DNA of 64,000 nucleotides from Candidatus Nomurabacteria bacterium (GTDB taxonomy: Bacteria > Patescibacteriota > Minisyncoccia > Phycocordibacterales > UBA918), in contig JACKGE010000002.1 of the NCBI GenBank assembly GCA_020632155.1, positions 21,293 through 85,292 of the forward strand. The letters run 5' to 3'. A program made the translations under genes and the position numbers. Within the stretch, counting starts at the first letter, position 1, and each line of letters opens with the position of its first letter. The notes under the pieces were generated by a model that saw nothing but the letters and a program-made list of their open reading frames with translations, was not told where the DNA came from and ran no database searches. Positions 1-64,000 of this stretch are shown piece after piece.

Positions 1-663
1 CCACGTGCTCTTCCAACCGAGCGGAGCTTTCTTCCAAAGGGCAAAATCTGCTGGGTGTCGCTTCTCGGGGTTCACTTCAACGCGCGCACCAGCTTTCATC
101 TTCTCGATATCGACATTACCAAGCACACCGTACTTAGGAAACTTGGCGATATCAAAATACACCCCATCACTGGTCTCGTAGGCGTAGCCTTTCTGCATGA
201 GAGTCTCAACCAACTTTATTTGTTCACGAACGTAGTCGCTGGCACGGGTGTAGTAGGTGGCAGGCAGATTGCCAAAGGCGGCATTGTCCCGCTTGAATGA
301 CTCAATAAACGGTGTGGCAAACTCACGCATAGCGTCCATGGTGATTGGGTAGCCATCACGTTTCATTCCTTTCATCATCTTATCCTCGCCCGCGTCACCG
401 TCGTCAGAGAGGTGTCCAAAATCAGTAAAGTTAATGGTGAGTTTAACGGTGTACCCGTGGTAGAGAAAGAGACGTTGCAAAAGGTCGGGCAGTAGGTAAG
501 CGCGCAAATTGCCAATATGAATATGGTCGTAGACTGTTGGTCCGCAACTGTAGATGGTTACCTGACCTTTCTTAAAGGGTCTGAACACCTCTGCTTTTTT
601 GCTGGCAGAATTATAGAGTTTGATACTTTCGTTGGTAGTAGAAGTGCTAAAAAGGCTAAACAT
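1..663 (-). CDS. cysS: Cysteinyl-tRNA synthetase, N-terminal part; gene continues beyond the window start
   Basis: Manual reverse translation gives MFSLF...CGPTVYDHIHIGNLRAY...KMMKG...; class I HIGH-type motif and CysRS-like N-terminus. ATG at 663-661. Not in the ORF track because it runs off the window edge. Confidence 0.8.
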   Translation of the reverse strand, partial: MFSLFSTSTTNESIKLYNSASKKAEVFRPFKKGQVTIYSCGPTVYDHIHIGNLRAYLLPDLLQRLFLYHGYTVKLTINFTDFGHLSDDGDAGEDKMMKGMKRDGYPITMDAMREFATPFIESFKRDNAAFGNLPATYYTRASDYVREQIKLVETLMQKGYAYETSDGVYFDIAKFPKYGVLGNVDIEKMKAGARVEVNPEKRHPADFALWKKAPLGWKSTW

Positions 664-713
664 GGTGACAGTATACGGGAGAACGAATAAACTTAAAAGG
701 TAAAATCCAGTCA

Positions 714-950
714 CTAAGATGATCCTCACCTCGCCCTAGGGCAGGGGCGAGGCTAACGGATCGACGGGCTTTCAATACAGACTTGATTGAGGCGTAAACC
801 TTTTTGATCCTCACCATTTTCTAGGAAAAAGAAAATGGTTCGCGGATCGACCAAAAATATAGGACCTTTTGATTACTGATCGTTCAATAGTTGGACTAAG
901 TGATCCTCATCTCGCCCTAGGAGAGGGGCGAGACTAACGGATCGACCTAA
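714..950. repeat. Three tandem copies (721-765, 806-851, 902-946) of a ~45-nt motif: GATCCTCAYC / 7-bp stem / TAGG-containing loop / stem complement / CGGATCGAC
   Basis: Read directly from the sequence. Flanks are conserved. The inner 7-bp stem differs between copies (ctcgccc/gggcgag versus cattttc/gaaaatg) but stays complementary in each. Confidence 0.7.
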
Positions 951-981
951 TTCATAGTCGCCGATGGCTCGTTGAATTAGG

Positions 982-1947
982 TCACATCCAGCGCTTGTAC
1001 TTGAAAAACGCAAAAAAGCCAATCGATACCACCAGCATGATCCCAAGAATAATCCAAAAATCGTTTCGGTGACCAAGTATCGGTGTGGTGGTCGTGTTCA
1101 TGCCGAACATTGAAGTGAAAAGGGTGAGCGGGAAGGTAATAAAAGCCATAATGGTAAGTATCTTCATCACCTCGTTTTGTTTGGTCGATAAGAGGGCGTC
1201 GTTAGTGTCACGTAGGTCCTGCAAGGTACTTGAGAGAGCCAGCACCCGGCGAGACACTTGCTCGTACACTTGCTTAATCTCATGCACAGAGCCACTGTAG
1301 GTCTTACCAAACGAATGAACAACATCAGCCTCCAGAGTCTCTAGAACATCTTCGTGAGCGGTAATGCTATGTCGAAACGCAATTAGGCGCCGGCTCACCT
1401 TTGATATCTCAAAGAGCATCTCTTTTTCATTATCTTCAAAGATATTTTCTTCGATATCTTGCATCTTAGTCTCTAAGTAGTCGAGCTTTAGGTGCAGACC
1501 CTTGTAGATGTACAAAAGCATGACAATAAGTAGACGACCACCATTCATTTTAGCGGCAGTACCATTATCAAGAGTACTTAAAACCTCAAACTCTTTGGCA
1601 AAGCGATGTAAGACCTCTATTTCTTCAAAGCGAATGGTAATGAGGTGGCTCTTGGTGGCAATAAACTTAATTTCGTGGGGGTGGTTGATGTCGGTGCGTT
1701 TTACGACCGGAAAATCAAGGGTTATTTTGAACGCATTTTTAAGCGAAGTAGCTTCAGTATGTGGAGTCATACTGGTAAGATCGGTTGTGAATTCAGGTGG
1801 CAGGCTGCACTCAGCTGCGATCTCGCGTATTTCGTCCGGAGTGGGATTAAGGACATCAAGCCATACCACCTGCTTCTGCTTGTAACGTTCTACCATCACT
1901 ATGTATGATAGCATGCTGTTTTTTGGCAACGGCTGGCACGTGTGCAA
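982..1947 (-). CDS. corA: CorA-family Mg2+/Co2+ transporter
   Basis: C-terminal GMN motif (MFGMN) followed by two TM helices, at a CorA-like length. An alternative start at M12 (about 1914) would avoid overlap with the divergent ctpA. Confidence 0.8.
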   Translation of the reverse strand: MHTCQPLPKNSMLSYIVMVERYKQKQVVWLDVLNPTPDEIREIAAECSLPPEFTTDLTSMTPHTEATSLKNAFKITLDFPVVKRTDINHPHEIKFIATKSHLITIRFEEIEVLHRFAKEFEVLSTLDNGTAAKMNGGRLLIVMLLYIYKGLHLKLDYLETKMQDIEENIFEDNEKEMLFEISKVSRRLIAFRHSITAHEDVLETLEADVVHSFGKTYSGSVHEIKQVYEQVSRRVLALSSTLQDLRDTNDALLSTKQNEVMKILTIMAFITFPLTLFTSMFGMNTTTTPILGHRNDFWIILGIMLVVSIGFFAFFKYKRWM

Positions 1948-3290
1948 TAATACGTGTCATGAATACCCATGCTCAGACTGATACAAGGGGAGATAGCACA
2001 CACCCACGAAAGACCGAACGGCGCGGCAACTTGTTACTTGGAGTCGGGTTGGCGTTAGTGTTTGCTTCGGCAGCATTTTTCTCCGGCCTTAGTATCGGTA
2101 GTGGTGTAGCACATACCGATGCTGCTAACGAAGCCAACATCTTTAGTTTTTGGAAGAATGACGCTCCAGCTAGCGAGGTGGACCTTGGTGAATTTTGGCG
2201 CGTGTGGCACCTAATGGACGACAAGTTTGTTTTTTCATCTTCTACAGCTGCAATCTCAGACGAGGACCGCATCTATGGTGCCATCAAGGGTATGGTTGAG
2301 AGCTATGGTGACCCGTACACCGTGTTCCTAGAGCCGCAGGAAGCATCGCAGTTTGAGGAAGATATCTCGGGTAACTTCGGCGGCGTCGGTATGGAAGTTG
2401 GGATGCGTGATGGACTCGTGACGGTGGTAGCGCCACTTCCAGATACTCCGGCTGAAAAAGCAGGTATGGTGGCTGGTGACGTGGTTCTTGAGATCGATGG
2501 AGTGTCTACCGACAGCATGAGTGTTGACGAAGCCGTCGATCGTATCCGCGGTGAAGTTGGTACTGACGTGGTACTGACAATATATCGCGAGGGAGAGTTC
2601 GAATTCAAAGAGATCACTATTACACGTGGCAACATCACTATTCCGACTGTAGAGACTGAGACCGCGGGTGATGTGTTCATCATTAAGCTCTATAGCTTCA
2701 ACGCCATTTCTGAAATGAAGATGCAAGAGGCACTCCGTAGTTATATCCAAAGTGGCAAACATAAGTTAGTCCTTGATCTACGGGGTAATCCGGGAGGATT
2801 CCTTCAGAGCGCCGTAGCTATTGGCAGTTACTTCTTGCCAACCGGTAAAGTTGTCGTTCGCGAACACTTTGGTGGCGATACCGACGATCAGGTGTACCGT
2901 AGCCAAGGAAAAGTGGTTGATGAGTTTAGTCCGGAAAACTTCGTGGTGCTCTTTGATGGGGGCAGTGCCTCTGCTTCCGAGATCTTGGCTGGTGCGCTTA
3001 AGGAGCATGGTGTCGCAACTGCTATCGGTGATACGTCCTTTGGTAAAGGGTCAGTTCAAGAGTTGGTCTCACTTGGAGACGCCTCACTTAAAGTTACGGT
3101 TGCGCGCTGGCTAACTCCTAACGGAAACTCGCTTTCCGATGGTGGTCTAGAGCCGGATATCACCATCAAGCGTACGCCGCAGCAGGTGGTGGCCGGTGAG
3201 GATCCACAGCAGGAAGCCGCACTGCGCTGGCTGTCCGGAAAGCGTGACCTTCAGGAATACTTTGCATCACAGGAAACGGTAGCTGAGTAG
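1905..3290 (+). CDS. ctpA: Carboxyl-terminal processing protease (S41 peptidase) with a PDZ domain
   Basis: PDZ-like GMEVGMRDGLVTVVAPLPDTPAEKAGMVAGDVVLEIDG, then LDLRGNPGG and SASASEILAGAL S41 signatures. The start could instead be at 1959 (MNTHAQ). Confidence 0.8.
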   Translation: MIACCFLATAGTCAIIRVMNTHAQTDTRGDSTHPRKTERRGNLLLGVGLALVFASAAFFSGLSIGSGVAHTDAANEANIFSFWKNDAPASEVDLGEFWRVWHLMDDKFVFSSSTAAISDEDRIYGAIKGMVESYGDPYTVFLEPQEASQFEEDISGNFGGVGMEVGMRDGLVTVVAPLPDTPAEKAGMVAGDVVLEIDGVSTDSMSVDEAVDRIRGEVGTDVVLTIYREGEFEFKEITITRGNITIPTVETETAGDVFIIKLYSFNAISEMKMQEALRSYIQSGKHKLVLDLRGNPGGFLQSAVAIGSYFLPTGKVVVREHFGGDTDDQVYRSQGKVVDEFSPENFVVLFDGGSASASEILAGALKEHGVATAIGDTSFGKGSVQELVSLGDASLKVTVARWLTPNGNSLSDGGLEPDITIKRTPQQVVAGEDPQQEAALRWLSGKRDLQEYFASQETVAE

Positions 3291-3366
3291 TTTAGCCGTA
3301 CCCTAGAATGTGTTATAGTTGCCCCCACAAAAGCTTATTTTCTGTAATTGAACGAAACCAAGTCGT

Positions 3367-3807
3367 ATGAAAGTCATTTTACTCAAAGACGTCGCTAAGA
3401 TTGGAAGGCGCCATGAGGTTGCGGAAGTGCCCGACGGCTACGCGCTTAACATGTTGATTCCAAAAGGGCTTGCAAAGGCGGGAACACCGGAGAATATCAA
3501 AAAGCTGACTTCAGAGAAACAAGTCTCAGATCAGCAACAAGCAGCTGACGATAAAGCGTTTGCTGATGCAGTTTCGTCACTTAAGGTCAGCGGGCTATCA
3601 GTGCGTTTGCCGGCCAATGAGCAAGGCCATCTTTTTGCTGCCCTTAAAGCAGAACAGGTGAAGGCCGCTGCTGCTGATGCTGGCGTCATGTTAGAAATAT
3701 CATGGGTCACTTTTGCAGAGCCAATCAAAGTGACTGGAGAACACAATCTCACGCTAGAGGCTGGTGGGAATAAAGAAGAGGTAACAGTTACCGTTGTAGC
3801 AGCATAA
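3367..3807 (+). CDS. rplI: 50S ribosomal protein L9
   Basis: N-terminus MKVILLKDVAKIGRRHEVAEVPDGYALNMLIPKGLA is typical of L9. Confidence 0.85.
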   Translation: MKVILLKDVAKIGRRHEVAEVPDGYALNMLIPKGLAKAGTPENIKKLTSEKQVSDQQQAADDKAFADAVSSLKVSGLSVRLPANEQGHLFAALKAEQVKAAAADAGVMLEISWVTFAEPIKVTGEHNLTLEAGGNKEEVTVTVVAA

Positions 3808-3811
3808 CACT

Positions 3812-4528
3812 ATGGCTAGTTATCGTTCCATTATCATACTGCTTTTAGTCACTGCCGGTCTTTTTGCTGGTCTTGCGTGGTGGCTTGAAGTGCGTGATAC
3901 CACCCCAGAGCTTCTTCTTACGGACACTACTACTGGTGAGCAAAAGACCTTAGAGGCACCACTTACCCCCGAAGAACACGACGTTATGAATCCAGTAATC
4001 ACTAATGATATGAATCCAACAGCAGTCATCACTACCAACAAAGGCGTTATTGAGCTCGAGCTTTTTGCTGACGTAATGCCGGTCACTACTGGCAACTTTA
4101 TTAAGCTGGCCGAAGAAGGGTATTACGACAACACTAAGTTCCATCGCATTATTGATAACTTCATGATTCAAGGTGGTGATCCAAACACCAAAACTGCCAA
4201 CGAAGCATCGTACGGTACCGGTGGTCCAGGGTACACCATTGAAGACGAGTTTGTGGCCGGAGATGAGCTTTCAAACACACGTGGCACTATTGCTATGGCC
4301 AACACTGGCCAGCCAAACTCAGGCGGTAGTCAGTTCTTTATCAACTTAGTTGATAATACAGGCCTCGACTTTGACAAGCCACCATTTACCTCAAAACATC
4401 CAGTCTTTGGCCGCGTCACCTCTGGCATGGATGTCGTTGATGCCATTGCCAAGGTAGATACGAAAGAGCGTGATATTCCGGTTGAGCCAGTCGTCATTGA
4501 ATCGGTTCGCATTGAAACTAAGGGGTAA
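3812..4528 (+). CDS. Cyclophilin-type peptidyl-prolyl cis-trans isomerase with an N-terminal TM anchor
   Basis: FHRIIDNFMIQGGDP ... SGGSQFFINL cyclophilin motifs; hydrophobic N-terminus. Confidence 0.85.
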   Translation: MASYRSIIILLLVTAGLFAGLAWWLEVRDTTPELLLTDTTTGEQKTLEAPLTPEEHDVMNPVITNDMNPTAVITTNKGVIELELFADVMPVTTGNFIKLAEEGYYDNTKFHRIIDNFMIQGGDPNTKTANEASYGTGGPGYTIEDEFVAGDELSNTRGTIAMANTGQPNSGGSQFFINLVDNTGLDFDKPPFTSKHPVFGRVTSGMDVVDAIAKVDTKERDIPVEPVVIESVRIETKG

Positions 4529-4551
4529 GAAATGGGAGACACCGCACAAAC

Positions 4552-4579
4552 AAAAAACCATCCTAAAGGATGGTTTTTT
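4552..4579. terminator. Bidirectional intrinsic terminator between the convergent PPIase and rpmA
   Basis: aaaaaaccatcc-taaa-ggatggtttttt: a perfect hairpin flanked by A and T runs. Confidence 0.75.
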
Positions 4580-4595
4580 GTTTGTGTTGCTGGAG

Positions 4596-4871
4596 TTAAG
4601 CGAGGACGTCCACGGCTTTTTTGGTCACGGTGCGACCATCAAAACGCTTTTTACGGATCTCTTTGAACATGACCTTGCCGGCCTGTAGGGCAAAGAGGGT
4701 GTGGTCCTTACCGATGCCGACATTCTTGCCTGCTTCGATCTTGGTGCCGCGCTGACGCACAATAACCTCACCAGTGGCAACTGCTTGGCCATCGGCTCGT
4801 TTGACTCCGAGGAATTTTGGCTGCGAATCACGCAGGTTTTTGGCGGTACCGCCAGCTCGTTTGGTTGACAT
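4596..4871 (-). CDS. rpmA: 50S ribosomal protein L27
   Basis: [25 protein letters not shown]... is the canonical L27 N-terminus. Confidence 0.9.
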
Positions 4872-4893
4872 ACGGTATACTGTTTAAAACAAA

Positions 4894-5286
4894 GTGCCCG
4901 TGAGTATACAAGAAGTTCGTGAAAAAATCAATACAATTATGGCTAATGATGCCGTATTCACTGTTTTGCTGCTGTTTATGGTCTCGTTTGCTTCTTTTGG
5001 CCTTGGTAGGGCCTCTCTGGCGCCACTACAGCAGGTTGCAGCACCAGCAGCTTTACCAGCAGTGCAGCAGTTTTCTGGTGCCCTGCCTGAGCCGTCAAGC
5101 AGCACACAAATTGAGGTGGCTACAACAGCGCAGCAATACGTAGCCTCTAAAAATAGTAACAAATACCATTTGCCATGGTGTAGTGGCGCCAAGCGAATAG
5201 CTGAGGAGAATAAGATTTGGTTTTCAACTAAAGAGGAGGCAGAAGCGGCGGGGTATACACCAGCTGCTAACTGCAAAGGCATCTAA
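4894..5286 (+). CDS. Small membrane-anchored protein with a C-terminal Ada-like (metal-binding-like) motif
   Basis: One TM helix (FTVLLLFMVSFASFGL). The C-terminus YHLPWCSGAKRI...WFSTKEEAEAAGYTPAANCKG resembles the Ada N-terminal zinc-binding domain but has only 2 Cys. Preferred over the overlapping minus-strand ORF on composition. Confidence 0.4.
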   Translation: MPVSIQEVREKINTIMANDAVFTVLLLFMVSFASFGLGRASLAPLQQVAAPAALPAVQQFSGALPEPSSSTQIEVATTAQQYVASKNSNKYHLPWCSGAKRIAEENKIWFSTKEEAEAAGYTPAANCKGI

Positions 5287-5406
5287 GGCGAATGCTTGGC
5301 GAACTACTTTGTTGCCCTTCGGTGAAGTGACTGTCACCATAGGTTTACTATGGCTCCAGATCACTTCCCTTGGTCGCCTCGTATTTCATCCAAGCATTCG
5401 CCTTAG
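5284..5406. repeat. 123-bp element bounded by a perfect 17-bp inverted repeat (ctaaggcgaatgcttgg / ccaagcattcgccttag)
   Basis: Direct sequence comparison; the arms sit at 5284-5300 and 5390-5406. The stop codon of the upstream gene lies inside the left arm. Confidence 0.7.
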
Positions 5407-5472
5407 TTAAATTGTATGACAAAGAAAAACAGCAGCCGTTTGCTACTGTTCTTCTTTACAGTATCGCAGTTA

Positions 5473-5895
5473 CTACTCTACCCCTTGCGGTAGGCTTTGA
5501 CAAGCTACACCATCGCCATCGCGGTCAAGACCGTGGCGGTCTGGATTATCGGCCGTATGGCAGGTGTCGTAGACTTCTTGCGCCTCACTCTGGGTAGAGA
5601 AGTCATCACAGTTGTAAACATTCTCCTCACACATGGCGCCGTATATAGCGTTACCGTCTTCGTCACGTTGAATGACCGTATTTTCAAACGACTTTTGTTC
5701 CCATGCTTTACTAAGGTCCACATCAGTATTTGCGGCTTCAAGCCCAAGTGCTATTAAGAGTACTGCACCAATGCCGAGCATCCACATTCTCGTTTTCTCA
5801 AAGAAAAAACCGATAACCGCCACCAGTACCAAGAGTCCAATGATTATGATAAGTCGACTCTTCTTACTCCGGCGCCAATTTGCTACTTCTTTCAT
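5473..5895 (-). CDS. Membrane-anchored protein with a C-terminal Excalibur-like calcium-binding motif
   Basis: N-terminal TM helix; C-terminus [10 protein letters not shown] matches the Excalibur DxDxDGxxCE signature. Confidence 0.5.
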
Positions 5896-6180
5896 ATGGT
5901 CACTATTGTATATAAAAAATGCCCCAGCGCGAAGCGGGGCGGGTGGGGGGAGCTGAGGTCAGACTTAGGTCGACTAAATCTAAGCCGTTGAGGTCCGCTC
6001 TCTTACAAGGCGTTCAAGCAAGCAACGTAGCCGGCGGCGTACGTTCGGTCGCAAACTCAACAAATGAGTCTTGGCCTCCAATCTTTAACTTACCAAGCAC
6101 ACATTTGACTACAGCTCCCCACAGCAACCATAGCAAAAACTTGGACAGAAGAAAAGACTGGCGTATGCTACGATACAACC

Positions 6181-6777
6181 ATGTTAGTTTTAGATATTGA
6201 GGCTTCCGGTACTGAGTACCACAAACATTCCATCGTTTCTATTGGTGCGTTTGACTTTGCTAATCCGGATAATCGTTTTTACGCTGAGTGCAAAATATGG
6301 GATGGGGCGCACATTATGGACGGTGCGCTAGCGGTAAACGGGTTTACCGAAGCTGAAATCACAGACCCGAGTAAAAAGAGCGAAGCGGAGATTGTAACCG
6401 AGTTCTTAGAGTGGAGCCAGCACCTAGCCGACCGCACCATTCTCGGACAGAATCCGTCGTTTGATAGGGACTTTCTTCGGGTAGCGTCTGAACGGGCCGG
6501 CCTTTCGTGGGACTTGGCCTACCGCACTATCGACACTCATAGTCTGTGTTGGATGCATATAGTAAAGCAGGGAGGAGAGCCGCCAATAGATCAGCAGCAC
6601 CGCCGCTCAGCGCTTGATCTTGATGCCGTACTGAACTACTGCGGGATTCCTGAAGAGCCGCAGCCACACAATGCGCTTACCGGCGCCCTTAGTCATGGGG
6701 AAGTAGCGTCACGCCTTCTCTACGATAAAAAACTACTGCCAGAATTTGAGCAGTATCCTATTCCGTGGCTAGGTTAG
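6181..6777 (+). CDS. DEDDh-family 3'-5' exonuclease (DnaQ/RNase T-like)
   Basis: Exo I LVLDIEASG, Exo II FDRDFL, Exo III HNALTGALSHGE. Confidence 0.7.
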   Translation: MLVLDIEASGTEYHKHSIVSIGAFDFANPDNRFYAECKIWDGAHIMDGALAVNGFTEAEITDPSKKSEAEIVTEFLEWSQHLADRTILGQNPSFDRDFLRVASERAGLSWDLAYRTIDTHSLCWMHIVKQGGEPPIDQQHRRSALDLDAVLNYCGIPEEPQPHNALTGALSHGEVASRLLYDKKLLPEFEQYPIPWLG

Positions 6778-7155
6778 TGCAATCACTGCGACCACGAATA
6801 CTAGAAAGAAGCCAGCCGTTAGTACCGCGCCTGCGGCCATGTCTTTGCTCCGGCCGATTTTGTCATGCAGCTCAGGGTGCAGATGGTCGAGTGCTGACTC
6901 AAACGATGTGTTTTGTAGTTCGGTGATAAGAATGAGTGCCCACGCAAGTCCAAGGAACAACAACTCTGTCTGCGTTAGTGGCCAGAACAAAAAGCCGATT
7001 GCGGTGACTACAATACCACCGGCATAAAATTGCCACTGGTAACTAAAATCAGTACATAGTGCAAAGTAGATACCTTTAAAGGCGTACATAAAACGTAAGG
7101 CATGTCTTTTTATCATATCTAAAAGTGTACCACTTGTTTGTAACTCGCGACTCAC
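6769..7155 (-). CDS. dgkA: Diacylglycerol/undecaprenol kinase (DgkA family)
   Basis: About 120 aa with 3 TM helices; ITELQNTSFESALDHLHPELH...SKDMAAGAVL matches DgkA conserved motifs. Confidence 0.75.
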   Translation of the reverse strand: MSRELQTSGTLLDMIKRHALRFMYAFKGIYFALCTDFSYQWQFYAGGIVVTAIGFLFWPLTQTELLFLGLAWALILITELQNTSFESALDHLHPELHDKIGRSKDMAAGAVLTAGFFLVFVVAVIALT

Positions 7156-7182
7156 ACGTCTGTGTGGTGCTAAAATGAGCGC

Positions 7183-7935
7183 ATGGTACGTATATTTGGT
7201 AAAGGAAAAAGTTCTTCAAAAAAAGCTCTTACAAACTCTAAAGGTCCAGTTGAAAATTGTCGGGTCATGACCGATCTTCTCGACCCTGATGGCGACGCTA
7301 TCGAAAGCTGGCGAGTCTTTCGCATTATGTCCGAGTTTGTGACCGGCTTTGAGATGCTCCGCAAACACGGCCTTGCCGCATCTATCTTTGGTAGCGCCCG
7401 CACACAGGTAGGGGACCCATACTACAAAGCGGCTGAGGAACTGGCAGCTAAGCTCGCCAAAAAAGGTTTTTCAGTTATTACTGGCGGCGGTCCGGGTATT
7501 ATGGAAGCGGGTAACGTCGGGGCCTTTAAGGTGGGCGGTAAGTCCATTGGCCTTAACATCAGCTTGCCGATGGAACAAAAGCTCAATCCGTATGTGACCG
7601 AGACCGAACGCTTTGAGTTTTTCTTTTCCCGCAAGGTGATGCTGGCGTTTGCTTCTGAGGTCTATATTTATTTTCCCGGTGGTTTTGGCACCATGGATGA
7701 GTTTTTTGAGATACTCACACTCGTACAAACCAAAAAGATCGAACGTATTCCAATTGTGCTCTACGGCAAAGAGTTTTGGGAGCCACTAGTGAAATGGTTT
7801 GAAAAAGACCTTCTCAAAAAGCATAAGACCATCAGCAAAGAAGACCTTGACCTCTTTAAGGTTGTAGACTCTGTTGAGGAAGCGTACAAATACATTGTGA
7901 AGGTAACAAACGGCAAACCGACTTCACAAGTATAA
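7183..7935 (+). CDS. LOG-family protein (TIGR00730, cytokinin riboside 5'-monophosphate phosphoribohydrolase-like)
   Basis: GGGPGIMEAGNVGA and PGGFGTMDEFFE LOG motifs. The start may be at 7267 (MTDLL). Confidence 0.8.
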   Translation: MVRIFGKGKSSSKKALTNSKGPVENCRVMTDLLDPDGDAIESWRVFRIMSEFVTGFEMLRKHGLAASIFGSARTQVGDPYYKAAEELAAKLAKKGFSVITGGGPGIMEAGNVGAFKVGGKSIGLNISLPMEQKLNPYVTETERFEFFFSRKVMLAFASEVYIYFPGGFGTMDEFFEILTLVQTKKIERIPIVLYGKEFWEPLVKWFEKDLLKKHKTISKEDLDLFKVVDSVEEAYKYIVKVTNGKPTSQV

Positions 7936-7940
7936 GTACC

Positions 7941-8876
7941 ATGCAAAAACCGCTAGAGATCACTGAGAGTTTTGATATAGATTCCATCCCAAACCTTGAT
8001 GTGGTGGTCTTGGCAGCACTTGAGCTACTCCAAACCACTGCCTTGCCAGCGCTGAACATTGATGCGTATAAAAAACCACTTGTCATCGGTAGCGGCAATG
8101 CGCTTCAAACGGGAAAGATACTGTTTTCGAGCACTCCAGCGCGCTTTGCTGATGAATCTACCTACCACGAGGCTTTGGCGCAGTACGATGACATCGACAC
8201 GGTGGTGGTGGTCTCTGCCTCTGGTAGTAAACATGCCAGTGGTATTGCTAAAACGGCCAAAGACAGTGGTAAAGACGTAGTCCTCCTTACCAACAATCCT
8301 GCTGCGCCAGCAGCAGAGTTTGTGGCGGCCGAACACATACATGTCTTTCCGAAGAATCGTGAACCGTACACCTACAACACCTCTACCTACCTCAGTATGA
8401 TTTTTGCAGAAACGGGGGAGAGTCCAGCCACAATCCTGAGCTACATCATGCAATCGGTAGAGCCTCAGGCGCTCCGTAACTTTGCCGACTACCGTTCGTA
8501 TGTATTTATACTGCCGGCTCGTTTTGAGGCTGCTACTGCCATGGTCCGTACCAAGTTTGATGAGCTTTTTGGCCCGTATGTACAAGGGCGCGTGTTCACC
8601 GACGAAGAGATAAAACACGCTAAGACGGTAGTTACCTCAGGTGATGAGCTATTCATTGCTCTCGGCAGCGAAAACAAACACTACGGTGTAGGAAAGAACC
8701 GTATCTGTTTAGAGTTACCGGCGGGGGCTGGTTACGCTACCGTCATTGCTGCCTCATATTATCTCGTTGGCCTTATTCAAAAAGCTCACCCACCATTCTT
8801 TAAAGACAATATCGAGGCTTATACCCAGACTGCCAGCGAAATATTCGGACACGAGATAAAACCAATTGTAGAATAG
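7941..8876 (+). CDS. SIS-domain-like protein (sugar-phosphate isomerase/etherase fold, MurQ/GlmS-like), function unknown
   Basis: VVVSASGSKHASGIAKTAKDSGKDVVLLTNNP resembles the SIS motif (e.g. the MurQ pattern ASGRTP...V.VS.NP). Confidence 0.4.
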   Translation: MQKPLEITESFDIDSIPNLDVVVLAALELLQTTALPALNIDAYKKPLVIGSGNALQTGKILFSSTPARFADESTYHEALAQYDDIDTVVVVSASGSKHASGIAKTAKDSGKDVVLLTNNPAAPAAEFVAAEHIHVFPKNREPYTYNTSTYLSMIFAETGESPATILSYIMQSVEPQALRNFADYRSYVFILPARFEAATAMVRTKFDELFGPYVQGRVFTDEEIKHAKTVVTSGDELFIALGSENKHYGVGKNRICLELPAGAGYATVIAASYYLVGLIQKAHPPFFKDNIEAYTQTASEIFGHEIKPIVE

Positions 8877-8880
8877 AGTT

Positions 8881-9720
8881 ATGACGTACGTACTTTTCGA
8901 TATTGGTGGCACTAAGACACGTGTAGCGGTCTCCAAGGACCTCAAGCAGTTTGCTGAGCCTATTTCGTTTAAAACACCCAAGAAGTTTGAAGAGGGAATA
9001 GACGCTATCGTTGAGGCAGTAAAGAAGATGGAGACAGGCCCTATTACCGCAGCTGCCGGTGGCGTACGCGGTGTTCTCTCTGAGGACCGCAGTGAGATCA
9101 TGGACGACAGCGCGCTCTCAGCGTGGGTAGAAGAGCCACTTAAAGAAAACCTAAAAAAGAAACTAAAAACTGAGGTTTATATCGAGAATGACTCAGCCGT
9201 AGTAGCGCTCGGTGAAGCGCACTTCGGGGCAGGGCAGGGGGCTGACATCATGGTCTACCACACCGTCAGTACCGGTGTTGGTGGCGCTAAAATAGAGCAA
9301 GGCCACATTGATAGTTTTTCTGTTGGGTTTGAGCCGGGGAAGCAGATACTCGACATAGACCGCACCATTCTTGGTGAAGATGTCTTACCGACATTGGAGA
9401 ACCTTGTGTCTGGTACGGCCCTTGAGGCACGTACGGGTGTAAAACCGTACGAGATACCGCAAAGCGATGCTGTTTGGGATCAGCTCGCATACTACTTGGC
9501 CCATGGCCTCCGCAACTCTGTTCTGTACTGGTCACCAGATGTGATTGTACTCGGCGGTTCGATGATAGTCGGCGATCCACGTATTTTGCTGGACGATATC
9601 ATCAAACATACGCAAGCGGTATTAGGGGAAGAGGTGCCGTGTCCGCTACTAAAGGATGCGGAGTTAGGTTCAGTAGGTGGACTCTATGGCGCCATGGCCC
9701 TCCTTGAGCAGCGAACCTAA
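8881..9720 (+). CDS. ROK/BadF-type sugar kinase (glucokinase/N-acetylglucosamine kinase-like)
   Basis: N-terminal LFDIGGTKTRVAV ATP-binding motif of ROK/BadF-type ATPases. Confidence 0.65.
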   Translation: MTYVLFDIGGTKTRVAVSKDLKQFAEPISFKTPKKFEEGIDAIVEAVKKMETGPITAAAGGVRGVLSEDRSEIMDDSALSAWVEEPLKENLKKKLKTEVYIENDSAVVALGEAHFGAGQGADIMVYHTVSTGVGGAKIEQGHIDSFSVGFEPGKQILDIDRTILGEDVLPTLENLVSGTALEARTGVKPYEIPQSDAVWDQLAYYLAHGLRNSVLYWSPDVIVLGGSMIVGDPRILLDDIIKHTQAVLGEEVPCPLLKDAELGSVGGLYGAMALLEQRT

Positions 9721-9747
9721 TATCACTTCATCTGCTTTGTCAGTCTG

Positions 9748-9798
9748 CAAAAAATGAAGCTCGCTGGACTCATTCGTCCCACTCGCTTCATTTTTCTT
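9748..9798 (+). terminator. Intrinsic terminator after the sugar kinase gene
   Basis: 11-bp perfect stem aaaaatgaagc/gcttcattttt followed by a T run. Confidence 0.6.
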
Positions 9799-10067
9799 GC
9801 CTTCCTCACATCTAAAGCAATCTTAGGTTCGCTAAAAATAAAGAGCGACCGAAGTCGCTCTTGAAAAGAAAATCGGGCGCCTCAAGGGACTTCTTCCTTC
9901 TCCTTTTTTAAGGGACGTATACCTTTCGGTGCGGAACGTATATCCATTCGGATACCCGAAGCCAAACTATATCACAAAGAAACAAGATTATCTAACACTG
10001 GCAGAAATGGCAGGGGAGGGTATACTAAGAACTACTGACTATAAGCTACTAACTAATCACTATTTAT

Positions 10068-10841
10068 ATGCCTTGGATACCACTAATTGTTGTAGTTATT
10101 CTCATTCTCTCGTTCTTGCGGGAGGTGAAACAGTATGAGCGGGGAGTTGTCCTCACCATGGGTAAATTCACCGGTATTCGTCAGCCGGGATGGAGTATTG
10201 TGGTGCCGGTCTTTCAACGCATGATGAAGGTGGACCTGCGCGTTAAAGCAGTAGACGTACCGGACCAAAAGGTCATCACGCGTGATAATGTCTCTGCTAG
10301 CATCAATGCCGTTATCTACTACAAGGTATCTGATGCCGCTAAGGCCGTGCTTGAGGTAGAGAACTTCTACTTTGCAGTCTCGCAGCTGGCACAGACCACC
10401 ATGCGTAACATTGTCGGTAGCGCTGAGCTTGATGAAGTGCTGGCTGAGCGCGAAAAGCTCTCACAGAAAATAAAAGAGATTGTGGACGCGGAGACCGACA
10501 ACTGGGGTATCAAGGTGGAGAATGTTGAACTCAAAGATTTCTTCCTTCCAGAAGACATGGAACGCACCATTGCCAAGCAAGCCGAGGCGGAGCGTGAGCG
10601 CCGCGCGGTCATCATCAAGGCAGAAGGGGAGGTGGCAGCAGCGGAAAATATGGCCAAAGCAGCCGGAATCCTCTCTGGTTCAAGCGGCGCCCTTCACCTA
10701 CGTTCCCTTCAGACCCTTAACGACCTTTCTTCTGACCAATCGAACACCGTTATCTTTGCAGTACCGCTTGAAGTCCTGCGCGCATTTGAGCGTTTAGGAG
10801 TTGAAGTGCCAAATAAAAGTCAAAATAACGGCCAACAATAA
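10068..10841 (+). CDS. SPFH/Band 7 (stomatin/prohibitin-like) membrane protein
   Basis: N-terminal TM helix; the QYERGVVLTMGKF...IITRDNV...AVIYYKV SPFH core; coiled-coil C-terminus. Confidence 0.85.
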   Translation: MPWIPLIVVVILILSFLREVKQYERGVVLTMGKFTGIRQPGWSIVVPVFQRMMKVDLRVKAVDVPDQKVITRDNVSASINAVIYYKVSDAAKAVLEVENFYFAVSQLAQTTMRNIVGSAELDEVLAEREKLSQKIKEIVDAETDNWGIKVENVELKDFFLPEDMERTIAKQAEAERERRAVIIKAEGEVAAAENMAKAAGILSGSSGALHLRSLQTLNDLSSDQSNTVIFAVPLEVLRAFERLGVEVPNKSQNNGQQ

Positions 10842-10884
10842 GGCTTTTATAGACTATTGACACATAGAAAATACATGGCATAAG

Positions 10885-10913
10885 TTGACTTTATGCTGGT
10901 TTCGTGCTATACT
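10885..10913 (+). promoter_or_regulatory. Sigma70-like promoter TTGACT-N17-TATACT
   Basis: Near-consensus hexamers with 17-nt spacing, about 95 nt upstream of the 11007 ORF. Confidence 0.5.
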
Positions 10914-11006
10914 TGCTCTGCAAGCGGCGATGTGCCGTTTTTTGTTTGACTAAACGATTTGTCAGACAAATTTGTTAGATAAGACCATTGGCTTATTATA
11001 TCCTCA

Positions 11007-11438
11007 TTGATCTCAGCTGTTCTTGCTGTTTCCGGAGTTGCTACCAGCGTTGATACGCAAGTAGCCTACGGACAGATCACTACACAAGTAGACGAGAAGA
11101 GCGAGATCGCTTCTGCAACCGCAGGTAATACCGAGCTCGCTGTCCGTGAATACTTCAGCGATATTCCGGTAATGATCGAAGTTGCTCGCTGTGAATCGAC
11201 CTTCCGCCACCAGTTGGCTGACGGTTCGATCCTTCAAGGAAAAGTTGACCCTGCTGACACTGGTGTCATGCAGATCAACAAACGCTTCCATGAAGCCGCA
11301 GCCGCTAAGATGGGCCTTAACTTGGATGATCTTTACGACAACATGGCCTACGCCCGTCATCTCTATGAGAAGCAGGGAACACAGCCGTGGAGCGCATCGT
11401 CACCATGTTGGGGTCGTACTCTGGCATACAATAACTAA
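11007..11438 (+). CDS. Secreted lysozyme-like/transglycosylase-domain protein (SLT/Rpf-like); TTG start
   Basis: Signal-like N-terminus; ARCESTFRH...GVMQINKRFH resembles the catalytic Glu plus GLMQ motif of lytic transglycosylase/Rpf domains. Confidence 0.45.
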   Translation: MISAVLAVSGVATSVDTQVAYGQITTQVDEKSEIASATAGNTELAVREYFSDIPVMIEVARCESTFRHQLADGSILQGKVDPADTGVMQINKRFHEAAAAKMGLNLDDLYDNMAYARHLYEKQGTQPWSASSPCWGRTLAYNN

Positions 11439-11441
11439 TAC

Positions 11442-11469
11442 AAAAAACGCCCCTCTGGGGCGTTTTTTG
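11442..11469. terminator. Bidirectional intrinsic terminator
   Basis: aaaaaacgcccc-tct-ggggcgtttttt. Confidence 0.75.
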
Positions 11470-11483
11470 TATATGGCAAGAAA

Positions 11484-11873
11484 CTAGAGTTTCCAGCCTT
11501 CACCCGGCCCGTAAGCGAGGGTATAAAGGAGGCCACCAACGATAGCTAGATTTTTAAGAATACTAATACTATCGGTTGGATTTACATGGCCAAACCAAGT
11601 AGCAGCCAAGGTAAAGACAATCAGGGCCATCGCCGCCTGCTCAGTTCGAATACCGAGCATAAGCGCGCCACCGCCGACAATTTTGACCGCCAAAACGACC
11701 CAGACCATAAGACTGGCAAGGGGTACGCCAGCTGACATAAAATAAGCGGCTGTATTACCGGTGCCGCTCATAATCATGCCAACTGCGGAGTATACGAATA
11801 AAAGACCGATGAGCATACGCCCGACCATGGTGCCGTGGGTTCGCATCATGGCCTTGTGTGATTCGCTAAGCAT
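11484..11873 (-). CDS. DoxX-family membrane protein
   Basis: About 130 aa with 4 TM helices and a DoxX-like layout. Confidence 0.6.
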   Translation of the reverse strand: MLSESHKAMMRTHGTMVGRMLIGLLFVYSAVGMIMSGTGNTAAYFMSAGVPLASLMVWVVLAVKIVGGGALMLGIRTEQAAMALIVFTLAATWFGHVNPTDSISILKNLAIVGGLLYTLAYGPGEGWKL

Positions 11874-11949
11874 AGTGTAGACCTATTGAATAAATCTGGG
11901 AGGATATTCCCGTATAGATTAGTATACCCGCACTCCAAACCTTTACAAT

Positions 11950-12474
11950 ATGCTAATTTGCACATATTCATCTCACAGAGGTTATACTAGGCATATTATG
12001 GCTGATACACAAACAGGGCAGGGGTACTGGATTATGAAAAGCGAACCAAGCTGCTACTCTATTGATGACCTCAAGCGAGACAAAAAGACCATGTGGGATG
12101 GGGTGCGGAACTATCAAGTACGCAATATGATGCGTGACCAGATGCAGGCAGGGGACTTGGCGCTCTTTTACCACTCGAGTACCAAAGAGGTGGGGGTAGT
12201 GGGTGTTATGGAAATAGTGGGGAAGGCGTATCCGGACCCCACTCAGTTTGACCCAAAAAGTGACCACCCAGACCCGACCTCAGACCCAAAGAGCCCACGC
12301 TGGCTGTGTGTTGATGTGGCGTTTAAACAGAAGTTTCCGCAGGTAGTTTCATTAGAGCTGTTAAAAGAAAGCAAACCGTTACAACAGCTACAGATTCTAA
12401 AGCGGGGAAATCGATTATCAGTCACCCCAGTCACCAAAAATGAGTTCGAGTGCATTCTAAAGATGGCAGTATAG
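11950..12474 (+). CDS. EVE (PUA-like) domain protein
   Basis: YWIMKSEPSCYSIDDL...WDGVRNYQVRNMMRDQMQAGDLALFYHS EVE signature. The start is probably at 11998 (MADTQ). Confidence 0.8.
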   Translation: MLICTYSSHRGYTRHIMADTQTGQGYWIMKSEPSCYSIDDLKRDKKTMWDGVRNYQVRNMMRDQMQAGDLALFYHSSTKEVGVVGVMEIVGKAYPDPTQFDPKSDHPDPTSDPKSPRWLCVDVAFKQKFPQVVSLELLKESKPLQQLQILKRGNRLSVTPVTKNEFECILKMAV

Positions 12475-12477
12475 ACT

Positions 12478-13269
12478 ATGAAAATAGGTTTTTTTGATTC
12501 CGGTTTGGGCGGTATCGTCATTATGAAAGCGGTTGCAGCCGCCTTACCGCAGTATGACTATGAGTTTTATGGTGACACCTTAAACCTACCGTTTGGTGAT
12601 AAAACCGAGGAAGAAATATTCAAACTTACTAAAGCCGGCATGGAAGCACTTTTTGCTAAAGATTGTCTTATTAATATTGTGGCATGTAACACCTCATCTG
12701 CAGAATCAATGCGCAAACTCCAAGACACATTCTTGCCAGCCGGGTACCCTGATAGGCGTATTTTGGGAGTCATCATTCCGGCAGTAGAGGAGCTTATCGA
12801 CAAACAAGCCAAGAAGGTTATTTTGCTCGCCACTAAACGTACGATCGAGTCTGGTAAGTATGAACGTGAGCTCAAAAATCGACATCATGAGAAGGTAGAA
12901 CTCTATGGAGTTGCCACGCCGGCCCTTGTGCCACTGATTGAAGCAGGAAATATTGAAACGGCCACAAAAGAAGCAGCAAGAGTACTTTTGGACCTGATGG
13001 CCTCAGTAGGGGAGGTAGATAGTGTGGTTTTGGGATGCACCCACTACACGCTTTTGCGCCCAGCCCTTCAGCAGGCTTTCCCTGAAGTGACATTTGTCTC
13101 ACAAGACGAGTTTGTGCCGCATAAGCTAGAGGCTTACCTTACAGCTCATCCGGAGCATGAACAAAGACTCAGTCGGGGAGGGACGCGAAATATACAACTG
13201 ACTCAAGACAGACAAGATTATGATCAGATCATTGCCGAACTTCTAGGAGGGGTTTATTTACCGCAGTAG
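12478..13269 (+). CDS. murI: Glutamate racemase
   Basis: FDSGLGGIV and VACNTSSA motifs. Confidence 0.9.
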   Translation: MKIGFFDSGLGGIVIMKAVAAALPQYDYEFYGDTLNLPFGDKTEEEIFKLTKAGMEALFAKDCLINIVACNTSSAESMRKLQDTFLPAGYPDRRILGVIIPAVEELIDKQAKKVILLATKRTIESGKYERELKNRHHEKVELYGVATPALVPLIEAGNIETATKEAARVLLDLMASVGEVDSVVLGCTHYTLLRPALQQAFPEVTFVSQDEFVPHKLEAYLTAHPEHEQRLSRGGTRNIQLTQDRQDYDQIIAELLGGVYLPQ

Positions 13270-13288
13270 GGCGCTGTTCCCTAAAATA

Positions 13289-13324
13289 GTATAAGAGTCG
13301 CACCACTAGGGCACTTCCTTATAC
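13289..13324. repeat. Hairpin gtataag...cttatac; its 5' arm gtataagagtcgcac recurs as a direct repeat at 13352-13367
   Basis: Direct inspection of the sequence. Confidence 0.5.
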
Positions 13325-13371
13325 CTAATTCGAGCTAGACGCTCTCATAAGGTATAAGAGTCGCACAATAT

Positions 13372-13420
13372 ATCTTTTGCGAAGTATAAATAATGCATTT
13401 ATTTATACTTCGCAAAAGAT
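13372..13420. repeat. Perfect 22-bp inverted repeat with a 5-nt spacer (atcttttgcgaagtataaataa-tgcat-ttatttatacttcgcaaaagat)
   Basis: I checked every base pair of the arms: 22/22 complementary. Confidence 0.9.
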
Positions 13421-13423
13421 GAC

Positions 13424-13468
13424 GCCATTTCGCGACCCCTAGGCTTAGGGTCGCGAAATGGCTTTTTA
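13424..13468. terminator. Strong terminator-like hairpin with a 15-bp perfect stem (gccatttcgcgaccc / gggtcgcgaaatggc), a cctaggcttag loop and a T run
   Basis: Direct inspection; A and T runs on both sides. Confidence 0.7.
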
Positions 13469-13910
13469 AGACAGTAAATAATGTGTTGCAAACAGAGATA
13501 TTGATATTGTACGATGAGTGCCTGCCAATGCTCACGTCGTACAACGCTCTTTATACAAAACAGTATCTACGGTTGTTTCAGATCACATTTAAATAATTTT
13601 TTTCAGAGTTTATAAACACTGAGTTTGTAAACCTTAAATTTTGACGTCACAGAATCGATTCTAAGGCCTTCGAGTGTAGCTGCGCGATACAGTACTCATG
13701 TCGTTAGGTTTTACTAATGAAGAATTACTTCGCGTGAGTTCGGATTTGATTGCTGACTTAGCTCATCTGAATATCAGACAGTCATTCTTTCTAGCTCGTG
13801 TACATGCTGTACAGGTGGCTAACTTTTTGTTAACACTTTGCTGTGCACGTTGTACTTGAATACTAAAAAGCCTGATCGTTTGATCAAGCGTCGCAAAATA
13901 TTCAGTTTTT

Positions 13911-14110
13911 TGTGTCGTACTGCCAAACTTTTCTTCTTACAGAAACTGTACACCTTGTCGATATTTTACTTCAAGTATTCCTAAAATATCGGGCAAGGTC
14001 TTGTGTCGTGCTCCCAGACTTTTCTTCTTACAGAAACTGTTCAGGTTGTCAGATTTTCTGTTCGCATTGCTCAAGAAAATCTAGGCAACCTCTTGCGAAG
14101 GTCTCCCAGA
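13911..14110. repeat. Tandem ~91-bp units: two good copies (13911-13990, 14002-14080) plus a degenerate third. Each has a ~45-nt conserved segment followed by a 9-10 bp hairpin whose stem sequence differs between copies.
   Basis: Conserved segments tgtgtcgtactgccaaacttttcttcttacagaaactgtacaccttgtc versus tgtgtcgtgctcccagacttttcttcttacagaaactgttcaggttgtc. Following hairpins cgatatttta/taaaatatcg versus agattttct/agaaaatct. Confidence 0.75.
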
Positions 14111-14121
14111 CCTTCTCACCC

Positions 14122-14144
14122 AAAAGCCCGCTGAGCGGGCTTTT
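14122..14144. terminator. Intrinsic terminator hairpin (aaaagcccg-ctga-gcgggctttt), probably for the minus-strand M23 peptidase gene
   Basis: GC stem flanked by A and T runs, about 130 nt downstream of the 14275 stop. Confidence 0.65.
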
Positions 14145-14274
14145 GTGTGGGTAAGTTCCTACGATGCACTGCATCGCACTTACATGATAGCAAAATTTTG
14201 ACTTCTCCCCTGCTCTATCCACGGGTTTATCCCCAGAATCTTAAGCAATAACACATTAATTTATAATGTCAATC

Positions 14275-15576
14275 TTAGCGTGGAGGCAGATAATCAAGTG
14301 GGTTAAGGTACCCCTCGATCGCAGAAAATGGCGAATACGCAGCGCCACAACCAGTAACTGCCTTGAATTCACTAAATTTTTTGACTTGCACTGCTTCACT
14401 TACGTAGAGTGTGTAGTGGAGGTGTGGTCCCGTAGAGTAGCCCGTGTTACCACTGTATGCCACCACGTCCCCAGTGTTTACTTTTTGCCCAGGGCTGACT
14501 GCGATGTGACTAAGGTGCGCAAAAAGAGTCGACAGACCATTTGGGTGGTCTATAAGTATCCATTTACCCCACGAGTAACAACCAGGGACAGCATCAGTGT
14601 TGCCGGTAGCACGAATGGTGCCGGTCAGCGGCGCGTAGACCTTAGTACCAACCGGTGTACCGAGATCTATTCCGTTGTGTTTGCTGCCATTGTACGCGCC
14701 AGAAAGAGCAAACTTTGTATACCCAAAGTATTGTGTGATGACAACGTTATCAAGCGGCCAACGAAAGACAGCTGTACCCGGAGTTGGAATCTTGTTTGGA
14801 TCGAGAATGAATTGAAGTTGTGACTCAATGTCCTGCACTTCCTTGATAAGTTGCTCACGCGCCGCCTTACGCTCAGCGAGCATTGCTTGGTACTCAGCCT
14901 CCTCATTGCGGGTTTCAGTAAGTAATTGATCTTTTTCTGCCTTATTATTCTCAAGTACCGCGTGTTGACCTGAGTACTGTGCCTTAAGGTCAACGAGAGC
15001 GTCACGTTCGTCAGTTTCTTGCTTCTTTTTTCCGCCCAATTCTTCACGTAACGTTTGTAAAGCATCTACTTGCTCCGACATGCTGTTGCGCACTGTCTCT
15101 AAACTATCAACTTCATCCCAGAACTCTGCCAAGTTATCTTTACTGAGCAGTATCTCAACAAACGAATCGTTGTCACTTGAATAGAGACGGCGAAGTATCT
15201 CGCTAATCGCTTGTTCGTTTTTGGCAATACTTCGCTCTGTATTGCTGATCTCAAGTGTTAGTTTGTTGATTTCAAGGTCGGTGCTACTGATCTTATTTTG
15301 CGTGTAATCAATATCCGCTAACACTTTTTTTCGTTCAAGATTAAGACGGTAGATAGCGTCTTGTAGAGTCTTTTTTTCTGCCCCAACTTCACCAAGCGCA
15401 CTCTCAAACTCTTTGATCTCTTGTTCGATCTGGTCTAACCGCTCGTTTTTTTCGTTGATCTGATTTTGTAGTTTGGTTATCTCGGCGCTTTGTGCTGACA
15501 CAAAAGAAGGGCCGACTGTAAGCATCGGAAAAATCAAAAGCCCTAATATAAAAGCCGTGAGACGTTGTACTCTCAT
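14275..15576 (-). CDS. M23-family peptidase with a long N-terminal coiled coil (EnvC/LytM-like murein hydrolase activator)
   Basis: Signal peptide, extended coiled coil, then HNGIDLGTPVGTKVYA ... GNTGYSTGPHLHY M23 motifs. Confidence 0.8.
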   Translation of the reverse strand: MRVQRLTAFILGLLIFPMLTVGPSFVSAQSAEITKLQNQINEKNERLDQIEQEIKEFESALGEVGAEKKTLQDAIYRLNLERKKVLADIDYTQNKISSTDLEINKLTLEISNTERSIAKNEQAISEILRRLYSSDNDSFVEILLSKDNLAEFWDEVDSLETVRNSMSEQVDALQTLREELGGKKKQETDERDALVDLKAQYSGQHAVLENNKAEKDQLLTETRNEEAEYQAMLAERKAAREQLIKEVQDIESQLQFILDPNKIPTPGTAVFRWPLDNVVITQYFGYTKFALSGAYNGSKHNGIDLGTPVGTKVYAPLTGTIRATGNTDAVPGCYSWGKWILIDHPNGLSTLFAHLSHIAVSPGQKVNTGDVVAYSGNTGYSTGPHLHYTLYVSEAVQVKKFSEFKAVTGCGAAYSPFSAIEGYLNPLDYLPPR

Positions 15577-17051
15577 TACCCTGCTATTTTAGCACAGGCT
15601 GTAGCTACTCGTTTTTGCGTTTCCTCCGGTCCGAGGATATAGGCGCACATAAAGGGGTCTGGGGAGCGTTCTTTGCCAGAAAGCGCGACCCGAAGAGGCC
15701 ACAGCACTTCCCCTCTGCCGATTTCCTCAGCATAACCCCAGAGGGCGTTTTTGACTGCTTCTGGACTAGAAAAATCAGTAGTTTCAAGTAGGCCCAGTAC
15801 GTGTTGTAACCGTGACTTAGCTGCGTGTACTGAGTCATCATTTTTCCACTTGAGTAACTCCGGGTCGTATGATGGTTCCTTAAATAACCAATCAAACTCC
15901 CCGGCTGCAAAAAGTTCACGTAGCTCAACTAGATTATGAATACGTTCAATGATTACTGGCACTGCTCGTGCAAGGCGTTCGTCAGAATACTGTGGTGCGG
16001 TTGTAACGGAATCAGGCAGACCCTTGGTCACATAGGCGGTCTGCGCCTCTCTACCGAGTTGTTTTAAGTGTTCACTGTTCATCCAGCGCAACTTTTCTTC
16101 GTTGAAAGCACCACCAGAGCGCTGGATTTTTTCAAGAGAAAAAACACTAGCCAACTCATCCTCAGTAAAGAACAGTTCTTGTTCCCCGCCAGGGTTCCAA
16201 CCGATAAGCGCTAAGAAGTTACAAAGTGCTGATGGCAGATAGCCATCTTTGGCGTAATCAAGGGTGTCTTTTGCCCCGTCTCTCTTACTCAACTTCTTTT
16301 TGCCGTCTGGACCCATTATTGGAGGCAAAGTAGTAAATATAGGATGTTTTATTTCAAGCGCTTCATATAGGCTCAAAAACTTTGGTGTGCTAGATATAAA
16401 CTCATCAGTACGAAATATGTGTGTGACACCCATTTCTAGGTCGTCGATAATATGAGCAAAGTTGTAGGTCGGAAAGCCGTCGGCTTTCATAATGATAAAG
16501 TCATCAAGAGCCTCTTCGCCGGCACTAAGCTGACCACGCACCACGTCGTGCCACGTGTAGCGTTTTAGTTCGGACACTTTAAAGCGTAGTGTAGACTGAC
16601 CGTCCCACGTTTCAAATTCTTTTGGCCGGTGTTCTCGCACTAAAAAAGGACGTCCCTCTGCTTGCGCTTTATCTCGTAGTGCGTCTAGCTCCTCTGCAGA
16701 ACGTGTGTCGGGGTATGCCAATCCTTTTTCTACCAGTCGCTCGGCGTATGATTTGTAGGTCGCTAATCGCTCAGATTGCAAACAGCTGCCGAAATCAGGG
16801 CTTGGTTTGTCGGGTCCGTATTCCCAACTTATTCCAAGCCATGAAAGAGAGCGCATTATCTGCTCGATAGAACCGGCTACCTCCCTTTTCTTGTCGGTAT
16901 CTTCGATGCGTAGAATAAACTGCCCACCATTCTTTTTAGCCCACAAATACGCAAACAGAGCGGTCCGTACACCGCCGATATGTAGAAACCCTGTCGGTGA
17001 CGGGGCAAAACGTGTGACAACTTTATTACTCATGTTCTCTTCCAATGCCAA
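15576..17051 (-). CDS. gltX: Glutamyl-tRNA synthetase
   Basis: FAPSPTGFLHIGGVRTALF (HIGH) and KLSKR (KMSKS) motifs. Confidence 0.9.
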   Translation of the reverse strand: MALEENMSNKVVTRFAPSPTGFLHIGGVRTALFAYLWAKKNGGQFILRIEDTDKKREVAGSIEQIMRSLSWLGISWEYGPDKPSPDFGSCLQSERLATYKSYAERLVEKGLAYPDTRSAEELDALRDKAQAEGRPFLVREHRPKEFETWDGQSTLRFKVSELKRYTWHDVVRGQLSAGEEALDDFIIMKADGFPTYNFAHIIDDLEMGVTHIFRTDEFISSTPKFLSLYEALEIKHPIFTTLPPIMGPDGKKKLSKRDGAKDTLDYAKDGYLPSALCNFLALIGWNPGGEQELFFTEDELASVFSLEKIQRSGGAFNEEKLRWMNSEHLKQLGREAQTAYVTKGLPDSVTTAPQYSDERLARAVPVIIERIHNLVELRELFAAGEFDWLFKEPSYDPELLKWKNDDSVHAAKSRLQHVLGLLETTDFSSPEAVKNALWGYAEEIGRGEVLWPLRVALSGKERSPDPFMCAYILGPEETQKRVATACAKIAG

Positions 17052-18147
17052 TCAATGTATCAGCGAGTGTATAGGCTGCATCAGCAGTTGTAAAGCTGGC
17101 AGCGGCTGTTTTCATGGTCTGCTGACGTTCGCTATCTTCTAATATTTCTAGAATGGCTGCTGCTAGCATATGGTCGGTAAGGTTGTGTTCTTCAATCACC
17201 ATGGCAGCGCCGGTACGAGCATATGAATAGGCATTCTTGCGCTGATCGCGGCTAATATCCTCGGGAATCGGGATCAAGATCGAAGGTTTTTGTTTAAGAG
17301 CGATTTCAAAAATGCTACCGCTCCCAGCTCGCGACACTACAACTGACGCGGCATCAAGTGCAGCGGCCACCTCTGTAGAGGTTAGGCTCGGACGTACGTA
17401 ATAGTTTTCGAGTAGGCTTTGGTCGGTTACTAGAGCTGCTGCTGTTTCAGTCACTTTCTCAAAGTTCGCTTTTCCTGTTTGATGTAAGACAATGTAATTT
17501 GGTAGTAGCTCATCAAGCGCGTTAATAACAAGATCGTTTATGCGCTCTGCTCCGGATGATCCGCCGACAATGAAGACAAGTGGGCGACCTTCAGGAATGC
17601 CCAATGTTTGACGAGGTGCAGGATCGACAGCAAAAAAGACTTTTCGAATCGGCATACCAATAAGGGCAACCTTTTCTGGAGCGAATAGTGGTCCAGCATC
17701 GTCATGTGCGATGCCGATGTATCTTGAAAAGCGAGCAGCAAAGGCGTTGGCTCGTCCTGGTACGGCATCTGATTCATGAATGACAATTGGGATACGCAGG
17801 AGCCAAGCAGCAATTATAACGGGTATGCTGGTGTAACCACCTTTACTCATTACCACATCAGGATACAACCAGAAGAGTTTATAAAAAGCCACAAAGATAC
17901 CACCAATGATCTTGAATTTGTCGGTGAAGTTTCGCCATGAACGGTAGAGACGCTGCTTCCCTGCCGGACAATAAACATGCTCAATATGAAGTCGTTCAAG
18001 CTCTGTTACATCATAGGGATCGGGACCCATGTATAGAACCTCCACATCAATACCAAGAGACTGCCCACGCTCGTACAGCGCTTCCGTTATAGCCATCAGC
18101 GGATAAAAATGACCGCCTGTTCCCCCACCAACAAGTACAACTCTCAT
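17026..18147 (-). CDS. murG: MurG, the lipid II-forming N-acetylglucosaminyltransferase (EC 2.4.1.227)
   Basis: MRVVLVGGGTGGHFYP N-terminal signature, in the mraY-ftsW-murG gene order. Confidence 0.9.
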   Translation of the reverse strand: MRVVLVGGGTGGHFYPLMAITEALYERGQSLGIDVEVLYMGPDPYDVTELERLHIEHVYCPAGKQRLYRSWRNFTDKFKIIGGIFVAFYKLFWLYPDVVMSKGGYTSIPVIIAAWLLRIPIVIHESDAVPGRANAFAARFSRYIGIAHDDAGPLFAPEKVALIGMPIRKVFFAVDPAPRQTLGIPEGRPLVFIVGGSSGAERINDLVINALDELLPNYIVLHQTGKANFEKVTETAAALVTDQSLLENYYVRPSLTSTEVAAALDAASVVVSRAGSGSIFEIALKQKPSILIPIPEDISRDQRKNAYSYARTGAAMVIEEHNLTDHMLAAAILEILEDSERQQTMKTAAASFTTADAAYTLADTLIGIGREHE

Positions 18148-18169
18148 TACTGACTAGTTTAGCATGCTG

Positions 18170-19327
18170 TTACACACGGGTTTTTTGGTATTTAGAGACA
18201 TTGAGGACAATACCAACCGAAGCTAACGTACTAAGAAGTGCCGTACCCCCATGACTGATAAATGGCAACGTTAGTCCGAGCATTGGAGCTAGGGCTACCA
18301 TAGCGTACATATTAAGCATGGCCTGTGTGACAATAAGAGTCACGAACCCAACTGTCAGCAGCATACCGAATTGGTCTTGTGCATGAGTCGCCACCCGATA
18401 CCCTCGAAATGAAAAAGCTGCAAATAGAGCCACCAAAATGAAGCTACCAATAAAGCCAAATTCTTCTGCGTAGACCGCAAAAATAGCGTCACCAATTGGT
18501 TCAGGTAGGTACTCGAACTTTTGGATGCTTTGACCAAAACCACGACCGCTCATACCACCAGAGCCGACTGCAATCAAAGACTGTTGTACTTGATAACTAG
18601 AACCCAAGGGGTCGCTGTTTGGGTCAATAAAGCTGGTAATGCGATCCATGATGTAGGGGCGCATAACCGCAAGAACGGCAATAAGCAAAATGGCTAGTCC
18701 GCCAAGTATGGCAACATCACGCCAGCGACCGCCGCCAGTTATAAACATAGCGGCCGCGGCGCTAGCCATAAGCAGAAAGGTGTCAGTGTCTGGCTGCGCT
18801 AGCATAATGAGACCGACAATACCTACGATGGCAGCAAATGGTAAGGTGCCTTTTAAAAAATCATGAGTATGTTTGCTCATGCCGGAGAGCCAAGTTGCTA
18901 CATAAATAATAAATCCAAGTTTCAAAAATTCAGCTGGTTGAAACGAGAAACCCGCGATCTCGATCCAGCGCTTAGCACCCCCGTGTTCAAAACCAATCGG
19001 TGAAAATACCAATAGCGTCAATACAATGGACGCAAGAAACAAATAGAACGCAAAACGGCGCCAATTACGATAATGAATCTGGCTGGTAATGAACAAGGCT
19101 ACCGTTCCACCCACGATCCCAAACAACACTTGATTAAACGCCACCGAAGAAAAGCTAGCGCCACCACGGGCTAACAACCCAAGCGAGGCGGAAGTAAAGA
19201 TAAAAAACCCCACGATGACCAAAAGCACGGTGATAATAAGCAGAATACGGTCGACGTGTTTCAGCATACTCGTTAGATAAGTGCCAGTAAGATGCCGATA
19301 ATTGCAAACACAAAACCAAGCACCCAA
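18170..19327 (-). CDS. ftsW: SEDS-family lipid II flippase/peptidoglycan polymerase (FtsW/RodA)
   Basis: 10-TM SEDS protein between mraY and murG. The start is probably at 19267 (MLKHVD). Confidence 0.85.
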   Translation of the reverse strand: MGAWFCVCNYRHLTGTYLTSMLKHVDRILLIITVLLVIVGFFIFTSASLGLLARGGASFSSVAFNQVLFGIVGGTVALFITSQIHYRNWRRFAFYLFLASIVLTLLVFSPIGFEHGGAKRWIEIAGFSFQPAEFLKLGFIIYVATWLSGMSKHTHDFLKGTLPFAAIVGIVGLIMLAQPDTDTFLLMASAAAAMFITGGGRWRDVAILGGLAILLIAVLAVMRPYIMDRITSFIDPNSDPLGSSYQVQQSLIAVGSGGMSGRGFGQSIQKFEYLPEPIGDAIFAVYAEEFGFIGSFILVALFAAFSFRGYRVATHAQDQFGMLLTVGFVTLIVTQAMLNMYAMVALAPMLGLTLPFISHGGTALLSTLASVGIVLNVSKYQKTRV

Positions 19328-20343
19328 TACCGCATGGTTACTTTATGTCCTGGCCATCCAAGCGCTTCAAAATGATGATGCAGTGGCGCAATAAGAAGTA
19401 CCTTACGGCCAAAGAACTTTTTACCAAGTATCTGGACCACATTCATAATAACGGTGGCCACCAGTAAGAAACCAACTATAGGCAAAATAGAGACCCCTAT
19501 TCCCTCACCAAGTGCGTCGGTGCTAAACGCCACTACAGTAAGGCTCATGGTGAGAGCCATAATACCGGTCTCAGTCATGTAAAAACGCGCCGGTGGGATG
19601 TTAAACCACAAAAAAGCCAAGATACCACCAACTATGGTCGTACATAGTGCGGCGATGTCGTACTGTTGCTGCAAAAACGCTACGGCACTGTATGATGCAA
19701 AAATGAACATGAAAACGCCGCCGGCAAGACCGTCAATGCCATCAATGACGCTACTCATGTAAACACACATAGCAACAAAAATAAAAAATGGAATGAACCA
19801 GAGGCCGAGCTCTAGCGTGCCAAAGTTGAACAGGCTGACGGCGTGGACCCCAAGCTTTTCGTAGAACCACCACGCAGAGAAAGCGGCCGTTAAGCCAACT
19901 ACCAGAATGCGCTGTGAAAGCGGCAGTCCGCCGGCAAAGTGCTTGCCAGAACCGCGGATAGTGAGAAGGTCATCAAGAAAACCCACCGCGGCACCAATGA
20001 TAAGCGCCAAAAGCGGCAGCCACGTCTGTGATCGACTAAGAAAATTAAGGTTTCCCAGTACGCTGTCCGTAAACAGAACTGATAGTAGCCATAAGGCACC
20101 TGTTGTGAGTAAAATACTGCTCCAAATGACGACACCACCAAGACGAGGAGTATTTGTGTCGGTGTGCTCATGTATCTGGTTGAACAATGGCGTCCCTCCC
20201 CCACCATAACCAGCTACCTTACCGGACTGCTTTTTCCACGCGTGGTGTTTGTATAGATAGTGAGTAACGATAGGGGTAATGGCAATACCAATAAAAAAGG
20301 CTAAAGCGGTTGGCAAAAATACTTTAATTAAAAGTGGTTCCAT
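19273..20343 (-). CDS. mraY: Phospho-N-acetylmuramoyl-pentapeptide transferase
   Basis: MraY-like polytopic protein with the DD..D and HHH motif region (PLHHHFE). Confidence 0.9.
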   Translation of the reverse strand: MEPLLIKVFLPTALAFFIGIAITPIVTHYLYKHHAWKKQSGKVAGYGGGGTPLFNQIHEHTDTNTPRLGGVVIWSSILLTTGALWLLSVLFTDSVLGNLNFLSRSQTWLPLLALIIGAAVGFLDDLLTIRGSGKHFAGGLPLSQRILVVGLTAAFSAWWFYEKLGVHAVSLFNFGTLELGLWFIPFFIFVAMCVYMSSVIDGIDGLAGGVFMFIFASYSAVAFLQQQYDIAALCTTIVGGILAFLWFNIPPARFYMTETGIMALTMSLTVVAFSTDALGEGIGVSILPIVGFLLVATVIMNVVQILGKKFFGRKVLLIAPLHHHFEALGWPGHKVTMRYWVLGFVFAIIGILLALI

Positions 20344-20345
20344 AC

Positions 20346-21431
20346 TTATTGTGAGATTACATTACGAGCGTATTCGCTCAAGTGTACGACATCACTGAAG
20401 CGACCGTTATAGGTCGAGCCAAGTACGACAACAATGACCGGTCGATTAAGGCTGGCATCAAAAGCAATCGCTAAATTACCTCCGGCCAAAGTTGTGTACC
20501 CCGTCTTTGAACCGAGAATGCCAACAATGTCGTCGACAGTCTGGTTGGTATTACGTACCTGATGTACCACTCCGCTTTCACTCGCAAGCTGAGCATCAGT
20601 TTTGTTGGTCACCTCAAGTATGGTCGGCGCATGTTTAAGGATATATTCCACCAAAAAAGCTGTGTCACGAGCAGAACCATATGCTCCGGCTTCTGTCTCT
20701 GAAAGGTCGAGTCCGGTCGGGTTGCGATAGTAGGTTTGAGATAATCCGAGTTCATCAGCTCGGATATTCATTGCTTGCACAAATGTTTCGGTCGGGGCGC
20801 TACTGCTCAGTACAGCGCCAGCGGCGTTAGCAAGAGCAAACGCACCGTCATTAGATGAACTGATAAGCGTAAGGTCGCTCAGGTCCTCAGCATTAAAGGT
20901 TTCCCCGCTTGAAAGGCCACTCTCACCATCTTGGTCAATTGCACTCTCTGGAATAGTGATGGTCGAATTACTGGCCACAATCTCATGCGCGACTAAGGCA
21001 GTCATTAGTTTAGTGAGAGAAGCCAATGGCAGACGCTCATCGGGGTTTTTAGCATACAGGATACGCTGGGTATTCACGTCCCAGACAAAAGCAGCGGTCG
21101 CGGTAATGGTAACGTCATCGTTTGCGCCGCCACGCTGTAGAGCCTCTGGAGCAGTTACTGTTTCTGTGGCAGTGCTAGTGTTTGCCATTTGGTCAGTATC
21201 GGAATCATCTCCCAGAAGCGCTAAAACAGTTGTTACCAGCCCAGAACCAAAGATGACCAACAAAAGCAGTGCCAAGATCATCAGTTGTTGCTTGACTGGA
21301 ACAGTCTTTCGGCTTGGTGAAAGATCGTCTTCAAACAACGTTGACACATTTTCCTCTACAGTTGTTTCTGGTTCTTCATTCATACCGCTAGACCATTGTC
21401 TCTTCAGTTTTGGTACGTTCGTACGCATCAA
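20346..21431 (-). CDS. Serine-type D-Ala-D-Ala carboxypeptidase (S11, PBP5-like) with an N-terminal TM anchor
   Basis: SxxK active-site motif ASLTKLMTA. Confidence 0.75.
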   Translation of the reverse strand: MMRTNVPKLKRQWSSGMNEEPETTVEENVSTLFEDDLSPSRKTVPVKQQLMILALLLLVIFGSGLVTTVLALLGDDSDTDQMANTSTATETVTAPEALQRGGANDDVTITATAAFVWDVNTQRILYAKNPDERLPLASLTKLMTALVAHEIVASNSTITIPESAIDQDGESGLSSGETFNAEDLSDLTLISSSNDGAFALANAAGAVLSSSAPTETFVQAMNIRADELGLSQTYYRNPTGLDLSETEAGAYGSARDTAFLVEYILKHAPTILEVTNKTDAQLASESGVVHQVRNTNQTVDDIVGILGSKTGYTTLAGGNLAIAFDASLNRPVIVVVLGSTYNGRFSDVVHLSEYARNVISQ

Positions 21432-21924
21432 GAGCTGCCATTACTTGGTCAAAGTCCGGAGCCTTGGTGCGCTCAGTAATACCAAGGTGTGCCAACAGAT
21501 CAGTTGTTGGCATAAACTGCACCTGTTTGCTTGCGGTATTTTTTTCTATCAGTCCTCGCACCATCAAACTTCGTAAAATATAGGCTGAGTTAACTCCTCG
21601 AATACGATCAATCTCGGCGCGACTAATTGGGCCACGATACAGCACAATAGCCAGCGTTTCAGCGCCCGCTTTGCCGATATCCCGTTTCATTTCGTCTTTA
21701 CGGATAGCTTCGATGAGCTGGTCTGCCTCTGGTGCAGTTCTAAGGTCCAGTTCAGTATCAGTCATAATGAGGGCCACTCCTCGTCCAGTAAGGGTTTCTG
21801 ACAGCGTTTCGGCCACTTTTTTTAGATCATCTTCGGACACAGAAAAAAGCTTGGCTAAAGCCGTTATTTTCATTGGGGCAGCCTTATAAAAAAGCACTGC
21901 CTCAAGCTGTTGTGGCAATTCCAT
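21388..21924 (-). CDS. scpB: Segregation and condensation protein B
   Basis: ScpB-like winged-helix pair (LEAVLFY...), directly downstream of scpA. Confidence 0.85.
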   Translation of the reverse strand: MELPQQLEAVLFYKAAPMKITALAKLFSVSEDDLKKVAETLSETLTGRGVALIMTDTELDLRTAPEADQLIEAIRKDEMKRDIGKAGAETLAIVLYRGPISRAEIDRIRGVNSAYILRSLMVRGLIEKNTASKQVQFMPTTDLLAHLGITERTKAPDFDQVMAALDAYERTKTEETMV

Positions 21925-21973
21925 GTACGATTATAGTAGCAGAAATATAGGTTTTTTGCTTGTATCAGTGTGT

Positions 21974-22720
21974 TTAGTGGTAGCGGGGTGTTTTAAAGTT
22001 CTCGCGCTCAATTTCGATATCAGCAAAGCGCTGTAGCTGTGCCACCATAATACTTCCCTGTTTGACCGACTCTAGAACTGCTAAAAAACCAACAATAACA
22101 GTGGTGCGTTCTTGTTCAAGACCAATAAGGTCGCTAAAACGCATACGCATTTGATTTTCTATTCGAGTTTGTAGGCGTTCCATCATTTCCTCAAGAGAAA
22201 TGACTTTTTTAACCCGCACTTTTGGTTTTTCTTCACTTTTTGGCAGCGCTTCAAGTACACGACTCATTGCTTCACGCAGTTCTGTGGGGTCACAAAAAAC
22301 ATCAGGTACAAAAAGAGGTTTAGTATCGGAAACATACTGCCGTTCATGTAGTACCGTAGTTCCAAAAAGTGCTTCTATACCACGTGCTGCATCGCGATAA
22401 ATTTGATAGAGCTTGAGCCGTTCTTCAAGGTCTTCAATGACGTCCTCTTCTTCCGGAGTAAGCTCAAAGACCGGCAAGAGCGATTTAGATTTGATAAGAA
22501 GCAGTGTTGCTGCGAGCGCCACGAAATTAGTGGTGTTTGGAAGTGAGAGCTCCTGCATACGCGAAACGTGGCCCATGTACTCGTCGGTCACCTCAGCTAG
22601 AGAGATGTCATTAATGAGTAGTTTGCGCTTTTCCACGAGGTCCAACAAAAGCTCTAGCGGACCTTCAAAGACCGGTGTTTTTATAGCAAAAGAATCTGGT
22701 ATGGTCACCGATTCAGGCAT
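21974..22720 (-). CDS. scpA: Segregation and condensation protein A
   Basis: ScpA/kleisin-like N-terminus (FEGPLELLLDLV). Confidence 0.85.
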   Translation of the reverse strand: MPESVTIPDSFAIKTPVFEGPLELLLDLVEKRKLLINDISLAEVTDEYMGHVSRMQELSLPNTTNFVALAATLLLIKSKSLLPVFELTPEEEDVIEDLEERLKLYQIYRDAARGIEALFGTTVLHERQYVSDTKPLFVPDVFCDPTELREAMSRVLEALPKSEEKPKVRVKKVISLEEMMERLQTRIENQMRMRFSDLIGLEQERTTVIVGFLAVLESVKQGSIMVAQLQRFADIEIERENFKTPRYH

Positions 22721-22737
22721 GGGTAAATGATATCACG

Positions 22738-23367
22738 CTAGGCTGTAAAAAAACCTTCATCAATCATTGCGTTACCAATGACTTTATTAAAGCGATGAAT
22801 GCAAGGAAACCGTTGCGTGTACGGGTCTTTAATCTTGAAATGGTCCTCTATGTTTGCATTATGGAAATGGCAAATATCCTTGCCTTCTTTTCTATATAAA
22901 TGGAAGGTTGGCTCAATACGATCGATTGCCTTAGTAAACTGAGCCTCGATTGTTTTTTGTTCTTCATATTCGTTCAAAAGTTCTGTTGCATACCGCTGCA
23001 TTGACGTGGGTATTCGTGTGATGATTTGTTGAGCAGCGAGTGCCTCGGTTTCTCTATCTGCTTGCGTCTTTAGATAACCAATCTTGTCACCAGTTATAAT
23101 CTCATCAATATCGTGATACTGAATCATTCCATATATTCTATGGATATTGAGTGAATTATTAGGGTCTTCAAGGGGTAAAAAGTAATGAACAAGTACATGC
23201 ATCGCATAGACATGTTCTGCTACACTTTCAGTTTCATGTTTTTCAGTTCTATCAAAATGATACCTAATAACTTTTTTAAGCTTGAAAAGTTCCTGAAGCT
23301 TCTTTGTTTCAGAAGCGACAAACTCATCATCTTCTAGTATTCGTTTTCTAGTTTCTTCGAGGGTCAT
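22738..23367 (-). CDS. HD-domain hydrolase (YfbR-like 5'-deoxynucleotidase family)
   Basis: H...HVYAMHVL ... YHDIDEIITGD HD motif. Confidence 0.6.
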   Translation of the reverse strand: MTLEETRKRILEDDEFVASETKKLQELFKLKKVIRYHFDRTEKHETESVAEHVYAMHVLVHYFLPLEDPNNSLNIHRIYGMIQYHDIDEIITGDKIGYLKTQADRETEALAAQQIITRIPTSMQRYATELLNEYEEQKTIEAQFTKAIDRIEPTFHLYRKEGKDICHFHNANIEDHFKIKDPYTQRFPCIHRFNKVIGNAMIDEGFFTA

Positions 23368-24791
23368 GACTGTTCTAAAAATCGTACTAACAATCGAACC
23401 GGTTCTCCCGTTGAGCCTTTAGTCAATTTATCACTAGGAATCGATTCCATACGCGGTGCGATATCGATATGTGCCCACGGACACTTAGGGGCAAAGAATG
23501 ATAGGAAGGCTGCTCCTTCAATAGTCCCGCCAAAACGCGAGAAATTCGGTTGAATATTAGCCACGTCTGCTCGGGTGTTCTTAAGTGGCGCCTTATACTC
23601 ATCCCAAAGTGGCAGTGGCCATACATAGTCACCACTTTCCTCCCCTATTGCAACTAATATATCCTGCAGCTTCTGGTCGGTGGTCATTATTGCTGATGCT
23701 TGCTGGCCAAGTGCCACTAAAGCGGCGCCAGTAAGCGTTGCCACATCCAAGACTACTTTTGGATCGTACTTTTGCGCGTACGAAAGACCGTCGGCCAGTA
23801 CGAGTCGACCCTCAGCGTCGGTATGCAACACTTCAATTGTTTTGCCGGAATGTGATTTGATGATGTCACCGGCACGCATGGCGCGATCAGAGACAGCGTT
23901 TTCTGCGGCTGGCACCAGAGCCACGATGTTCTTTTTAAGGCCCAATTTGGCAGCACAAACAATACTGGCAATAACTGATGCCCCACCAGACATATCAAGG
24001 TGCATGTCATGCATGGCTCCGGACGGTTTTATATTGAGACCTCCCGTATCGTACGTGATTCCCTTTCCTACCAATATTGTTGGTTGTTTCTTTTTGTCCT
24101 TAGAACTTTTAGTTGGTTTCCCCAGCCCCCAGTACTCCATGACAATAAAGCGCGGCATGTCATTGGCGCCTTTGCCAACTGCCCAAAGTGCATGAAGGCC
24201 TTCTTTTTTGATGGCTTTTTCATCAAGTACCTTGACGGAAACCTTCGTACCTCGAGCCAGCTTTTTAGCGGCTGCTGCCAGCTCTGCCGGAGTCATGTCA
24301 TCACCAGGGGTGTTGGCAATGTCGCGGGCGTGATTTGTGTACGTTCCTACTACTTTGCCTTCGTTGAATGCTTTTTGTTCTGACTTGCTGAGACCACCAC
24401 AAATGAGTATTTCTTTTAACTCGGTTTTCTTTTTCTTGCTTGTTTTATAAGTGTTGAATTCGTATCCAGCCAGCAAAAGGTTTTCTGCTAGTGTTCTGAC
24501 TACCCAATCATCACCCCGTTCTTTAAGTTTTGGAAAAGGTGAATTTTGGAGTTGTATAGCCAAATGTTCGATATGGTGCGCTTTGGCAGCTCCTACAATA
24601 GTACGTACCAACGTAATAAAATGGCGCGGTGTAACTTGGTTCCATCTACCAACCCCTAGTCGATATTCAAGAACACCATCTTTTGTCTCAACTAAGCGGT
24701 GATCGTTACGATCTTTTTCAGTTACGATAAGCCGCACATATTTTTTGGGTACAGCCTTTATATTTTTGTTGGTAACGGTGAGTTTAAGCAT
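23364..24791 (-). CDS. pepA: Leucyl aminopeptidase (M17)
   Basis: NTDAEGRLVLADGLSYA M17 signature. Confidence 0.9.
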   Translation of the reverse strand: MLKLTVTNKNIKAVPKKYVRLIVTEKDRNDHRLVETKDGVLEYRLGVGRWNQVTPRHFITLVRTIVGAAKAHHIEHLAIQLQNSPFPKLKERGDDWVVRTLAENLLLAGYEFNTYKTSKKKKTELKEILICGGLSKSEQKAFNEGKVVGTYTNHARDIANTPGDDMTPAELAAAAKKLARGTKVSVKVLDEKAIKKEGLHALWAVGKGANDMPRFIVMEYWGLGKPTKSSKDKKKQPTILVGKGITYDTGGLNIKPSGAMHDMHLDMSGGASVIASIVCAAKLGLKKNIVALVPAAENAVSDRAMRAGDIIKSHSGKTIEVLHTDAEGRLVLADGLSYAQKYDPKVVLDVATLTGAALVALGQQASAIMTTDQKLQDILVAIGEESGDYVWPLPLWDEYKAPLKNTRADVANIQPNFSRFGGTIEGAAFLSFFAPKCPWAHIDIAPRMESIPSDKLTKGSTGEPVRLLVRFLEQS

Positions 24792-24809
24792 AGGTTTGTA
24801 TTGTATCAG

Positions 24810-24836
24810 AAAGCGCGGGCCGAAGGCCCGCGCTTT
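24810..24836. terminator. Intrinsic terminator after the aspS-like gene
   Basis: aaagcgcgggcc-gaa-ggcccgcgcttt. Confidence 0.75.
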
Positions 24837-24838
24837 GT

Positions 24839-26197
24839 TTACTCTTCGTTTTCAGTTGTATCTGCTTTGGATAATAGCGTATCAATACGGTTGATATCAC
24901 GCGGAAAAAGAGTTGCTTCTTTGACGTTTTGCACCCCACAGAATTTAGCGGTCAAACGCTCAAGACCCATACCCCAGCCTCCGTGTGGTGGAATACCATA
25001 CCGAAAGGCTTGCAGATAAAAGCTAAAGCTCTCTGGATCAAGGCCCTTCGCAGCAGCCTTTTGTTTTAAGGTCTCTAGATCATGTACACGCTGGCCGCCA
25101 GTGGTGATCTCAACTCCTCGGAAGAGGAGGTCAAAGCTTTTAGTGAAGCCGGGGTCGGTTTCATCTTCATACGTGTAGAACGGTCGTTTGCTGACCGGAT
25201 AATGGGTAATGAAAATGAAGTCCGAGCCTAGTTCATTCTTAGCATATTCACAAAGCCAGCGTTCATCTTCAGGCTCGAGATCTGGTTCGCTGGTCTTGTC
25301 TTCTCCGGTACGCTCTTTTATAAGAGCCTGTGCCTCTCGCAGTTTCATGTGAGGGAAAATGTCCCCTTCTGGTAACAGCGGCGCTGATACACCAAGTGTG
25401 TCGAGTTCAGGCTGGTGATGCGTTTTGAGATACTCAGTGATGTATCGCATAAGACCAGTTTCAATACGCATGATATCGAGATGGTCATCGATAAAGCCAA
25501 TTTCAGCGTCGAGTGAAGTATATTCGCTTAAGTGTCTTGTGGTAGCGCTCTTCTCAGCCCGAAAGGCAGTAGCAAACGAAAACACACGCTCAAACACTCC
25601 CACCAGCATTTGTTTATATAGCTGCGGACTGGTGGCCAAAAAAGCCGTGCGGTCTTTGAAGTAGCTAACCTTAAAGACCTCTGCCCCACCCTCAGCATCA
25701 CCACCTACCAATTTTGGCGCCTGAAACTCAGTAAAACCTTCTTGACGCAAGTACTCACCATAACACCGTACAATCGCCGCTTGAATGGTGAAAATGGCCC
25801 GTTCACGAGGGCGACGCAGCGTGAGTGGTCTATTGTCGAGCAGTGTATCAAGAGAGAATTCGTCGTTTAGATCAAATGGCAAGGCTTCGGCTTTGTTCAA
25901 AATGGTGATACCGGTGACCTCAAGTTCAATATCGCCGTTTTGTACCTTATCATTGATCATTTTTTCTGGTCGCTTGTTGACTAGACCAGTCACTTTGACC
26001 GCGGACTCAGCTGATACGCTTTCTGCGACAGCAAGCACTTCAGGCTTCCCAAAAACTACACCTTGTATCTTGCCGGTGCGGTCACGAAAATCAAAAAAGG
26101 CCATTTTACCTTGCAGACGCACGACGTCCGCTACAGCACTGATGCTTACTTCGCTGCCCACATGTTCCTGCAGGTCTTGTATAAGTGTTCGTTTCAT
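24839..26197 (-). CDS. aspS: Class IIb aminoacyl-tRNA synthetase, AspRS (archaeal/eukaryal type) or AsnRS
   Basis: N-terminal OB fold; motif 2 FRAEKSATTRHLSEYTSLDAE; motif 3 GGWGMGLERL...FPR. Asp versus Asn specificity cannot be decided from sequence alone. Confidence 0.7.
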   Translation of the reverse strand: MKRTLIQDLQEHVGSEVSISAVADVVRLQGKMAFFDFRDRTGKIQGVVFGKPEVLAVAESVSAESAVKVTGLVNKRPEKMINDKVQNGDIELEVTGITILNKAEALPFDLNDEFSLDTLLDNRPLTLRRPRERAIFTIQAAIVRCYGEYLRQEGFTEFQAPKLVGGDAEGGAEVFKVSYFKDRTAFLATSPQLYKQMLVGVFERVFSFATAFRAEKSATTRHLSEYTSLDAEIGFIDDHLDIMRIETGLMRYITEYLKTHHQPELDTLGVSAPLLPEGDIFPHMKLREAQALIKERTGEDKTSEPDLEPEDERWLCEYAKNELGSDFIFITHYPVSKRPFYTYEDETDPGFTKSFDLLFRGVEITTGGQRVHDLETLKQKAAAKGLDPESFSFYLQAFRYGIPPHGGWGMGLERLTAKFCGVQNVKEATLFPRDINRIDTLLSKADTTENEE

Positions 26198-26219
26198 ATA
26201 TCTAATTGGAACTGTTTAA

Positions 26220-26588
26220 CTATTGGATTCTTTCAATAACAAACTTTTTGTCATCAGCGTCGTATACGACCCTAATGTCTTTAGTGCAAGTAGACTCAAC
26301 TATAAATGTTAAAGTCGGCACTTCAGTAGAGAGAAACTTTGCTGATACAAAAATCTGATGCCCCTCAACAGAAATTGTCGGCGTGAATTCACTAGGCTCA
26401 CGTTCTGCAATTAGCTCAGCAACAGCCTTAGCAGTCTCCTTCAGGTCTGATGGCATATTTTCAAATGCTCCAGATGTATCTTCAAGTGACATAGGGTTGT
26501 ACAGAAACAGAAACGTCCCTGCATGCATATTATTACTAATACGTACGCAGGGACGATTCATACCAGCATGGTAAGTCCGTGGTGCCAC
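26220..26588 (-). CDS. Hypothetical protein
   Basis: ORF only; no recognisable motif. Confidence 0.35.
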   Translation of the reverse strand: MAPRTYHAGMNRPCVRISNNMHAGTFLFLYNPMSLEDTSGAFENMPSDLKETAKAVAELIAEREPSEFTPTISVEGHQIFVSAKFLSTEVPTLTFIVESTCTKDIRVVYDADDKKFVIERIQ

Positions 26589-26720
26589 CCTACTTCCCTA
26601 TCTGCTTACGAGACAGGCTTATTTAAGGTCACGCTATATCGGGCGTACCCGGAGAGTTCTACTTAGCATAAGCCTTTCTTCCCTCACCTCAGCGGTGTCA
26701 GCCGCTTCGTTGGTATATTC

Positions 26721-27083
26721 TTACTCTACCACTTCTTTTGTAAAAATCAATTCTGCCCAGTTTGAATTCATCATGTTATGTACAACTGAAAATTGAGAAA
26801 GTTGAGTGTCCTCTCTCATATAAGAATGTAAAAATGTACAGATTCTTTCACATAACAGATCACCTTCGTTTGGAGAATACTCATCCTTAAATGTAAGATG
26901 AAGTACCAGCGATGGAGATTCTCCCTCATCCATTTTTTCCCAGTCAGTTGTTTCTTCAAGTAAATCTGCAAAATCACTATTAAAAAGCCACCCTCGTATT
27001 GCAGCCTGTAATTTTAAAACAGGCCCTTGCTCGCGTTTTAATTTTTCTGCGGCAAAATCAATTGGTTTGGGTTCTTTTTCCAT
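26721..27083 (-). CDS. Hypothetical protein
   Basis: ORF only. Confidence 0.35.
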   Translation of the reverse strand: MEKEPKPIDFAAEKLKREQGPVLKLQAAIRGWLFNSDFADLLEETTDWEKMDEGESPSLVLHLTFKDEYSPNEGDLLCERICTFLHSYMREDTQLSQFSVVHNMMNSNWAELIFTKEVVE

Positions 27084-27086
27084 AAA

Positions 27087-28028
27087 CTAGAGTGCAATAC
27101 CGATGGCCTTGCGCACTTTGGTGATAGTCTGGCGTGATATTTCTTGTGCACGTTTCGCACCATCTGCCAAGACCGCCTTGACATCGTCATCACTAATTTG
27201 GGCACGCTTTTCACGCATTGGGGCTACAAACGCGTCGATATCTGAGGCCAACAACTTCTTTAGGTCGCCATAGCGTCCGGTGTGTTCAGTGTAGATGACC
27301 TCCAGTTCTTCTTCAGAGCGCAGTAAAGTATGTATAGCGTACACATTTTCCGGCCGTTCCCCAGCTGAGTCAGTTACGATGCTCATCACTGCCTTTTCTA
27401 TCTCTTCGGTGGTGCCAAAGAGTGGTATGGTGTTCCCTCTACTCTTACTCATTTTCTCGCCATCAGTGCCCGGTACAACGCCTACGCCATCAAGGATCAT
27501 TTCATTCGGTGTCTTTAGCAGTTCACCATAGGCCCGATTGAACTTGCCTACAGCCTCACGAGCATACTCGATATGTTGGCGCTGATCTTCACCCACCGGA
27601 ACCACGTCGGTATCGTAGAGAGCAATGTCAGCGGCCTGTAGCATAGGGTAGGTAAAGAGTCCGGCGTTGGCTTCAAGGCCCTTAGCCACTTTGTCTTTAT
27701 AGGCGTGCGCTTGCATGAGAAATGGTACGGTTACCATACAATCAAATACCCAGCCAAGTTCCATGTGGTCTTGATTGTCAGACTGTCTAAAGATAACCGC
27801 TTTCTTTGGGTCTACACCAACTGCCAAATAATCCTTGACTACATTGATGACGTTTTGCTGCATTTCTTTGGGGTCACGAAGTGAGGTGAGGGCGTGATAA
27901 TCAGCCACCATCAAAAAGCTTTCGTAGTCTTCGTAGATATCAGTAAAAGGCTTTAAGGCACCAAAGTAGTTACCGATATGTAGGGTGCCAGATGACTGGA
28001 GTCCGGTTAGAAGTCGTTTTTTACTCAT
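27087..28028 (-). CDS. trpS: Tryptophanyl-tRNA synthetase
   Basis: GLQSSGTLHIGNYFGAL and KMSKSRGN motifs. Confidence 0.9.
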   Translation of the reverse strand: MSKKRLLTGLQSSGTLHIGNYFGALKPFTDIYEDYESFLMVADYHALTSLRDPKEMQQNVINVVKDYLAVGVDPKKAVIFRQSDNQDHMELGWVFDCMVTVPFLMQAHAYKDKVAKGLEANAGLFTYPMLQAADIALYDTDVVPVGEDQRQHIEYAREAVGKFNRAYGELLKTPNEMILDGVGVVPGTDGEKMSKSRGNTIPLFGTTEEIEKAVMSIVTDSAGERPENVYAIHTLLRSEEELEVIYTEHTGRYGDLKKLLASDIDAFVAPMREKRAQISDDDVKAVLADGAKRAQEISRQTITKVRKAIGIAL

Positions 28029-28066
28029 TGGCTAGAATAGTACCAAAGATAGGTGTTAACTGAAAG

Positions 28067-29725
28067 CTACATTGCCAGCGGCAGTTCAATGGTAAAGGTA
28101 GAGCCCCTGCCCTCTCCTTCTGATGTAGCATAGAGGTCGCCTTTCATGGCCTGCGCCATAGTGCGCGCTACAAAGAGCCCAAGACCGGTACCGGTGACGT
28201 TTACCTCGTTGGCATTATGAGCACGCTCAAACTTATCAAATACGCTATGGAGAGTCTCTTCAGACATACCGATACCGGTGTCAGTAACCTCGACAAATAC
28301 CTTCTTGGTTTTTTTATCATCACGAACACGAACGTCAACAGAACCCTTCGGTGTGTACTTCATGGAGTTATCAATGATATTTTGGATGACCTGTTTGGTT
28401 TTGCCTATATCCGCATTCACTATTCCGCGGCCGTTTAAGTCTGATTTAAACGTAAGCAAAATACCTTTCTTGATACCCTGCGGCCTGAGTTCATCAACTA
28501 CAGACTCTGTGAGATCTTTGAGATTAAAATCCGAGTACTCATACTTCATGTTGCCGGACTGGATACGTGATACGTTGAGGTAGTCTTCTACTGAAAGGGC
28601 CATAAAACGACTCGAGTCAGCAATGTGCTGCAGCACCTCTTGTGCTTTAGGTGACACTTTTCCGTAGGTACCCTCAAGGAGCATTGACGTATAGCCGCGA
28701 ATAGACGTTAGTGGACTACGCAACTGGTGAGAAGCTATAGAGACAAATTCTGACTTCATTTGGTCAAGTTGTTTAAGGCGCTTATTGGCACGCTGCAATT
28801 TTTGCGCCAACGCCTCGATCTCTTGTCGTTGCTGAAATTCTTGTCGCACAGACCTGATAAGCAAAAAGCCAGCTATTGAAGTAAAGCCTAGTGTTATCAG
28901 TGTGATTGGTGTCGCTATCTCTGTGTCAACAAACAACAATGAACAAACTAATGCCCATAACACTGCGACAATCACTTGAGCGCCAGCTATCTGAGCACGA
29001 AAAGCGTTGAAGCGTACAACACTATACGCAATAAGGGCAGCGAAAAGTGGCATGCCAAACAATCCATACTGACTCAGTGTCCACTCGTCAGTAAAGCTGC
29101 TGATGATGTTTCCTGAAGTAAATGACAACAGAAACGTCACTAGGCCGATAGAAAAGTAAGTAGCAGAACGTTTTCGTTCTTGCATCAGCGGTATGTTTCT
29201 AAAGCTTACAGCCAATATCATGCATGTAAACAGCAGGTTCAAAAAGTAGGTATAGTACTTTGCTATAGGCCCTTCAATACTTTCGCAACTTGAAAGCTGA
29301 AGTGCCTCAAGGTTGAGTGTTGTTGGTAGTAGTAGAATGAGTGGCAAAAGTGCCCCCGTAACTATGAGCTGGTATCTTAATGGCGGCTGGTTTCCGTGAA
29401 AGTATATATAAACCAAGAAAAATGCAATTGCGTATACAAGTGGCTCAAGTAAAACCTGCAATGACCACGCAAACATCACCACTGCAGGGTCATTTGTTGC
29501 CCATAGGGCCACATCTAGCAGTGCCCAAACACTAAACAGTACTGCAAAAAATACAAAGAGTCTTGAGAGTAGCGCCTTGGGGTTATTTACAAATATTAGC
29601 AAGCTAACAGCCAAAGCGGAAAAGATCGCAATAAAGTGTGAGTAGTTAATCAACAGCGGTACGTTTGAAGATACGAAGAGAAATGTGGCTGATTCCCAAG
29701 GACAAAAAAGTGGTGACATAGGCAT
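28067..29725 (-). CDS. Sensor histidine kinase with a polytopic (about 8 TM) N-terminal sensor domain
   Basis: HisKA H-box FVSIASHQLRSPLTSIRGY, and HATPase_c N/G boxes (NIIDNSMKYT, DTGIGM, GTGLGL). Confidence 0.85.
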   Translation of the reverse strand: MPMSPLFCPWESATFLFVSSNVPLLINYSHFIAIFSALAVSLLIFVNNPKALLSRLFVFFAVLFSVWALLDVALWATNDPAVVMFAWSLQVLLEPLVYAIAFFLVYIYFHGNQPPLRYQLIVTGALLPLILLLPTTLNLEALQLSSCESIEGPIAKYYTYFLNLLFTCMILAVSFRNIPLMQERKRSATYFSIGLVTFLLSFTSGNIISSFTDEWTLSQYGLFGMPLFAALIAYSVVRFNAFRAQIAGAQVIVAVLWALVCSLLFVDTEIATPITLITLGFTSIAGFLLIRSVRQEFQQRQEIEALAQKLQRANKRLKQLDQMKSEFVSIASHQLRSPLTSIRGYTSMLLEGTYGKVSPKAQEVLQHIADSSRFMALSVEDYLNVSRIQSGNMKYEYSDFNLKDLTESVVDELRPQGIKKGILLTFKSDLNGRGIVNADIGKTKQVIQNIIDNSMKYTPKGSVDVRVRDDKKTKKVFVEVTDTGIGMSEETLHSVFDKFERAHNANEVNVTGTGLGLFVARTMAQAMKGDLYATSEGEGRGSTFTIELPLAM

Positions 29726-29728
29726 GTA

Positions 29729-29875
29729 TTATTCCTCTACCTCGGTTACCTCATCCAAATCATCGATAACTACAAAATCACGAACGACTACCATTTTGTA
29801 ATACGTTGCCGTTATTGACAGTAATATCAAAATAAATACGGTCCAGAGTAATGTGTTGGAATATTTTTCTTCCAT
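29729..29875 (-). CDS. Putative 48-aa small membrane protein immediately upstream of the histidine kinase
   Basis: Manual translation gives MEEKYSNTLLWTVFILILLSITATYYKMVVVRDFVVIDDLDEVTEVEE, with one TM helix; its stop lies 4 nt before the kinase start. Confidence 0.3.
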   Translation of the reverse strand: MEEKYSNTLLWTVFILILLSITATYYKMVVVRDFVVIDDLDEVTEVEE

Positions 29876-29977
29876 ACTGATATGCAGCGATTCTCAATGG
29901 GCTTCTTGTTATTCATGATACAGTATGAAAGTCAAAAAGATTTGTCGTTTGGGGATTTCTAAATAATTATTCTTCAT

Positions 29978-31072
29978 ATGTCTTCAGAAGCAAAAAGTCA
30001 GTTTGGAAAAGTTTGGTCATGTAATGAGTGGGACCCGCTTGAAGAGGTTATTGTCGGTACAGTTAAATATGCCACAGTTCCAAAATGGACCCCTTGGCTA
30101 GCCTCCACTACCCCGTCTCATGCCAAGTGGTTTTTTGAAAAATATGGAGGACAGCCCTTCCCCGAAGAGATGACCGAAAATGCTGAAGTTGAGTTAGATA
30201 ATTTATCTAATGTTCTTACAGAACTTGGTGTCACTGTGCACCGTCCAACACCCTTTGATTTTGGCCAAGAGTATCGAACGCCATGGTGGGACAGCCAAGG
30301 GCTGTATGCAGCTATGCCGCGGGACGTGATGATGGTTGTTGGAGACACGATTGTTGAGGCGCCTATGGCGTGGCGATCGCGTTACTTTGAAATATTTGCT
30401 TTTAGAGACCTTATTGAAAAATACTTTGAGGGTGGCGCTAAGTGGCTTGCGGCACCTAAGTCTTCCATGAGTGATTCTTTTTACCGACGAGATTACGATC
30501 CTGAAAACCCAACTATAGATGGTGTTCGTCAGTTTGTAATCTCGGAACGTGAAGTTTCATTTGATGCTGCTGACTTCACTCGTGTGGGCAAAGACATCTT
30601 TGTACAAAAGTCCAACGTTACAAATACTCTCGGTATTGAGTGGGTGCGACGCCATATTGGCGATGAGTACACCATTCACGAGGTTGAGTTTGGTGATGAA
30701 CATCCCATGCATATCGATACGACCATAGTTCCGCTTGCTCCTGGAAAGTTGATGATAAACCCGTCATGGGTCACTCGTGATCAAATACCAAAAATATTTG
30801 ACTCGTGGGAAATAATTGAAGCTCCAGAGCCGGTACATCCGTATGATAAAGCCCTCTACTTCTCAAGTGATTGGCTCACTATGAACTTTCTCAGTATAGA
30901 TGAACGAAGAATTCTAGTAGAAGAAAATGAAGCGCCTTTGATCGAATTGCTACGAAAACATGGTTTTGAACCAATTCCTATTCCGTTCCGCAATTTTTAT
31001 CCTTTTGGAGGCTCCATACATTGTGCTACTGCCGATATCAGGCGTCGTGGTGAGCTGAAGTCTTATTTCTAA
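29978..31072 (+). CDS. Amidinotransferase, close homologue of L-arginine:glycine amidinotransferase (AGAT/GATM family)
   Basis: Long co-linear similarity to AGAT as I recall it: NEWDPLEEVIVG, GVTV+RP.P.D, GLYAAMPRD, EAPMAWR.R.FE, FDAADF, GIEW+RRH, PMHID (catalytic His) and a C-terminal GGSIHCATADIRRRG (catalytic Cys). Confidence 0.85.
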   Translation: MSSEAKSQFGKVWSCNEWDPLEEVIVGTVKYATVPKWTPWLASTTPSHAKWFFEKYGGQPFPEEMTENAEVELDNLSNVLTELGVTVHRPTPFDFGQEYRTPWWDSQGLYAAMPRDVMMVVGDTIVEAPMAWRSRYFEIFAFRDLIEKYFEGGAKWLAAPKSSMSDSFYRRDYDPENPTIDGVRQFVISEREVSFDAADFTRVGKDIFVQKSNVTNTLGIEWVRRHIGDEYTIHEVEFGDEHPMHIDTTIVPLAPGKLMINPSWVTRDQIPKIFDSWEIIEAPEPVHPYDKALYFSSDWLTMNFLSIDERRILVEENEAPLIELLRKHGFEPIPIPFRNFYPFGGSIHCATADIRRRGELKSYF

Positions 31073-31079
31073 AATAAAC

Positions 31080-32078
31080 TTAACTTGCGATTACTATAGT
31101 ACCAATCACGATTAGTAAAATACCACTAACTTTAAGGTATTTAGCTGTACCTTTAAACGCCTCTTCATAAACAGGAATGCCTGTTTTCGCTAAGACACCA
31201 CCAATCACTAACGTAAACAAAGGGTGAAACGAATTCATCGTACTAACCAGCATAACTGAAGGACCAAACACAAGCGCTAGTTGATTGAAAAAAGCAGATA
31301 TCGCGTACAGACCTTCATTTAGTGTTTGTAACGCAATGATGTGAAACTTAAAGCTACGGACTCGATTCCAAAACTGAGAGCGGTATGGTTTCCACAGTAT
31401 CCATATCACAATGCTAAGTAACGCCATGCCAATTCCATTTCCAAGAAGTGCTGTAGCAAAATTACTGATCTCTGCAGCGTCTTTGAACAAAAAATATCCA
31501 AGGCTTATCAAACTTGAAGCTAAGAACATCAAGCCTACTGTTTTTTTGTCCAGTTGTTTTATTTCAGGTGAATAGTTTAGTAAAAACGCACCACACAAAA
31601 TGAAAAGCGAAGCTACTATGTGTATTGTTGTAGGAAATTCTGCGAATAACACATACCCAAATAAGAGCGCAAAAATTGGTACTGACTGAAAAAGTGGAGT
31701 TACTCGAAGTGCTCCACCACGTTGTAGTGCATAAAAATACGGTATTAGCCAAAGTACTTCAATCATTCCAGCTCCAACAGCGTTCACGAGACTTACTTTA
31801 CTGAAGATTAATGTCACGGAGTCAGTAAGACAAGCGGCCAAATACACGATTAAACTTATAACAAGACCAAAAAAACCCGAGACCAAAAGTAATTGACCAG
31901 GGGCGTCCATATCCAAAGATTCAGTCGTTGAATCAGTTGAAAGTCTTTGTAAAAGCAATTCGTCAATGAATCCAACACAAACGTCACTCAAAGTAGATAG
32001 TAGTGAAAAGATAACCCATGGCAAAGTAAAAAATAGCGTTGTCTTTGCAAACACATCAAGGGCAACAGAAAAATCCAT
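31080..32078 (-). CDS. Polytopic (about 10 TM) membrane protein, DMT/EamA-like transporter
   Basis: Two roughly 5-TM halves; hydrophobic profile and size consistent with DMT-superfamily permeases. Confidence 0.45.
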   Translation of the reverse strand: MDFSVALDVFAKTTLFFTLPWVIFSLLSTLSDVCVGFIDELLLQRLSTDSTTESLDMDAPGQLLLVSGFFGLVISLIVYLAACLTDSVTLIFSKVSLVNAVGAGMIEVLWLIPYFYALQRGGALRVTPLFQSVPIFALLFGYVLFAEFPTTIHIVASLFILCGAFLLNYSPEIKQLDKKTVGLMFLASSLISLGYFLFKDAAEISNFATALLGNGIGMALLSIVIWILWKPYRSQFWNRVRSFKFHIIALQTLNEGLYAISAFFNQLALVFGPSVMLVSTMNSFHPLFTLVIGGVLAKTGIPVYEEAFKGTAKYLKVSGILLIVIGTIVIAS

Positions 32079-32089
32079 GATTGATTATT

Positions 32090-32575
32090 TTATAAGAAAA
32101 ATAGTGTTACCAGTGGTACGAGGAGCCACCAAAAAAAGCTGCTTTCACTACCAAAGATAGATGCTACTGGTGAGCCGGGATCAACGAGGTCTGTTACCGG
32201 CAGTGCGTGGTAACTGTAGATGACTACGAGGATAGTAGCCAGTATTGCATACAAGAATTTCTTACCAAAACCCTCAAAGGCTTTTTCGTCGTATTCTCTT
32301 GGCATCAATCGATTAAACAGTAGATATGACAAAAAAGTAAAAACAATGAATACAATAACCATTAATACCGAAGTAGTCTTTGAGGACCCGCTACCACCGA
32401 CTATGTAGCTATAGTATGGGAACTCAAGTGAGATCAAAAGGGCCAAGTACAATCCCATAATGAGATTTATAAGGGTTTGTCTGCCTTTAATCATTGCCAA
32501 TGAAATAAACAGCAAAAGTACCACAATCACAAACAATGATTCTTGCAAAGCGGATATTAGTGCACTGGCATCCAT
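32090..32575 (-). CDS. Hypothetical 4-TM membrane protein
   Basis: ORF with 4 hydrophobic helices. Confidence 0.35.
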   Translation of the reverse strand: MDASALISALQESLFVIVVLLLFISLAMIKGRQTLINLIMGLYLALLISLEFPYYSYIVGGSGSSKTTSVLMVIVFIVFTFLSYLLFNRLMPREYDEKAFEGFGKKFLYAILATILVVIYSYHALPVTDLVDPGSPVASIFGSESSFFWWLLVPLVTLFFL

Positions 32576-32648
32576 ATGCTTAATTATACGTTTGCATTTT
32601 GAACAGTATCAGTACTGGGTGGATAACTATGTCCTCACGTAGTCTGGC

Positions 32649-33086
32649 TTAGTTCATGTGCTTTAGTGCATAAGCAGCAGCATTCTGAATATGTTTATAT
32701 CGATCATTCATTAACTTAGTGCCGCCGAACCAACGGGTGACACACACAATACAGTTAGTGACATTTTGCTTTTGCATGACGGAGAGAATGACAAGTCCGG
32801 CACCAGTTTCGCCATCATCACTCTTTGTCTCATAAATCGCGCCTTGATGTGATATACGAGCGGCCCACGAATTATGGTCTGCAGTGGCATATTTTTTCTT
32901 TGCTTTAAGTTGTTTTAAGAAACGCTGTATCTCTTCCCTGTTTGTGACGCGGCCAGTACTTACAGAGTAGCGACTTCCTCGGTCCTCAATGATCTGTTCA
33001 AAAAGTAAAAACGGTTCGATCGGTTCTTTGCTGTCACCAAAATCAAATTGCACAGATTGCTTGGGCATATATGCATAGTAAAACAA
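32649..33086 (-). CDS. IMPACT/YigZ-family protein (UPF0029)
   Basis: RGSRYSV...HNSWAARI...DDGETGAG...VCVTRWFGGTKL matches the YigZ N-terminal domain pattern. Confidence 0.7.
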   Translation of the reverse strand: MFYYAYMPKQSVQFDFGDSKEPIEPFLLFEQIIEDRGSRYSVSTGRVTNREEIQRFLKQLKAKKKYATADHNSWAARISHQGAIYETKSDDGETGAGLVILSVMQKQNVTNCIVCVTRWFGGTKLMNDRYKHIQNAAAYALKHMN

Positions 33087-33283
33087 AAGCCTCTTTGCAG
33101 CAGAAGTGCTTATTCACAAGTAGATTTTTTACGCATAGGGTCAAGTTTCTAACTATAATTGTCGTTGCACACCAATTCTAGCAAGAACTTCCTCCCCGGG
33201 CTCGCGGTTCGTCGCAGCAGTAAAAAGCTGCTCCTCACAACGCTCCGCCTCATTTAGCTAAAAACAAAATTGTTTTTTATACG

Positions 33284-34360
33284 CTAAATGCCTTCGTTTT
33301 TAAGTTCCTCTACCAGTTTTTTAGCTTTTCGTGAGAGTTTGGTTGGAATTTCAATACTGATCTTTACTAAGAAGTCACCACGACGGCTTCCGTTAGGAAC
33401 GCCCTTGGAACGAATCCGTAACATTTCACCATGTTTGATGCCGGCGGGTACTTTTATCTCAACTGTTTCGTCGAGTGTTTCTACACTGTACGTACCACCC
33501 AAAAGCGCATCACTTAACTTGATTGGTAGCGTACTTATCAGTGTATCTCCATCACGTTTGATACGATCGTGAGGCTTTACATGTATTTTTATATAGAGGT
33601 CGCCTGGGGTGCCGCCAGTCACCGCTTCACCGCGCCCGCTCATGCGAATTACTTCCCCGTTTTGAATACCAGCGGGGACGTTAATAGCTATCTCCTCTTC
33701 TTCGCGCACAATACCGGTTCCTGCGCAGTGACCACATTTTTCTTTTGGTATTGTGCCGCGACCTTGGCACGCACTACATTCACGTACAGTTGAGAAGCTG
33801 CCCATGACGCTTTGCCGTGTTTCTCGTATTTTGCCGTTTCCGTTACAGGTTGTGCAGGTCACCATGTCAGTGCCGTCTTTTGCACCAGTACCTTTACAGT
33901 GGCTACAAACATTGTTTTTAGTGAGTAAGACCTTACGGCTGGTCCCAAACACTGACTCCTTGAACGAAAGTTCGATATCGATAGAAATGTCGCGACCGCG
34001 CACTTGGCGCCCTCGCCCACCAAAACCACCGAACATGTCGCCAAAGTTCTCAAAGATGTCGTTGAGGTCAAACTCCATTCCCTGTCCGTTAAAACCCTGC
34101 GTGCCGCCCCACGAGAAGCCGCCAAATCCTTTACCACCACCAGCGCCTTGAAATGCGTGTCCGTAGGCATCGTATTCAGCTCGTTTTTTTTCGTCGCCAA
34201 GTACGGCATACGCCTCACTTATTTCTTTGAAACGCGCTTCATCACCGGTTTTTTTATCGGGATGATACTGTGCAGCCAACTTACGAAAGGCTTTTTTGAT
34301 GTCGTCACCGCTGGCGTTTTTTTCAACACCAAGGACTTGGTAGTAATCTTTTTGTGACAT
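33284..34360 (-). CDS. dnaJ: Chaperone DnaJ
   Basis: J-domain with HPD (QYHPDKK), G/F-rich region, and four CxxCxGxG zinc-finger repeats. Confidence 0.9.
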
Positions 34361-34370
34361 GTTGTTCTTG

Positions 34371-36275
34371 TTAGGTGTTGTCGTTCTTAGGTTCGTCGTT
34401 TACTTCTGCGTCCCGTACAGTTGGTTCGTCTGGGTCAGTATTGGTGTTTTTAGTAGTGTCACCGTCTGCTTGAGCAGCTTGCTGCATGATCTCTCCTATC
34501 TTTTGCAGCTCAGTTGATAACTCACTTGTTTTACTCTCAATGATAGCGGTGTCGTCTTTGTCTTTAACTTCCCGTAGCTCTGTCATCTTGGCTTCAATGG
34601 CAGTCTTTGTTTCCGCCGGTACTTTGTCACTGTGGTCTTTAAGTGCTTTCTCTGCAGTGTAGATGAGTTGATCAGCCATATTTCTGGTTTCGATGAGTTT
34701 TTTCTTCTTCTCATCTTCTCCCGCGTGTTCCTCTGCCTCTTTTTGCATACGCTCAATGTCTGTCTCTGACAAACCAGAATTAGCTTCAATACGAATTGAC
34801 TGCTCTTTACCGGTCGACTTATCCTTAGCCATGACGTTTAGAATACCGTTACTGTCCACATCAAACGTCACTTCGATCTGTGGTACACCCCGTGGCGCTG
34901 GCGGAATCCCATCAAGAATGAAGCGCCCCAGTGACTTGTTGTCAGTCGCCATTGGTCGTTCGCCTTGCGTAATGTGTATTTCAGTTGAGGTTTGATTGTC
35001 GGCAGCTGTTGAGAACACCTGTGTCTTCTTGGTAGGAATATGAGTATTCTTTTCAATGAGTTTGGTGGCCACACCGCCCATAGTCTCGATACCAAGTGAA
35101 AGTGGAATCACATCTACTAGCGTGATGTCTTGTACGTCACCTTGGAAGATACCAGCCTGAATAGCGGCACCAAGCGCCACAACTTCGTCAGGGTTTACAG
35201 TTTTGTTTGGTTCTTTACCAAACAGTTCTTTTACCGCGTTTACAATTGCTGGCATGCGAGTCTGACCGCCAACGAGAATAATCTCGTTAATTGAATCTTT
35301 TTTAAGACCAGAAGCTTCAAGAGCACGTTTGGTGATCTCGATTGAGCGGTCGATATACTCAGCAGCTAGTTCTTCTAGTTTGGCGCGGGTCAAAACAACT
35401 TGCATGTGCTTAGGCCCATCGCTGCCGGAAGTAATAAACGGAATGTTTATTTCGGTCTCACCAGAAGATGAAAGTTCCAGCTTGGCCTTTTCAGCTGCCT
35501 CATCAAGACGCTGAAGCGCCAGTGGGTCTTTGCCAAGGTCGATGCCTTCAACTTTTTTAAATTCAGCAATTAGGAATCGCACAATCTCTTGGTCAATGTC
35601 GCGGCCGCCCATGTGAGCGTCGCCATCTGTGGCTTTTACCTCAACCACATCATCACCAACCTCAAGAACGGTAACGTCAAACGTACCGCCACCAAAGTCG
35701 TAGACAACAAGCTGCTCATCTTTCTTTTTATTAAAGCCGTACGCAAGCGCTGCCGCAGTCGGTTCGTTGATGATTCGCTTTACGTCAAGCCCAGCAATTT
35801 TGCCGGCGTCCTGTGTAGCCTTGCGCTGAGCATCATTAAAGTATGCCGGTACTGTGATAACAGCTTCGGTTATTTTTTCGCCCGTCTTGGCTTCGGCATC
35901 AGCTTTTAGCTTTGAGAGAATCATGGCCGAAACTTCCTCCGGACGATAGTCCTTTTCGCCCATGTGCACGATGACACCACCGTCACTACCTGCTTTCACT
36001 TCATACGGGACGATGTCTTTGTCTTTTTGTACCGCAGTCTCGTCAAAATTGTGCCCCATGAACCGCTTAATGCCATAAATGGTGTTTTGTGGATTGGTGA
36101 CCGCCTGTCGTTTGGCAATTTGCCCCACCAGACGTTCTTTAGTTTTTGAGATCGCTACCACTGATGGTGTTGTACGATTTCCCTCAGCATTTTCAATGAT
36201 AGTTGGTTCCCCGCCTTCAATAATAGCCATTGCTGAGTTAGTTGTTCCAAGGTCAATTCCAAGTATTTTTGCCAT
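34371..36275 (-). CDS. dnaK: Chaperone DnaK (Hsp70)
   Basis: [17 protein letters not shown] and [11 protein letters not shown] Hsp70 signatures. Confidence 0.95.
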
Positions 36276-36307
36276 ATCGTAATTTCTTAAATATGAGTAA
36301 CGTAAGT

Positions 36308-36922
36308 TTAATTTTGGTAGGTACCCACAGTAACGCGTGCCGGTCTAAGTAGCGTTGCATAATTGCCTTCAGTGCGCTCATAACCAAGCTGCAGTACGGA
36401 AATGACCATGTGGTCGCTGGCGGCATCAGATACTGGTACGTTTCCCACCGCTTCGTGCTTGTTAGGGTCAAATACCTCTCCGGTTGGATCAAGTTCAGTA
36501 ACCCCAAACCCACTGAGTATAGTTTGCAATTGTCCGTAAATACCTTCTATGCCAGTTCGCCACTCTTGACTTACCGCCTGCCACTTCGCTTCGTCGCTCA
36601 TGGCCATGTGAAAACTGTCACATAGCGGCAGTAATTTAGTGATAAACGCATCAGTGGCCCGCTGTACGTCACGCTCGCGCTCATGCTCGAGGCGTTTTTT
36701 GGCGTTCAAAAAATCGGCTTTTACACGCTGAAGATCTTCGAGCACTTGACTGCGCTGCTCGTTGCATTCCTTTAGTTTGCCGCGCAGATCTTTTAGCTTA
36801 TCTGCCCCAAGTGTTTCAATTGCTTCGATCTCAGGGTCCTCTAGATGATCTTCTCCCGTGAACTCGATCTTTTCTGCCTGCTCGTCACGTTCCTTATCTG
36901 ACATAACGAACGCATTATACAT
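36308..36922 (-). CDS. grpE: Nucleotide exchange factor GrpE
   Basis: GrpE-like coiled coil plus C-terminal beta domain; position upstream of dnaK. Confidence 0.85.
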
Positions 36923-37159
36923 TTTGTTTTTATGTAAGTCAAAAATTAGAAAACATAGTCTTTACTTGAGTATTTTACGTACAAGAGTATTGTCAACTAT
37001 TGAAAAAAGTTGTGTACTAACAACTCCTCTTGTCAGATTGCTACAATGATGGTGCCACTGATGTTTCAGTGGGAATGTGCTGAGAATGCTCTCGTTAGTT
37101 TTCTCGCCAGCCTTGGAACTCTGGTAGACGTGCGCGCAAGCGCACCTCACGCCAGCCTA

Positions 37160-37320
37160 CTTAGGTTCTGTGTTGGACAAGTAGTGAAATGCACATGCAC
37201 CCTCGTGGTACATGGTCCGTGGAGGTTGGGTTCGTTCCTCGAACTTGATCGGACAGCAAAACAGTTTCCGCAACACAGACCAAAAAACTCCCTTCGGGGA
37301 GTTTTTTGGTACGCTGTTTC
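37160..37320 (+). ncRNA. Candidate structured RNA of about 150 nt ending in a strong intrinsic terminator; family unknown and strand assignment tentative
   Basis: Closing stem ggttctgtgttgg / ccgcaacacagacc enclosing several sub-hairpins (e.g. gtgcgc-GCAA-gcgcac just upstream, gttcg-ttcct-cgaac), then aaaaaactccc-ttcg-gggagtttttt at 37282-37307. Confidence 0.3.
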
Positions 37321-37376
37321 AACCTTAAAGGCTGGCGCCCCAAACGATAAAAATGAAGTGCGGAACAAGGCGGACA

Positions 37377-37422
37377 AGAAAAAAGACCCGAGTGGGGCAA
37401 CAGCCCAGGCAGGGTCTTTTTT
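37377..37422. terminator. Intrinsic terminator downstream of rpsI (minus strand); could also terminate plus-strand transcription
   Basis: aaaaaagaccc...gggtctttttt nested GC hairpin flanked by A and T runs. Confidence 0.65.
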
Positions 37423-37451
37423 CGTAGGACAACGCAGTTAAGCATTCATTT

Positions 37452-37859
37452 TTATCGTTTGGACCATTGTGGGCGACGGCGTGCTTTACGAAGTCCAAAC
37501 TTCTTTCGTTCGACTGAACGTGGATCTCGTTTGAGGTAACCAGCTTTCTTAAGGACGCTACGGCGATCAGTTTTTTCTTTTACCAAAGCGCGAGCAATAC
37601 CAAGACGAATAGCTTCAGCTTGAGCAGAAAGACCACCACCGGAGACCTTAGCAGTTACACTGTAATGCTCAATGCCAGCGTCCTCAGTTTCAAGTACACT
37701 ACGCACATCTTTTTGCAGAGCTTCGTGCTCAAAGTAGGTAGCAAGTTCCTTGTCGTTAACTAGGACTGAAGTCTCCTTGGCAGGTACAATGCGAACGCGC
37801 GCCGTTGCAGTCTTGCGTCGTCCAATACCTTCTGTATATGTGTCTTTTTTGGTTGCCAT
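37452..37859 (-). CDS. rpsI: 30S ribosomal protein S9
   Basis: [12 protein letters not shown] ... [16 protein letters not shown]. Confidence 0.9.
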
Positions 37860-37866
37860 ATAAATT

Positions 37867-38229
37867 TTACTCAGTTACTTCAAGATTATGCATCATTGGC
37901 TTCTGCAGCTTGTTCTTTGGTAGCATGCCTTTTACTGTACGCTTGATGACCTCCGCATACCCGCGACGCTTCGCAAGGTGTTCCAGGGTCTCTACTCGAC
38001 GGCCACCTGGGTAACCTGAATATGATTGATAGATATCAGTTTCTTTTCCTTCACGCACATCAAGCTTACTTGCGTTGACGATCTTTACGGTAACATCTGG
38101 ATTTTGATGACGTACAAAATCAGGGGTATTCTTACCCATCAAAAGTGAGGCTGCTTCTGTAGCTACGCGCCCTAGACGCTTTCCCGCAGCATCAATGGTA
38201 TATTCTGTTTTCTGGCTGTCTGTCGTCAT
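37867..38229 (-). CDS. rplM: 50S ribosomal protein L13
   Basis: L13-like sequence in the canonical rplM-rpsI arrangement. Confidence 0.85.
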
Positions 38230-38233
38230 AGAT

Positions 38234-38590
38234 TTAGGCTACAAATTCGATTATAGACTCGTCTCGTCCCGCTTCAGTGCGGCCGGCTTTTACGATGCGA
38301 GTGTATCCCCCACTACGCTCTTGGTACTGTGGAGCTATCTCTTCAAATAACTTTTTGAGTACCAAGGCTTTTGGCTCACCAAGGGCGGTAGCGGCTTGGC
38401 GCCTGGAAGCCAAAGTGTTCTTTTTACCGTACGTAACAAGACGCTCAGCAAGGGGCCGCAACTCCTTAGCTTTGGCGGTAGTCGTCTTGATCTTACCTTT
38501 TGTGATGAGAGCGATAGCAAGCCCACGCAAAAGCGCAGTACGTCCTCGACGTGTGCGTCCCAAAGTTCGTGTTTTGTCAGCGTGTCTCAT
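38234..38590 (-). CDS. rplQ: 50S ribosomal protein L17
   Basis: MRH...KAKELRPLAERLVT...GGYTRI L17 pattern; follows rpoA. Confidence 0.9.
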   Translation of the reverse strand: MRHADKTRTLGRTRRGRTALLRGLAIALITKGKIKTTTAKAKELRPLAERLVTYGKKNTLASRRQAATALGEPKALVLKKLFEEIAPQYQERSGGYTRIVKAGRTEAGRDESIIEFVA

Positions 38591-38597
38591 ATCTCAA

Positions 38598-39560
38598 TTA
38601 TTCAGCTAGATTAACACCAAGGTTAGCTAGCAGATCAGTGATCTCATCAAGACCTTTTGGTCCGATGCCGTCGAGCGCAAGAATATCATCTTTTTTCTTT
38701 CGCACAAGGCCTCCAATGGTGCGGATGCTTGCTTCCTCCAGAGCAGCTAGGGTACGGGCAGAAAGATCAAGAGTCTCAATGCGGGTCTTTAGCACGTCAG
38801 GGTCAACAGCTTCTGTTTTTTCTGTCGCTGCGACTTCAACTTCAGATTCAGCTGGCTGCGTCTCTGGCTCCTTAAAACCTATCACTGCCTTAAGTTGGTG
38901 GATCATAATCTCGATAGCATCCTCGACCGCCTCACGGGGAGTCATGGTGCCGTCTGTCTCAACAAAAAGTCGGAGGCGGTTATAGTCGGTACGATCACCA
39001 ACGCGCATGTTTTCAACCTCGTAGTTAGCGCGGCGGATAGGAGTGAATACCGCATCTAGTGCAATGCTACCAATGTCTACCTTTTCCTTCTGGTGTACTT
39101 CACGTGGTACGTACCCAAGACCACGCTCTACATGCATCTCAATCTCAAGGGCTGTTCCCTTGGCAGTGATTTCAGCGATGCGCTGTTCAGGATTCAAAAT
39201 ATCAACTTGTGATGGAGCCTCAATATCACCAGCGGTAATGACACCAGCACCATTTTTCTTAAGCGTGATGGTCATTGGTTCGTCACCATGTAAGGCCAAG
39301 CGAATACGCTTGATGTTTAGGAGGATGGTAATCACGTCCTCTTTAACACCATCAAGAGCCTCAAACTCGTGTTTAACACCGTTTATCTTTACGTGTGTAA
39401 TGGCAGCACCCGGAAGTGAGGAGAGAATGATGCGGCGGAGTGAATTACCTAAGGTGTGTCCATAACCTGGAAACAGACCATCTATCTCGTAAATACCACG
39501 AAATTCCTCTTCTTTGACGACTCGTGGCTTGCTTGGTAGGGCTACGTTTGTTTCTAACAT
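38598..39560 (-). CDS. rpoA: DNA-directed RNA polymerase alpha subunit
   Basis: Alpha N-terminal domain (GYGHTLGNSLRRILLSS) plus C-terminal domain. Confidence 0.9.
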   Translation of the reverse strand: MLETNVALPSKPRVVKEEEFRGIYEIDGLFPGYGHTLGNSLRRIILSSLPGAAITHVKINGVKHEFEALDGVKEDVITILLNIKRIRLALHGDEPMTITLKKNGAGVITAGDIEAPSQVDILNPEQRIAEITAKGTALEIEMHVERGLGYVPREVHQKEKVDIGSIALDAVFTPIRRANYEVENMRVGDRTDYNRLRLFVETDGTMTPREAVEDAIEIMIHQLKAVIGFKEPETQPAESEVEVAATEKTEAVDPDVLKTRIETLDLSARTLAALEEASIRTIGGLVRKKKDDILALDGIGPKGLDEITDLLANLGVNLAE

Positions 39561-39594
39561 ACTTGGTGCTTAGTTCTATTAAGGTCGTTAACTA

Positions 39595-40209
39595 CTATCG
39601 ACTGTAGTATTCCAGTACTTGCTCAGGGTCAAACAGTGTTTCAGACGGTTCGTAGGAAGGCGTACCAGTCACTGAACCGGACATTTTCTTGATATCAAAA
39701 GTGAGCCAGCCCGGAACACCGGCGGCTTCATAACTTTCAGCCAAATTGCTAAAGAGGAGGCTAGACTTACTACCTTCGCGCACAGATATAACATCACCTT
39801 TGCGTACTTGGTGTGATGGAATAGTAAACTTTTTACCATTTACCGTAACGTGGCCATGAGATACCATCTGACGGGCCATTTGTCGTGTTTTTGCAAGGCC
39901 TAATCGATAGACTGTGTTATCAAGACGCATTTCAAGAAGCTTGATGAGATGAGAGATCGGCTGATCGCTCTTTTCGGTAGACAGATCAATGTATTTTCGT
40001 AGCTGCTTTTCAGAAATGCCATACGTAAATCGCATCTTTTGCTTTTCAATGAGCTGGCGTTTGAAGTCGCTCATTGCACCCGGACGACGGTTGGTGCGAC
40101 GACCGCCACGCGCCTCAGAAAGTGCAAACTTTTGTGTTTGTGTCTTTTCGAAGATTGGGGCTCCCAGTCGTTTAGCGATTTTGAATTTTGGACCTATTTT
40201 CATACGCAA
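39595..40209 (-). CDS. rpsD: 30S ribosomal protein S4
   Basis: S4 N-terminus (GPKFKIAKRLG), S4 RNA-binding domain. Confidence 0.9.
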   Translation of the reverse strand: MRMKIGPKFKIAKRLGAPIFEKTQTQKFALSEARGGRRTNRRPGAMSDFKRQLIEKQKMRFTYGISEKQLRKYIDLSTEKSDQPISHLIKLLEMRLDNTVYRLGLAKTRQMARQMVSHGHVTVNGKKFTIPSHQVRKGDVISVREGSKSSLLFSNLAESYEAAGVPGWLTFDIKKMSGSVTGTPSYEPSETLFDPEQVLEYYSR

Positions 40210-40217
40210 ATAATTGA

Positions 40218-40649
40218 TTACACACGACGTGCCTTAGGTGGACGCGGACCATTATGTGGTACCGGAGTCATGTCTGATATTCTAGTCACAGCAATACCCT
40301 TTCCAGCAAATGCACGAAGTGCAGACTCCCGTCCAGCGCCTACACCACGAATGACAACCTCAGCGTCTTTCATTCCCATTTGCTGAGCTTTTTCGCCGAT
40401 GATCTCGCCTACCTTTGCGGCTGCAAACGGAGTGCTTTTGCGTGAACCCTTAAAGCCAAGAGCGCCGCTAGAGGCAGCGATCAGGCTATTACCTTTGGTG
40501 TCGCACAGCGTGACGATAGTGTTATTGAAAGTCGCCAAGATGTTGAGTTTACCACTTGCTACTTTCTTTTTCGGGATACGATTAAGAGCTCTGGATGTAC
40601 CAGCTACGTCTGAACCGCCTCCCTTTTTGATGATTCGTTTCTTACCCAT
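40218..40649 (-). CDS. rpsK: 30S ribosomal protein S11
   Basis: Canonical S11 core (GFKGSRKSTPFAAA...). Confidence 0.9.
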   Translation of the reverse strand: MGKKRIIKKGGGSDVAGTSRALNRIPKKKVASGKLNILATFNNTIVTLCDTKGNSLIAASSGALGFKGSRKSTPFAAAKVGEIIGEKAQQMGMKDAEVVIRGVGAGRESALRAFAGKGIAVTRISDMTPVPHNGPRPPKARRV

Positions 40650-40684
40650 AGATCAATACGAATAAATAATAACTGTGCAAACTT

Positions 40685-41074
40685 TTAAGTCTTCTCAAGC
40701 TTACGACGACCGCTACCCATAGTCTTTTTAGCTCCCTTGAGGGTGCGAGCGTTGGTCTTGGTGCGCTGGCCACGCAGTGGTAAACGTTTAGCATGACGAC
40801 TGCCGCGATAGCTTTGAATGTCTTTGAGTCGCTTGATATCACTCGCGATCGAGCGCTTTAGCTCTCCCTCGATAGTGAACGCTTCAACCTTTTCGCGCAC
40901 AGCGTTTTCCTGATCGGTCGAAAGGTCTTCTGGCTTGCTGTCAGCAGCGATCTTGAGTTCAGACAACAGTGCCTTAGAGCGAGAAAGGCCAATACCATAT
41001 ACAGCCGTAAGACCGTACGCAAGTTGCTTGTTGTCTGGAATGTTGATACCTGAGATTCTCATATGGTGATACAA
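40685..41074 (-). CDS. rpsM: 30S ribosomal protein S13
   Basis: MRISGINIPDNKQLAYGLTAVYGIG. The start is probably at 41062. Confidence 0.9.
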   Translation of the reverse strand: MYHHMRISGINIPDNKQLAYGLTAVYGIGLSRSKALLSELKIAADSKPEDLSTDQENAVREKVEAFTIEGELKRSIASDIKRLKDIQSYRGSRHAKRLPLRGQRTKTNARTLKGAKKTMGSGRRKLEKT

Positions 41075-41077
41075 AAC

Positions 41078-41194
41078 TTATCCTTGTCGCTGCTTATGAC
41101 GAGGTTTTTTCTTGTTGATAACATACACCTTGCCTCGTCGGCGAACGATAATGTCATCAGCGCTGCGCTTTTTGATCGATGATCGGACTTTCAT
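41078..41194 (-). CDS. rpmJ: 50S ribosomal protein L36 (38 aa); below the length cutoff of the ORF track
   Basis: Manual translation gives [38 protein letters not shown]; canonical L36 between infA and rpsM. Confidence 0.85.
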
Positions 41195-41211
41195 AGCTTA
41201 GGTTCAAGGTT

Positions 41212-41270
41212 TTAGGTTTCAGGTTTTAGGACGTTGCAAAAAGCTCCGATACCTAAAACCTACAACCTAA
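41212..41270. promoter_or_regulatory. Imperfect 19-bp stem-loop (ttaggtttcaggttttagg ... cctaaaacctacaacctaa) in the infA-rpmJ intercistronic region
   Basis: 17 of 19 positions complementary; 21-nt loop; built from repeated GGTTTTAGG units. Confidence 0.5.
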
Positions 41271-41280
41271 TTACCCACTT

Positions 41281-41496
41281 TTATAAACGTTTGGTGATGC
41301 GACCTTTACCTCCGTAAGGGTCTGGAACAATAGCAACCTTATCACCAACCAAAACTCGAATACGAAACTTCCGCATCTTGCCCGCTAAATAGGCAAGCGT
41401 CATTTCGTTGGTGTCGTCAAGCACTACTTTAAAGAGCGCATTAGGCAGCGCCTCCTCCACTGTTCCGTAGACGAGGTTTTCTTTTTGTTCTGTCAT
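41281..41496 (-). CDS. infA: Translation initiation factor IF-1
   Basis: [28 protein letters not shown]...GKMRK S1-like IF-1. Start trimmed to the internal Met relative to the track ORF 41281-41517. Confidence 0.85.
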
Positions 41497-41559
41497 CAAA
41501 CGCGCAGAGTGTAACAAAGACTTACAAAAGCGTCAAGTCTTTAAAGACTAATAAATCAC

Positions 41560-42882
41560 CTATTCCCCTAGACTTTCCACAATTTTTATCTGGTCGAGGC
41601 TATCCGGATAAGACCGTTTCCAAAACGGCTTAATTTTTGCTTCCGCCCGCTCAATTGCAGGATACCCGCTTAAAATGGTGGTCAAAGCTGTTTTTGGAGC
41701 GCCCATAAGGTCAGTTTTGAGCTTCCCTTCGTCATAGGTCCACACAATTTGTGGCTTTCCTACAAGTTTAAAGTCAAACTGATCAACATTACCAAGGTCA
41801 GTTGTGCTACTGGTAGCGCTCGCGTAGGCAAAGGTAATAGCCCCAAGGTCTTGTATTCGCACTGGCTTTTGCTCGTACCCTGGTATAGTCGCCGCTGCGA
41901 TATAGGCAGCAAACTCATCTTCGCCAAAGATAGGTATCTGGAGCAAGGCTTTTTCTTTGATTGTCACTAGATTGTCCCCGTACTCAACTGCTGGCAGAGA
42001 CTCAAACGTAAAGGTGGTAGCATCAGGAAAGACCACAAATCCAGCTGGTTTTTCACCATCAACGCGCGACAAGAGAGCGTCTCGTAGCTCATTGTGCAGT
42101 GCCTGTTTGGCGGTTTCGAGCTCAGCGTCATCAATAATGAATTTTGGACCATTAAAGCCGCCTGTGAATGGTACAGTATTTTTGGCGTACAACTTCTCAT
42201 ACAACTCGGTAAAGCCGTTTTCTTTATACCCCGGTATGGTGAATGTAGTTGGTGCAAGATTGTATTCCTCACCCGGTTCGTCGGCAAATACCTCAGCCCG
42301 AATAGTACCGGCGATAAGTTCTCCCTCGGCATTTTTGTGGGCGCCTGGCACTACAACTGACTCGGTTATTCGAAATACTTTTCCGTCAGAAGACGCGAAG
42401 CGGGTATTTTTGATCAGTCGTTCAGTGTTTGCAGTTTCGTTATATATTTCTATTTCACCAGTGGCTTGCTCAGTCACTTCTTCTTCGCCAGTAGCGCTCA
42501 CTTGCCGCTCACCATCGGCTTCCAAGACCATCAGCTCATACGAAAGTTCGCCAACTTGCGGCGTGCGGTACGCAGTAAATGTAGCATTGAGATTAGGTTC
42601 GCGGTGCTTTGGGTACACGGTCACTTCAGCGCCGCGTAGTAGGAAACTCGCTCCAAACACTGCTACTACAAACAACAACACTGCCACAATGATCGTCCAA
42701 AAACTACGGCGTTTTTTTTCAGTGCCGTTTTCAATGGTCAATCGAACAGTGCCATCATCATCTTCTGTTACGGGACGTTTTTCAGGTGCCGATTCTACGT
42801 TCATTTCTCGCTGACTGGGTCTTGAACGCTTTCGTCCACCACCGGCAGGTCGAATGTCTTGCAGGTTCCATTTCTTTTCCAT
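41560..42882 (-). CDS. Hypothetical bitopic membrane protein: cytoplasmic basic N-terminus, one TM helix, large extracytoplasmic domain
   Basis: Single TM helix (WTIIVAVLLFVVAVFGASFLL) around residues 80-100; no recognisable motif. Confidence 0.4.
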   Translation of the reverse strand: MEKKWNLQDIRPAGGGRKRSRPSQREMNVESAPEKRPVTEDDDGTVRLTIENGTEKKRRSFWTIIVAVLLFVVAVFGASFLLRGAEVTVYPKHREPNLNATFTAYRTPQVGELSYELMVLEADGERQVSATGEEEVTEQATGEIEIYNETANTERLIKNTRFASSDGKVFRITESVVVPGAHKNAEGELIAGTIRAEVFADEPGEEYNLAPTTFTIPGYKENGFTELYEKLYAKNTVPFTGGFNGPKFIIDDAELETAKQALHNELRDALLSRVDGEKPAGFVVFPDATTFTFESLPAVEYGDNLVTIKEKALLQIPIFGEDEFAAYIAAATIPGYEQKPVRIQDLGAITFAYASATSSTTDLGNVDQFDFKLVGKPQIVWTYDEGKLKTDLMGAPKTALTTILSGYPAIERAEAKIKPFWKRSYPDSLDQIKIVESLGE

Positions 42883-42913
42883 AAAGTATGTCTATAAAGT
42901 ATACCGCTCAGTT

Positions 42914-44107
42914 TCATTCTAAACGAGCAGAAATGAGATTCTTGTGGAAAACATAGGCCGAAAGCAGGATTGCGGTGTCATTTGGACTATCTGTCGAAAA
43001 GAATTTTGAGGTCACAAAGTGGACCGTATGCTGTGATGAAGTGGCTTTTGTGGCCGCTTCTTTAAGAATCGTGGCAAAAAAGTTCTCAGTCAAAGCGTCT
43101 GTATGAAGGAAGATTGTTTTAGGAATCGCCAGTGTATCGCCGGTTTGTTTCATCAAAGCCTCCACTTTGCTTGCATAACTAGCAAGAATACTTTGCAGCT
43201 CTTCCGCTTTAGCAGCACTTAATGTTTTTGTAAGATCAGTACCGTTACTGCGCATATACCCCCACGCTTCATTATTGGAGACTTTGGTGAGTTCAGATAT
43301 TTCGCGAGCAATAGAATTGGCGCCAAAAGCGATATGGCTGGTGTGCATAAGAACACCCCCACGCACAATACCGATCTCAGTGGCTTCATTAGTAATGTCA
43401 ATTAAGCATATCTCTGAGGTGTCGGGTTTAAGGGCATCCATGCCTTTGTAAAAGCTGTACATAAAAGTACTCATAGACAACGTGGCGGTTGGCACCACTT
43501 TCTCTTGATTTTCCTTAAGACTTTCTATTAGTTGTTTATTGGCCACACCCTTTATTTGTGATAGAGAAAGCTTCCGCACTTCTTTATCGATTGGGTCAGA
43601 AATAACATAACCGTTAGCGGTCACGTTTGATATTTCTTCGACAATGGTCTCAAGTTCAAATAATTCAGTAATGTCAGTCTCAGCAAGTTCTGTTTTTGCT
43701 TTTTCCTTGGCTTTACTAAGGAGTTCAGTCAAAAGCTCTTTGCTTACCACAAAAGGATTTTCCTCGCTCACGGCCACCGTGCTGTTGATAGTGTACGCCC
43801 ACGGAGCACTGATCGAACAAAACATAGTGGTGAGCTTTGCTTGAGGATCATGGTCGCGAAGCGCTGCAAGACCCTTGCTGCCAAGCTCAAGAAATACGTT
43901 TAAAAGGGCTGTGTTAATAAGCTTTATACTGTTCTTTTGATCAAAAAAACTCCCAGAAGTGATGCGCTCACGGTGAGACCAAAGAATCGTCGGCAGTTCC
44001 ACAAGTGGGTCTGACGCAACAACAGCCACTCCGACGCTGCCGGAGCCGATATCTATTACCACCCCGTAGCGAGTATCAGGATTAGTCCGTAAAAACGAAA
44101 AGAGCAT
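42914..44107 (-). CDS. Actin-like ATPase superfamily protein (PilM/FtsA/Ppx-GppA-like)
   Basis: N-terminal phosphate-1 motif VVIDIGSGSVGVAVV and a later DIT/GG-like region; length about 400 aa. Confidence 0.4.
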   Translation of the reverse strand: MLFSFLRTNPDTRYGVVIDIGSGSVGVAVVASDPLVELPTILWSHRERITSGSFFDQKNSIKLINTALLNVFLELGSKGLAALRDHDPQAKLTTMFCSISAPWAYTINSTVAVSEENPFVVSKELLTELLSKAKEKAKTELAETDITELFELETIVEEISNVTANGYVISDPIDKEVRKLSLSQIKGVANKQLIESLKENQEKVVPTATLSMSTFMYSFYKGMDALKPDTSEICLIDITNEATEIGIVRGGVLMHTSHIAFGANSIAREISELTKVSNNEAWGYMRSNGTDLTKTLSAAKAEELQSILASYASKVEALMKQTGDTLAIPKTIFLHTDALTENFFATILKEAATKATSSQHTVHFVTSKFFSTDSPNDTAILLSAYVFHKNLISARLE

Positions 44108-44164
44108 GTACGAACATTATAACGTGCACATACTCTCTTGGCTCAAATAGCGTGGATATGTCGG

Positions 44165-46033
44165 CTATTCAAGCACTGCTTTAATGCGGCGTACACCAGC
44201 AGATGATGCTTCTTCTTTGGTGATGCGGTACGTGCCGGTGATGTTTTCAAGCTTTTCTACATGCGGACCACCACACAGCTCCCTTGAAAAGACTGTGCCG
44301 TCATTTCCGGTCATGGTGTATACCTTCACTTCATCAGGGTAGCGATCCCAGAAACTAGCTTCGATAGTTTTGTCCGATTGGGCAACATCTTTTGGCATCA
44401 TTTCAATAGTGACTTCCCCACCAGTTTTTATGGCACTGTTAACAAATTCCTCAACTTTGTCGAGCACGTCACGCTCAACTTTGCTGTCGTGCGTAAAATC
44501 AAATCGCAGGCGCTCACCAGTGATGTTACTACCAGCTTGGTGAACATGCTCACCAAGGTATTTTCGCAGACCAGCCAACGTAAGGTGGGTGGCAGTGTGG
44601 TACTGAACGACTTTATCGGAATGGTCAGCAAGGCCGCCTTTAAACTTTTGCTCTGCTCCCGCTCTAGACTCAGCGCGGTGTGCTTCCATTTCTGTGTCAA
44701 ACTCCTCTCGATCAATTGACAAACTTTTTTCTGCAGCCAGTTCCTCTGTAAGCTCGTATGGGAAGCCATAGGTGGTGAAGAGGACAAAGGCATCATGGCC
44801 ACTAATGGTTTCAGTGTTCGCTACCTTTTCAAACTCGCGCATGCCTTTTTCTAGCGTCTTACGAAACTGTTCTTCTTCTTTGGCTATAGCATCGATAATC
44901 TCAGTTTGCTTTTCAGATAAATTCACATAGTGAGTTTGGTAGGTCCCGATTACGCTAGTGGCCAAGTTCTTGAGTTCACCAGCTGGAATGCCGAGCACAT
45001 CAGCAAAACGTACAGATCGACGTAGTAAACGCCGTACAAAGTAACCTTGCTCGGTGTTGCTTGGATGTACGCCGTCGCCGATCATGAACACGGCTCCGCG
45101 TATATGGTCGGTTATAACGCGAAATGCCTCCAGATTATCCGCGTACTTTTTTCCAGACAAGTCCTCAATCTGTGACACCACGTTCCATAAAAGGTCTATT
45201 TTAAATACGTCACCGTCGTTATTAGTGGCGGCCGCAATGCGTTCTAGACCACCACCAAAGTCTACATTCTGAGCCGGTAGTCGCTCAAATCCTTGTTCGG
45301 TCTTTAAGTACTCCATAAAAACGGAGTTACCAATTTCTAGAAAGCGCCCGCAATCACAGTTGGGGTGGCAGTGTTCTCCCCACTTTGAATCGTGCTCAGT
45401 ACCAAAGTCGTAAAAGACTTCCGAATCAGGCCCACCAATTTCACCGATGGGCATTTTTTCCGGTTTTCCGGCTCGGCTCCACCAGTTCTTGCTGGCATCG
45501 TAGTAAAAGATGCGCTCTCCTTCTTTCATTCCACGTTCGTAGCCTTCAGCTTCGCTACCCATTTCACCGACTTCATGTGAGAGACCGCGAGCCTTGAATA
45601 GTTCTTGCCAGATAACTACAGATTCCGTGTCGCGCGGCACGTTGTTGGCCTCGTCTCCCTGAAAAACTGTTACGTAGATGCGCTTTGGGTCAAGTCCTAC
45701 TTCGTCTACTAAGAATGAATAAAACCAAGGCAACTGCTCTTTCTTGAAATAATCACCCAAAGACCAATTACCAAGCATTTCAAAAAAGGTGGTATGCCGG
45801 TTGTCCCCTACTTCTTCTATATCCTCTGCTCGAAAACACTTTTGTGAGTCGGCAAGACGAACGCCTTTTGGGTGTTTTTCGCCCATTAAGTATGGCACCA
45901 ATGGTTGCATACCACTGCCGGTAAACAGTGTGGTTGGGTCGTTCTCCGGCACTAGGGCAGAACTCGGAATCACCGCATGGCCATTTTTGGCCATAAAATC
46001 AAGATATTTTTGTCGAATTTCGTTTCCGGACAT
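44165..46033 (-). CDS. alaS: Alanyl-tRNA synthetase, short form with catalytic and editing domains but no C-Ala domain
   Basis: AlaRS N-terminus (FTGSGMQP, ...W.LGDYFK). Editing HxxxH (HTATHL) and CxxxH (CGGPHV) motifs near the C-terminus. 622 aa versus the typical ~870. Confidence 0.9.
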   Translation of the reverse strand: MSGNEIRQKYLDFMAKNGHAVIPSSALVPENDPTTLFTGSGMQPLVPYLMGEKHPKGVRLADSQKCFRAEDIEEVGDNRHTTFFEMLGNWSLGDYFKKEQLPWFYSFLVDEVGLDPKRIYVTVFQGDEANNVPRDTESVVIWQELFKARGLSHEVGEMGSEAEGYERGMKEGERIFYYDASKNWWSRAGKPEKMPIGEIGGPDSEVFYDFGTEHDSKWGEHCHPNCDCGRFLEIGNSVFMEYLKTEQGFERLPAQNVDFGGGLERIAAATNNDGDVFKIDLLWNVVSQIEDLSGKKYADNLEAFRVITDHIRGAVFMIGDGVHPSNTEQGYFVRRLLRRSVRFADVLGIPAGELKNLATSVIGTYQTHYVNLSEKQTEIIDAIAKEEEQFRKTLEKGMREFEKVANTETISGHDAFVLFTTYGFPYELTEELAAEKSLSIDREEFDTEMEAHRAESRAGAEQKFKGGLADHSDKVVQYHTATHLTLAGLRKYLGEHVHQAGSNITGERLRFDFTHDSKVERDVLDKVEEFVNSAIKTGGEVTIEMMPKDVAQSDKTIEASFWDRYPDEVKVYTMTGNDGTVFSRELCGGPHVEKLENITGTYRITKEEASSAGVRRIKAVLE

Positions 46034-46091
46034 GACAAAGATTACAATTAAGTGCTACAAATATAACAGATTTTCTTTGTTTTGCGAGAAA

Positions 46092-47912
46092 TTACTTTTT
46101 AGTAAGCTTCTGAAACAAGTCGATATCGTCTTCAAGAATTTTGAGACCTTCTAAGAAAGTTTCATTTTTACTCATATCAATCCCAATCTTGTTAAAAATT
46201 GTCTCTACATTTGCCGACTCACCCAAAGTAAAGAATGTATCTACTTCCTTTCGATACGAATGATCTTGATGATACCGTTTACGCATAATACTACTGCCTA
46301 TTTCACCAAATGAATACGAATACTGGTAGAAATTGCTGCGATAGTGTACTTTCGTGAATACGGACAATCCATCATCGCGATTCATTTTAATTGCCGGACC
46401 GGCATACTCACCCAGATGTTTGCTAAGTGCGGTAGCCATATCTTGCCAGCTCATACCACCGGCTCGCCGAATAGTTTCGTGCATCTCAAGTTCAAATTTA
46501 AATCGAGAAATACACATGACCATTGTCATTAACCGATCAGCGATGGAGCTGTGCAAAAATGCAAGTTGATCATTTCCAGTTAGATTTGCAATAAGGTGTT
46601 CCGCTAGCAGTGACTCAAAGAAAGTACTGGCAGTTTCTGCCGTTAAAATTGAATGTCCTTCATAGTGAGCTGGTTGCTCCTTGCTCCTATATGCATGTAT
46701 GGCATGACCCATTTCATGAGCTATTGTTCGCAACGAATCAATTGAGTCGTTTTGGTTAAGTAGTATAAGAGTTGGTTTATCAATGCCAGAACTGCAAAAA
46801 GCACCACTACCTTTACCTTTTTTTGGCCAGACATCAATTTGGCTGCTTTCCAGCATCCCATCCAGTATTTTTCCGTACTTTGGGTCGAATCCATAGTACA
46901 CATCACGTACGATTGAAATGGCAGTCTTGAAATCAATAGTCGGGGCTTTTCCAATGGGTTCATTACGGTCTATATACGTGAGGTCTGTACCAAGTAACTT
47001 CTTTTTTAGTTTGAAAAATCGGTTTGATAGTTCGTACCCTTTAGTTTCAATTACTGAAACCAGCCGTTCAAGGGTCTCGTCGCTACTGTCATAGGCGCGC
47101 GTGGTTGCAGAGTAGGGTTTTTTGTATCCACGCAGTTCGTCGTTTGCTTTTTTATCAAGGACAAGGGCGACTAGCTCATTTTCAGCAAACTCTGCTATTT
47201 CTTCCACTACGGGAACAATTTTTTTCCACATCTGATGTCGTTCTTTCCTCGGCAAATTCTCAACCTGCATCATGGCTCCATTCAGTGGTAGCTCCTTGCC
47301 CTTCCACGTAATAGTTCGTTTATTTTGTATTTTTTCTGTAGCAATCATCCACAAACCGCGCGAGGTTTGTGCTTTTAAATTTAATATTTTTTCCTCTGGC
47401 TCAGTCAGCATATATTGTGCATTTTCAAATACACCCTGCAGGTAAAAATGAAGGTTTTTGATTGACGAGTCAGACAACAGTTGCTTCTGTAACGACTTAG
47501 GTAACGTAGCTAGTTCAACATCAAAAAAGATCAGCATGTTTGCAGTTTTCGTCAATCGTTCCTCAATCTTGTTCAGCATTCTCTCTGCTTTTTGATCTTG
47601 CGAATCAAGAACGGTACGGTATGACAAATAGTACGCAACGCGATCACCAGGTAAATGCAAAAGTTTTAGATATTGCCGAACTGCTTTTATAACTGCAGGC
47701 TTAGACTTTTTCCACTGGCCATCATTGTGATTTTGTACAAATTTTTTAATCGCTTGCTCAGTTTTTTTAAGATCTTTTTCAATTTGAAGATCCGCTTCTG
47801 AGTTATAAAAAAAATTACTGAGATCCCACGTCTCTTTGATCTTACCTAACCTCGGTAGCTGATTTACCGGAGTGTATTTAAAAGCGGCTTTCTTTGGTTT
47901 TTTTGACATCAA
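46092..47912 (-). CDS. pepF: Oligoendopeptidase F (M3B)
   Basis: HEMGHAIH zinc-binding HExxH in an M3 context. Confidence 0.85.
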   Translation of the reverse strand: MMSKKPKKAAFKYTPVNQLPRLGKIKETWDLSNFFYNSEADLQIEKDLKKTEQAIKKFVQNHNDGQWKKSKPAVIKAVRQYLKLLHLPGDRVAYYLSYRTVLDSQDQKAERMLNKIEERLTKTANMLIFFDVELATLPKSLQKQLLSDSSIKNLHFYLQGVFENAQYMLTEPEEKILNLKAQTSRGLWMIATEKIQNKRTITWKGKELPLNGAMMQVENLPRKERHQMWKKIVPVVEEIAEFAENELVALVLDKKANDELRGYKKPYSATTRAYDSSDETLERLVSVIETKGYELSNRFFKLKKKLLGTDLTYIDRNEPIGKAPTIDFKTAISIVRDVYYGFDPKYGKILDGMLESSQIDVWPKKGKGSGAFCSSGIDKPTLILLNQNDSIDSLRTIAHEMGHAIHAYRSKEQPAHYEGHSILTAETASTFFESLLAEHLIANLTGNDQLAFLHSSIADRLMTMVMCISRFKFELEMHETIRRAGGMSWQDMATALSKHLGEYAGPAIKMNRDDGLSVFTKVHYRSNFYQYSYSFGEIGSSIMRKRYHQDHSYRKEVDTFFTLGESANVETIFNKIGIDMSKNETFLEGLKILEDDIDLFQKLTKK

Positions 47913-48474
47913 GGATGAAGTTCTTATATTCCGTATAAACGTGATTGAATTCGCTTAGTATAGCGTTTTTAAGGCGACTGTTTAAGACGTTGCTAATGTC
48001 TTGGTACATAAGTGCTCGTTCGTCGAGTTTGCCGCCGAAATCATTGAGATACCGCGCGTGGTCGTCGTAGTATTCTTCCACAATGCAACGCATATTGTGA
48101 ATCTTATCAGCAGCCGCTACCACTAAAGATTCCATTGGCGCTTTTTTGAGCTGCTTCGCGTAGGCTTTTTTTCGGTCCGTCCACGAGTACTGCTTTTCAG
48201 ACGTGTCTTGTGGTTCACTTACCGCTCGCACAAGTTCCAAAACGTGCCCGCCAAAGTCTTCTTGCAGCTCTTCCTCGGTGTAGTCGGTGTCCTCTAACGT
48301 GTCATGAAGTAAGGCCGTAATAATGGTGTCCTCGTCGTCAGTGTAGTCACTTACAATCATGGCAACTGCATACAGGTGTGTAACGTATGGCAGCGGAGCT
48401 GAGCCTTTACGAAGCTGGTCTTTATGTAGTATAGAAGCGGCACGGACTGCTTGTTCAATTCGGTAGGTGTACAT
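47878..48474 (-). CDS. HD-domain (p)ppGpp hydrolase-like protein (RelA/SpoT hydrolase domain only; small alarmone hydrolase)
   Basis: H...HDTLEDT HD signature with RelA/SpoT-type spacing (ALLHDTLEDT). Confidence 0.65.
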   Translation of the reverse strand: MYTYRIEQAVRAASILHKDQLRKGSAPLPYVTHLYAVAMIVSDYTDDEDTIITALLHDTLEDTDYTEEELQEDFGGHVLELVRAVSEPQDTSEKQYSWTDRKKAYAKQLKKAPMESLVVAAADKIHNMRCIVEEYYDDHARYLNDFGGKLDERALMYQDISNVLNSRLKNAILSEFNHVYTEYKNFILDVKKTKESRF

Positions 48475-48483
48475 AATTACAAC

Positions 48484-48900
48484 TTACGCAGCTTTACGGT
48501 GCTCTTCTTGTTTCCGTTGTCGCTCTTCCGCCAGTCGAATATTATCCAGCTCTTGCTGCCTGCTTTGTATTTGAGAGCGCAAAGCATCAACGCGATTTGT
48601 GGCCGTCCTTATTACGCTATTGGTACGAGATATCTTATTTTTGTATTCTGTTTCAAAACGCCTTTCCTCCAGCTCATATTTTTTTTGTAACTGCTGTCGT
48701 TCAATATTAAGTTTTTGTATTTCTGCATCAATTTGCTCAGTCTTTTGGGAAAGTCCAGAACGAAGCTGGTCACTTTCGTTGTGGTAACTGTCTTGCACTT
48801 TACGTAACAACTCATCAGCTTGGCGGCGAGTTTCTTCGGCCTTTTCAAGGTCACGCTGGAGAATGCGTAATTTATTATCATTATCACTTGTTGCGTACAT
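48484..48900 (-). CDS. Hypothetical coiled-coil protein
   Basis: Highly charged heptad-repeat sequence throughout. Confidence 0.4.
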   Translation of the reverse strand: MYATSDNDNKLRILQRDLEKAEETRRQADELLRKVQDSYHNESDQLRSGLSQKTEQIDAEIQKLNIERQQLQKKYELEERRFETEYKNKISRTNSVIRTATNRVDALRSQIQSRQQELDNIRLAEERQRKQEEHRKAA

Positions 48901-49153
48901 GAAAAATATAACCTTCGGCTAGTAATAACTTTTGTTTTGCCAGTATACCACCTCGGTTGTAGCCACCCAGCCCTCCGTCGCTGCGTATAACACGGTGGCA
49001 CGGCACGTCAGGATCATAATTGGCAGCCATGATGCTAGCGACAGCGCGGGCGGCTTTTGGATTACCGGCTTTTATAGCCACCTCCTTATAGGTCATTACT
49101 GAGCCCTTTGGAATCCGGCGCACTACCGCTCTAACTTTTTCGGTAAAGGTCAT
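48884..49153 (-). CDS. MGMT-family protein: 6-O-methylguanine-DNA methyltransferase DNA-binding/active-site domain only
   Basis: PCHRVIRSDGGLGGY signature with the Cys retained. About 90 aa counted from the internal Met; the track ORF 48884-49240 includes a probable 5' over-extension. Confidence 0.6.
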   Translation of the reverse strand: MTFTEKVRAVVRRIPKGSVMTYKEVAIKAGNPKAARAVASIMAANYDPDVPCHRVIRSDGGLGGYNRGGILAKQKLLLAEGYIFHVRNK

Positions 49154-49157
49154 AGGC

Positions 49158-49943
49158 TTACTTTTTGAGTTTATTGTGTAAGTGTAAGAGTTTTTTGCCA
49201 GCCGCTTCGCGGTACGAACAGTACTCACACAGTTCACCACTCGCCGGAATGCCTTCGGTCTCTAGTGTTGTTTTTATCTCGCTCAGTGCTGTTTCTATCC
49301 AACTGACGTCAGTCTCTACCGGCACGAGCGTGGTTTCAAAGATAAGTTTGTCATCAAAGGCATCAAGGTCCTTATCAGCGTTGGCGTAGACTAAATATCC
49401 AGTAGTTGCTACCGTAAAGCCGTTTTGCTCAAGGAGCCAGCGGTATACCCCGAGCTGCCGTGTGTACTGAATTTCCCATGGACTATCGCCAAGCGCTTCA
49501 ATACGCTCAGCTTTTGAGGTCGACTTATAATCAATGATGATAAGAGTTCCGTCGGGTTGTACCCAAATATCGTCTACTGCGCCAGAGACAGTAAGTCCGG
49601 TTGCTTCGTGTGTGTGTTCTATGCCTGCAAAGTTGTCACGCCACACATCTAACTCTGTGTGCGTAAACGGCACTGCGTCGATCTGGTACTTTTCCATGAT
49701 CGGATGTCTTGTTCCCGCTTTTCGGTGAATATCAAATTCCTTCTTAAACAGTTCATCGACAGCGATATTTAGATTGAATGACGGAAAACTTGGCCGTTTA
49801 GTTCCCAGTTTGTTGTCTAAATAAAAACAGCGTGGACACTCAAAAAAGAGGTCGATTTTAGAACGAGACAGGCGCCACTTCGCACCGCCATAGTTCCACT
49901 CACTACTGCGGTCGGGATTATAGCGCTTTTGAAACGTTGCCAT
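49158..49943 (-). CDS. PD-(D/E)xK nuclease, RecB/Cas4-like domain with four cysteines
   Basis: GAVDDIWV...IIDYKS nuclease motifs; N-terminal CPRCFYL (Cas4/AddB-like CPR motif) and C-terminal CEYC. Confidence 0.65.
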   Translation of the reverse strand: MATFQKRYNPDRSSEWNYGGAKWRLSRSKIDLFFECPRCFYLDNKLGTKRPSFPSFNLNIAVDELFKKEFDIHRKAGTRHPIMEKYQIDAVPFTHTELDVWRDNFAGIEHTHEATGLTVSGAVDDIWVQPDGTLIIIDYKSTSKAERIEALGDSPWEIQYTRQLGVYRWLLEQNGFTVATTGYLVYANADKDLDAFDDKLIFETTLVPVETDVSWIETALSEIKTTLETEGIPASGELCEYCSYREAAGKKLLHLHNKLKK

Positions 49944-50010
49944 ACGTGTAGCAGTATACCATGCACAAAAAAAGCCCTAATCGGGCCTTTTTCGTTTTAA
50001 ACAAGTACGC

Positions 50011-50565
50011 TTATTCAGCTGTAAAAGTTTCAAATGTTCCCTCTATCTGTGAGTCCGTAGCAAGGTCAAACTTTCGGTCCCCATTCTCGGTAAAGAAGAC
50101 CACTGCGTACTGTCGTCCAGTCACTGTTGGCGCCAGTAGTTCTACTGACTCAGGAATGAGACCCTGTGACTTGCTATACCGCGCAGCACCAAGAATATTG
50201 CCAAGTGCTCCGTCTGAGTAAGAACGTACTGCGATCCAGCCGTCTTCGGTTGGGAAGGTTGCGCTGTCAATGGTTACACTACGACCAGCAGTTTGATCGG
50301 AAACACCGATCTTACCGTCACCCACCACCATTTCTGGTGCCGTATCGCTGGCTGTGTCAGACTTCATACTATCTGACGAGTCTTTAGTATTTGAATCATC
50401 ACTTGTGTGGTCAGTCATCTCCGAGTCAGTATCAGTACTGTCTTCGTGAGCGGGTGAATCAGCCGGAGTTCCGGAAAAGATCCACACTAGTAAACCACCG
50501 ATCAAGAGACCAGCCACGAATGCGACTACGGTCTTCTGACTCTCTTGTTGTTCTTGTTCTGACAT
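50011..50565 (-). CDS. Membrane-anchored protein with an acidic Ser/Thr/Asp-rich linker and a C-terminal globular domain
   Basis: N-terminal TM helix; DSTDTDSEMTDHTSDDSNTKDSSDS low-complexity region. Confidence 0.4.
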   Translation of the reverse strand: MSEQEQQESQKTVVAFVAGLLIGGLLVWIFSGTPADSPAHEDSTDTDSEMTDHTSDDSNTKDSSDSMKSDTASDTAPEMVVGDGKIGVSDQTAGRSVTIDSATFPTEDGWIAVRSYSDGALGNILGAARYSKSQGLIPESVELLAPTVTGRQYAVVFFTENGDRKFDLATDSQIEGTFETFTAE

Positions 50566-50621
50566 ATCTAAATACAGAATTGCGCTAAATTGTGACTAAT
50601 ATACTGCCTAGTATAGCAAGT

Positions 50622-51449
50622 CTACGAGCCCCCACACAGTTGACGAGCCTCGGAAAGTACTGCCTCGGTCTTACGCTGTGAAAGATGTAGATGTCGCAAT
50701 ATTTGGGGCCGTTCAAGGAGATCGCGGCACACAATCACACTACGCTTTAATAAAGCCGCTTTTTGGGCACTAGAGAGTGACTGAATGACCGTAATTGGGT
50801 ACAATCCAGCCGCTTCAATACGGTCTTGCAGGTTATTGGTGCGCGGATAATCCCAGCCCAAAAGCTGCAATCCGACACAAGTAGCGTACTTTTCAGCGGT
50901 TGAGGTGAATTTTGTATTAGTGACCACCAAAAAGTCTATAATGCCACAAGTGTCATCTTTACACACAGCTTTATTTTCAAGATCGAGTTTGCGGGCGTAC
51001 GAGTACATAACCACTTGTAAGTCAGACTTGATACCTGGGCGGGCATGAAACTTGGCTTCCGCGATAAACGTATGGTCAGGTCGGTACGCAGCCACATCAA
51101 GTTCATGAATCGCACATTTCCCCTTTAGGGTTAGGCGGGTTCGTGTTTTATAGCCCTCAATCTCAAACAACCGTGCCAAAAAATCTTCAAACGGAAAACC
51201 AGTTGGCCCAAGACCAAACAGAGCGCGCCGCAGTGAGTACTTGGCGGCGGTTGGTGATTCACTACTGCGCAAAAGTTCAAACGCCCGCGCATAGATAACC
51301 TGTGTGGTCATGCCATCAAACAGCTCGTCTTCTACCTGTTTGACGATATGCTCAACCTCATCTCGGTTAGCACCGGCTTTCTTGAGAGAGTTTCGTAATT
51401 TGTTTGGTCTAAAGGCTTCAGTCGTTCCGTCAGCTTTCGTAATTTTCAT
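50622..51449 (-). CDS. ATP-cone domain fused to a restriction-endonuclease-like (Mrr-cat/PD-(D/E)xK) domain
   Basis: N-terminus MKITKADGTTEAFRPNKLRNSL... is ATP-cone-like. Central FEDFLARLFEIEGYKT...ELDVAAYRPDHTFIAEAKF has a D...E.K layout typical of Mrr-cat. Confidence 0.5.
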   Translation of the reverse strand: MKITKADGTTEAFRPNKLRNSLKKAGANRDEVEHIVKQVEDELFDGMTTQVIYARAFELLRSSESPTAAKYSLRRALFGLGPTGFPFEDFLARLFEIEGYKTRTRLTLKGKCAIHELDVAAYRPDHTFIAEAKFHARPGIKSDLQVVMYSYARKLDLENKAVCKDDTCGIIDFLVVTNTKFTSTAEKYATCVGLQLLGWDYPRTNNLQDRIEAAGLYPITVIQSLSSAQKAALLKRSVIVCRDLLERPQILRHLHLSQRKTEAVLSEARQLCGGS

Positions 51450-51472
51450 GGTCGGCTATGGTGTTATGGCTA

Positions 51473-52540
51473 TTACGCAATGATACCACCTCCAAGACAT
51501 TGATCTCCTTGATAAAACACAGCTGACTGCCCACTAACAGGTTGTTCTGCAGTGTTAGGTAGACTAACAGTAGATTCAGGCGTGCCAATGGTTACCTGTG
51601 CTCGGTGGGGTTTTTGTCGATACCTTGTCTGTACCTCAAGAGTGTTTGCTGTCGGCATATTTGGTATCCAATTACAGTCTGTCAAATGAATATCTTTGTC
51701 GACCACCGCTGCAGTAGGCGCTGTTTTGCTCACAATCAAGGTGTTTTTTTGTACATCTTTTTTGACTACGAAGTAAGGTGTACGCGCGTTGTCAGTGCTG
51801 CTGATCGTAAAGCCATGGCGCTGACCAATGGTATACACCAAAGCCCCCTTGTGGACCCCAATGTGTTTGCCGCTCGTGTCATACACCAGCCCTTCTTTGA
51901 GCTCCGTAAAATGTGACAAAAACTCAGGGATATCGATATGTCCCAAAAAACAAACACCCTGACTGTCTTTTTTTTGAGCAACTGGCAACTTCGCACGCTC
52001 GGCTTCTTTTCGAATAGTGGCTTTATTACTCTCCCCTACTGGAAGCAGGGTTTTGGACAGCTGTGTTTGCGTCAGTGTCCACAAAAAGTAACTTTGATCT
52101 TTTTCGGTGTCATTACCGCGCCAGAGCTGGTAACCAGCATTCGTGGTTCGTTTTTGTGCGTAGTGACCAGTTGCAATGTAGTCGGCGCCGTGCTGAGTCG
52201 CAAATTCAAGGAAACGACCAAACTTCACGTATTGGTTACACATCACGTCCGGATTAGGTGTTCTGCCGGCCAGATATTCCGCAATAAAGTGATCAGCAAC
52301 ATCTTGTTTATATGCTGTTTCGGCGTCACAGGTCAAAAACGGTATCTGTAGGTGAGCTGCTACTCGCATCGCATCTAGGCGCTCTTGTTCCCAGTTGCAC
52401 TGTACAAAATCAGGCTGCCAAACTTTAATAAAGACTCCGACTACCTCATATCCCGCTTGTAAGAGACGTAAAGCAGCGACCGAGGAGTCGACCCCGCCTG
52501 AAAGGCCTACAAATACGCGTTTTTGAGTGCTCCGTTTCAT
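51473..52540 (-). CDS. mnmA: tRNA-specific 2-thiouridylase
   Basis: PP-loop VGLSGGVDSSVAA and a MnmA-like C-terminus. Confidence 0.9.
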   Translation of the reverse strand: MKRSTQKRVFVGLSGGVDSSVAALRLLQAGYEVVGVFIKVWQPDFVQCNWEQERLDAMRVAAHLQIPFLTCDAETAYKQDVADHFIAEYLAGRTPNPDVMCNQYVKFGRFLEFATQHGADYIATGHYAQKRTTNAGYQLWRGNDTEKDQSYFLWTLTQTQLSKTLLPVGESNKATIRKEAERAKLPVAQKKDSQGVCFLGHIDIPEFLSHFTELKEGLVYDTSGKHIGVHKGALVYTIGQRHGFTISSTDNARTPYFVVKKDVQKNTLIVSKTAPTAAVVDKDIHLTDCNWIPNMPTANTLEVQTRYRQKPHRAQVTIGTPESTVSLPNTAEQPVSGQSAVFYQGDQCLGGGIIA

Positions 52541-52560
52541 AGCATGGAGCCTACCATGGC

Positions 52561-53538
52561 TTACTTTAGATAGCGAGCGATGTTGGCATTGTGTTCATGT
52601 AGCGTCTCTGCGTAGTAAAAGTTACCGTCCGTGCCGGTGATGTAGAACAAATATGGCGAAGGCTCGGGAAATAAAACCGCCTCAATTGCCGTCAGGCCAG
52701 GGTTTCCGATCGGCGTTGGTGGTAACCCTTTGTACAAGTACGTATTGTACGGACTGTCTATTTTAAGATCCTCGGGTGTCAATTCTTTAAGAGGTTTTTC
52801 AAGCACATACTCCATCGAGGCATCAACTTGGAGCGGCATACCAAGATTCATGCGAGACAGTAGGATGCCAGCGACCATGCGCATTGACTCAGGGCTATTC
52901 GCTTCACGCTCTACAATTGAGGCTAATGTAATGAGACCTTCTTCGGTTAGGTAATGCGTCGTAAGTTCGGTGCGCAAAGTCGCAGTTTTTTGTTGATAGG
53001 CTTCACGCAAAAGCACAATGAGTTCATCGGCGGTGTAGCTTTCAGGCACGAAGTACGTATCCGGAAATAAAAACCCCTCGTAACCACGTGCTTGTTCGTA
53101 GAAATATTCTGCATCAAAGTCAGGTAATTCCTCTGAGGCTAGCAGAGCGTACTCACGCACTGAATACCCTTCCGGAAACGTGAGCGAGACCAATTCCGCT
53201 TGTGGTACATCGTGTGACAAACGGTTCGCAACCTCAAACACATTCATTGGCTCAGAAAAGGCATATGCTCCTGCCTTAATGTCAGACGGATCGTGCAAGA
53301 AAACAAGTACCATATAAAGAATGGTGCCGCTTCGTACAACATGTGCAGTTTGTGCAGCGTCAGCTATGGCTGAGGCGGAAGAACCGGAAGTAATGTCAAA
53401 GCTTTGATCTGTTGGAAAGGACCGCGGCGCACTAGTAAAGTACGCAAAAATTAGTACCACTCCTAGCAATACCAAAAACAAACTTACAGCAACTAATTGC
53501 CATTTTTTACGCGGTGGTTTTTCTACTTCAGGGGGCAT
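52561..53538 (-). CDS. mltG: Endolytic murein transglycosylase MltG (YceG family)
   Basis: N-terminal TM helix and YceG-like domain (LTFPEGYSVREYA...). Confidence 0.8.
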   Translation of the reverse strand: MPPEVEKPPRKKWQLVAVSLFLVLLGVVLIFAYFTSAPRSFPTDQSFDITSGSSASAIADAAQTAHVVRSGTILYMVLVFLHDPSDIKAGAYAFSEPMNVFEVANRLSHDVPQAELVSLTFPEGYSVREYALLASEELPDFDAEYFYEQARGYEGFLFPDTYFVPESYTADELIVLLREAYQQKTATLRTELTTHYLTEEGLITLASIVEREANSPESMRMVAGILLSRMNLGMPLQVDASMEYVLEKPLKELTPEDLKIDSPYNTYLYKGLPPTPIGNPGLTAIEAVLFPEPSPYLFYITGTDGNFYYAETLHEHNANIARYLK

Positions 53539-53541
53539 ACA

Positions 53542-54942
53542 CTACAAAGGTAATTCTCCAGTTGGTAGATTCGCTGGCGCTTCGCCACGGGTTGAACCGA
53601 CACGTGTGAGCGTTGGTGTCTGAGCTACCTGACCCGGTAAGTGAAACATGGTGGCGAGCTCCTCGACAGTAAATATTCTTGGGGAGTCGATACCGCATTT
53701 TGGAAAATACTTGCGCATTTTGTACTCTTTGAGTTCTTGTTTTCTGAGTGCATTTAAAGCTTTGACCTTACCGCCAGGAATAATGTCTTTGTAGTCAAAA
53801 TCCGTACGCCAACGAACACCAATGGCGTTTCTTGTATTGACGTCATATTGACTGAAAGAACGAATGATAGGATTGATGAGGTCACTGTTAAATCCCCCTT
53901 GATGATTTATGTACACCCACCGAATCGCACCTTTGTAGGCATATTTATCGGCATTACGTTCCAACGTCATGATGGTATCGCGCTCACCTGAAGTCAAGCG
54001 AGCCATTTCTTCTGTTTCTCCAGCTGCAAGTGGAGTGCGTTTTTCAGGGTCACGGTTCATTAATTTATTTATGTACTTAAACAGGTCATCCGACCAATTT
54101 GGACCTTCACCTAAGAGTAGCTGTCCATTCTTGAAACTATCACGTCGAAATGACTTGATGAGTATTTGCATGTATATACGCTCGTGCTGTTTGATACTAC
54201 CAAACACCTCCAGCATTGGTGTCATAGGGTCAAGCTTCTCCTCTTCTTTAGGTAGTTTATCAAGCCCATAGTCGATATATGTCTTAATTGGTAAAAAGCC
54301 GTCTTTCTTTTTACCCATGTGAACTGAAAAAACAGTTGTTTTACTGGGATCAAAACTAATTGGTACTTCACCTGCGTAATCTACTGGCTCTTCTATGATC
54401 TCCACTCCGGGGTACTGTGCGTACATATTGGCTTCAAATGCATCCCGTGTCTTTTTGGTCGGAACATTTACATAGAATCGTACTTCCCCGCCGATGGAAA
54501 CAATCTCTAATGAAAAGTCTAACGGTCTTTTTCCATCAAGATAGGTTTGCATCAAGTTATCAGGATTGGCGACATTATGTATTTGTGCCAGAACAAACTC
54601 CATCGCTTCAGGCGATTTAAACACCTCTTGCGGTGGAATAATACGCAATGTAGTACGACCTTGATTAGCCCAAAACTTTTTCCCCACTGCTTCGTCCCAC
54701 TTGCTAAAAAAAACTAAAAATAAGACTACCGGTAGCCAGATTGGTAGTAAAAAGATAAAAAACGAAAACGCATCAGCTGCAGATACACCAAAAAGAAAAA
54801 AGCCAAGTAAAATCAAAAAGAGATCAATGATGATCATCATTGGCCCGTAGTCCATGTCATTGTCGTCCATCCATGAAAAAACAGACGCTAAGATTGGTAC
54901 TTCCATTGTCAGTCTATTGTACAACACAAAACCAGCTGACAC
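53542..54942 (-). CDS. Hypothetical membrane protein (2-3 N-terminal TM helices plus a large soluble domain)
   Basis: ORF with hydrophobic N-terminus; no motif recognised. Confidence 0.4.
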   Translation of the reverse strand: MSAGFVLYNRLTMEVPILASVFSWMDDNDMDYGPMMIIIDLFLILLGFFLFGVSAADAFSFFIFLLPIWLPVVLFLVFFSKWDEAVGKKFWANQGRTTLRIIPPQEVFKSPEAMEFVLAQIHNVANPDNLMQTYLDGKRPLDFSLEIVSIGGEVRFYVNVPTKKTRDAFEANMYAQYPGVEIIEEPVDYAGEVPISFDPSKTTVFSVHMGKKKDGFLPIKTYIDYGLDKLPKEEEKLDPMTPMLEVFGSIKQHERIYMQILIKSFRRDSFKNGQLLLGEGPNWSDDLFKYINKLMNRDPEKRTPLAAGETEEMARLTSGERDTIMTLERNADKYAYKGAIRWVYINHQGGFNSDLINPIIRSFSQYDVNTRNAIGVRWRTDFDYKDIIPGGKVKALNALRKQELKEYKMRKYFPKCGIDSPRIFTVEELATMFHLPGQVAQTPTLTRVGSTRGEAPANLPTGELPL

Positions 54943-54976
54943 GTTTGTGTCAGCTGGTTTCTCTGGAAAAGTTTAC

Positions 54977-56008
54977 TTACTCAACGAGCATGTATGAACC
55001 GTTGGAAAGCCGTTTGAAAATGTTGGTGTCTTGTAGGTTGACCACAATAGTGTTGTCTTTGACGTAGCGCTCTTTACGAACCTTGTCGATAATTTCTTCA
55101 CGGGTAAGCGGGCCGTTCTTTTCAAGAATTTCGCGCAAGACATCTTTTACGACACCAGCAGAGTATCCCCATTCAGAAAGTGCGTAAAGACCGCGGCCAA
55201 CCAGTACAAAGCGCTCATCCTTAATGAGTTCGTTGTGGGTTGTGGCGGTGTGTGCTTTTTTGCCAAAAAGCTCGTTAATAGCCCCTGCTACTTCTCGGAA
55301 GTGCATTGGAGAGCCGTGGCGCTTTACTGCCAAGTACGCATAATCGCGAATGCCTTTAACGCGAACATTTGGGCTTTCGGCATGACCCCACTCACCAAGT
55401 GGATTATTAGTGATCTCTTTAGAAATAGTAAGCCAGCGCTTTAGTATCTGCTCATCGTATTTGTCAGCAATATCAATAAGTTGATCTCGGAAGCGAGCTA
55501 GGACTTCTTCTTCGGAAATAAGCTCGTCAGCAGCGAGGGACTGGTATACGTTCTTAAGGGCCTTTTCCACCGTCTCCGCTATTTTCTTTTCTGTGTACCA
55601 GCGATGTGCGTAGGCATTGTTTTCTTTGTTACGGTAAAACGGACTACCAAGGACTAGCAGGAAGTAAATGTGATTGCGGGTTGCTTGATCTTTCGTCAAG
55701 CTATCAAGCAGTTCATGTTCAGCGATAAGCCCACCGCCAAGTGAGACAATGGCTTCCTGAAGCTCGTCAAAGACGGATTGAAACTCGCTGTATACATCTG
55801 ACTTTTGAATAGACTGAATGCCGTAGTTCTCGATTTGACGCACTCGCTCACGTGTAATGCCGTAGGTCTGGCCAATGGCCTCTAGTGTATACGTCTCAGT
55901 TTCTTTACCAAGCCCGTAGCGCTTTTCAAGCACATCACGAGCACGCTCAGGAAGAGCGGCCAGTAGTTTTTTGGTTACTTGTTTTGGTTTAAACGTAATC
56001 ATAATCAA
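54977..56008 (-). CDS. Protein with an N-terminal sigma-70 region-4-like HTH followed by a ~250-aa domain of unknown function
   Basis: LPERARDVLEKRYGL...TLEAIGQTYGITRERVRQIENYGIQSI matches sigma70 region 4.2; regions 2 and 3 are absent. Confidence 0.5.
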   Translation of the reverse strand: MIMITFKPKQVTKKLLAALPERARDVLEKRYGLGKETETYTLEAIGQTYGITRERVRQIENYGIQSIQKSDVYSEFQSVFDELQEAIVSLGGGLIAEHELLDSLTKDQATRNHIYFLLVLGSPFYRNKENNAYAHRWYTEKKIAETVEKALKNVYQSLAADELISEEEVLARFRDQLIDIADKYDEQILKRWLTISKEITNNPLGEWGHAESPNVRVKGIRDYAYLAVKRHGSPMHFREVAGAINELFGKKAHTATTHNELIKDERFVLVGRGLYALSEWGYSAGVVKDVLREILEKNGPLTREEIIDKVRKERYVKDNTIVVNLQDTNIFKRLSNGSYMLVE

Positions 56009-56102
56009 TCTGGTTGTCCTAAAAGGGTGGCTTTTTTAAGCCGTATAATTATTGTGACGCCTATTTTTACCATGGCTGTTGACACAAGTCAACACTCCCA
56101 CT

Positions 56103-58877
56103 CTAATCACTGGTGATGATGTTAAGAATGCGGCCCGGTACGTAAATGACTTTTCCAATGTTTTTATCAACTAAATACTTTTGGATGGAAGATTGTCCCT
56201 TGGCAGCAAGCAGCGCCTCTTCTTCACTAACATCAGGGGCAAGTTCGATAGCGCCACGCATTTTGCCATTTACTTGAACACCAATGGTGACCACGTCATC
56301 AATGGCCAGACTCGGGTCAGCAACTGGGAACTCTTCTAAGTGGACTGAGTTTGTCTTTCCTGCTTCGTGCCACAGTTCTTCAGTAAGGTGGGGCGCAAAC
56401 GGGGCGAGTGACTTAAGGAACATCTCGTAACTTTTTTTTGCAAGACCTTGTTTTTCTACTAAGTTCACAAACTGCATCATGGCACTAATCGCGGTATTGA
56501 ACTTGTACAGCCGTATGTCTGTGCGTAGTTTAAGAATGGTTTTATGTAGAGCTTTAGTTACTTCACTGTTTTCTGTTTCAACAAAATGTTCATGAAGGCC
56601 GTTAACACGCTCTAAAAAGCGACGAATGCCGGCAATGCCACCCATGTCCCACGGGTAGTTAGCCACCTCGCCGTACGGACCCATAAACGCAAGGTACATT
56701 TTTACGCTATCGGCACCCACTCTACTCACCTGCTCATCAGGATCAATGACGTTGCCTTTACTTTTACTCATCTTGTTTCCGTCTGGCCCTAGGATGAGTC
56801 CGCGATTGATACGCTTCGCGTATGGCTCATCGTCAACAACAAGACCAAGGTCAAACAGTGCTTTCTGCCAAAATCGAGAGTACAACAGGTGCATGGTTGT
56901 GTGTTCTGCTCCGCCAAAGTAGATGTCGATCGGCATCCATTTTTTTTGCTGCTCAAGTGCAGACAGTGCGTCAGTGTTCTCGTTATCAATGTAGCGCAAA
57001 AAATACCACGATGAGTCTACAAACGTATCGAGTGTCTCCACTTCTGGTGTCCAGCCAGCACCGAATAACTTTTCAGTACGCTCTTTTAGTTCTTTGCTTT
57101 TAGCCAGCGGAGCTTCTCCGGTTGGCTTAAAATCAACATCACTTGGCAACGTCCACGGCAGGTGTTCTTTTGGCACAGCGTGCGGCTTCCCTTCTGGATC
57201 GTAAACGATTGGAATCGGCACACCCCAGTACCGTTGTCGTCCTACCGACCAGTCGCGTAAGCGGTACGTGCTCGTCATACGGCCACCGACTTTTTTCACA
57301 ATAGCCTCTTTGGCATCTTCTGAGCTCATGCCGTCAAATTCTTCGGAGTTGTGTAATACACCGAGATCTGTATTAAAAGCCTTCTTTCCATGTAACGCCT
57401 CAAGGAGAACTCGAAGAGAGTCTGCCAAGTTATCTCTTTCAAGTAATTCTTCAATTGTTAATTCGAGAACAGCCTCACCTTCGTGCAATACGTAGTTACT
57501 TTGAATATCACTAAAATGCGTCGCTGAGATATAGCAGTCTGACTTTACTGAAGGATATGTATATGAACCGACGGCATCATATCCACGCAAATCAATCTCA
57601 AGTTCTTCGTTAATCTCTCTGACTACTGCACTTAGGACATCCTCGTCATTCTCAATTGCACCACCAAAAAGACCGATCTTCCCAGAATTTGTTTTTGCAT
57701 CTAAGTCTCGTAACTGCCAGAGAAATGTTCCAGGCTTGTCTTTTACTTCAAGTAACGCACCTGAGTGTGTAATTTTCTGAGGAGCAACAACTGACTTGAT
57801 CGCAATTCCGTATTTTTGTGCAAACGTAAAGTCTCGTTCATCGTGCGCTGGAACTGCCATAATGGCGCCAGTGCCATAAGACGCAAGTACATAGTCAGCA
57901 ATAAATACTGGTATTTCTTCATTGTTGGCTGGATTTGTAGCTGTGATACCTTCAAGCCGTACACCTGTTTTCTCCTTAGTGGCATCAAGTCGGTCTTGTT
58001 CGTTTTTTTGTGTACTTAGTACGATATATCGTACTACTTCGTCCCAGTTTTGTATCTGTTTCTTGTTCTTTTCCAAAAGTGGGTGCTCTGGCGCTAAGAC
58101 CATATAGGTAGCGCCAAATAGTGTGTCTGGACGCGTGGTAAAGACTGTCACGTTGTCACCAGTTGATAGTTTGAAGTCGATCTCAGCTCCTTTAGAGCGG
58201 CCGATCCACCTCCGCTGTGCTTCTTTGATGTGTTCTGGCCAATCAACCTTTTCGAGATCGTCTACCAAACGATCAGCGTAATTAGTGATACGGAGCATCC
58301 ACTGCGGCATTTCTTTTTTCTCAATAACGTCACCACTCCGTTCACAGGTACCGTCAGCCAAAACTTGTTCATTAGCAATAACGGTGTTACACCCTGGGCA
58401 CCAGTTGACTATACCTTTGCCACGAAACGCTATATCGTTTTCAAAAAACTGCGTAAACATCCACTGTGTCCATTTATAGTAGTCTTCATCGGTAGAACTC
58501 GTAGTTTTGTCCCACGAAAAGGCATTGCCCATGCTCTTAAGTTGGTTCTTCATGTGAGCAATATTGCTCTCGGTCCACGTCCGTGGGTCAGTATCGCGCT
58601 TAATGGCCGCATTTTCGGCTGGTAGACCGAATGCATCAAAACCCATTGGATACAAAACTTGTTTTCCTTGCATGCGCTGAAAACGTACATAAATATCAGG
58701 CACGGCAAAAGCGTGCCAGTGGCCAATATGGAGGTTTCCTGAAGGATATGGCCACTCCACCAGTACGTACTCTTTTTCTTTGTTTGTATCACGCTGTCCT
58801 ACTTCGTAGAGCTTTTGTTCCTCCCAAAGTTGTTGCCATTTCTGCTCAATAGCGGCAGCGTCGAACTTTTTATGCAT
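56103..58877 (-). CDS. leuS: Leucyl-tRNA synthetase
   Basis: PYPSGNLHIGHWHAF (HIGH) and KMSKSKGN motifs; 924 aa. Confidence 0.95.
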   Translation of the reverse strand: MHKKFDAAAIEQKWQQLWEEQKLYEVGQRDTNKEKEYVLVEWPYPSGNLHIGHWHAFAVPDIYVRFQRMQGKQVLYPMGFDAFGLPAENAAIKRDTDPRTWTESNIAHMKNQLKSMGNAFSWDKTTSSTDEDYYKWTQWMFTQFFENDIAFRGKGIVNWCPGCNTVIANEQVLADGTCERSGDVIEKKEMPQWMLRITNYADRLVDDLEKVDWPEHIKEAQRRWIGRSKGAEIDFKLSTGDNVTVFTTRPDTLFGATYMVLAPEHPLLEKNKKQIQNWDEVVRYIVLSTQKNEQDRLDATKEKTGVRLEGITATNPANNEEIPVFIADYVLASYGTGAIMAVPAHDERDFTFAQKYGIAIKSVVAPQKITHSGALLEVKDKPGTFLWQLRDLDAKTNSGKIGLFGGAIENDEDVLSAVVREINEELEIDLRGYDAVGSYTYPSVKSDCYISATHFSDIQSNYVLHEGEAVLELTIEELLERDNLADSLRVLLEALHGKKAFNTDLGVLHNSEEFDGMSSEDAKEAIVKKVGGRMTSTYRLRDWSVGRQRYWGVPIPIVYDPEGKPHAVPKEHLPWTLPSDVDFKPTGEAPLAKSKELKERTEKLFGAGWTPEVETLDTFVDSSWYFLRYIDNENTDALSALEQQKKWMPIDIYFGGAEHTTMHLLYSRFWQKALFDLGLVVDDEPYAKRINRGLILGPDGNKMSKSKGNVIDPDEQVSRVGADSVKMYLAFMGPYGEVANYPWDMGGIAGIRRFLERVNGLHEHFVETENSEVTKALHKTILKLRTDIRLYKFNTAISAMMQFVNLVEKQGLAKKSYEMFLKSLAPFAPHLTEELWHEAGKTNSVHLEEFPVADPSLAIDDVVTIGVQVNGKMRGAIELAPDVSEEEALLAAKGQSSIQKYLVDKNIGKVIYVPGRILNIITSD

Positions 58878-58941
58878 ATACGTACCTCCGTGTTTTAGCT
58901 AGTAACACAAAGGCCATTATGCCGTTAACAGCGAATATGTC

Positions 58942-58968
58942 AAAGGCAGACCGTGTGGTCTGCCTTTT
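58942..58968. terminator. Intrinsic terminator hairpin (aaaggcagacc-gtgt-ggtctgcctttt)
   Basis: Perfect 10-bp stem flanked by A and T runs, between the 58972 gene end and the leuS start. Confidence 0.7.
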
Positions 58969-58971
58969 GCG

Positions 58972-59901
58972 CTAATCAATTAATGTAGGTTTAAGTTCTT
59001 GATCAAGGATAATCGTGCGCTCAAAGCATTTTGTACCAGCATCATGTTCCCAGTCTTGATTTTGGTAGTAACGGATATCAGTTGCCACTGGTCGAGCGTA
59101 CGAATACTGGTCGTACTCTGGTGTTGGCGCGCCAAACTCGGCGCATAGTTCGTATGTGGTATCACCAGTGACTTTGTACTCGTACGCAGCCCTTCCTTCT
59201 GGCGCTACTGGTACCTTTGCACCGTTTTGATACACAGATTTAAGGTCGCTTGGTAACTCACTTTGTGTTGCGTAGTACTCTTCGATACGCCACTGCATAT
59301 CTTGGAGGTCATTAATCTGATTTTGATCTATTGATTGCTCACGTACGAGACTCGGAGCGTCGATTTGATAGTAGCCGTAGACTATCGCAGCAATGACCAC
59401 AACAGCGGCAATAGCTCCACATTGAATAGACATCTTTTCGCGGGTATTCCAGAAGCCAATCGCGTCACGGCGATAGTACTCAAATGCAGCACCCACTACG
59501 ATGAACATCGATACAGCTTTGAGCAGAAATCGAGTGGTAAGTTCGCCGTTTAGAAACGCCATAATAACAGCCACCAGATCACCGAGCATCACCAAACCTC
59601 CAACAAGGAGTGCTGCGTAGACTAACCACTTAGTAAGCGTGTGATACAGACCTGACTCATGACGACGTGCCACATTAACTTTGCGAGTTAATAAGAGGTA
59701 CGTAGGGAAAAACACTAGCAAACTGGCTATGGCGTAGCGAATACCTTCTTGCGCATTACTATATTCCCAACTAGCCGCAGCGGCATCAGGAAATACGAGG
59801 TTGATAATGCCGAAGAGTAGGACCAGTAAACTACTGATAGAGACAATAAGTGCAATAAGAGCCCCAAGCTGGAGCGCCATGTTTTTGGGTGTATGTTCCA
59901 T
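58972..59901 (-). CDS. Hypothetical polytopic membrane protein
   Basis: Several TM helices; no motif recognised. Confidence 0.4.
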   Translation of the reverse strand: MEHTPKNMALQLGALIALIVSISSLLVLLFGIINLVFPDAAAASWEYSNAQEGIRYAIASLLVFFPTYLLLTRKVNVARRHESGLYHTLTKWLVYAALLVGGLVMLGDLVAVIMAFLNGELTTRFLLKAVSMFIVVGAAFEYYRRDAIGFWNTREKMSIQCGAIAAVVVIAAIVYGYYQIDAPSLVREQSIDQNQINDLQDMQWRIEEYYATQSELPSDLKSVYQNGAKVPVAPEGRAAYEYKVTGDTTYELCAEFGAPTPEYDQYSYARPVATDIRYYQNQDWEHDAGTKCFERTIILDQELKPTLID

Positions 59902-59945
59902 ATGTTGTATTATACATCTAATATCAACTTATAGTTACACGGTAG

Positions 59946-60215
59946 ATGAAAGCTGAAGATATCAAAAAAGCACCAAAATTGTTTGCTGAAAACATAAAAC
60001 TTGGCTATACGCCTGAGTATTTTGTCATGGGTATCAGCTCTGGCAATCAAGCCCAGATATATACCCTAACCCCTGCTCATGCTAAACGACTTAAACAGTA
60101 TTTAGAGCACGAGCTTAAAGATTTTGAAGCCAAACATGGTGAGATAACCGCTGAATGGAATCCGAATGTAGTTAGTCCGGTACAGAGGGCAAATCCACCG
60201 AGCGAAGGTAGCTAG
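59946..60215 (+). CDS. Small hypothetical protein (89 aa)
   Basis: ORF with a plausible amphipathic composition; its last 24 nt are duplicated about 200 bp downstream. Confidence 0.4.
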   Translation: MKAEDIKKAPKLFAENIKLGYTPEYFVMGISSGNQAQIYTLTPAHAKRLKQYLEHELKDFEAKHGEITAEWNPNVVSPVQRANPPSEGS

Positions 60216-60451
60216 AGTTTGTTATCTAAAATGAATTAGCATTTTGGATTTACAAATCTCTACTTCGCGAATGGATTTGCCAGACGGAGCCGGTATACAA
60301 GACAAGTGAAGCGAGGGCTTGTCGGCGAGTCTGGGGAGGAAGTTCTTAGAAAAATTGGAGTTTACGAACAATTTTACTTAGAAACTTGACCCCTAATCCA
60401 CCAAGCGAAGGAAGCTAGACACAACAATGGCCCCGAAGGGCCGAATGTAAC

Positions 60452-60577
60452 TCACTGTACAGCTGCGGTTACGGAAGTGGTGTCGCGTGACATGTTTTCG
60501 TGTCTTTCGTACGACACCCAAACCCAATACAGCATAAAAAAAGAAATGCAGATCACGAAGCGCAGTGAATCGTTCAT
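60452..60577 (-). CDS. Putative 41-aa hydrophobic peptide with a strong SD (GGGAGGA)
   Basis: Manual translation gives MNDSLRFVICISFFMLYWVWVSYERHENMSRDTTSVTAAVQ. SD 6 nt upstream; followed by the ggccccgaagggcc hairpin. Confidence 0.35.
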   Translation of the reverse strand: MNDSLRFVICISFFMLYWVWVSYERHENMSRDTTSVTAAVQ

Positions 60578-60641
60578 GTTCGTATCCTCCCTACTTTCAC
60601 ATTACTCTTTATAATCAGCTACGCGAGATGCTTCTGTGTAT

Positions 60642-60672
60642 AAAAACCGCCCGGCGCACAGAGCGCCGGGCG
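60642..60672 (-). terminator. Intrinsic terminator after the 38-aa micro-ORF
   Basis: cgcccggcgc-tctgt-gcgccgggcg followed by a T run on the minus strand. Confidence 0.7.
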
Positions 60673-60712
60673 TTGGTCTGTCATCCCTTGACCTGACTTA
60701 CTCCCGTAAGGG

Positions 60713-60829
60713 CTAAAGGATAACGAGGCGCATTGTTGCGATCCAGACTTCTTCTGCCGCCGGTGCCAGCCACAGAACCGTAATCAGTACCACGAGTCCT
60801 GCAAAAAACCACTTGAGGGTATTTTTCAT
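60713..60829 (-). CDS. Putative 38-aa small membrane protein, 15 nt downstream of the ychF stop, with an AGGAGG SD
   Basis: Manual translation gives MKNTLKWFFAGLVVLITVLWLAPAAEEVWIATMRLVIL; one TM helix. Confidence 0.4.
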   Translation of the reverse strand: MKNTLKWFFAGLVVLITVLWLAPAAEEVWIATMRLVIL

Positions 60830-60844
60830 TGCCTTGTCCTCCTG

Positions 60845-61945
60845 CTAAGAATGCATGAATTCAATGACGTCACCATCGGCAACGATATATTCTTTCCCCT
60901 CTGTTCGAAGCTTACCTTGTTCTCGTGCTTTGGCAAGTGAACCGGCAGCCACCAGATCAGCAAACGCAACCACTTGGGCGCGGATGTACTTGTCTTTAAA
61001 GTCGGTATGAATCGCAGCCCCTGCTTCTGGCCCAGTGCTGGCGGCCGCAATTGTCCACGCGCGCGTCTCTTTCTCGCCCGTTGTAAAGTAGGAAATAAGC
61101 CCGAGGCGGTGGTAACAGGCACGTATCAAAGATTCTATACCACTGTCTTGTGCTCCATACTCTCGTCTAAACTCAGTTTTTTCAGCTTCTTCTAGGTCTT
61201 TAAGCTCGTGCTCCATACCGGCATCTACAACAACGTACTCTGCGCCTGTGTTTTCAAAAAACTCCGTTAGCTCTTGCCAGCGTGGGTCATTTTGCTCATC
61301 AAGGTTAAAGGCCCCGTTCTTACGATTGCAAACATATAGAAATGGCTTCATGGTCAGCAAATGTAAACCTTTAATGATAGCTTTTTGCTCTTTATCAAGC
61401 TCAAAGCTGTTAGCCAACTGCCCTGCTTCTAGGTGCTTTAGGAGTGGCTCCAGTATGGCCTTCTCAGTTAGTGCAGTTTTCTCGCTACGCTTCACCTCAC
61501 GTTCGATGTTGCCAAGACGCTTTGCAACCGTTTCTGCGTCTGCCATGATGAGCTCAAGGTTAATAACCTCGATATCGCTTAGTGGATCAACGACGCCGGA
61601 GACATGGTGCACATCCTCGTCTTCAAATATACGCACCACTTCCGCCACCATATTAACCTCGCGTATGTTAGAAAGAAATTTATTGCCGAGCCCCTCACCG
61701 GCAGAGGCTCCTTTTACCAGTCCGGCAATATCAACAAATTCCACAATTGCGGGAATGGTTTCTTGGCTGCCAGAAATATCACTCAGTGTTTTGAGTCGAT
61801 TGTCAGGCACAGCCACCACACCCACGGATGGGTCGATGGTGCAAAAGGGGTAGTTTTCCGCTGGCACACTACTGCGAGTAAGTGCATTGAAAAGCGTTGA
61901 TTTACCAACGTTGGGGAGTCCTACGATACCGACACTTAAACTCAT
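60845..61945 (-). CDS. ychF: Ribosome-binding ATPase YchF (Obg-like ATPase)
   Basis: G1 GLPNVGKSTLFNALT, G3/G4 motifs, C-terminal TGS domain. Confidence 0.9.
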   Translation of the reverse strand: MSLSVGIVGLPNVGKSTLFNALTRSSVPAENYPFCTIDPSVGVVAVPDNRLKTLSDISGSQETIPAIVEFVDIAGLVKGASAGEGLGNKFLSNIREVNMVAEVVRIFEDEDVHHVSGVVDPLSDIEVINLELIMADAETVAKRLGNIEREVKRSEKTALTEKAILEPLLKHLEAGQLANSFELDKEQKAIIKGLHLLTMKPFLYVCNRKNGAFNLDEQNDPRWQELTEFFENTGAEYVVVDAGMEHELKDLEEAEKTEFRREYGAQDSGIESLIRACYHRLGLISYFTTGEKETRAWTIAAASTGPEAGAAIHTDFKDKYIRAQVVAFADLVAAGSLAKAREQGKLRTEGKEYIVADGDVIEFMHS

Positions 61946-61987
61946 GGGGAGTAGCTTAACAGATTTACAGATTTATAAAAGAAAATT

Positions 61988-62017
61988 GCCGGAGTCACGC
62001 GGCAAGGTGACTCCGGC
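61988..62017. terminator. Terminator-like hairpin (gccggagtcac-gcggcaag-gtgactccggc) downstream of the 62132 gene
   Basis: 11-bp perfect GC-rich stem; sits inside a larger nested stem cgcggcttcag/ctgaagcgcg. Confidence 0.55.
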
Positions 62018-62131
62018 GCGCTTCAGCGTCCCAACGAGGGAGTGGGACGTCCGGAATTGAACTTGTTCATACAAACTGAAGCCGCGCTAATATAGCACAC
62101 AAAAAACGCTTTTCAATAGAGACTGTGCACA

Positions 62132-62710
62132 CTAATAAGCCTTGCGTCCTAAGGCCTCGACTTCCGCGAGCCATTTGTCACGAAGTTTGTCATCGACACG
62201 TTCGCAGGGGCCGTAGGCGGTGACTTTAGTGCGAAGACCGGCAAACTCTAAGATACCGTACTGGATCTCGTTGGTATAGTCACCAAACTGCCACCACGTC
62301 TTAAACGGAGAATGGGTGCCGGCGACAACGATAACACGAGCGGTCTTCCCTTTCAGGCGTTGAATGAGTTTTTTTGTCTCCTTGTCAAAGTTAAACGCAA
62401 ACCCTGGAATCCAAAACCGATCAAACAGACCTTTAAGCAAGGCAGGCATGGTATTCCACCAGTTTGGGTACACAATGACCACATGGTCAGCCACGCGGAT
62501 ACTCTCTTGCATGGCCAATAGATCTGGCTCTAACGGTTGAATTTCCTTGTAGCCCTTATGTAAAATTGGGTCAAACTGTAGTTCGCCCAGATTGTAACGA
62601 GTCACTTCGTGCCCGGCTTCAGTAGCGCCGCGGACATAGGCATCTGCAAGACTACCGGAATACGTTTCCTTGTCGGGATTACCAAGAATAAGTACTATTT
62701 TCTTTGTCAT
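62132..62710 (-). CDS. Flavodoxin-like fold NAD(P)H dehydrogenase (quinone)/FMN reductase family
   Basis: MTKKIVLILGNPDKETYSGSLADAY...VIVYPNWWNTMPALLKG matches the Flavodoxin_2 (NQO1/KefF/YrkL-like) pattern. Confidence 0.7.
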   Translation of the reverse strand: MTKKIVLILGNPDKETYSGSLADAYVRGATEAGHEVTRYNLGELQFDPILHKGYKEIQPLEPDLLAMQESIRVADHVVIVYPNWWNTMPALLKGLFDRFWIPGFAFNFDKETKKLIQRLKGKTARVIVVAGTHSPFKTWWQFGDYTNEIQYGILEFAGLRTKVTAYGPCERVDDKLRDKWLAEVEALGRKAY

Positions 62711-62773
62711 TAAACTCAGTATACGATACAGCCCACACCTTTGGTGTGGGCTGTATGTTGATAGAAAGCAGGT

Positions 62774-63088
62774 CTACCTTCGTATGCTACCGTTGGGATT
62801 AAACCTTCCGGCCGTACCGCCCTGCATAGCAGCTAACTTTTGCTGCATTTGTGGGCTCATGATCTTCATGATCTCAGCCTGATATTTAGGTAGCACCTTC
62901 ATTCCGGCCGCCATTTGGTTGTTTCCGTTCTTTTTCAGTTCTTCTTGCATCTCCTTCGCAATCTTTTCAAATAGTTTTGGGTCTTTTTCCACCAACTCCA
63001 TAATCATTTGTTGTTGATCCGCCGGCACATTTTTTAGCTGTTTTTCAATAAGTTTTTTAACAGCAAAATTCTTTATTTTTCCAAACAT
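62774..63088 (-). CDS. Hypothetical Gln/Lys-rich small protein
   Basis: ORF only. Confidence 0.3.
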   Translation of the reverse strand: MFGKIKNFAVKKLIEKQLKNVPADQQQMIMELVEKDPKLFEKIAKEMQEELKKNGNNQMAAGMKVLPKYQAEIMKIMSPQMQQKLAAMQGGTAGRFNPNGSIRR

Positions 63089-63188
63089 AGGCGTCTATTG
63101 TAACAAGTTTAGTGGGTGCAGCAAGAAGTATGGTGTAATAGCGTCTAAGTCTTGACAAATCACAATTTTATAGCAATTATAGTCGTCT

Positions 63189-64000
63189 ATGTTACATACG
63201 TTATATCGCTGGTACGGCAAGCGCACCGTACTTATTGTGGGAGGGCTAGTAGCGGCTCTTATTGTTTTTGGGATTTTTTATAAATTTGCGTCTGAAAAAG
63301 CACCAGATAGTGAAGAAGCTGTCGTTCCAATTGTAAAAGTAGCACCAGCTGCTGCTGCTGGTCTGTCAGATAAAGCTTCTTTTGTGGGTACAGTGCGATC
63401 GGTCAGCGAAGCTGATATAAAAGCCGAGGTAGGAGGACGCGTTACATCTGTGCCAGTAGAGCTCGGCCAAAAAGTAACCGTCGGTGCTGTTATTGCTACT
63501 CTTGAGAATTCTGCTCAGCAAGCTGCTGTACTCCAAGCTGAGGGTGCCTACGAGGCAGCGGTGGCAGCGGCTGCGCAAAGTGATATTAGTGGTAGTCAGG
63601 CACAGATCAGCCTTAAAGCTAGTCAAGACAGCCTCATTGCCACCTTAAAGGGCGCCTACTCTTCTAGTCAAAACATTCTTTATAGCGATATTGATGTGTA
63701 CTTTACTAACCCCAATGAAGGTATCATTGGGTTGAAAAATATTTCTGGAGGCTCCTCAATTAATCCTGCCCGAGAAACACTACGTACTACTTTGCCGGCA
63801 TGGAAGAATGAAGTTGATTCGCTCAATGCAAACAGCGATCTTTTTGCTGCTACTGATTTGGCTTTACTGCGTATTGACGACATCACAGTGATTGTTAACT
63901 TTTTTATCACTAAGCTTAATAACCCTGAAACGACAAACCTTACTGAAGCTGAGCGTACTGCTGCCCTGTCTTCTTTTATTAGCACTCGCTCAAGCCTAGA
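63189..64000 (+). CDS. HlyD/membrane-fusion-protein family periplasmic adaptor (efflux/secretion); 3' end truncated by the window
   Basis: Manual translation gives MLHTLYRWYGKRTVLIVGGLVAALIVFG...IVKVAPAAAAGLSDKASFVGTVRSVSEADIKAEVGGRVTSVPVELGQKV: TM anchor plus lipoyl-like and coiled-coil segments. Upstream promoter TTGACA-N17-AATTAT. Confidence 0.55.
   Translation, partial: MLHTLYRWYGKRTVLIVGGLVAALIVFGIFYKFASEKAPDSEEAVVPIVKVAPAAAAGLSDKASFVGTVRSVSEADIKAEVGGRVTSVPVELGQKVTVGAVIATLENSAQQAAVLQAEGAYEAAVAAAAQSDISGSQAQISLKASQDSLIATLKGAYSSSQNILYSDIDVYFTNPNEGIIGLKNISGGSSINPARETLRTTLPAWKNEVDSLNANSDLFAATDLALLRIDDITVIVNFFITKLNNPETTNLTEAERTAALSSFISTRSSL

Follow-up and report, generated by a model that had tools for sequence, protein, structure and literature searches.

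A candidate pseudoknotted non-coding RNA encoded divergently from grpE-dnaK-dnaJ in one clade of ultra-small Paceibacteria-like bacteria

In the 64-kb stretch of Candidatus Nomurabacteria DNA analysed here (64,000 nucleotides; hereafter the window), rpsI and grpE are separated by 529 nt, measured to the longest grpE open reading frame (ORF). A sequence-only reading had pointed to a large gap of ~520 bp at this site, which is real; the features described in it were found where that reading had placed them, and the main ones stand above chance. Folding of the region against shuffled sequences gave z = -4.8 for the plus and -5.6 for the minus strand. Two elements at the borders of the gap provide the context:

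36902-36942, minus strand: grpE promoter (TTGACT 36942-36937, 17-nt spacer, TATAAT 36919-36914) and probable true grpE start (ATG 36904-36902)
37377-37422, minus strand: terminator-like hairpin and U-run directly after rpsI, outside the RNA described below

The grpE gene lies on the minus strand (36308-36904), and its promoter scored 11/12 in a generic promoter scan. The ATG at 36904-36902 encodes Met7 of the longest ORF, which is invariant among 25 GrpE sequences; it is probably the true start, in which case the gap would measure ~547 nt. As the layout of TATAAT, 9-10 nt and then ATG is kept in nearly all relatives, the grpE-dnaK-dnaJ operon appears to be essentially leaderless. A motif resembling a Shine-Dalgarno (SD) sequence precedes 3 of the 51 long ORFs in the window, against a background of 7.5%, and none of the ribosomal-protein and chaperone genes in the window has one upstream. 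On the other side of the gap, minus-strand MFE and centroid folds recovered the terminator that had been suspected after rpsI, with a hairpin and U-run at about 37377-37422. Because of its branched stem, it was missed by the generic promoter/terminator scan; it has a comparable terminator-like counterpart after rpsI in one homologous locus (L039).

Comparison with homologous loci established that the gap holds an independent, predicted non-coding RNA gene on the plus strand, at about 37052-37307 and antisense to the flanking genes. Transcription would run away from grpE, starting at an extended -10 promoter and ending at an intrinsic terminator of the gene's own:

37039-37047, plus strand: extended -10 promoter of the RNA gene, TGcTACAAT; TGnTAnnnT is conserved in homologues
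37052-37307, plus strand: RNA gene of ~255 nt (covariance models R1 and R2), from the approximate transcription start, placed from the -10 element, to the end of the terminator U-tract, placed from the sequence
37282-37307, plus strand: rho-independent terminator of the RNA, a perfect hairpin (AAAAAACUCCC-UUCG-GGGAGUUUUUU) conserved in homologues

Model R1 matched 37052-37286 with 86.7 bits. Model R2, built from 20 relatives with the window left out, matched 37055-37286 on the plus strand (34.2 bits, E = 1e-9), its sole match in the 64 kb. The ~150 nt first proposed for a structured RNA was thus too small; the conserved RNA, at ~255 nt, includes a 5' hairpin and the terminator. TGnTAnnnT precedes this 5' hairpin with constant spacing in 20 of 21 homologues; the generic -35/-10 scan did not report the promoter because of its weak -35. 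Downstream, all 21 full-length homologues carry a GC-rich hairpin and U-tract after a conserved CAAAA tail. The window has the same arrangement at 37282-37307, with a GC-rich hairpin directly before a U-tract at the predicted 3' end of the unit, which a generic terminator scan missed, the stem being prolonged through the U-tract by its A/U arms. This hairpin had been taken for a second terminator, functional on either strand. It is indeed perfect, but rather than a generally bidirectional element it appears to be the RNA's own terminator, kept in homologues; its symmetry could also let it stop read-through from rpsI.

The RNA, to which the sequence-only reading gave no strand, is assigned to the plus strand because the extended -10 is conserved upstream, the hairpin and U-tract lie downstream, and helix cells in the alignment hold more G-U than A-C combinations (130 versus 58). 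It appears to be non-coding, as the longest stop-free stretches in six frames reach only 31-37 codons (L063, L057, L109) and indels in the RNA alignment are not multiples of three; no conserved ORF was found over the RNA in any of the six frames.

Searches with nhmmer and model R1 identified 22 further distinct metagenomic loci in which the RNA lies upstream of grpE and is, without exception, encoded on the opposite strand. It keeps its place beside grpE even with a neighbour other than rpsI upstream (L043) or with additional ORFs inserted (L037, L042), and the layout of promoter, RNA and terminator, divergent from grpE, is the same in the window as in all homologues. As a control, the model was run over 716 kb of unrelated viral contigs, without a match; scanning these contigs for the pattern GGGATGT-N14-19-CACGATC, also as a negative control, returned chance matches only, none of them matched by the model. 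On a GrpE tree, RNA-positive loci form essentially one clade, and close relatives that share the synteny lack the RNA. The RNA is passed on within a single clade of ultra-small, Paceibacteria-like (CPR) bacteria. The window copy is the most divergent member of the family; the covariance model misaligns several of its helices, which were therefore assigned by hand. The gaps of the first relatives were too divergent to read in a direct MAFFT alignment, which nevertheless exposed conserved blocks.

In the fold that we propose, P1 and P2 would form hairpins, P3 would enclose P4, P5 and a three-way unit (Pc, P6 and P7), and the P5 loop would pair with the 3' tail as a pseudoknot. The helices and conserved unpaired elements of the window copy, all on the plus strand, are:

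37055-37072: P1, 5' hairpin, CCACUGA / UCAGUGG; 94% paired over 23 sequences, compensatory changes in 6 of 8 pairs
37071-37078: GGGA(A)UGU, the most conserved element, following P1 and overlapping its last two G (alignment and consensus)
37082-37105: P2 hairpin, GAGAA / UUCUC, with a large loop; 84% paired, compensatory changes in 7 of 7 pairs
37115-37120: P3 5' strand, GGAACU, pairing with 37263-37269; long-range helix, 91% paired
37121-37155: P4 hairpin, CUGGU/GCCAG and GUGCGC/GCGCAC, with a GCAA cap at 37136-37139; compensatory changes in 11 of 11 pairs of helices 4 and 5
37157-37184: P5 hairpin, CUACUU / AAGUAG, its loop forming the pseudoknot 5' strand; 65% paired, the weakest helix
37164-37175: pseudoknot 5' strand, GGUUCUGUGUUG, pairing with 37271-37281 and crossing P3
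37190-37258: Pc helix, UGC 37190-37192 / GCA 37256-37258, enclosing P6 and P7; 88% paired, compensatory changes in 4 of 4 pairs
37194-37214: P6 hairpin, CAUGCACC / GGUACAUG; 92% paired, compensatory changes in 6 of 7 pairs
37215-37254: P7, GUCCG / CGGAC, enclosing the GGAGG junction and P8; covariation
37221-37225: conserved unpaired GGAGG in the P7 junction (alignment)
37230-37244: P8 hairpin within P7, GUUCG 37230-37234 / CGAAC 37240-37244; covariation
37263-37281: P3 3' strand, AGUUUCC 37263-37269, then pseudoknot 3' strand, CAACACAGACC 37271-37281

About 66 predicted base pairs are supported by compensatory changes, including those of the GCAA-capped hairpin and the 12-bp long-range stem. 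For the helices of the model structure, 85.9% of alignment cells were paired versus 34-46% with slid partners, 43 of 49 pairs showed compensatory changes, and the covariation score was 0.454 versus about 0.1 with slid partners (0 of 500 shuffles reached 0.454), values from an alignment fitted to the model, so that pairing is inflated for those helices. The pseudoknot, Pc and P5, being absent from the model structure, are free of such inflation: here 76% of cells were paired versus 28-46% with slid partners, and all 17 pairs showed compensatory changes. The pseudoknot by itself was 78% paired, with compensatory changes in 8 of 8 pairs, and has 11 pairs and one bulged U in the window. It corresponds to the long-range stem already seen in the single sequence (37164-37175 with 37271-37281), and the gtgcgc/gcgcac hairpin recognised there (37130-37145) is likewise conserved in relatives with compensatory changes. 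Its GCAA loop is conserved, with UACG instead in three loci (L042, L045, L047). P3 covaries, for example, between UGAGU/ACUCA, UGAAUCA/UGAUUCA, UGAACUG/CAGUUCA and CGAAUC/GAUUCG, and P7/P8 between ACUUC/GAAGU, ACUCCC/GGGAGU, ACCUU/GAGGU and GUCCG/CGGAC. Most relatives have CGAU in the P2 loop, which is divergent in the window, and Pc is only 3 bp long there. A K-turn reading of the P7 junction was dropped, as the tandem G-A pairs do not fit.

Two G-rich elements, GGGAUGU and GGAGG(G)U, are conserved across the family and drawn unpaired. In alignment A4, G22, G23, A25, U26, G27 and U28 of the first are invariant, in agreement with the consensus, and no covarying partner for it was found in the family alignment; its form in the window is GGGAAUGU (37071-37078). 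GGAGG was read by eye in 20 of 22 sequences; in many members the motif reads GGAGGGU, and one (L044) has no clean GGAGG. The mean predicted unpaired probability of GGAGG is 0.69, compared with 0.36 for the whole RNA. The window copy thus shares the pseudoknot between P5 loop and 3' tail, the GGGAUGU element and GGAGG with its family. A small ORF starting at the AUG of GGGAUGU was also considered and rejected: its frame shifts between L046 and L109, and in the window it meets a stop after 2 codons.

We consider the best explanation, at slightly better than even probability and from sequence evidence throughout, to be an independent plus-strand gene for a clade-inherited, pseudoknotted RNA that acts in trans through its G-rich elements. 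A stable folded RNA, and not a leader, an antisense RNA or an mRNA, would then be the active species, and our best guess is that its fold would present GGGAUGU and GGAGG(G)U to a partner. A protein partner and pairing with 16S rRNA seem about equally likely to us. As CPR genomes are tiny, ~250 nt of conserved non-coding sequence are unlikely to be idle.

In the case of 16S pairing, GGAGG(G)U would pair with the CCUCC tail of 16S rRNA, and the RNA would be an SD mimic docking on 30S subunits, a rather doubtful proposition in our judgement. The host 16S rRNA lies outside the window, and we assume for it the canonical 3' tail (CCUCC). Against this guess, the longer form GGAGGGU needs a bulge to extend its pairing to the canonical 16S tail. 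The window holds about as many copies of GGAGG as chance predicts (65 observed, 70 expected), which gives no sign that this organism relies on SD/anti-SD pairing. The organism's own genes lack an SD sequence, and the heat-shock operon next to the RNA has essentially no leader. The P2 loop and its 3' strand were also considered as a mimic of the 16S 3' tail; in one locus (L046), GAUCACCUCCUU is identical to the canonical tail. As a family feature this was rejected, since GAUCAC was seen in only some 7 of 22 members and the window lacks it. With SD decoys and with ROSE and fourU thermometers, the RNA shares a conserved, exposed GGAGG and a place beside a heat-shock operon. However, such thermometers lie inside the mRNA that they regulate and hide its SD, whereas the grpE-divergent RNA would be transcribed separately, from the opposite strand, and grpE lacks both leader and SD.

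A broader and still more doubtful proposal is an undescribed class of large pseudoknotted RNA, confined to one Paceibacteria-like clade and acting on the translation or proteostasis machinery, for example with GGAGG on an unused anti-SD tail modulating ribosomes together with grpE-dnaK-dnaJ. If true, organisms whose regulatory repertoires are minimal would possess a ribosome-directed regulatory RNA of a new kind. The fixed promoter partnership with grpE-dnaK-dnaJ, the near-leaderless operon and the SD-less surrounding genes lead to testable hypotheses of translation or heat-shock control, which would operate without the usual HrcA/CIRCE or HspR/HAIR elements at the grpE operon.

Possible, although we place it well short of even, is that the RNA binds protein as a sponge or RNP scaffold, like 6S, CsrB/RsmZ, Y RNA or OLE. 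Proteins would then dock on the conserved G-rich elements and the P2 loop, and the ribosome would not be directly involved. Where the function of a large structured bacterial RNA is known, it mostly involves proteins. In favour of such a role, the RNA combines an elaborate conserved fold with a small number of short unpaired motifs under strict conservation; some members, for example L049, also have several GGA triplets. Yet no conserved candidate partner gene lies alongside except grpE-dnaK-dnaJ, and the GGA motifs are not repeated in hairpin loops, unlike those of CsrB-type RNAs.

It is unlikely that GGGAUGU or GGAGGGU serves as the seed of a base-pairing regulatory sRNA for mRNAs, possibly those of a heat-shock regulon. 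The seed of such sRNAs is typically their most conserved, unpaired part, and the RNA gene and the grpE operon have a common, divergent control region. However, the complement ACATCCC occurs only twice in the 64 kb against 4.7 expected, the start regions of grpE and dnaK show no complementarity, and ~66 conserved pairs with a pseudoknot far exceed what a seed-bearing sRNA needs.

Weaker again is the case for a catalytic or self-assembling RNA, that is, a new ribozyme or an RNA-only multimer, which we hold to be very unlikely. The pseudoknotted multi-helix fold, with conserved nucleotides concentrated in junctions, would suit it, and most P2 loops contain a self-complementary 4-mer (GAUC, CAUG or UCGA) that could form kissing dimers. 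Nonetheless, by our own estimate a palindromic 4-mer is expected in about half of random 13-nt loops, the P2 loop of the window has none, and there is no similarity to any Rfam ribozyme family.

CPR bacteria often have aberrant housekeeping RNAs, and the size of the RNA overlaps the range of RNase P RNA, tmRNA, SRP RNA and 6S RNA. A highly divergent copy of one of these universal RNAs is nevertheless highly improbable. With Rfam 15, cmscan at gathering threshold found no match in the whole 64 kb, and searches at E up to 10 over 36700-37700 and at E up to 5-10 over 11 homologous loci returned only terminator-like noise. Models for RNase P RNA (RF00010/RF00011) and SRP RNA (domain IV / helix 8) thus had no match in the window or the 11 loci. 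ARAGORN predicted 0 genes in the window, and neither it nor Rfam found a tmRNA with a tRNA-like domain and tag-peptide frame. The earlier comparison by eye had likewise found no convincing match to any of the four RNAs. The supported fold lacks a tRNA-like or P4-type core and does not form a rod around a central bubble, and restriction to one clade, with absence from syntenic close relatives, is unlike a universal RNA.

Individual resemblances exist. Like 6S RNA, the grpE-divergent RNA would be trans-acting, a few hundred nt long and made from its own promoter to its own terminator; however, 6S is a long irregular rod closed by pairing of its 5' and 3' ends around a large central bubble, whereas the RNA described here has a local 5' hairpin and a multi-branch, pseudoknotted core, and matched no Rfam 6S model. 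With RNase P RNA it shares multiple helices, long-range pairings, a GNRA-capped hairpin and a size near the smallest bacterial examples, but no P4-type consensus was recognised, no RF00010/RF00011 match was obtained, and it is clade-restricted with loss in close relatives. Minus-strand ACAGAACC and GAGGAAC were considered as RNase P CR-V and CR-I and rejected: the partner strands fail to pair, the RNA lies on the other strand and Rfam is silent. Closer in kind are OLE, raiA, ROOL, GOLLD and HEARO, which are likewise stand-alone genes of 200-plus nt with many covarying helices, a pseudoknot, few strictly conserved junction nucleotides, a narrow range and a context uninformative on function. Unlike these, the grpE-divergent RNA holds a fixed position beside grpE and occurs in CPR/Paceibacteria-like hosts, and Rfam 15 gave no sequence or structure match.

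The suggestion of a novel or divergent sRNA therefore stands, in the form of a discrete gene with its own predicted promoter and terminator, a covariation-supported fold and no Rfam or ARAGORN match. A new RNA family, with ~66 covarying pairs, a pseudoknot and defined promoter, terminator and motifs, is well supported by these comparisons. No description of such an RNA was found in the literature covered, and to our knowledge the regulatory and structural RNAs of CPR/Patescibacteria are almost entirely uncharacterised.

That the element encodes a small protein, or is a structured 5' leader or RNA thermometer of the grpE-dnaK-dnaJ operon, is hardly credible. It does lie upstream of a heat-shock operon, and ORFs are called over it in several contigs (in the window, 143 aa, 37010-37441), but it is on the strand opposite grpE, almost all relatives keep the grpE -10 at 9-10 nt from the ATG, and no ORF is conserved in any frame. 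The long grpE-dnaK-dnaJ leader entertained by the sequence-only reading fails on the same two points of strand and promoter distance; promoter, terminator and G-U bias all place the RNA on the other strand. Nor did its HAIR-like half-site near the grpE start persist. The site (36965-36985) has 3 mismatches to CTTGAGT-N7-ACTCAAG, its second half matching at 4 of 7 positions; sites with 3 mismatches are at chance level in the window (3 found, 3.26 expected), and the corresponding region of relatives has none. The likeness to an HspR/HAIR system is thus one half-site, CTTGAGT, upstream of grpE, with the second half-site chance-rate and unconserved. The window has no CIRCE element of the HrcA system either (0 matches to TTAGCACTC-N9-GAGTGCTAA with up to 3 mismatches). 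Among the upstream ORFs of RNA-less relatives, inspected by eye, none resembles HrcA and three are rpsI. The ORFs that current gene callers place over the RNA in several homologous contigs are, on this analysis, probably spurious, and a usable covariance model now makes metagenome mapping, metatranscriptome searches and in vitro production of the RNA possible.

Comparison of related contigs shows that the gap between rpsI and grpE holds a predicted transcript unit that is separate, conserved, non-coding and highly structured. The gap lies among consecutive minus-strand genes (rpsM, rpsK, rpsD, rpoA, rplQ, rplM and rpsI, then grpE, dnaK and dnaJ) and spans 529 nt up to the longest grpE open reading frame. 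GrpE is 43-47% identical to its nearest GTDB species representatives, and the four nearest proteins come from candidate-phyla MAGs (three labelled Paceibacteria or Paceibacterota, one Saccharibacteria), which places the host among the uncultured CPR bacteria of Paceibacteria type. Folding of the gap is far above that of shuffled sequence on both strands (z = -5.6 on minus, -4.8 on plus). The features listed by a sequence-only reading, namely two terminator hairpins, a GCAA hairpin, a long-range stem and a HAIR-like half-site, are all present, and the main elements of the locus are as follows.

37452-37859, minus: rpsI
about 37377-37422, minus: hairpin and U-run directly 3' of rpsI, in the MFE and centroid folds
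37282-37307, plus: perfect hairpin AAAAAACUCCC-UUCG-GGGAGUUUUUU in the sequence, terminator of the RNA
37164-37175 with 37271-37281, plus: long-range pairing (the pseudoknot)
37130-37145, plus: GCAA-capped GUGCGC/GCGCAC hairpin (helix P4)
37039-37047, plus: extended -10 box TGcTACAAT of the RNA gene
36942-36937 and 36919-36914, minus: grpE promoter, TTGACT and TATAAT with a 17-nt spacer, 11 of 12 matches
36308-36922, minus: grpE, longest open reading frame

Related contigs, fetched using GrpE as query, repeated the rpsI-gap-grpE synteny, again with large gaps. The blocks common to these gaps make sense on the window plus strand alone, antisense to grpE: an extended -10 box (TGnTAnnnT), a hairpin 4-6 nt past it followed by GGGAUGU, then GGAGG(G)U, and a CAAAA tail leading into a GC-rich hairpin and U-tract. 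Together with TGcTACAAT in the window, these blocks identify the second terminator, whose hairpin had been recognized correctly, as the RNA's own plus-strand terminator. The RNA, left without a strand by the sequence-only reading, is therefore encoded on the plus strand, and at about 255 nt it is well above the ~150 nt first proposed. The excess of G-U over A-C cells in its helices (130 vs 58) fits this strand.

Searches with nhmmer and then with R1, the first covariance model, matched the RNA in 22 more distinct loci, in all of them upstream of and antisense to grpE. It stays beside grpE even in L043, where the upstream neighbour is other than rpsI, and in L037 and L042, despite extra ORFs between rpsI and the RNA. 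A second model, R2, built from 20 relatives with the window excluded, gave a single match in the window (37055-37286, plus; 34.2 bits, E 1e-9), and as a specificity control there was no covariance-model match in 716 kb of unrelated viral contigs. L041 carries two tandem copies on its minus strand (1768-2009 and 2080-2250) upstream of a single grpE. The grpE-proximal copy, ~170-190 nt long, is without the P4-P6 domain and retains P1, GGGAUGU, P2, P3, the GGAGG junction and the tail, which suggests a minimal core of the RNA.

Covariation was tested on the 23-sequence model alignment. In the first model's ten helices 85.9% of positions were paired, compared with 34-46% when the 3' partners were slid by 1-3 columns, and both-sided changes occurred in 43 of 49 pairs. 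The covariation score was 0.454, where slid partners gave about 0.1 and none of 500 shuffles came up to 0.454; as the alignment was fitted to the model, these figures lean towards it. Three extra helices, found by eye and by a column-pair scan and absent from the model structure, offer a cleaner test. One is the stem previously described as a 12-bp long-range pairing, which proved to be a conserved pseudoknot joining the loop of P5 to the 3' tail; it is 78% paired over 8 pairs, with compensatory changes in 8 of 8 (for example, GUAACUAC/GUAGUUAC, GUAGUUA/UAACUAC, GUGACUAU/AUAGUCAC and AUGAUGGG/CCCAUCAU). The others are Pc, closing P6 and P7 (88% paired), and the P5 stem (65%); jointly the three are 76% paired, vs 28-46% with slid partners. 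Because the pseudoknot crosses the long-range helix P3 (37115-37120 with 37263-37269), the fold is truly pseudoknotted. The GNRA hairpin noted earlier is P4, whose GCAA loop is conserved, with a UACG tetraloop instead in one sub-branch. Among the members the window copy diverges most, and its helices were placed by hand because the model aligns several of them wrongly; every helix is then present.

The RNA has no counterpart among known families. Rfam 15 gave no match at the gathering threshold over the whole 64 kb, and terminator-like noise alone at E up to 10 across 36700-37700; ARAGORN found neither tRNA nor tmRNA. These searches bear out the original view of a novel sRNA, and its failure to match tmRNA, RNase P, SRP or 6S motifs. 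Tested against the defining features of RNase P RNA, tmRNA, SRP RNA, 6S RNA, HAIR, CIRCE and a grpE leader or thermometer, the locus fits none of them. In kind it comes nearest to OLE, raiA, ROOL, GOLLD and HEARO, orphans among the large structured RNAs of bacteria, none of which has sequence or structure in common with it, and we found no description of such an RNA in the searchable literature. Nor does the region code for protein: in L063, L057 and L109 no frame of the six runs for more than 31-37 codons without a stop, and close relatives differ by indels whose lengths are not multiples of three. A 143-aa window ORF (37010-37441, plus) shows no conservation of frame or length and is probably spurious. 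Automatic gene callers set hypothetical ORFs over the RNA gene in four loci, all with no Pfam match:

L035, 2482-2877
L039, 1021-1314
L043, 2253-2450
L037, 2684-2830

As their frame and length are not conserved, these calls are probably spurious.

In a neighbour-joining tree of GrpE, loci that carry the RNA fall essentially into one clade; L053 and L073 seem to have lost the RNA, and L124 is one outlier. In the close RNA-less relatives L073, L082 and L085, rpsI lies directly upstream of grpE, at contig positions of about 1000-1500 (gap about 90-300 nt), with no covariance-model match. This distribution indicates a lineage-specific, vertically inherited gene rather than a universal housekeeping RNA; within an older rpsI-grpE synteny, the gene seems either to have been gained by this clade or to have been lost in the L073/L082/L085 lineages.

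Conservation is highest outside the helices, in elements drawn unpaired.

Directly 3' of P1: GG(G)AUGU, conserved
P2 loop: CGAU, conserved in the family, not in the window
Leading into P3: CUUUGA, conserved
Junction inside P7: GGAGG(G)U, conserved

For GGAGG the mean predicted probability of being unpaired is 0.69, vs 0.36 for the whole RNA. The RNA would act in trans as a folded molecule, whose helices and pseudoknot keep a small number of conserved G-rich nucleotides in fixed positions for a partner. The canonical 16S rRNA tail carries CCUCC (the 16S rRNA of this genome is outside the window), and GGAGG could pair with it. Over the whole window, an SD-like motif (GGAG, GAGG or AGGA at -20 to -4) precedes 3 of 51 long ORFs, vs a 7.5% background, and among the gene starts listed for 33284-41074 none is found at dnaJ, dnaK, rpsI, rplM, rplQ, rpoA, rpsD, rpsK or rpsM; as the window genes do not use Shine-Dalgarno sequences, a conserved, exposed GGAGG is conspicuous. 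However, GGAGG occurs in the window at the chance level (65 observed, 70 expected), and GGAGGGU takes the place of GGAGGU in many members; we give pairing with the 16S tail a low probability. A protein partner carries similar weight; base-pairing to mRNAs, and catalysis or self-assembly, rank well below both. In L046 the P2 loop and 3' strand (about 1078-1095, minus) read GAUCACCUCCUU, identical to the canonical 16S rRNA 3' end, and can pair with the P2 5' strand or the conserved GGAGG. As GAUCAC is confined to about 7 of 22 members and is absent from the window, this identity is probably no family feature.

The alternative of a structured grpE leader fails on strand, the RNA being antisense to grpE, and on the conserved grpE promoter immediately upstream of the start. 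The longest grpE ORF opens with six unconserved codons, whereas its Met7 is invariant across 25 relatives; translation probably begins at Met7 (ATG 36904-36902) rather than at the first ATG (36922), which sits a short way upstream of the -10 box. This leaves 9 nt between TATAAT and ATG, and nearly all relatives share the layout (CTTTACA, 17 nt, TATAAT, 9-10 nt, ATG). The grpE-dnaK-dnaJ mRNA thus appears leaderless or nearly so and includes nothing upstream of 36920. The suggested HspR control finds no backing: the HAIR-like half-site (36965-36985) needs 3 mismatches, and such matches number 3 in the window vs 3.26 expected. A CIRCE search of the window found no element. The constant divergent layout with the grpE promoter hints at co-regulation of the RNA with the heat-shock operon; simple inherited synteny explains it equally well.

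A second promoter-like site (36969-36996, minus; TTGACA, 16 nt, AATACT; 10 of 12 matches) overlaps the half-site, some 70 nt further upstream than the main grpE promoter, and is not conserved in relatives. Additional conserved inter-promoter blocks occur in L046 (about 1140-1265) and the same region of L054, L056, L057, L063 and L109, and are weakly visible in the window: TTGTCAAAC within the RNA promoter, reading TTGACA on the grpE strand, and an imperfect inverted repeat, CTTTGAACAATACGTTGCAAACAAAAGG, between the divergent promoters. These two blocks may form a shared operator. L109, L037, L041 and L124 carry the conserved grpE promoter block GACGTATAAT...GTCT, then an extra 100-250 nt ahead of grpE, and L109 has ACG at the usual grpE ATG position; these lineages appear to have a remodelled grpE 5' end.

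What the first reader, a model, noticed from the sequence alone, without database searches (positions are those of the whole stretch)
41560..44107. Actin-like ATPase plus bitopic membrane protein inserted next to infA, where secY-adk-map normally sit
The conserved cluster upstream of infA (secY, adk, map) is missing from this window. Instead there are two genes. One is a 397-aa actin-fold ATPase (VVIDIGSGSVGVAVV phosphate-1 motif; FtsA/PilM/Ppx-GppA-like). It is followed in PilM-PilN order by a 440-aa protein with a basic cytoplasmic N-terminus, one TM helix and a large external domain. No other pilus, divisome or polyphosphate genes accompany them. They could be a divergent FtsA/PilM-like cytoskeletal or assembly-platform pair specific to this lineage.
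Basis: partly seen in the sequence, partly recalled or inferred. Interest (0 to 1): 0.55.

Follow-up and report, generated by a model that had tools for sequence, protein, structure and literature searches.

The report
Conserved actin-like protein and membrane partner
Two neighbouring genes in an ultra-small (Patescibacteria) bacterium encode a so-far undescribed FtsA/PilM-type actin-like protein and a single-pass membrane partner; they stay together across most of several hundred related genome and metagenome loci sampled, are fused in one lineage, and probably form a complex across the membrane whose job is unknown.

Summary
ORFs 42914-44107(-) (397 aa) and 41560-42882(-) (440 aa) lie between alaS and infA-rpmJ-rpsM. 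The window holds no secY, adk, map, ftsZ or pilus genes.

- **Upstream protein:** it folds like FtsA, then PilM, with the extra subdomain (1C) those two proteins carry. It fails the curated FtsA and PilM models and has no membrane-targeting helix.
- **Downstream protein:** it has a cytoplasmic N-terminus, one TM helix and an ectodomain. Only a ~100-aa beta-barrel in the ectodomain resembles anything known (phage baseplate-J and GlxA barrels).
- **N-terminal motif:** its first residues carry a near-universal motif, KKWNLQDIKP here and x-Q-D-[IV]-x-P-P..RSIRxIP in distant relatives.
- **Pairing:** the genes are adjacent in 78/78 genome loci and 50/63 distant metagenome loci. They are fused into one 855-866-aa protein in one lineage. 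Their distances co-vary more than those of control pairs.

Best reading: a PilM-PilN / FtsA-FtsN-like module. The membrane partner's N-terminal peptide tethers the actin-like protein, linking it to an extracellular structural domain. This looks like a housekeeping envelope or division function of the Paceibacteria lineage.

The arrangement is ancestral to the lineage, not a recent insertion. The binding itself and the cellular role are inferred, not shown. No paper on this pair was found.

The parts
42914..44107 (-). Gene for a 397-aa cytoplasmic actin-fold protein of the FtsA/PilM class (a new family)
   Evidence: ORF. AF2 model pLDDT 87.6, pTM 0.87. Foldseek best hits are FtsA, then PilM. 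PF14450 scores 28.4 bits, below the cut-off of 31.8, and TIGR01174 scores 27 against 175.85. 280 homologues.
44027..44059 (-). Phosphate-1 motif, residues 17-27 (VIDIGSGSVGV)
   Evidence: D19, G21, S22 and S24 are invariant in alignment A1 and about 90% conserved across 127 near and distant family members.
43538..43810 (-). 1C-type inserted subdomain, residues ~100-190, with family-invariant P102-W103 and N165-G166-Y167
   Evidence: Secondary structure beta-alpha-alpha-beta-beta, inserted after strand 92-99. Only actin-fold proteins that carry a 1C subdomain (FtsA, PilM) top the fold search. Conservation.
43370..43405 (-). Non-canonical phosphate-2 motif, residues 235-246 (LIDITNEATEIG)
   Evidence: It aligns with E. 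coli FtsA VDIGGGTMDIAV. D237, E241, T243 and E/D244 are conserved in both clades.
41560..42882 (-). Gene for a 440-aa bitopic (cytoplasmic N-terminus) membrane protein, a new family
   Evidence: ORF. No Pfam or NCBIfam family reaches its cut-off. 7551 cluster representatives at E<=1e-3. AF2 pLDDT 83.
42847..42882 (-). Conserved N-terminal cytoplasmic peptide, residues 1-12 (MEKKWNLQDIRP); proposed docking site for the actin-like protein
   Evidence: W5, L7, Q8, D9, I10 and P12 are invariant in A2. The related motif phi-Q-D-[IV]-x-P-P..RSIRxIP occurs in distant members. The motif was found in 276 of 301 sequences, and most failures are truncated ones.
42637..42702 (-). Single transmembrane helix, residues ~61-82
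   Evidence: KD19 maximum of 3.04 at residue 64, and it is the only hydrophobic segment. EKKRRS lies on the N-terminal side. AF2 helix at 54-81.
42157..42468 (-). Extracellular beta-barrel module, residues 139-242, related to baseplate-J and GlxA barrels
   Evidence: PF21110 GlxA E 1.3e-4, hit by 13/32 members. PF04865 Baseplate_J hit by 9/32 members. PHROG_6 baseplate wedge E 2.7e-7. Foldseek hits to Mu gp47, A-1(L), Pa193 and diffocin wedge proteins and to GlxA.
44165..46033 (-). alaS, the conserved upstream neighbour (context)
41281..41496 (-). infA, the conserved downstream neighbour and first gene of the infA-rpmJ-rpsM-rpsK-rpsD-rpoA-rplQ block (context). A promoter-like site lies at 41508-41536.

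Best explanation
This is a lineage-wide two-protein module that spans the membrane.

**The cytoplasmic part.** The 397-aa protein is a cytoplasmic actin-fold protein of the FtsA/PilM class. It has the 1C subdomain and its acidic nucleotide-site residues are mostly kept. It has no membrane anchor of its own.

**The membrane part.** The 440-aa protein crosses the membrane once. At its extreme cytoplasmic N-terminus it presents a short, near-universal peptide, followed by a variable basic linker. Outside the cell it displays a ~360-aa beta-rich domain that contains a baseplate-J-type barrel.

**Proposed mechanism.** The actin-like protein is recruited to the membrane by clamping the partner's N-terminal peptide. 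PilM does this with PilN, and FtsA with FtsN, in the cleft between subdomains IA and IC. In GspL, and in the natural fusion found here, the link is covalent. The complex would couple a nucleotide-dependent cytoplasmic scaffold to an extracellular structural domain.

**Likely role.** The pair is single-copy, is present in most of the related loci sampled, and sits next to core translation genes. The role is therefore most likely housekeeping, in envelope morphogenesis or division.

**Shown:** gene pair, fold class, topology, motif, conserved adjacency, fusion, co-variation.
**Inferred:** peptide-cleft binding, ATP dependence, cellular role.
For: - **Fold.** FtsA and PilM hits at E 1e-13 to 1e-21 over the full length are 4-12 orders of magnitude better than any other actin-fold family. 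They include the complexes 5eou and 2ych (PilM:PilN peptide) and 7q6i (FtsA:FtsN 1-29).
- **No own anchor.** There is no hydrophobic segment. The C-terminal tail is only ~10 residues with a hydrophobic moment of 0.07-0.11.
- **Partner.** One TM helix, cytoplasmic N-terminus. The N-terminal motif is invariant in the near clade and recognisably kept in distant clades.
- **Adjacency.** The actin-like gene lies immediately upstream (gaps mostly 14-100 nt) in 78/78 GTDB-species loci with room. The same holds in 50/63 more distant metagenome loci and in four further contexts.
- **Fusion.** In L135 the two are one 866-aa ORF. It is backed by 13 full-length variants and by a 93%-identical 855-aa cluster from independent assemblies.
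- **Co-variation.** Distances of the two proteins correlate at r 0.90. The partial r after controlling for AlaRS and S13 is 0.58, against 0.02-0.41 for control pairs.
- **Precedent.** FtsN and PilN are bitopic proteins whose short cytoplasmic tails bind the IA-IC cleft (PMC7613929).
Against: - No direct test of binding was possible.
- In 11 of 63 distant loci the membrane gene abuts alaS with no actin-like gene within 5 kb. Its N-terminal motif is nevertheless kept. The motif may therefore have another partner, or the actin-like gene may lie elsewhere in those genomes.
- The phosphate-2 and adenosine motifs are non-canonical (DITxEATE, LHTDxxTE). Some lineages have lost key residues: DIRSSG in L090, and DIESGS / HVSGEVTE in the fusion. 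ATPase activity is therefore uncertain.
- The ectodomain shows no match to PilN/PilO, FtsN, FtsQ or MreC, so the cellular process is unknown.
- Mirror-tree correlations are not independent observations.
Confidence: 0.55

Rival explanations
1. The 397-aa protein is simply this lineage's divisome FtsA, highly diverged. The 440-aa protein is a lineage-specific late-divisome partner, an analogue of FtsN or FtsQ.
For: The best structural matches are FtsA (TM 0.58-0.62, E 1e-21). PF14450 is hit weakly by 31/32 members. JGI labels some homologues 'cell division ATPase FtsA'. FtsA binds the N-terminal tail of bitopic FtsN.
Against: It scores 27 bits against the TIGR01174 cut-off of 175.85. It has no C-terminal amphipathic helix. 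It is never next to ftsZ or a dcw gene in about 140 loci; the neighbours are always alaS and infA. The window's mraY-ftsW-murG block has no ftsA or ftsZ attached. Whether a canonical ftsA exists elsewhere in these genomes could not be tested.
Confidence: 0.2
2. The pair is the PilM plus PilN/PilO-like alignment subcomplex of the type IV pili that Patescibacteria use for host attachment and DNA uptake.
For: It has a PilM-like fold without a membrane-targeting helix. Its bitopic partner lies directly downstream and carries a conserved N-terminal peptide. PF11104 PilM_2 is hit weakly by 9/32 members.
Against: TIGR01175 scores 16 against a cut-off of 133. No pilB/C/T/O or pilin genes occur in the window or in any of 175 loci. 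The partner is about twice the size of PilN. Its ectodomain matches baseplate-J barrels, not PilN/PilO folds.
Confidence: 0.12
3. The 440-aa gene is a remnant of a prophage or contractile-injection baseplate (baseplate J), and the neighbourhood is coincidental.
For: Foldseek, PHROG_6 and Pfam similarity to baseplate wedge/J proteins.
Against: The similarity is confined to one barrel; whole-protein TM-scores are about 0.2. There is an N-terminal TM anchor. tblastn finds no match in 50,697 phage records. No other phage genes are present. Synteny between housekeeping genes is fixed across hundreds of species. GC content equals that of the flanks.
Confidence: 0.02
4. The 397-aa protein is a Ppx/GppA-type phosphatase, or another metabolic ASKHA (actin/sugar-kinase/Hsp70 fold) enzyme, unrelated to its neighbour.
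For: Its phosphate-1 motif resembles that of Ppx/GppA. Four of 32 members give weak PF02541 hits.
Against: Ppx/GppA structures match only at TM 0.34-0.36, about 11 orders of magnitude worse than FtsA. The 1C insertion is present. Conserved adjacency and fusion with the membrane protein argue against independence.
Confidence: 0.02

Closest known systems
PilM-PilN (type IVa pilus inner-membrane subcomplex; PDB 2YCH, 5EOU)
   Same: A cytoplasmic FtsA-like actin fold with a 1C subdomain and no membrane-targeting helix. The gene directly downstream encodes a bitopic protein whose extreme N-terminus carries a short conserved peptide. The gene order is the same.
   Different: The curated PilM models are not met. 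The peptide motif is phi-Q-D-I-x-P rather than the INLLP type (the latter recalled from memory). The partner is 440 aa with a baseplate-J-like barrel instead of a coiled coil plus ferredoxin-like domain. There are no pilO/P/Q/B/C genes nearby. The genes sit at the head of the infA-rpsM-rpoA block.
FtsA-FtsN (divisome; PDB 7Q6I)
   Same: FtsA gives the best fold match. The actin-like protein would bind the N-terminal cytoplasmic tail of a bitopic protein, where a conserved residue patch is followed by a basic stretch.
   Different: There is no C-terminal amphipathic helix, no ftsZ linkage, and the FtsA equivalog score is missed by far. The partner has no SPOR domain.
GspL / EpsL (type II secretion)
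   Same: In GspL an actin-like cytoplasmic domain is covalently joined to a TM helix and an outer domain. The 855-866-aa natural fusion found in one lineage (L135, P0388, P0389) has this layout.
   Different: Fusion is the exception here. There is no GspE/GspM context, and the ectodomain is unrelated.
Baseplate J / gp47 / gp6-type wedge proteins (PF04865, PHROG_6) and the GlxA beta-barrel (PF21110)
   Same: One beta-barrel of ~100 residues (residues 139-242), with the V-x-A-x-x-x-G-x-x-Y-N signature, is detectably related by sequence and by fold.
   Different: The protein is membrane-anchored and cellular, and is not part of any tail or injection gene set. The rest of the ectodomain has its own invariant motifs (NTRF, TGGFxG, RPFW..FP) and no match.

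Membership tests
FtsA (cell division) | Actin fold with a 1C subdomain in place of 1B | tested here: met
   Foldseek full-length matches to FtsA at E 1e-21, TM about 0.6. There is a beta-alpha-alpha-beta-beta insertion at residues 100-190.
FtsA (cell division) | Reaches the curated family score (TIGR01174 equivalog; Pfam PF14450) | tested here: not met
   27.1 bits against 175.85, and 28.4 bits against 31.8.
FtsA (cell division) | C-terminal amphipathic membrane-targeting helix after a linker | tested here: not met
   The protein ends ~10 residues after the last core helix. Hydrophobic moment is 0.07-0.11. No hydrophobic window exceeds 1.6.
FtsA (cell division) | Gene linked to ftsZ or the dcw cluster | tested here: not met
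   The neighbours are alaS and the bitopic gene, then infA, in about 140 loci. No FtsZ is present in the window.
FtsA (cell division) | Binds the FtsZ C-terminal peptide through subdomain 2B | not testable with these tools
   This needs a complex model or biochemistry.
PilM (type IV pilus) | Reaches the curated family score (TIGR01175; PF11104) | tested here: not met
   16.1 bits against 133. PF11104 gives only weak hits in 9/32 members.
PilM (type IV pilus) | No own membrane anchor; the downstream bitopic partner has a conserved N-terminal cytoplasmic peptide | tested here: met
PilM (type IV pilus) | Partner is PilN-like (~200 aa, coiled coil plus ferredoxin-like domain) and pilO/pilus genes are linked | tested here: not met
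   The partner is a 440-aa protein with a baseplate-J-type barrel. Foldseek gives no PilN/PilO hits. No pilus genes occur in any locus.
Ppx/GppA phosphatase | Ppx/GppA fold and family profile (PF02541) | tested here: not met
   TM 0.34-0.36 at E 1e-9. Four of 32 members give weak hits. In the PDB profile search only the phosphate-1 stretch matches.
Baseplate J / wedge protein (for the 440-aa protein) | Reaches the PF04865 score, or a global fold match | tested here: inconclusive
   PF04865 gives E>=0.004 in 9/32 members. PHROG_6 gives E 2.7e-7 over the barrel only. Foldseek probability is about 1 but TM-score about 0.2. The barrel is related; the whole protein is not shown to be.
Baseplate J / wedge protein (for the 440-aa protein) | Lies within a phage tail or contractile-injection gene set | tested here: not met
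   Housekeeping neighbours in all loci. No phage match by tblastn.
Anti-phage defence systems (PADLOC) | Match to any defence-protein model | tested here: not met
   No families for either protein.

The most novel reading that the evidence does not exclude
The pair would be a third, unnamed branch of the FtsA/PilM family. Together with a partner carrying a baseplate-J-like ectodomain, it would form a trans-envelope machine specific to, and nearly universal in, Paceibacteria. This could be the lineage's main membrane tether for division or wall growth, or the base of a surface structure used for the episymbiotic lifestyle. It would be neither a divisome FtsA nor a pilus PilM.
Probability: 0.35. 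Interest if true: 0.75.

Novelty: new variant of a known kind. Interest (0 to 1): 0.6.

Why it matters
Patescibacteria make up a large share of bacterial diversity, yet their cell biology is almost unknown. This is a single-copy gene pair with thousands of family members (7551 clusters at 50% identity for the membrane protein). It is placed at the head of a core ribosomal-protein / RNA-polymerase block. It combines an actin-like protein with an extracellular domain built partly from a phage-baseplate-type barrel. If the pair forms the proposed complex, it gives a concrete, testable entry point into how these ultra-small cells organise their envelope, divide or build surface structures. It would also add a new partner type to the principle of an actin-fold protein clamping the tail of a bitopic protein, known so far from FtsA-FtsN, PilM-PilN and GspL.

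Tried and rejected
- **Profile searches of PDB sequences.** Nothing significant for either protein.
- **NCBIfam, PADLOC, phage tblastn.** No assignment.
- **Rfam and tRNA scans of the window.** Empty.
- **Literature.** Searches on Patescibacteria/Parcubacteria with FtsA, PilM, baseplate and dcw, and a term search of the main text of the Southlakia Tn-seq paper, found nothing on this pair.
- **Pattern scanning.** The broad alignment A3 was too divergent, so a narrower one (A4) was used.
- **Paralogue search.** A search for additional FtsA/PilM-like paralogues in the window and the 175 fetched loci (about 1.9 Mb) found none.
- **Ppx/GppA, prophage remnant, defence system.** Considered and rejected; see the rival explanations.
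- **FtsZ-tail mimicry.** I considered that the N-terminal D-I-x-P motif mimics the FtsZ C-terminal DIPxF peptide, which would mean docking on subdomain 2B. This rests only on a resemblance recalled from memory and could not be tested.
- **Not possible.** Canonical ftsA/ftsZ/pilMNO or secY-adk-map could not be located elsewhere in the genome because there was no whole-genome access.
Full report
**1. What is there**

The minus strand of the window carries, in order:
- alaS (44165-46033, a short 622-aa AlaRS);
- a 397-aa ORF (42914-44107);
- a 440-aa ORF (41560-42882);
- infA (41281-41496 from its ATG);
- rpmJ (41078-41194);
- rpsM, rpsK, rpsD, rpoA, rplQ, rplM, rpsI, grpE, dnaK and dnaJ.

The intergenic gaps are 57 nt (alaS to the actin-like gene), 31 nt (between the two genes of the pair) and 63 nt (membrane gene to infA). 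No terminator-like site lies on the coding strand between the membrane gene and infA; the scan places one (42926-42904) across the stop of the actin-like gene, in the 31-nt gap. A promoter-like site lies just upstream of infA. GC content (0.45-0.47) does not differ from the flanks.

Pfam scans of the sizeable ORFs, plus synteny with called genes in related loci, show no SecY, Adk, Map, FtsZ, pilus or polyphosphate genes in the 64 kb. A fragment of the division and cell-wall cluster (mraY-ftsW-murG, a D,D-carboxypeptidase and an M23 peptidase) lies at 14275-21431, more than 20 kb away, and has no ftsA or ftsZ.

**2. The organism and the size of the families**

Identical or near-identical proteins are deposited as hypothetical proteins of 'Candidatus Nomurabacteria' or 'Kaiserbacteria' bacteria. 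Related loci come from MAGs labelled Paceibacterota, Parcubacteria, Kaiserbacteria, Nomurabacteria or Patescibacteria.

The membrane protein is the better conserved of the two: 52-64% identity among the top hits, against 36-47% for the actin-like protein. A profile of it finds 7551 cluster representatives (50% identity clusters) at E<=1e-3 and 2586 at E<=1e-30. No Pfam or NCBIfam model reaches its cut-off for either protein. No paper in the searchable library mentions the pair.

**3. The 397-aa protein**

The AF2 model is confident (pLDDT 87.6, pTM 0.87).
- **Fold search.** Against the PDB, Foldseek puts FtsA first (T. maritima, S. aureus, E. coli, Vibrio; E 1e-17 to 1e-21, TM about 0.6 over about 410 columns). 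PilM comes second (P. aeruginosa, M. xanthus, T. thermophilus; E 1e-13 to 1e-17). Ppx/GppA, EutJ, ROK kinases and dehydratase activators follow at 1e-9 or worse, with TM 0.35-0.45. MreB, ParM and actin are not among the top 50.
- **1C subdomain.** The model has a beta-alpha-alpha-beta-beta insertion at residues ~100-190, after the first sheet of subdomain 1A. This is the position of the 1C subdomain that defines FtsA and PilM.
- **Family membership.** It fails by sequence: TIGR01174 27 bits against 175.85, TIGR01175 16 against 133, PF14450 28.4 against 31.8.
- **No membrane anchor.** There is no hydrophobic segment and no C-terminal amphipathic helix. The chain ends about ten residues after the last core helix, with a hydrophobic moment of 0.07-0.11.
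- **Nucleotide site.** The phosphate-1 motif (DIGSGSVG) is canonical. The phosphate-2 motif is D-I-T-x-E-A-T-E, aligned with FtsA DIGGGTxD. The adenosine motif is L-H-T-D-x-x-T-E instead of L-T-G-G-G-A.
- **Conservation.** Across 127 near and distant members, the acidic residues D19, D237, E241, E/D244, D337 and D377 are kept in about 90%. Family-specific P102-W103, R46 and N165-G166-Y167 (in 1C) are almost invariant. Some lineages have lost key residues: DIRSSG in L090, and DIESGS / HVSGEVTE in the fusion lineage.

Nucleotide binding is therefore plausible for most members, but hydrolysis may not be essential.

**4. The 440-aa protein**

- **Topology.** It has one hydrophobic segment (residues ~61-82, KD19 3.0), preceded by EKKRRS and by a disordered, basic tail of about 58 residues. 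This fits a cytoplasmic N-terminus and an outside C-terminus.
- **N-terminal motif.** The first twelve residues are almost invariant in the near clade (M-x-K-K-W-N-L-Q-D-I-[KR]-P). More distant members (300-380 bits to the profile) have M-x-K-x-[ILV]-[ILV]-Q-D-[IV]-[VI]-P-P-x-[KR]-R-S-I-R-x-I-P. Anchoring on the shared phi-x-D-[IVM] core succeeded in 276 of 301 distinct sequences. Most failures were N-terminally truncated ORFs. The motif starts at residue 5-8 in the great majority.
- **Linker.** The stretch between motif and TM helix is variable in length and rich in K, R and P.
- **Ectodomain.** Residues 84-440 are modelled with high local confidence but low pTM (0.56), as expected for several domains on flexible hinges.
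- **What it resembles.** Only one module is recognisable, a beta-barrel at residues 139-242. The evidence:
  - PF21110 (GlxA barrel) E 1.3e-4, hit by 13/32 members.
  - PF04865 (Baseplate_J), hit by 9/32 members.
  - PHROG_6 (baseplate wedge subunit) E 2.7e-7.
  - Foldseek finds GlxA and the gp47/J-type wedge proteins of Mu, A-1(L), Pa193, XM1, E217 and diffocin, plus many BFVD 'baseplate J-like' models. Probabilities are about 1 but TM-scores are only about 0.2.
- **What it does not resemble.** There is no BLAST-level similarity to any of 50,697 phage records. The remainder has its own invariant motifs (NTRF, PGxxYN, TGGFxG, RPFW..FP) and no match. PilN, PilO, FtsQ, FtsN and MreC do not appear among the fold hits.

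**5. Is the pairing conserved?**

- **Genome scan.** A pattern-plus-tblastn scan of one genome per GTDB species found 380 relatives of the membrane gene, of which the best 80 loci were fetched. An HMM of the actin-like family finds a gene immediately upstream on the same strand (gaps mostly 14-100 nt) in 78 of the 78 loci with enough upstream sequence. infA follows immediately downstream in all 78 with room. alaS precedes in most.
- **Individually fetched contexts.** These show the same order alaS-X-Y-infA-rpsM. In the four contexts fetched from more distant representatives of the membrane family, the upstream 386-401-aa proteins carry no Pfam hit and score 106-197 bits against the family HMM.
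- **Metagenome scan.** A second scan seeded with a divergent sub-alignment gave 80 more loci at 36-51% identity. Counting these together with the six contexts fetched, the actin-like gene is adjacent in 50 of 63 with room. It is fused in one, separated by 806 nt in one, and absent within 5 kb in 11. infA is adjacent in 64 of 75.
- **The exceptions.** In most of the 11 loci without it (9 of 11), alaS lies directly upstream of the membrane gene, 9-368 nt away. The membrane protein still carries the N-terminal motif.

The membrane protein is therefore the more constant element. The actin-like gene is its usual but not obligatory neighbour.

**6. Fusion and co-variation**

- **Fusion.** In locus L135 the two proteins are one 866-aa ORF. 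The actin-like domain comes first, then about 40 linker residues, then the N-terminal motif (KKPPMQDVFPP...RSIRNL), the TM helix and the ectodomain. This is not a one-off error. The protein database holds 13 full-length 866-aa variants from ENA, JGI and NCBI assemblies. It also holds a second cluster of 855 aa at 93% identity whose junction is likewise in frame.
- **Why the fusion matters.** It is topologically possible only if the N-terminus of the membrane protein is cytoplasmic. It recreates the GspL layout.
- **Co-variation.** Over 86 non-redundant loci, pairwise distances of the two proteins correlate at r 0.90, the highest of all pairs tested. The partial correlation after removing AlaRS and S13 distances is 0.58. 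Control pairs give 0.02-0.41. This is supportive only, because the distances are not independent.

**7. How it most likely works**

The top structural neighbours include the very complexes that set the precedent:
- PilM with the N-terminal peptide of PilN (2YCH, 5EOU);
- FtsA with FtsN residues 1-29 (7Q6I).

Both peptides come from bitopic proteins with short cytoplasmic tails, and both bind the IA-IC cleft. FtsA additionally uses its own C-terminal amphipathic helix to reach the membrane (PMC7613929).

The protein here lacks that helix. Its partner offers a strictly conserved peptide at the right place. The two are sometimes fused. I therefore propose that the actin-like protein is tethered to the membrane by clamping this peptide, and that the pair forms a complex across the membrane.

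In that complex a nucleotide-dependent, possibly oligomerising, cytoplasmic scaffold would be coupled to an extracellular, probably oligomeric, structural domain. The tandem D/N-I-x-x-P repeats in distant members (QDIVPP and RNIPLP) might bind two protomers; this is speculation.

The binding mode, the ATP dependence and the oligomeric state are inferred. The cellular process is inferred only from context. The pair is single-copy, present in most loci sampled, kept next to alaS and at the head of the infA-rpsM-rpoA block, and unlinked to pilus, phage or defence genes. This points to a housekeeping envelope or division role.

**8. Rivals**

- **(a) A diverged true FtsA (0.2).** Best fold match and weak PF14450 hits. 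Against it: the equivalog score is missed by far, there is no membrane-targeting helix, and there is no ftsZ linkage. The decisive test, whether a canonical ftsA-ftsZ pair also exists in these genomes, could not be run.
- **(b) The pilus PilM/PilN pair (0.12).** Same architecture. Against it: no pilus genes in 175 loci, and the partner is unlike PilN or PilO.
- **(c) A prophage baseplate remnant (0.02)** and **(d) a Ppx/GppA enzyme (0.02).** Both are rejected on synteny, fold scores and the fusion.

**9. Comparison and novelty**

It works like PilM-PilN, FtsA-FtsN and GspL. It is not a member of FtsA or PilM by their curated models or by their defining accessory features. Its partner belongs to no described family and shares only a barrel with baseplate-J proteins. 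I rate it a new variant of a known kind. The family is large, and its role in a poorly understood radiation is open, so I give it moderate-to-high interest (0.6).

**10. Limits**

- No complex prediction could be run.
- There was no whole-genome access.
- Taxonomic labels are those of the depositors.
- The two locus scans return the best 80 matches each, so they under-sample the most distant parts of the family.

Noticed in passing
L135 3726-6326 (metagenome contig Ga0209542_10028871); proteins P0388, P0389: A natural in-frame fusion of the actin-like protein and the bitopic protein (866 aa). It is seen as 13 full-length variants, plus a 93%-identical 855-aa cluster, in independent assemblies. 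Its phosphate-1 and phosphate-2 motifs are degenerate (DIESGS, HVSGEVTE).
   Followed up: yes
L119, L128, L129, L143, L144, L145, L149, L151, L152, L156, L169: Lineages with no actin-like gene within 5 kb of the bitopic gene; in most of them alaS lies directly upstream of it. The N-terminal motif of the membrane protein is nevertheless retained.
   Followed up: partly
window 56103-58877 (-): The leucyl-tRNA synthetase (924 aa) gives a NUDIX-domain hit (PF00293, residues 378-459) next to its editing domain. This is an unusual insertion.
   Followed up: no
window ~41213-41276 (-), between infA and rpmJ: A stable RNA hairpin (MFE -30.9 kcal/mol, z -4.1, none of 200 shuffles as stable) lies in the 86-nt infA-rpmJ spacer. 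There is no Rfam match.
   Followed up: partly
window 53542-54942 (-): A 466-aa ORF upstream of the YceG-like gene has no Pfam hit. The syntenic gene in L006 carries DUF8128.
   Followed up: no
window 54977-56008 (-): A protein that combines a Sigma-70 region 4 domain with a HARE-HTH domain. No other sigma regions were detected.
   Followed up: no
window 18001-20000: An AT-skew spike (+0.265) coincides with the minus-strand ftsW and mraY genes. It probably reflects the T-rich codons of membrane proteins rather than a replication feature.
   Followed up: no
window 1-64000: No tRNA gene and no Rfam family reach threshold anywhere in the 64 kb. The ~530-bp gap between rpsI and grpE (36923-37451) has no convincing ORF on the coding strand.
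   Followed up: partly
window 44165-46033 (-): The AlaRS is short: 622 aa here and 556-668 aa in related loci. I did not check which part is missing relative to longer alanyl-tRNA synthetases.
   Followed up: no

Follow-up and report, generated by a model that had tools for sequence, protein, structure and literature searches.

What does a protein do that joins the allosteric nucleotide sensor of ribonucleotide reductases (RNRs) to a nuclease? The question is raised by a gene in a 64,000-nucleotide stretch of a Candidatus Nomurabacteria contig (hereafter the window), for which a first-pass annotation proposed a nucleotide-gated nuclease and pointed to defence effectors that use the same logic. 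The gene is a 275-aa open reading frame on the minus strand, running from an ATG at 51449 to a stop at 50622–50624, and its product is 100% identical to an NCBI entry named 'ATPase [Candidatus Nomurabacteria bacterium]' (P0001). We confirm that the protein comprises an ATP-cone, an AF1548-type PD-(D/E)xK nuclease and an AF1548-like C-terminal domain, and we give about an even chance to the view that it is a nuclease gated by adenine nucleotides and serving the regulated turnover, salvage or repair of nucleic acids, with its gating, substrate and role all inferred.

Domain architecture and catalytic residues

The gene and its parts are as follows.

50622..51449, minus strand: ATP-cone/AF1548-type nuclease gene, whole, stop included
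51222..51449, minus strand: ATP-cone, aa 1–76 (Pfam PF03477 and Foldseek)
51189..51221, minus strand: cone-to-nuclease connector, aa 77–87 (...LFGLGPTGFPF), ending at the catalytic-Glu helix
50838..51188, minus strand: PD-(D/E)xK nuclease core of AF1548 type, aa 88–204 (PDB 1Y88)
51051..51098, minus strand: catalytic motif D118-x12-E131-A-K133, aligned to AF1548 D38/E51/K53
50622..50837, minus strand: AF1548-like C-terminal domain, possibly helix-hairpin-helix (HhH)-like, aa 205–275 (Pfam PF22357)

AlphaFold models the whole protein very confidently (pLDDT 95.7, pTM 0.91). An ATP-cone had been proposed for the N-terminal ~90 aa, a call that a failure to match ATP-cone profiles would have undone. 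PF03477 matches aa 1–76 above threshold (E = 1.6e-10, 41.8 bits against a curated cut-off of 25.8; profile positions 1–84 of 88), and the modelled strands (2–4, 10–12) and helices (15–24, 29–42, 49–61, 67–78) form the N-terminal beta-hairpin capping a four-helix bundle that defines the ATP-cone fold, superposable on the cones of RNR and NrdR. Foldseek retrieves the cones of E. coli, human and Aquifex RNR, of NrdR and of L. blandensis NrdB (probability ~1.0, E 2e-3 to 1e-2). Across 69 diverse homologues (34–76% identity), our conservation set, K5 and G8 of the cone are invariant and K17, S21, T49 and Y71 are at least 90% conserved. In the family profile alignment, K5, G8 and K17 fall on the K-x-x-G...K positions of the NrdD and NrdR cones, and the cones of NrdA, NrdD and L. 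blandensis NrdB share the PF03477 family, the fold and these hairpin and helix-1 residues (Lys, Gly, Lys), but are joined to an RNR subunit rather than to a nuclease. Judging from these residues, the cone likely binds nucleotide; our mapping of its contacts leans on K9, K21 and T55 of E. coli NrdA, which we take to be the corresponding positions. The hairpin motif is K-A-D-G here rather than the K-R-D-G canonical in RNR cones, with Ala or Ser at the Arg position, so the ligand could differ from ATP/dATP. E. coli NrdR, which has structures with ATP/dATP bound, likewise has no Arg after the hairpin Lys.

The rest of the protein resembles AF1548 of Archaeoglobus fulgidus, a structural-genomics protein (1Y88), to which aa 90–275 align at 35% identity (phmmer E = 2e-33; family profile E = 3.4e-53). 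With the whole model, Foldseek ranks 1Y88 first (E = 2.5e-15; TM 0.80 normalised on the target), then RNR and NrdR cones, together with Mrr-type, MspJI and Can2 nuclease domains. AF1548 shares the nuclease core and the C-terminal domain but has no ATP-cone, the alignment beginning only at our residue 90, and lacks the Paceibacteria insertion that bears C163 and C168, two of the protein's four conserved cysteines (the others being C112 and C191). For AF1548, our literature searches returned fold-level predictions only, of a restriction-endonuclease-like function with D38, E51 and K53 as the catalytic residues (PMC1874628, PMC1821046).

Those three residues align with D118, E131 and K133, all of which lie within the motif ELDVAAYRPDHTFIAEAKF that had been read as PD-(D/E)xK-type. 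That reading was sound, and its catalytic triad shows no degeneration, as the residues are kept in 69 of 69 homologues. Eight positions of the domain are invariant in this set (E88, E116, D118, E131, K133, R153, D156 and N178), and the persistence of E88, D118, E131 and K133, with E116, down to 34% identity is the signature of retained catalysis. The catalytic residues are thus intact, and nuclease activity is predicted. The description 'Mrr-cat-like' holds in that the domain is restriction-endonuclease-like and several relatives pass the Mrr_cat (PF04471) cut-off, such as P0201 at 33.5 bits, but the protein itself reaches only 16.3 bits against a cut-off of 21, over aa 84–121. Mrr, MspJI and AspBHI belong to the same clan, with MspJI the second-best structural match; they differ from this protein, which has neither a modification-reading domain nor a restriction context. 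'AF1548-like' is therefore the better label, for a protein of the same broad group that we do not call a member of Mrr_cat. With neither a cone mismatch nor a degenerate triad, a nucleotide-gated nuclease remains the best mechanistic reading.

A third domain, absent from the first-pass annotation, follows the nuclease. PF22357 (AF1548-like_C) matches aa 217–271 (E = 1.5e-7, 31.8 bits against a cut-off of 23.9), and the domain modelled in isolation reaches a pLDDT of 88. After 1Y88, its fold matches are HhH-type DNA-binding modules (the RAD51-paralogue N-domain, the Pol kappa/iota thumb, Hel308 domain 5, BAF and Pol beta; query-normalised TM 0.5–0.67, at non-significant E > 1), a weak but consistent indication that the domain may be HhH-like. 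XPF, Mus81 and Hef have a restriction-endonuclease-fold nuclease followed by tandem HhH, the same order as here; Pfam and Foldseek gave no sequence match and no significant structural match to ERCC4-type nucleases, and we do not claim membership.

The most conserved stretch of the protein is the eight-residue linker at aa 80–87, with a mean pairwise identity of 0.80 against 0.32–0.40 for the three domains. Within the connector, G81, G84 and F87 are invariant in the homologue alignment and P82 is at least 90% conserved. We count this near-invariance as support for a coupling, inferred from the alignment, between cone and nuclease.

Family and gene neighbourhoods

The fusion is no chance match, since the full-length architecture is common to 5,333 homologues and, at E ≤ 1e-30, to 421 or more clusters at 50% identity. 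They occur in CPR, Bacteroidota, Acidobacteriota, Planctomycetota and Chlamydiota. An NCBIfam search with the protein returned only sub-threshold matches to the NrdR and NrdA cones and no named family; in databases, several members are called 'restriction endonuclease', and one in IMG 'transcriptional regulator NrdR family protein/Holliday junction resolvase-like'. Our literature searches (ATP-cone with nuclease or restriction endonuclease, AF1548, 1Y88) returned no paper on the fused family and no biochemical study of its members. Planctomycetota members carry an N-terminal HC2-like extension, which we do not use as evidence because 280-aa forms share the 90% cluster and start-codon miscalls are likely.

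In the window, the gene has as neighbours an HD-protein gene and the following.

51473..52540, minus strand: mnmA, tRNA 2-thiouridylase (Pfam tRNA_Me_trans, E = 1.4e-70), directly upstream
50011..50565, minus strand: DUF7282 protein, acidic in part and with a hydrophobic helix at its N-terminus (PF23951, E = 7.3e-7)
49158..49943, minus strand: PDDEXK_1/Cas4-like nuclease (PF12705, E = 1.2e-15), downstream neighbour
48884..49240, minus strand: MGMT-type DNA-binding domain protein with a PCHRV motif (PF01035, E = 8e-28)

The gene had been described as standing alone next to a secreted acidic protein. That neighbour is the DUF7282 protein, with its hydrophobic N-terminal helix and acidic region, but the gene has more company than that: mnmA lies 23 nt upstream of it, and both are part of a deeply conserved same-strand block. 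The order sigma-like/unk466/mltG/mnmA/GENE/(DUF7282)/PDDEXK_1/MGMT/HD, in a block that also contains pepF, places the gene identically in 72 of 80 related Paceibacteria genomes and was seen again in metagenome loci. Upstream, mnmA adjoins the gene in 72/80 loci; the PDDEXK_1 gene lies downstream on the same strand in 65, separated by the DUF7282 gene in 57 and directly adjacent where that gene is missing; and an MGMT gene is present in 50. Median identity is 59% for the ATP-cone/nuclease protein, 56% for MnmA and 46% for MltG. These observations are best explained if the gene belongs to the chromosomal core of Paceibacteria (CPR) and is inherited vertically, outside defence islands, although the synteny may owe more to a general conservation of gene order than to function. 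A promoter and terminator scan around the gene gave counts no higher than in shuffled sequence and so is uninformative on operon structure.

Outside Paceibacteria, the orthologue is often the first gene of stress/nucleotide-catabolism or energy-limitation operons. A beta-CASP nuclease gene lies directly downstream in 19 loci (8–100 nt away in 16 distinct metagenome or assembly loci, and also in Winogradskyella and on two plasmids), and 141 neighbouring open reading frames include 32 Usp, 10 beta-CASP and 6 Hsp20 proteins. A four-gene cassette (GENE/MBL-beta-CASP/thymidine-phosphorylase-family/Prs) is present in Criblamydia, Pontibacter and one further locus (L090), and partially in Aridibacter. 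In B. diazoefficiens, an MBL/Prs/TP trio (bll3115–3117) is induced by microoxia and is listed in the core microoxic proteome (PMC6515984, Table 2). The beta-CASP partners carry the 'RNA specificity' RMMBL domain, which makes RNA a possible substrate. In about a dozen non-CPR loci, the gene sits beside unrelated genes (Cu/heavy-metal ATPases, an ABC-2 transporter, NhaA, MgtC, gyrB), and the surroundings of four further divergent representatives, all short contigs of mixed gene content, added nothing to the cassette. Flavobacteria-type loci have an open reading frame of ~133 aa upstream of the gene, with faint eRF1/baeRF matches (E 0.02–0.26); the paper that defines the baeRF families makes no mention of an ATP-cone, beta-CASP or Usp neighbourhood.

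A search of the 64-kb window for beta-CASP, TP-family, Prs, Usp and P-type ATPase partners found none, and as a rule the Paceibacteria gene has no beta-CASP, TP or Prs partner beside it. Any role drawn from them is therefore transferred from distant orthologues (36–44% identity).

Proposed function and its rivals

We propose that the cone (aa 1–76) would act as an adenine-nucleotide sensor, as in RNRs and NrdR, and that the connector (aa 77–87), which leads straight into the helix that holds the catalytic glutamate, E88, would couple it to the nuclease. The nuclease core (aa 88–204) would cut nucleic acid, most likely as a metal-dependent endonuclease with DNA as the probable substrate, and the C-terminal domain (aa 205–275) would, if HhH-like, resemble modules that hold double-stranded nucleic acid by its backbone. 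By analogy with RNRs and NrdR, the cone could switch the nuclease on binding ATP, dATP or a related adenine nucleotide, through a change in conformation or oligomeric state. NrdR itself changes oligomeric state with ATP/dATP, and a similar logic is likely here, to judge from that precedent. The resulting role would be nucleic-acid turnover, whether nucleotide and pentose salvage or repair-linked cleavage, tuned to adenylate or dNTP state. In the operons of other phyla, the next gene encodes a beta-CASP nuclease, and in some of them genes for a thymidine/AMP-phosphorylase-family and a PRPP-synthetase-like enzyme come after it.

A DNA-repair endonuclease, structure-specific or damage-linked, with its nuclease and HhH-like module in the order of XPF/Mus81/Hef-type enzymes and working with the PDDEXK_1 and MGMT neighbours, would use the cone to tie cutting to the dNTPs needed for repair synthesis. 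This rival overlaps with our proposal in mechanism and differs in role. It draws on the frequency of both neighbours in Paceibacteria, on dATP sensing as the classical function of ATP-cones and on the resemblance of the C-terminal domain to HhH modules of RAD51 paralogues, Y-family polymerases and Hel308. That resemblance is non-significant, however, and the neighbours of non-CPR members are stress and catabolic genes rather than repair genes. Because genes with unrelated housekeeping roles (mnmA, mltG, the sigma-like gene and pepF) share the block, the adjacency of PDDEXK_1 and MGMT may be historical, and we regard a dedicated repair role as rather unlikely.

The first-pass suggestion of a defence effector fares worse. 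Here the nuclease of an anti-phage or abortive-infection system would be released when infection perturbs ATP/dATP pools. In joining a sensor of small nucleotide ligands to a PD-(D/E)xK nuclease, the protein recalls Can2, Card1 and Cdn1 of type III CRISPR systems, whose nuclease domains are among our fold matches, although weakly so (7bdv, 9u49, 8z4i; E 3e-3 to 1e-2); those effectors, however, sense cyclic oligoadenylates through a CARF domain and are CRISPR-associated, whereas we saw no CRISPR or defence context in the window or the related loci examined. Planctomycetota copies do lie near an SNF2/NOV_C helicase or near a BrxC-like fragment and a PLD gene, and one Bacteroidota copy is carried by an integrative element (ICE, with RteC and a transposase), but the latter sits inside a copper-resistance island, not a defence island. 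None of the 5,027 PADLOC models (PADLOC-DB v2) matched at E ≤ 10; searches of 50,697 phage records and of IMG/VR turned up no homologue; and among 72,556 plasmids, just 2 carried the gene. With its fixed position and a conservation equal to that of mnmA, the gene is unlike the patchy, fast-evolving genes of defence, and its neighbourhoods are a housekeeping block in Paceibacteria and often stress/nucleotide-catabolism operons elsewhere. The product of this conserved Paceibacteria core gene looks like a nuclease under the control of nucleotide status rather than an anti-virus weapon, and we consider defence improbable.

Very improbable, in our estimate, is a non-catalytic, nucleotide-sensing regulator analogous to NrdR, with a nuclease fold and an HhH-like domain that serve only to bind DNA, repressing or activating genes according to ATP/dATP. 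NrdR does show that an ATP-cone can control DNA binding: it, too, couples a cone to a nucleic-acid-binding module, its cone is among the fold matches (9fvr, 9fxk, 7p37), and the family profile of our protein aligns to NrdR cones. One member bears an NrdR-type name in IMG, and genes that lead operons are often regulators. Yet the domain order is reversed, since our protein begins at the cone hairpin and has no zinc ribbon; at 14 bits, it falls far short of the 124.65-bit cut-off of the NrdR model TIGR00244; the output of NrdR is its DNA-binding ribbon, whereas the output here is predicted to be a nuclease; and the invariant catalytic residues speak against a fold kept only for binding. An ordinary restriction endonuclease, Type II or Mrr-like Type IV, is scarcely credible despite the database names of members, the relatives above the Mrr_cat threshold and the MspJI and AspBHI fold matches, as the gene is a vertically conserved core gene, has no adjoining DNA methyltransferase or specificity gene in the window or the related loci examined, and encodes an ATP-cone in place of the target-recognition domain (such as SRA-like or winged-helix) of Type IV enzymes.

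A possible route of nucleic-acid breakdown under an ATP-cone

The nucleotide-gated nuclease may have a more specific role, which we put forward tentatively as a possibility short of likely. Energy charge or dATP, sensed by the cone, could switch the enzyme that opens a programmed pathway of nucleic-acid catabolism conserved across phyla, in which the endonuclease would feed a beta-CASP exonuclease, then a nucleotide or nucleoside phosphorylase and finally the pentose phosphates. Free-living bacteria would induce this pathway under hypoxia or stress, and Paceibacteria would have retained the enzyme as a core housekeeping gene. Paceibacteria are reported to lack de novo nucleotide synthesis, and they are thought to live on scavenged nucleotides; their enzyme could meter the digestion of scavenged or own DNA or RNA by ATP/dATP.

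The domain architecture, the intact catalytic residues, the size of the family and its gene contexts define a large, conserved group in which a cone is joined to an intact nuclease, and this group would bring nucleic-acid degradation within the range of the ATP-cone sensor. The characterised ATP-cones known to us, and those that our literature searches returned, serve only as allosteric switches of RNRs and of their repressor NrdR; if the catabolism reading is true, the regulation of an enzyme by an ATP-cone would for the first time reach beyond ribonucleotide reduction and its repressor. It would also supply a function for 1Y88, a structure orphaned for 20 years. Culturable hosts of the family in which genetics is possible include Pontibacter, Winogradskyella, Myroides, Sphingobacterium and Criblamydia, and the family makes it directly testable how nucleic-acid breakdown is coupled to energy or dNTP status.

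Domain architecture and catalytic residues

The ATP-cone nuclease is encoded by a 275-aa ORF with an ATG start and a TAG stop and is 100% identical to P0001, an NCBI record named 'ATPase [Candidatus Nomurabacteria bacterium]'.

50622-51449 (-): ATP-cone nuclease, 275 aa
aa 1-76: ATP-cone, Pfam E=1.6e-10, 41.8 bits versus a cut-off of 25.8
aa 217-271: AF1548-like_C, Pfam 31.8 bits versus a cut-off of 23.9
50940-50963 (-), aa 163-170: Paceibacteria-specific insertion in the nuclease domain

The first-pass annotation read the protein as an ATP-cone fused to an Mrr-cat-type nuclease, and both domains are real, the N-terminal cone clearing its Pfam cut-off. The nuclease part of that reading stands, but its Mrr_cat label does not (16.3 bits versus 21 in Pfam); an AF1548-type nuclease fits best. 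Residues 90-275 match the Archaeoglobus fulgidus protein AF1548 (PDB 1Y88) at E=2e-33 in a search of PDB sequences, rising to 3.4e-53 with a family profile. The nuclease motif originally singled out holds D118 and E131-A-K133, which align in HMMER to D38/E51/K53 of AF1548, the PD-(D/E)xK catalytic residues according to structure-based prediction (PMC1874628, PMC1821046). The C-terminal AF1548-like_C domain is a third, beyond the two first described. The protein belongs with ATP-cone proteins, the PD-(D/E)xK superfamily and AF1548-like_C, and it fell outside Mrr_cat (the target itself), NrdR, the PADLOC defence models and a restriction-modification context.

Conservation is strong, with a mean column identity of 72% among 31 close homologues (62-76% identity). 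In a broader alignment of 69 sequences (34-76% identity), K5 and G8 of the cone hairpin and G81, G84 and F87 of the connector are invariant, as are E88, G110, E116, D118, E131, K133, R153, D156, N178, W199, P202 and P218; K17, S21, T49, Y71, C112, H115, Y149, T177 and C191 are at least 90% conserved. Far from being degenerate, the catalytic set (E88, D118, E131 and K133) is, to judge from this alignment, constrained family-wide, a point in favour of a working enzyme. The cone retains the Lys-x-x-Gly hairpin and the helix-1 Lys, both aligning with NrdD and NrdR. The Arg that follows the Lys in cones of ribonucleotide reductases (RNRs) is Ala or Ser in this family, which is no argument against nucleotide binding because E. 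coli NrdR likewise has no such Arg and was solved with ATP/dATP bound. The connector (aa 80-87, LGPTGFPF) runs straight into the helix starting at catalytic E88 and is the most conserved stretch, with a mean pairwise identity of 0.80, compared with 0.36 (cone), 0.40 (nuclease) and 0.32 (C-terminal domain); such strong conservation suggests that the cone and the active site are mechanically coupled. The insertion at aa 163-170 carries C163 and C168; both are invariant in the 31 close homologues, and neither AF1548 nor other phyla have them. Together with C112 and C191, which are conserved family-wide, this pair might make up a metal or disulfide site.

An AlphaFold2 model built from 69 diverse homologues reached a pLDDT of 95.7 and a pTM of 0.91, and this high pTM implies that the three domains are packed in a defined arrangement. 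The top Foldseek match in the PDB was 1Y88 (E=2.5e-15, TM 0.80 normalised on the target), followed by the Mrr-type catalytic domains of MspJI and AspBHI, by the ATP-cones of E. coli, human and Aquifex RNR, NrdR and L. blandensis NrdB, and later by VC1899 and the CARF-nucleases Can2 and Cdn1 (E about 1e-3 to 1e-2). No solved structure in this search combined an ATP-cone with a nuclease. Modelled alone (pLDDT 88), the C-terminal domain matched 1Y88 first and then consistently helix-hairpin-helix (HhH) DNA-binding modules, including RAD51-paralogue N-domains, Pol kappa/iota thumbs, Hel308 domain 5, BAF and Pol beta, at query-normalised TM 0.5-0.67 and with E>1 in all, a lead that it is HhH-like and probably duplex-binding. 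We hold the three-domain architecture and catalytic competence with high confidence.

Core-gene context in Paceibacteria

The window is a stretch of housekeeping chromosome (LeuRS, AlaRS, an AspRS-type synthetase, DnaK, FtsW and M17 peptidase). The gene had been described as standing alone; it in fact starts 23 nt downstream of mnmA, inside a one-strand block of ten genes. mnmA itself is preceded by mltG and by the genes for an unknown 466-aa protein and a Sigma70_r4 + HARE-HTH protein, and 3' of the target follow, in order, a DUF7282 protein, a PDDEXK_1/Cas4-like nuclease, an MGMT-type protein, an HD_4 protein and PepF.

46092-56008 (-): block sigma-like/unknown 466-aa/mltG/mnmA/ATP-cone nuclease/DUF7282/PDDEXK_1/MGMT/HD_4/pepF
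54977-56008 (-): 343-aa sigma-like protein, Sigma70 region 4 + HARE-HTH domain
53542-54942 (-): 466-aa protein, no Pfam match, between the sigma-like gene and mltG

Block genes in 80 related loci (GTDB species representatives), with median identity to the window protein where determined
Gene; loci; median identity
ATP-cone nuclease; query; 59%
mnmA, upstream of target; 72/80; 56%
mltG; 69/80; 46%
unknown 466-aa protein; 66/80
PDDEXK_1; 65/80; 66%
sigma-like protein; 63/80; 74% (61 related loci), the most conserved of the block
DUF7282; 57/80
MGMT; 50/80

Paceibacteria keep this order even where the nuclease is only about 40% identical, and it was seen again in metagenome loci. Given the recurrent gene order and a median identity like that of mnmA, the target looks, at the level of sequence comparison, like a core gene that is passed on vertically and kept under purifying selection.

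Two further observations concern the wider window. The 924-aa leucyl-tRNA synthetase has a NUDIX match at aa 378-459 (PF00293, 28 bits versus a cut-off of 21.1) directly after its editing domain, an unusual insertion. An isolated AT-skew spike (+0.265 versus about -0.1 elsewhere) coincides with a minus-strand FtsW/RodA membrane-protein gene and is probably a codon-composition effect.

56103-58877 (-): leucyl-tRNA synthetase
18001-20000: AT-skew spike

Family spread and contexts in other phyla

Among 5,333 homologues from a word-indexed search, the best 120 all measure about 275 aa and have identical Pfam domains. An exhaustive search of 1.84 billion representatives gave 1,175 clusters with E<=1e-3, of which 421 reached E<=1e-30; of its best 150, nearly all have 265-300 aa and align over their full length. 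Named members occur in Paceibacteria/CPR (Nomurabacteria, Kaiserbacteria, Zambryskibacteria and Wolfebacteria), Bacteroidota (Myroides, Sphingobacterium, Winogradskyella and Pontibacter), Acidobacteriota (Aridibacter), Planctomycetota and Chlamydiota (Criblamydia), under names such as 'ATPase', 'ATP cone domain-containing protein', 'restriction endonuclease' and 'hypothetical'. The family lacks an NCBIfam model, and literature searches on it found no paper. Three Planctomycetota proteins (P0201, P0290 and P0291; 462-522 aa), which share a 90% cluster with the 280-aa P0287, carry a Lys/Ala-rich histone-H1-like (HC2) extension ahead of the ATP-cone that may be real or a start-codon miscall.

Outside Paceibacteria, recurrent operons in stress islands pair the gene with a second nuclease and with nucleotide-salvage enzymes. 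The gene directly downstream, on the same strand, encodes a beta-CASP metallo-beta-lactamase nuclease (Lactamase_B + Beta-Casp + RMMBL) at 16 distinct metagenome or assembly loci, in a Winogradskyella marina isolate and on one plasmid each of Criblamydia sequanensis and Pontibacter actiniarum, after a gap of about 8-100 nt (548 nt at locus L146). On these two plasmids and at loci L090 and L091, the ATP-cone nuclease opens a cassette of four abutting or overlapping genes, followed by a metallo-beta-lactamase (MBL)/beta-CASP hydrolase, a thymidine phosphorylase (TP)-family protein and ribose-phosphate pyrophosphokinase (Prs). Aridibacter has a variant (ATP-cone nuclease gene, LGT, TP-family gene, Prs), and the Criblamydia cassette lies between acetate kinase and the pair phosphoketolase and glycogen phosphorylase (glgP). 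The 64-kb window encodes none of the partners in this cassette.

L174 7001-11608; L175 1972-6597; L090 6001-10673 (metagenome contig): four-gene cassette
L142 5127-5528; L149 3913-4323; L158 5507-5914; L167 5478-5936; L170 5517-5918; L171 5516-5956: ~133-aa ORF
L081-L085 3868-9045: identical copies of homologue P0179

In Bradyrhizobium diazoefficiens, the trio of cassette partners (MBL hydrolase bll3115, Prs bll3116 and TP-family protein bll3117) is microoxia-induced and belongs to the 'core microoxic proteome' (protein log2FC 2.9/4.4/2.1; transcript FC 15.4/7.7/5.1; PMC6515984 Table 2).

Flavobacteria-type loci have 3-5 tandem Usp genes, a ~133-aa ORF, the ATP-cone nuclease, beta-CASP and Hsp20; among 141 neighbour ORFs at 19 non-CPR loci, 32 were Usp, 10 beta-CASP and 6 Hsp20. 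The conserved ~133-aa ORF, immediately 5' of the nuclease in these operons, has the motif GGSGT...GGPQD and faint eRF1_2 and baeRF matches alone (E 0.02-0.26). Identical copies of P0179 occur in Myroides, Sphingobacterium and other Bacteroidota in an ICE copper-resistance island (RteC, CusB, P-type ATPase and multicopper oxidase), where a GAPDH-like and a DeoC/FbaB-like aldolase gene immediately precede them. Heavy-metal P-type ATPases are another neighbourhood of family members, Planctomycetota members lie near an SNF2 helicase or PLD gene, and further loci have assorted unrelated neighbours.

A candidate nucleotide-gated nuclease

We infer that the target is a ligand-gated nuclease with the ATP-cone as its sensor. 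The cone would bind ATP, dATP or a related adenine nucleotide, and a resulting change of conformation or oligomeric state would gate the nuclease, as in RNR and NrdR; we judge such gating reasonably probable. The HhH-like domain would hold duplex DNA, and RNA is kept as a possible substrate because the beta-CASP partners carry RMMBL.

Can2, Card1 and Cdn1 share the logic of a sensor joined to a PD-(D/E)xK nuclease, but their sensor and context differ. The defence-effector role implied by the first-pass annotation finds no support. The target matched no PADLOC model, no relative was found in phage (tblastn, 50,697 records) or in an IMG/VR scan, and plasmid carriage is rare (2 of 72,556 plasmids). 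Because these results stand beside a fixed housekeeping context with core-gene synteny in Paceibacteria and the gene contexts in other phyla, a dedicated anti-phage role is unlikely, although individual lineages may differ.

Among other known systems, AF1548 is the closest relative, without a cone and with no known function; NrdR and RNR have the cone alone in common with the target, Mrr/MspJI the catalytic fold alone and XPF/Mus81 the domain order alone. The fusion is already visible in databases, though uncharacterised.

The putative adenine-nucleotide-gated nuclease could serve regulated nucleic-acid turnover feeding nucleotide and pentose salvage, or repair-linked cleavage, in either case tuned to energy or dNTP status. 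We hold the whole reading, a gated nuclease for nucleic-acid turnover, with middling confidence, and the salvage or turnover role taken by itself is tentative. Far from being confined to this window, the gene belongs to a large family that is both strongly conserved and experimentally untouched, and the hypothesis is a clear one that can be tested, since some hosts are culturable.
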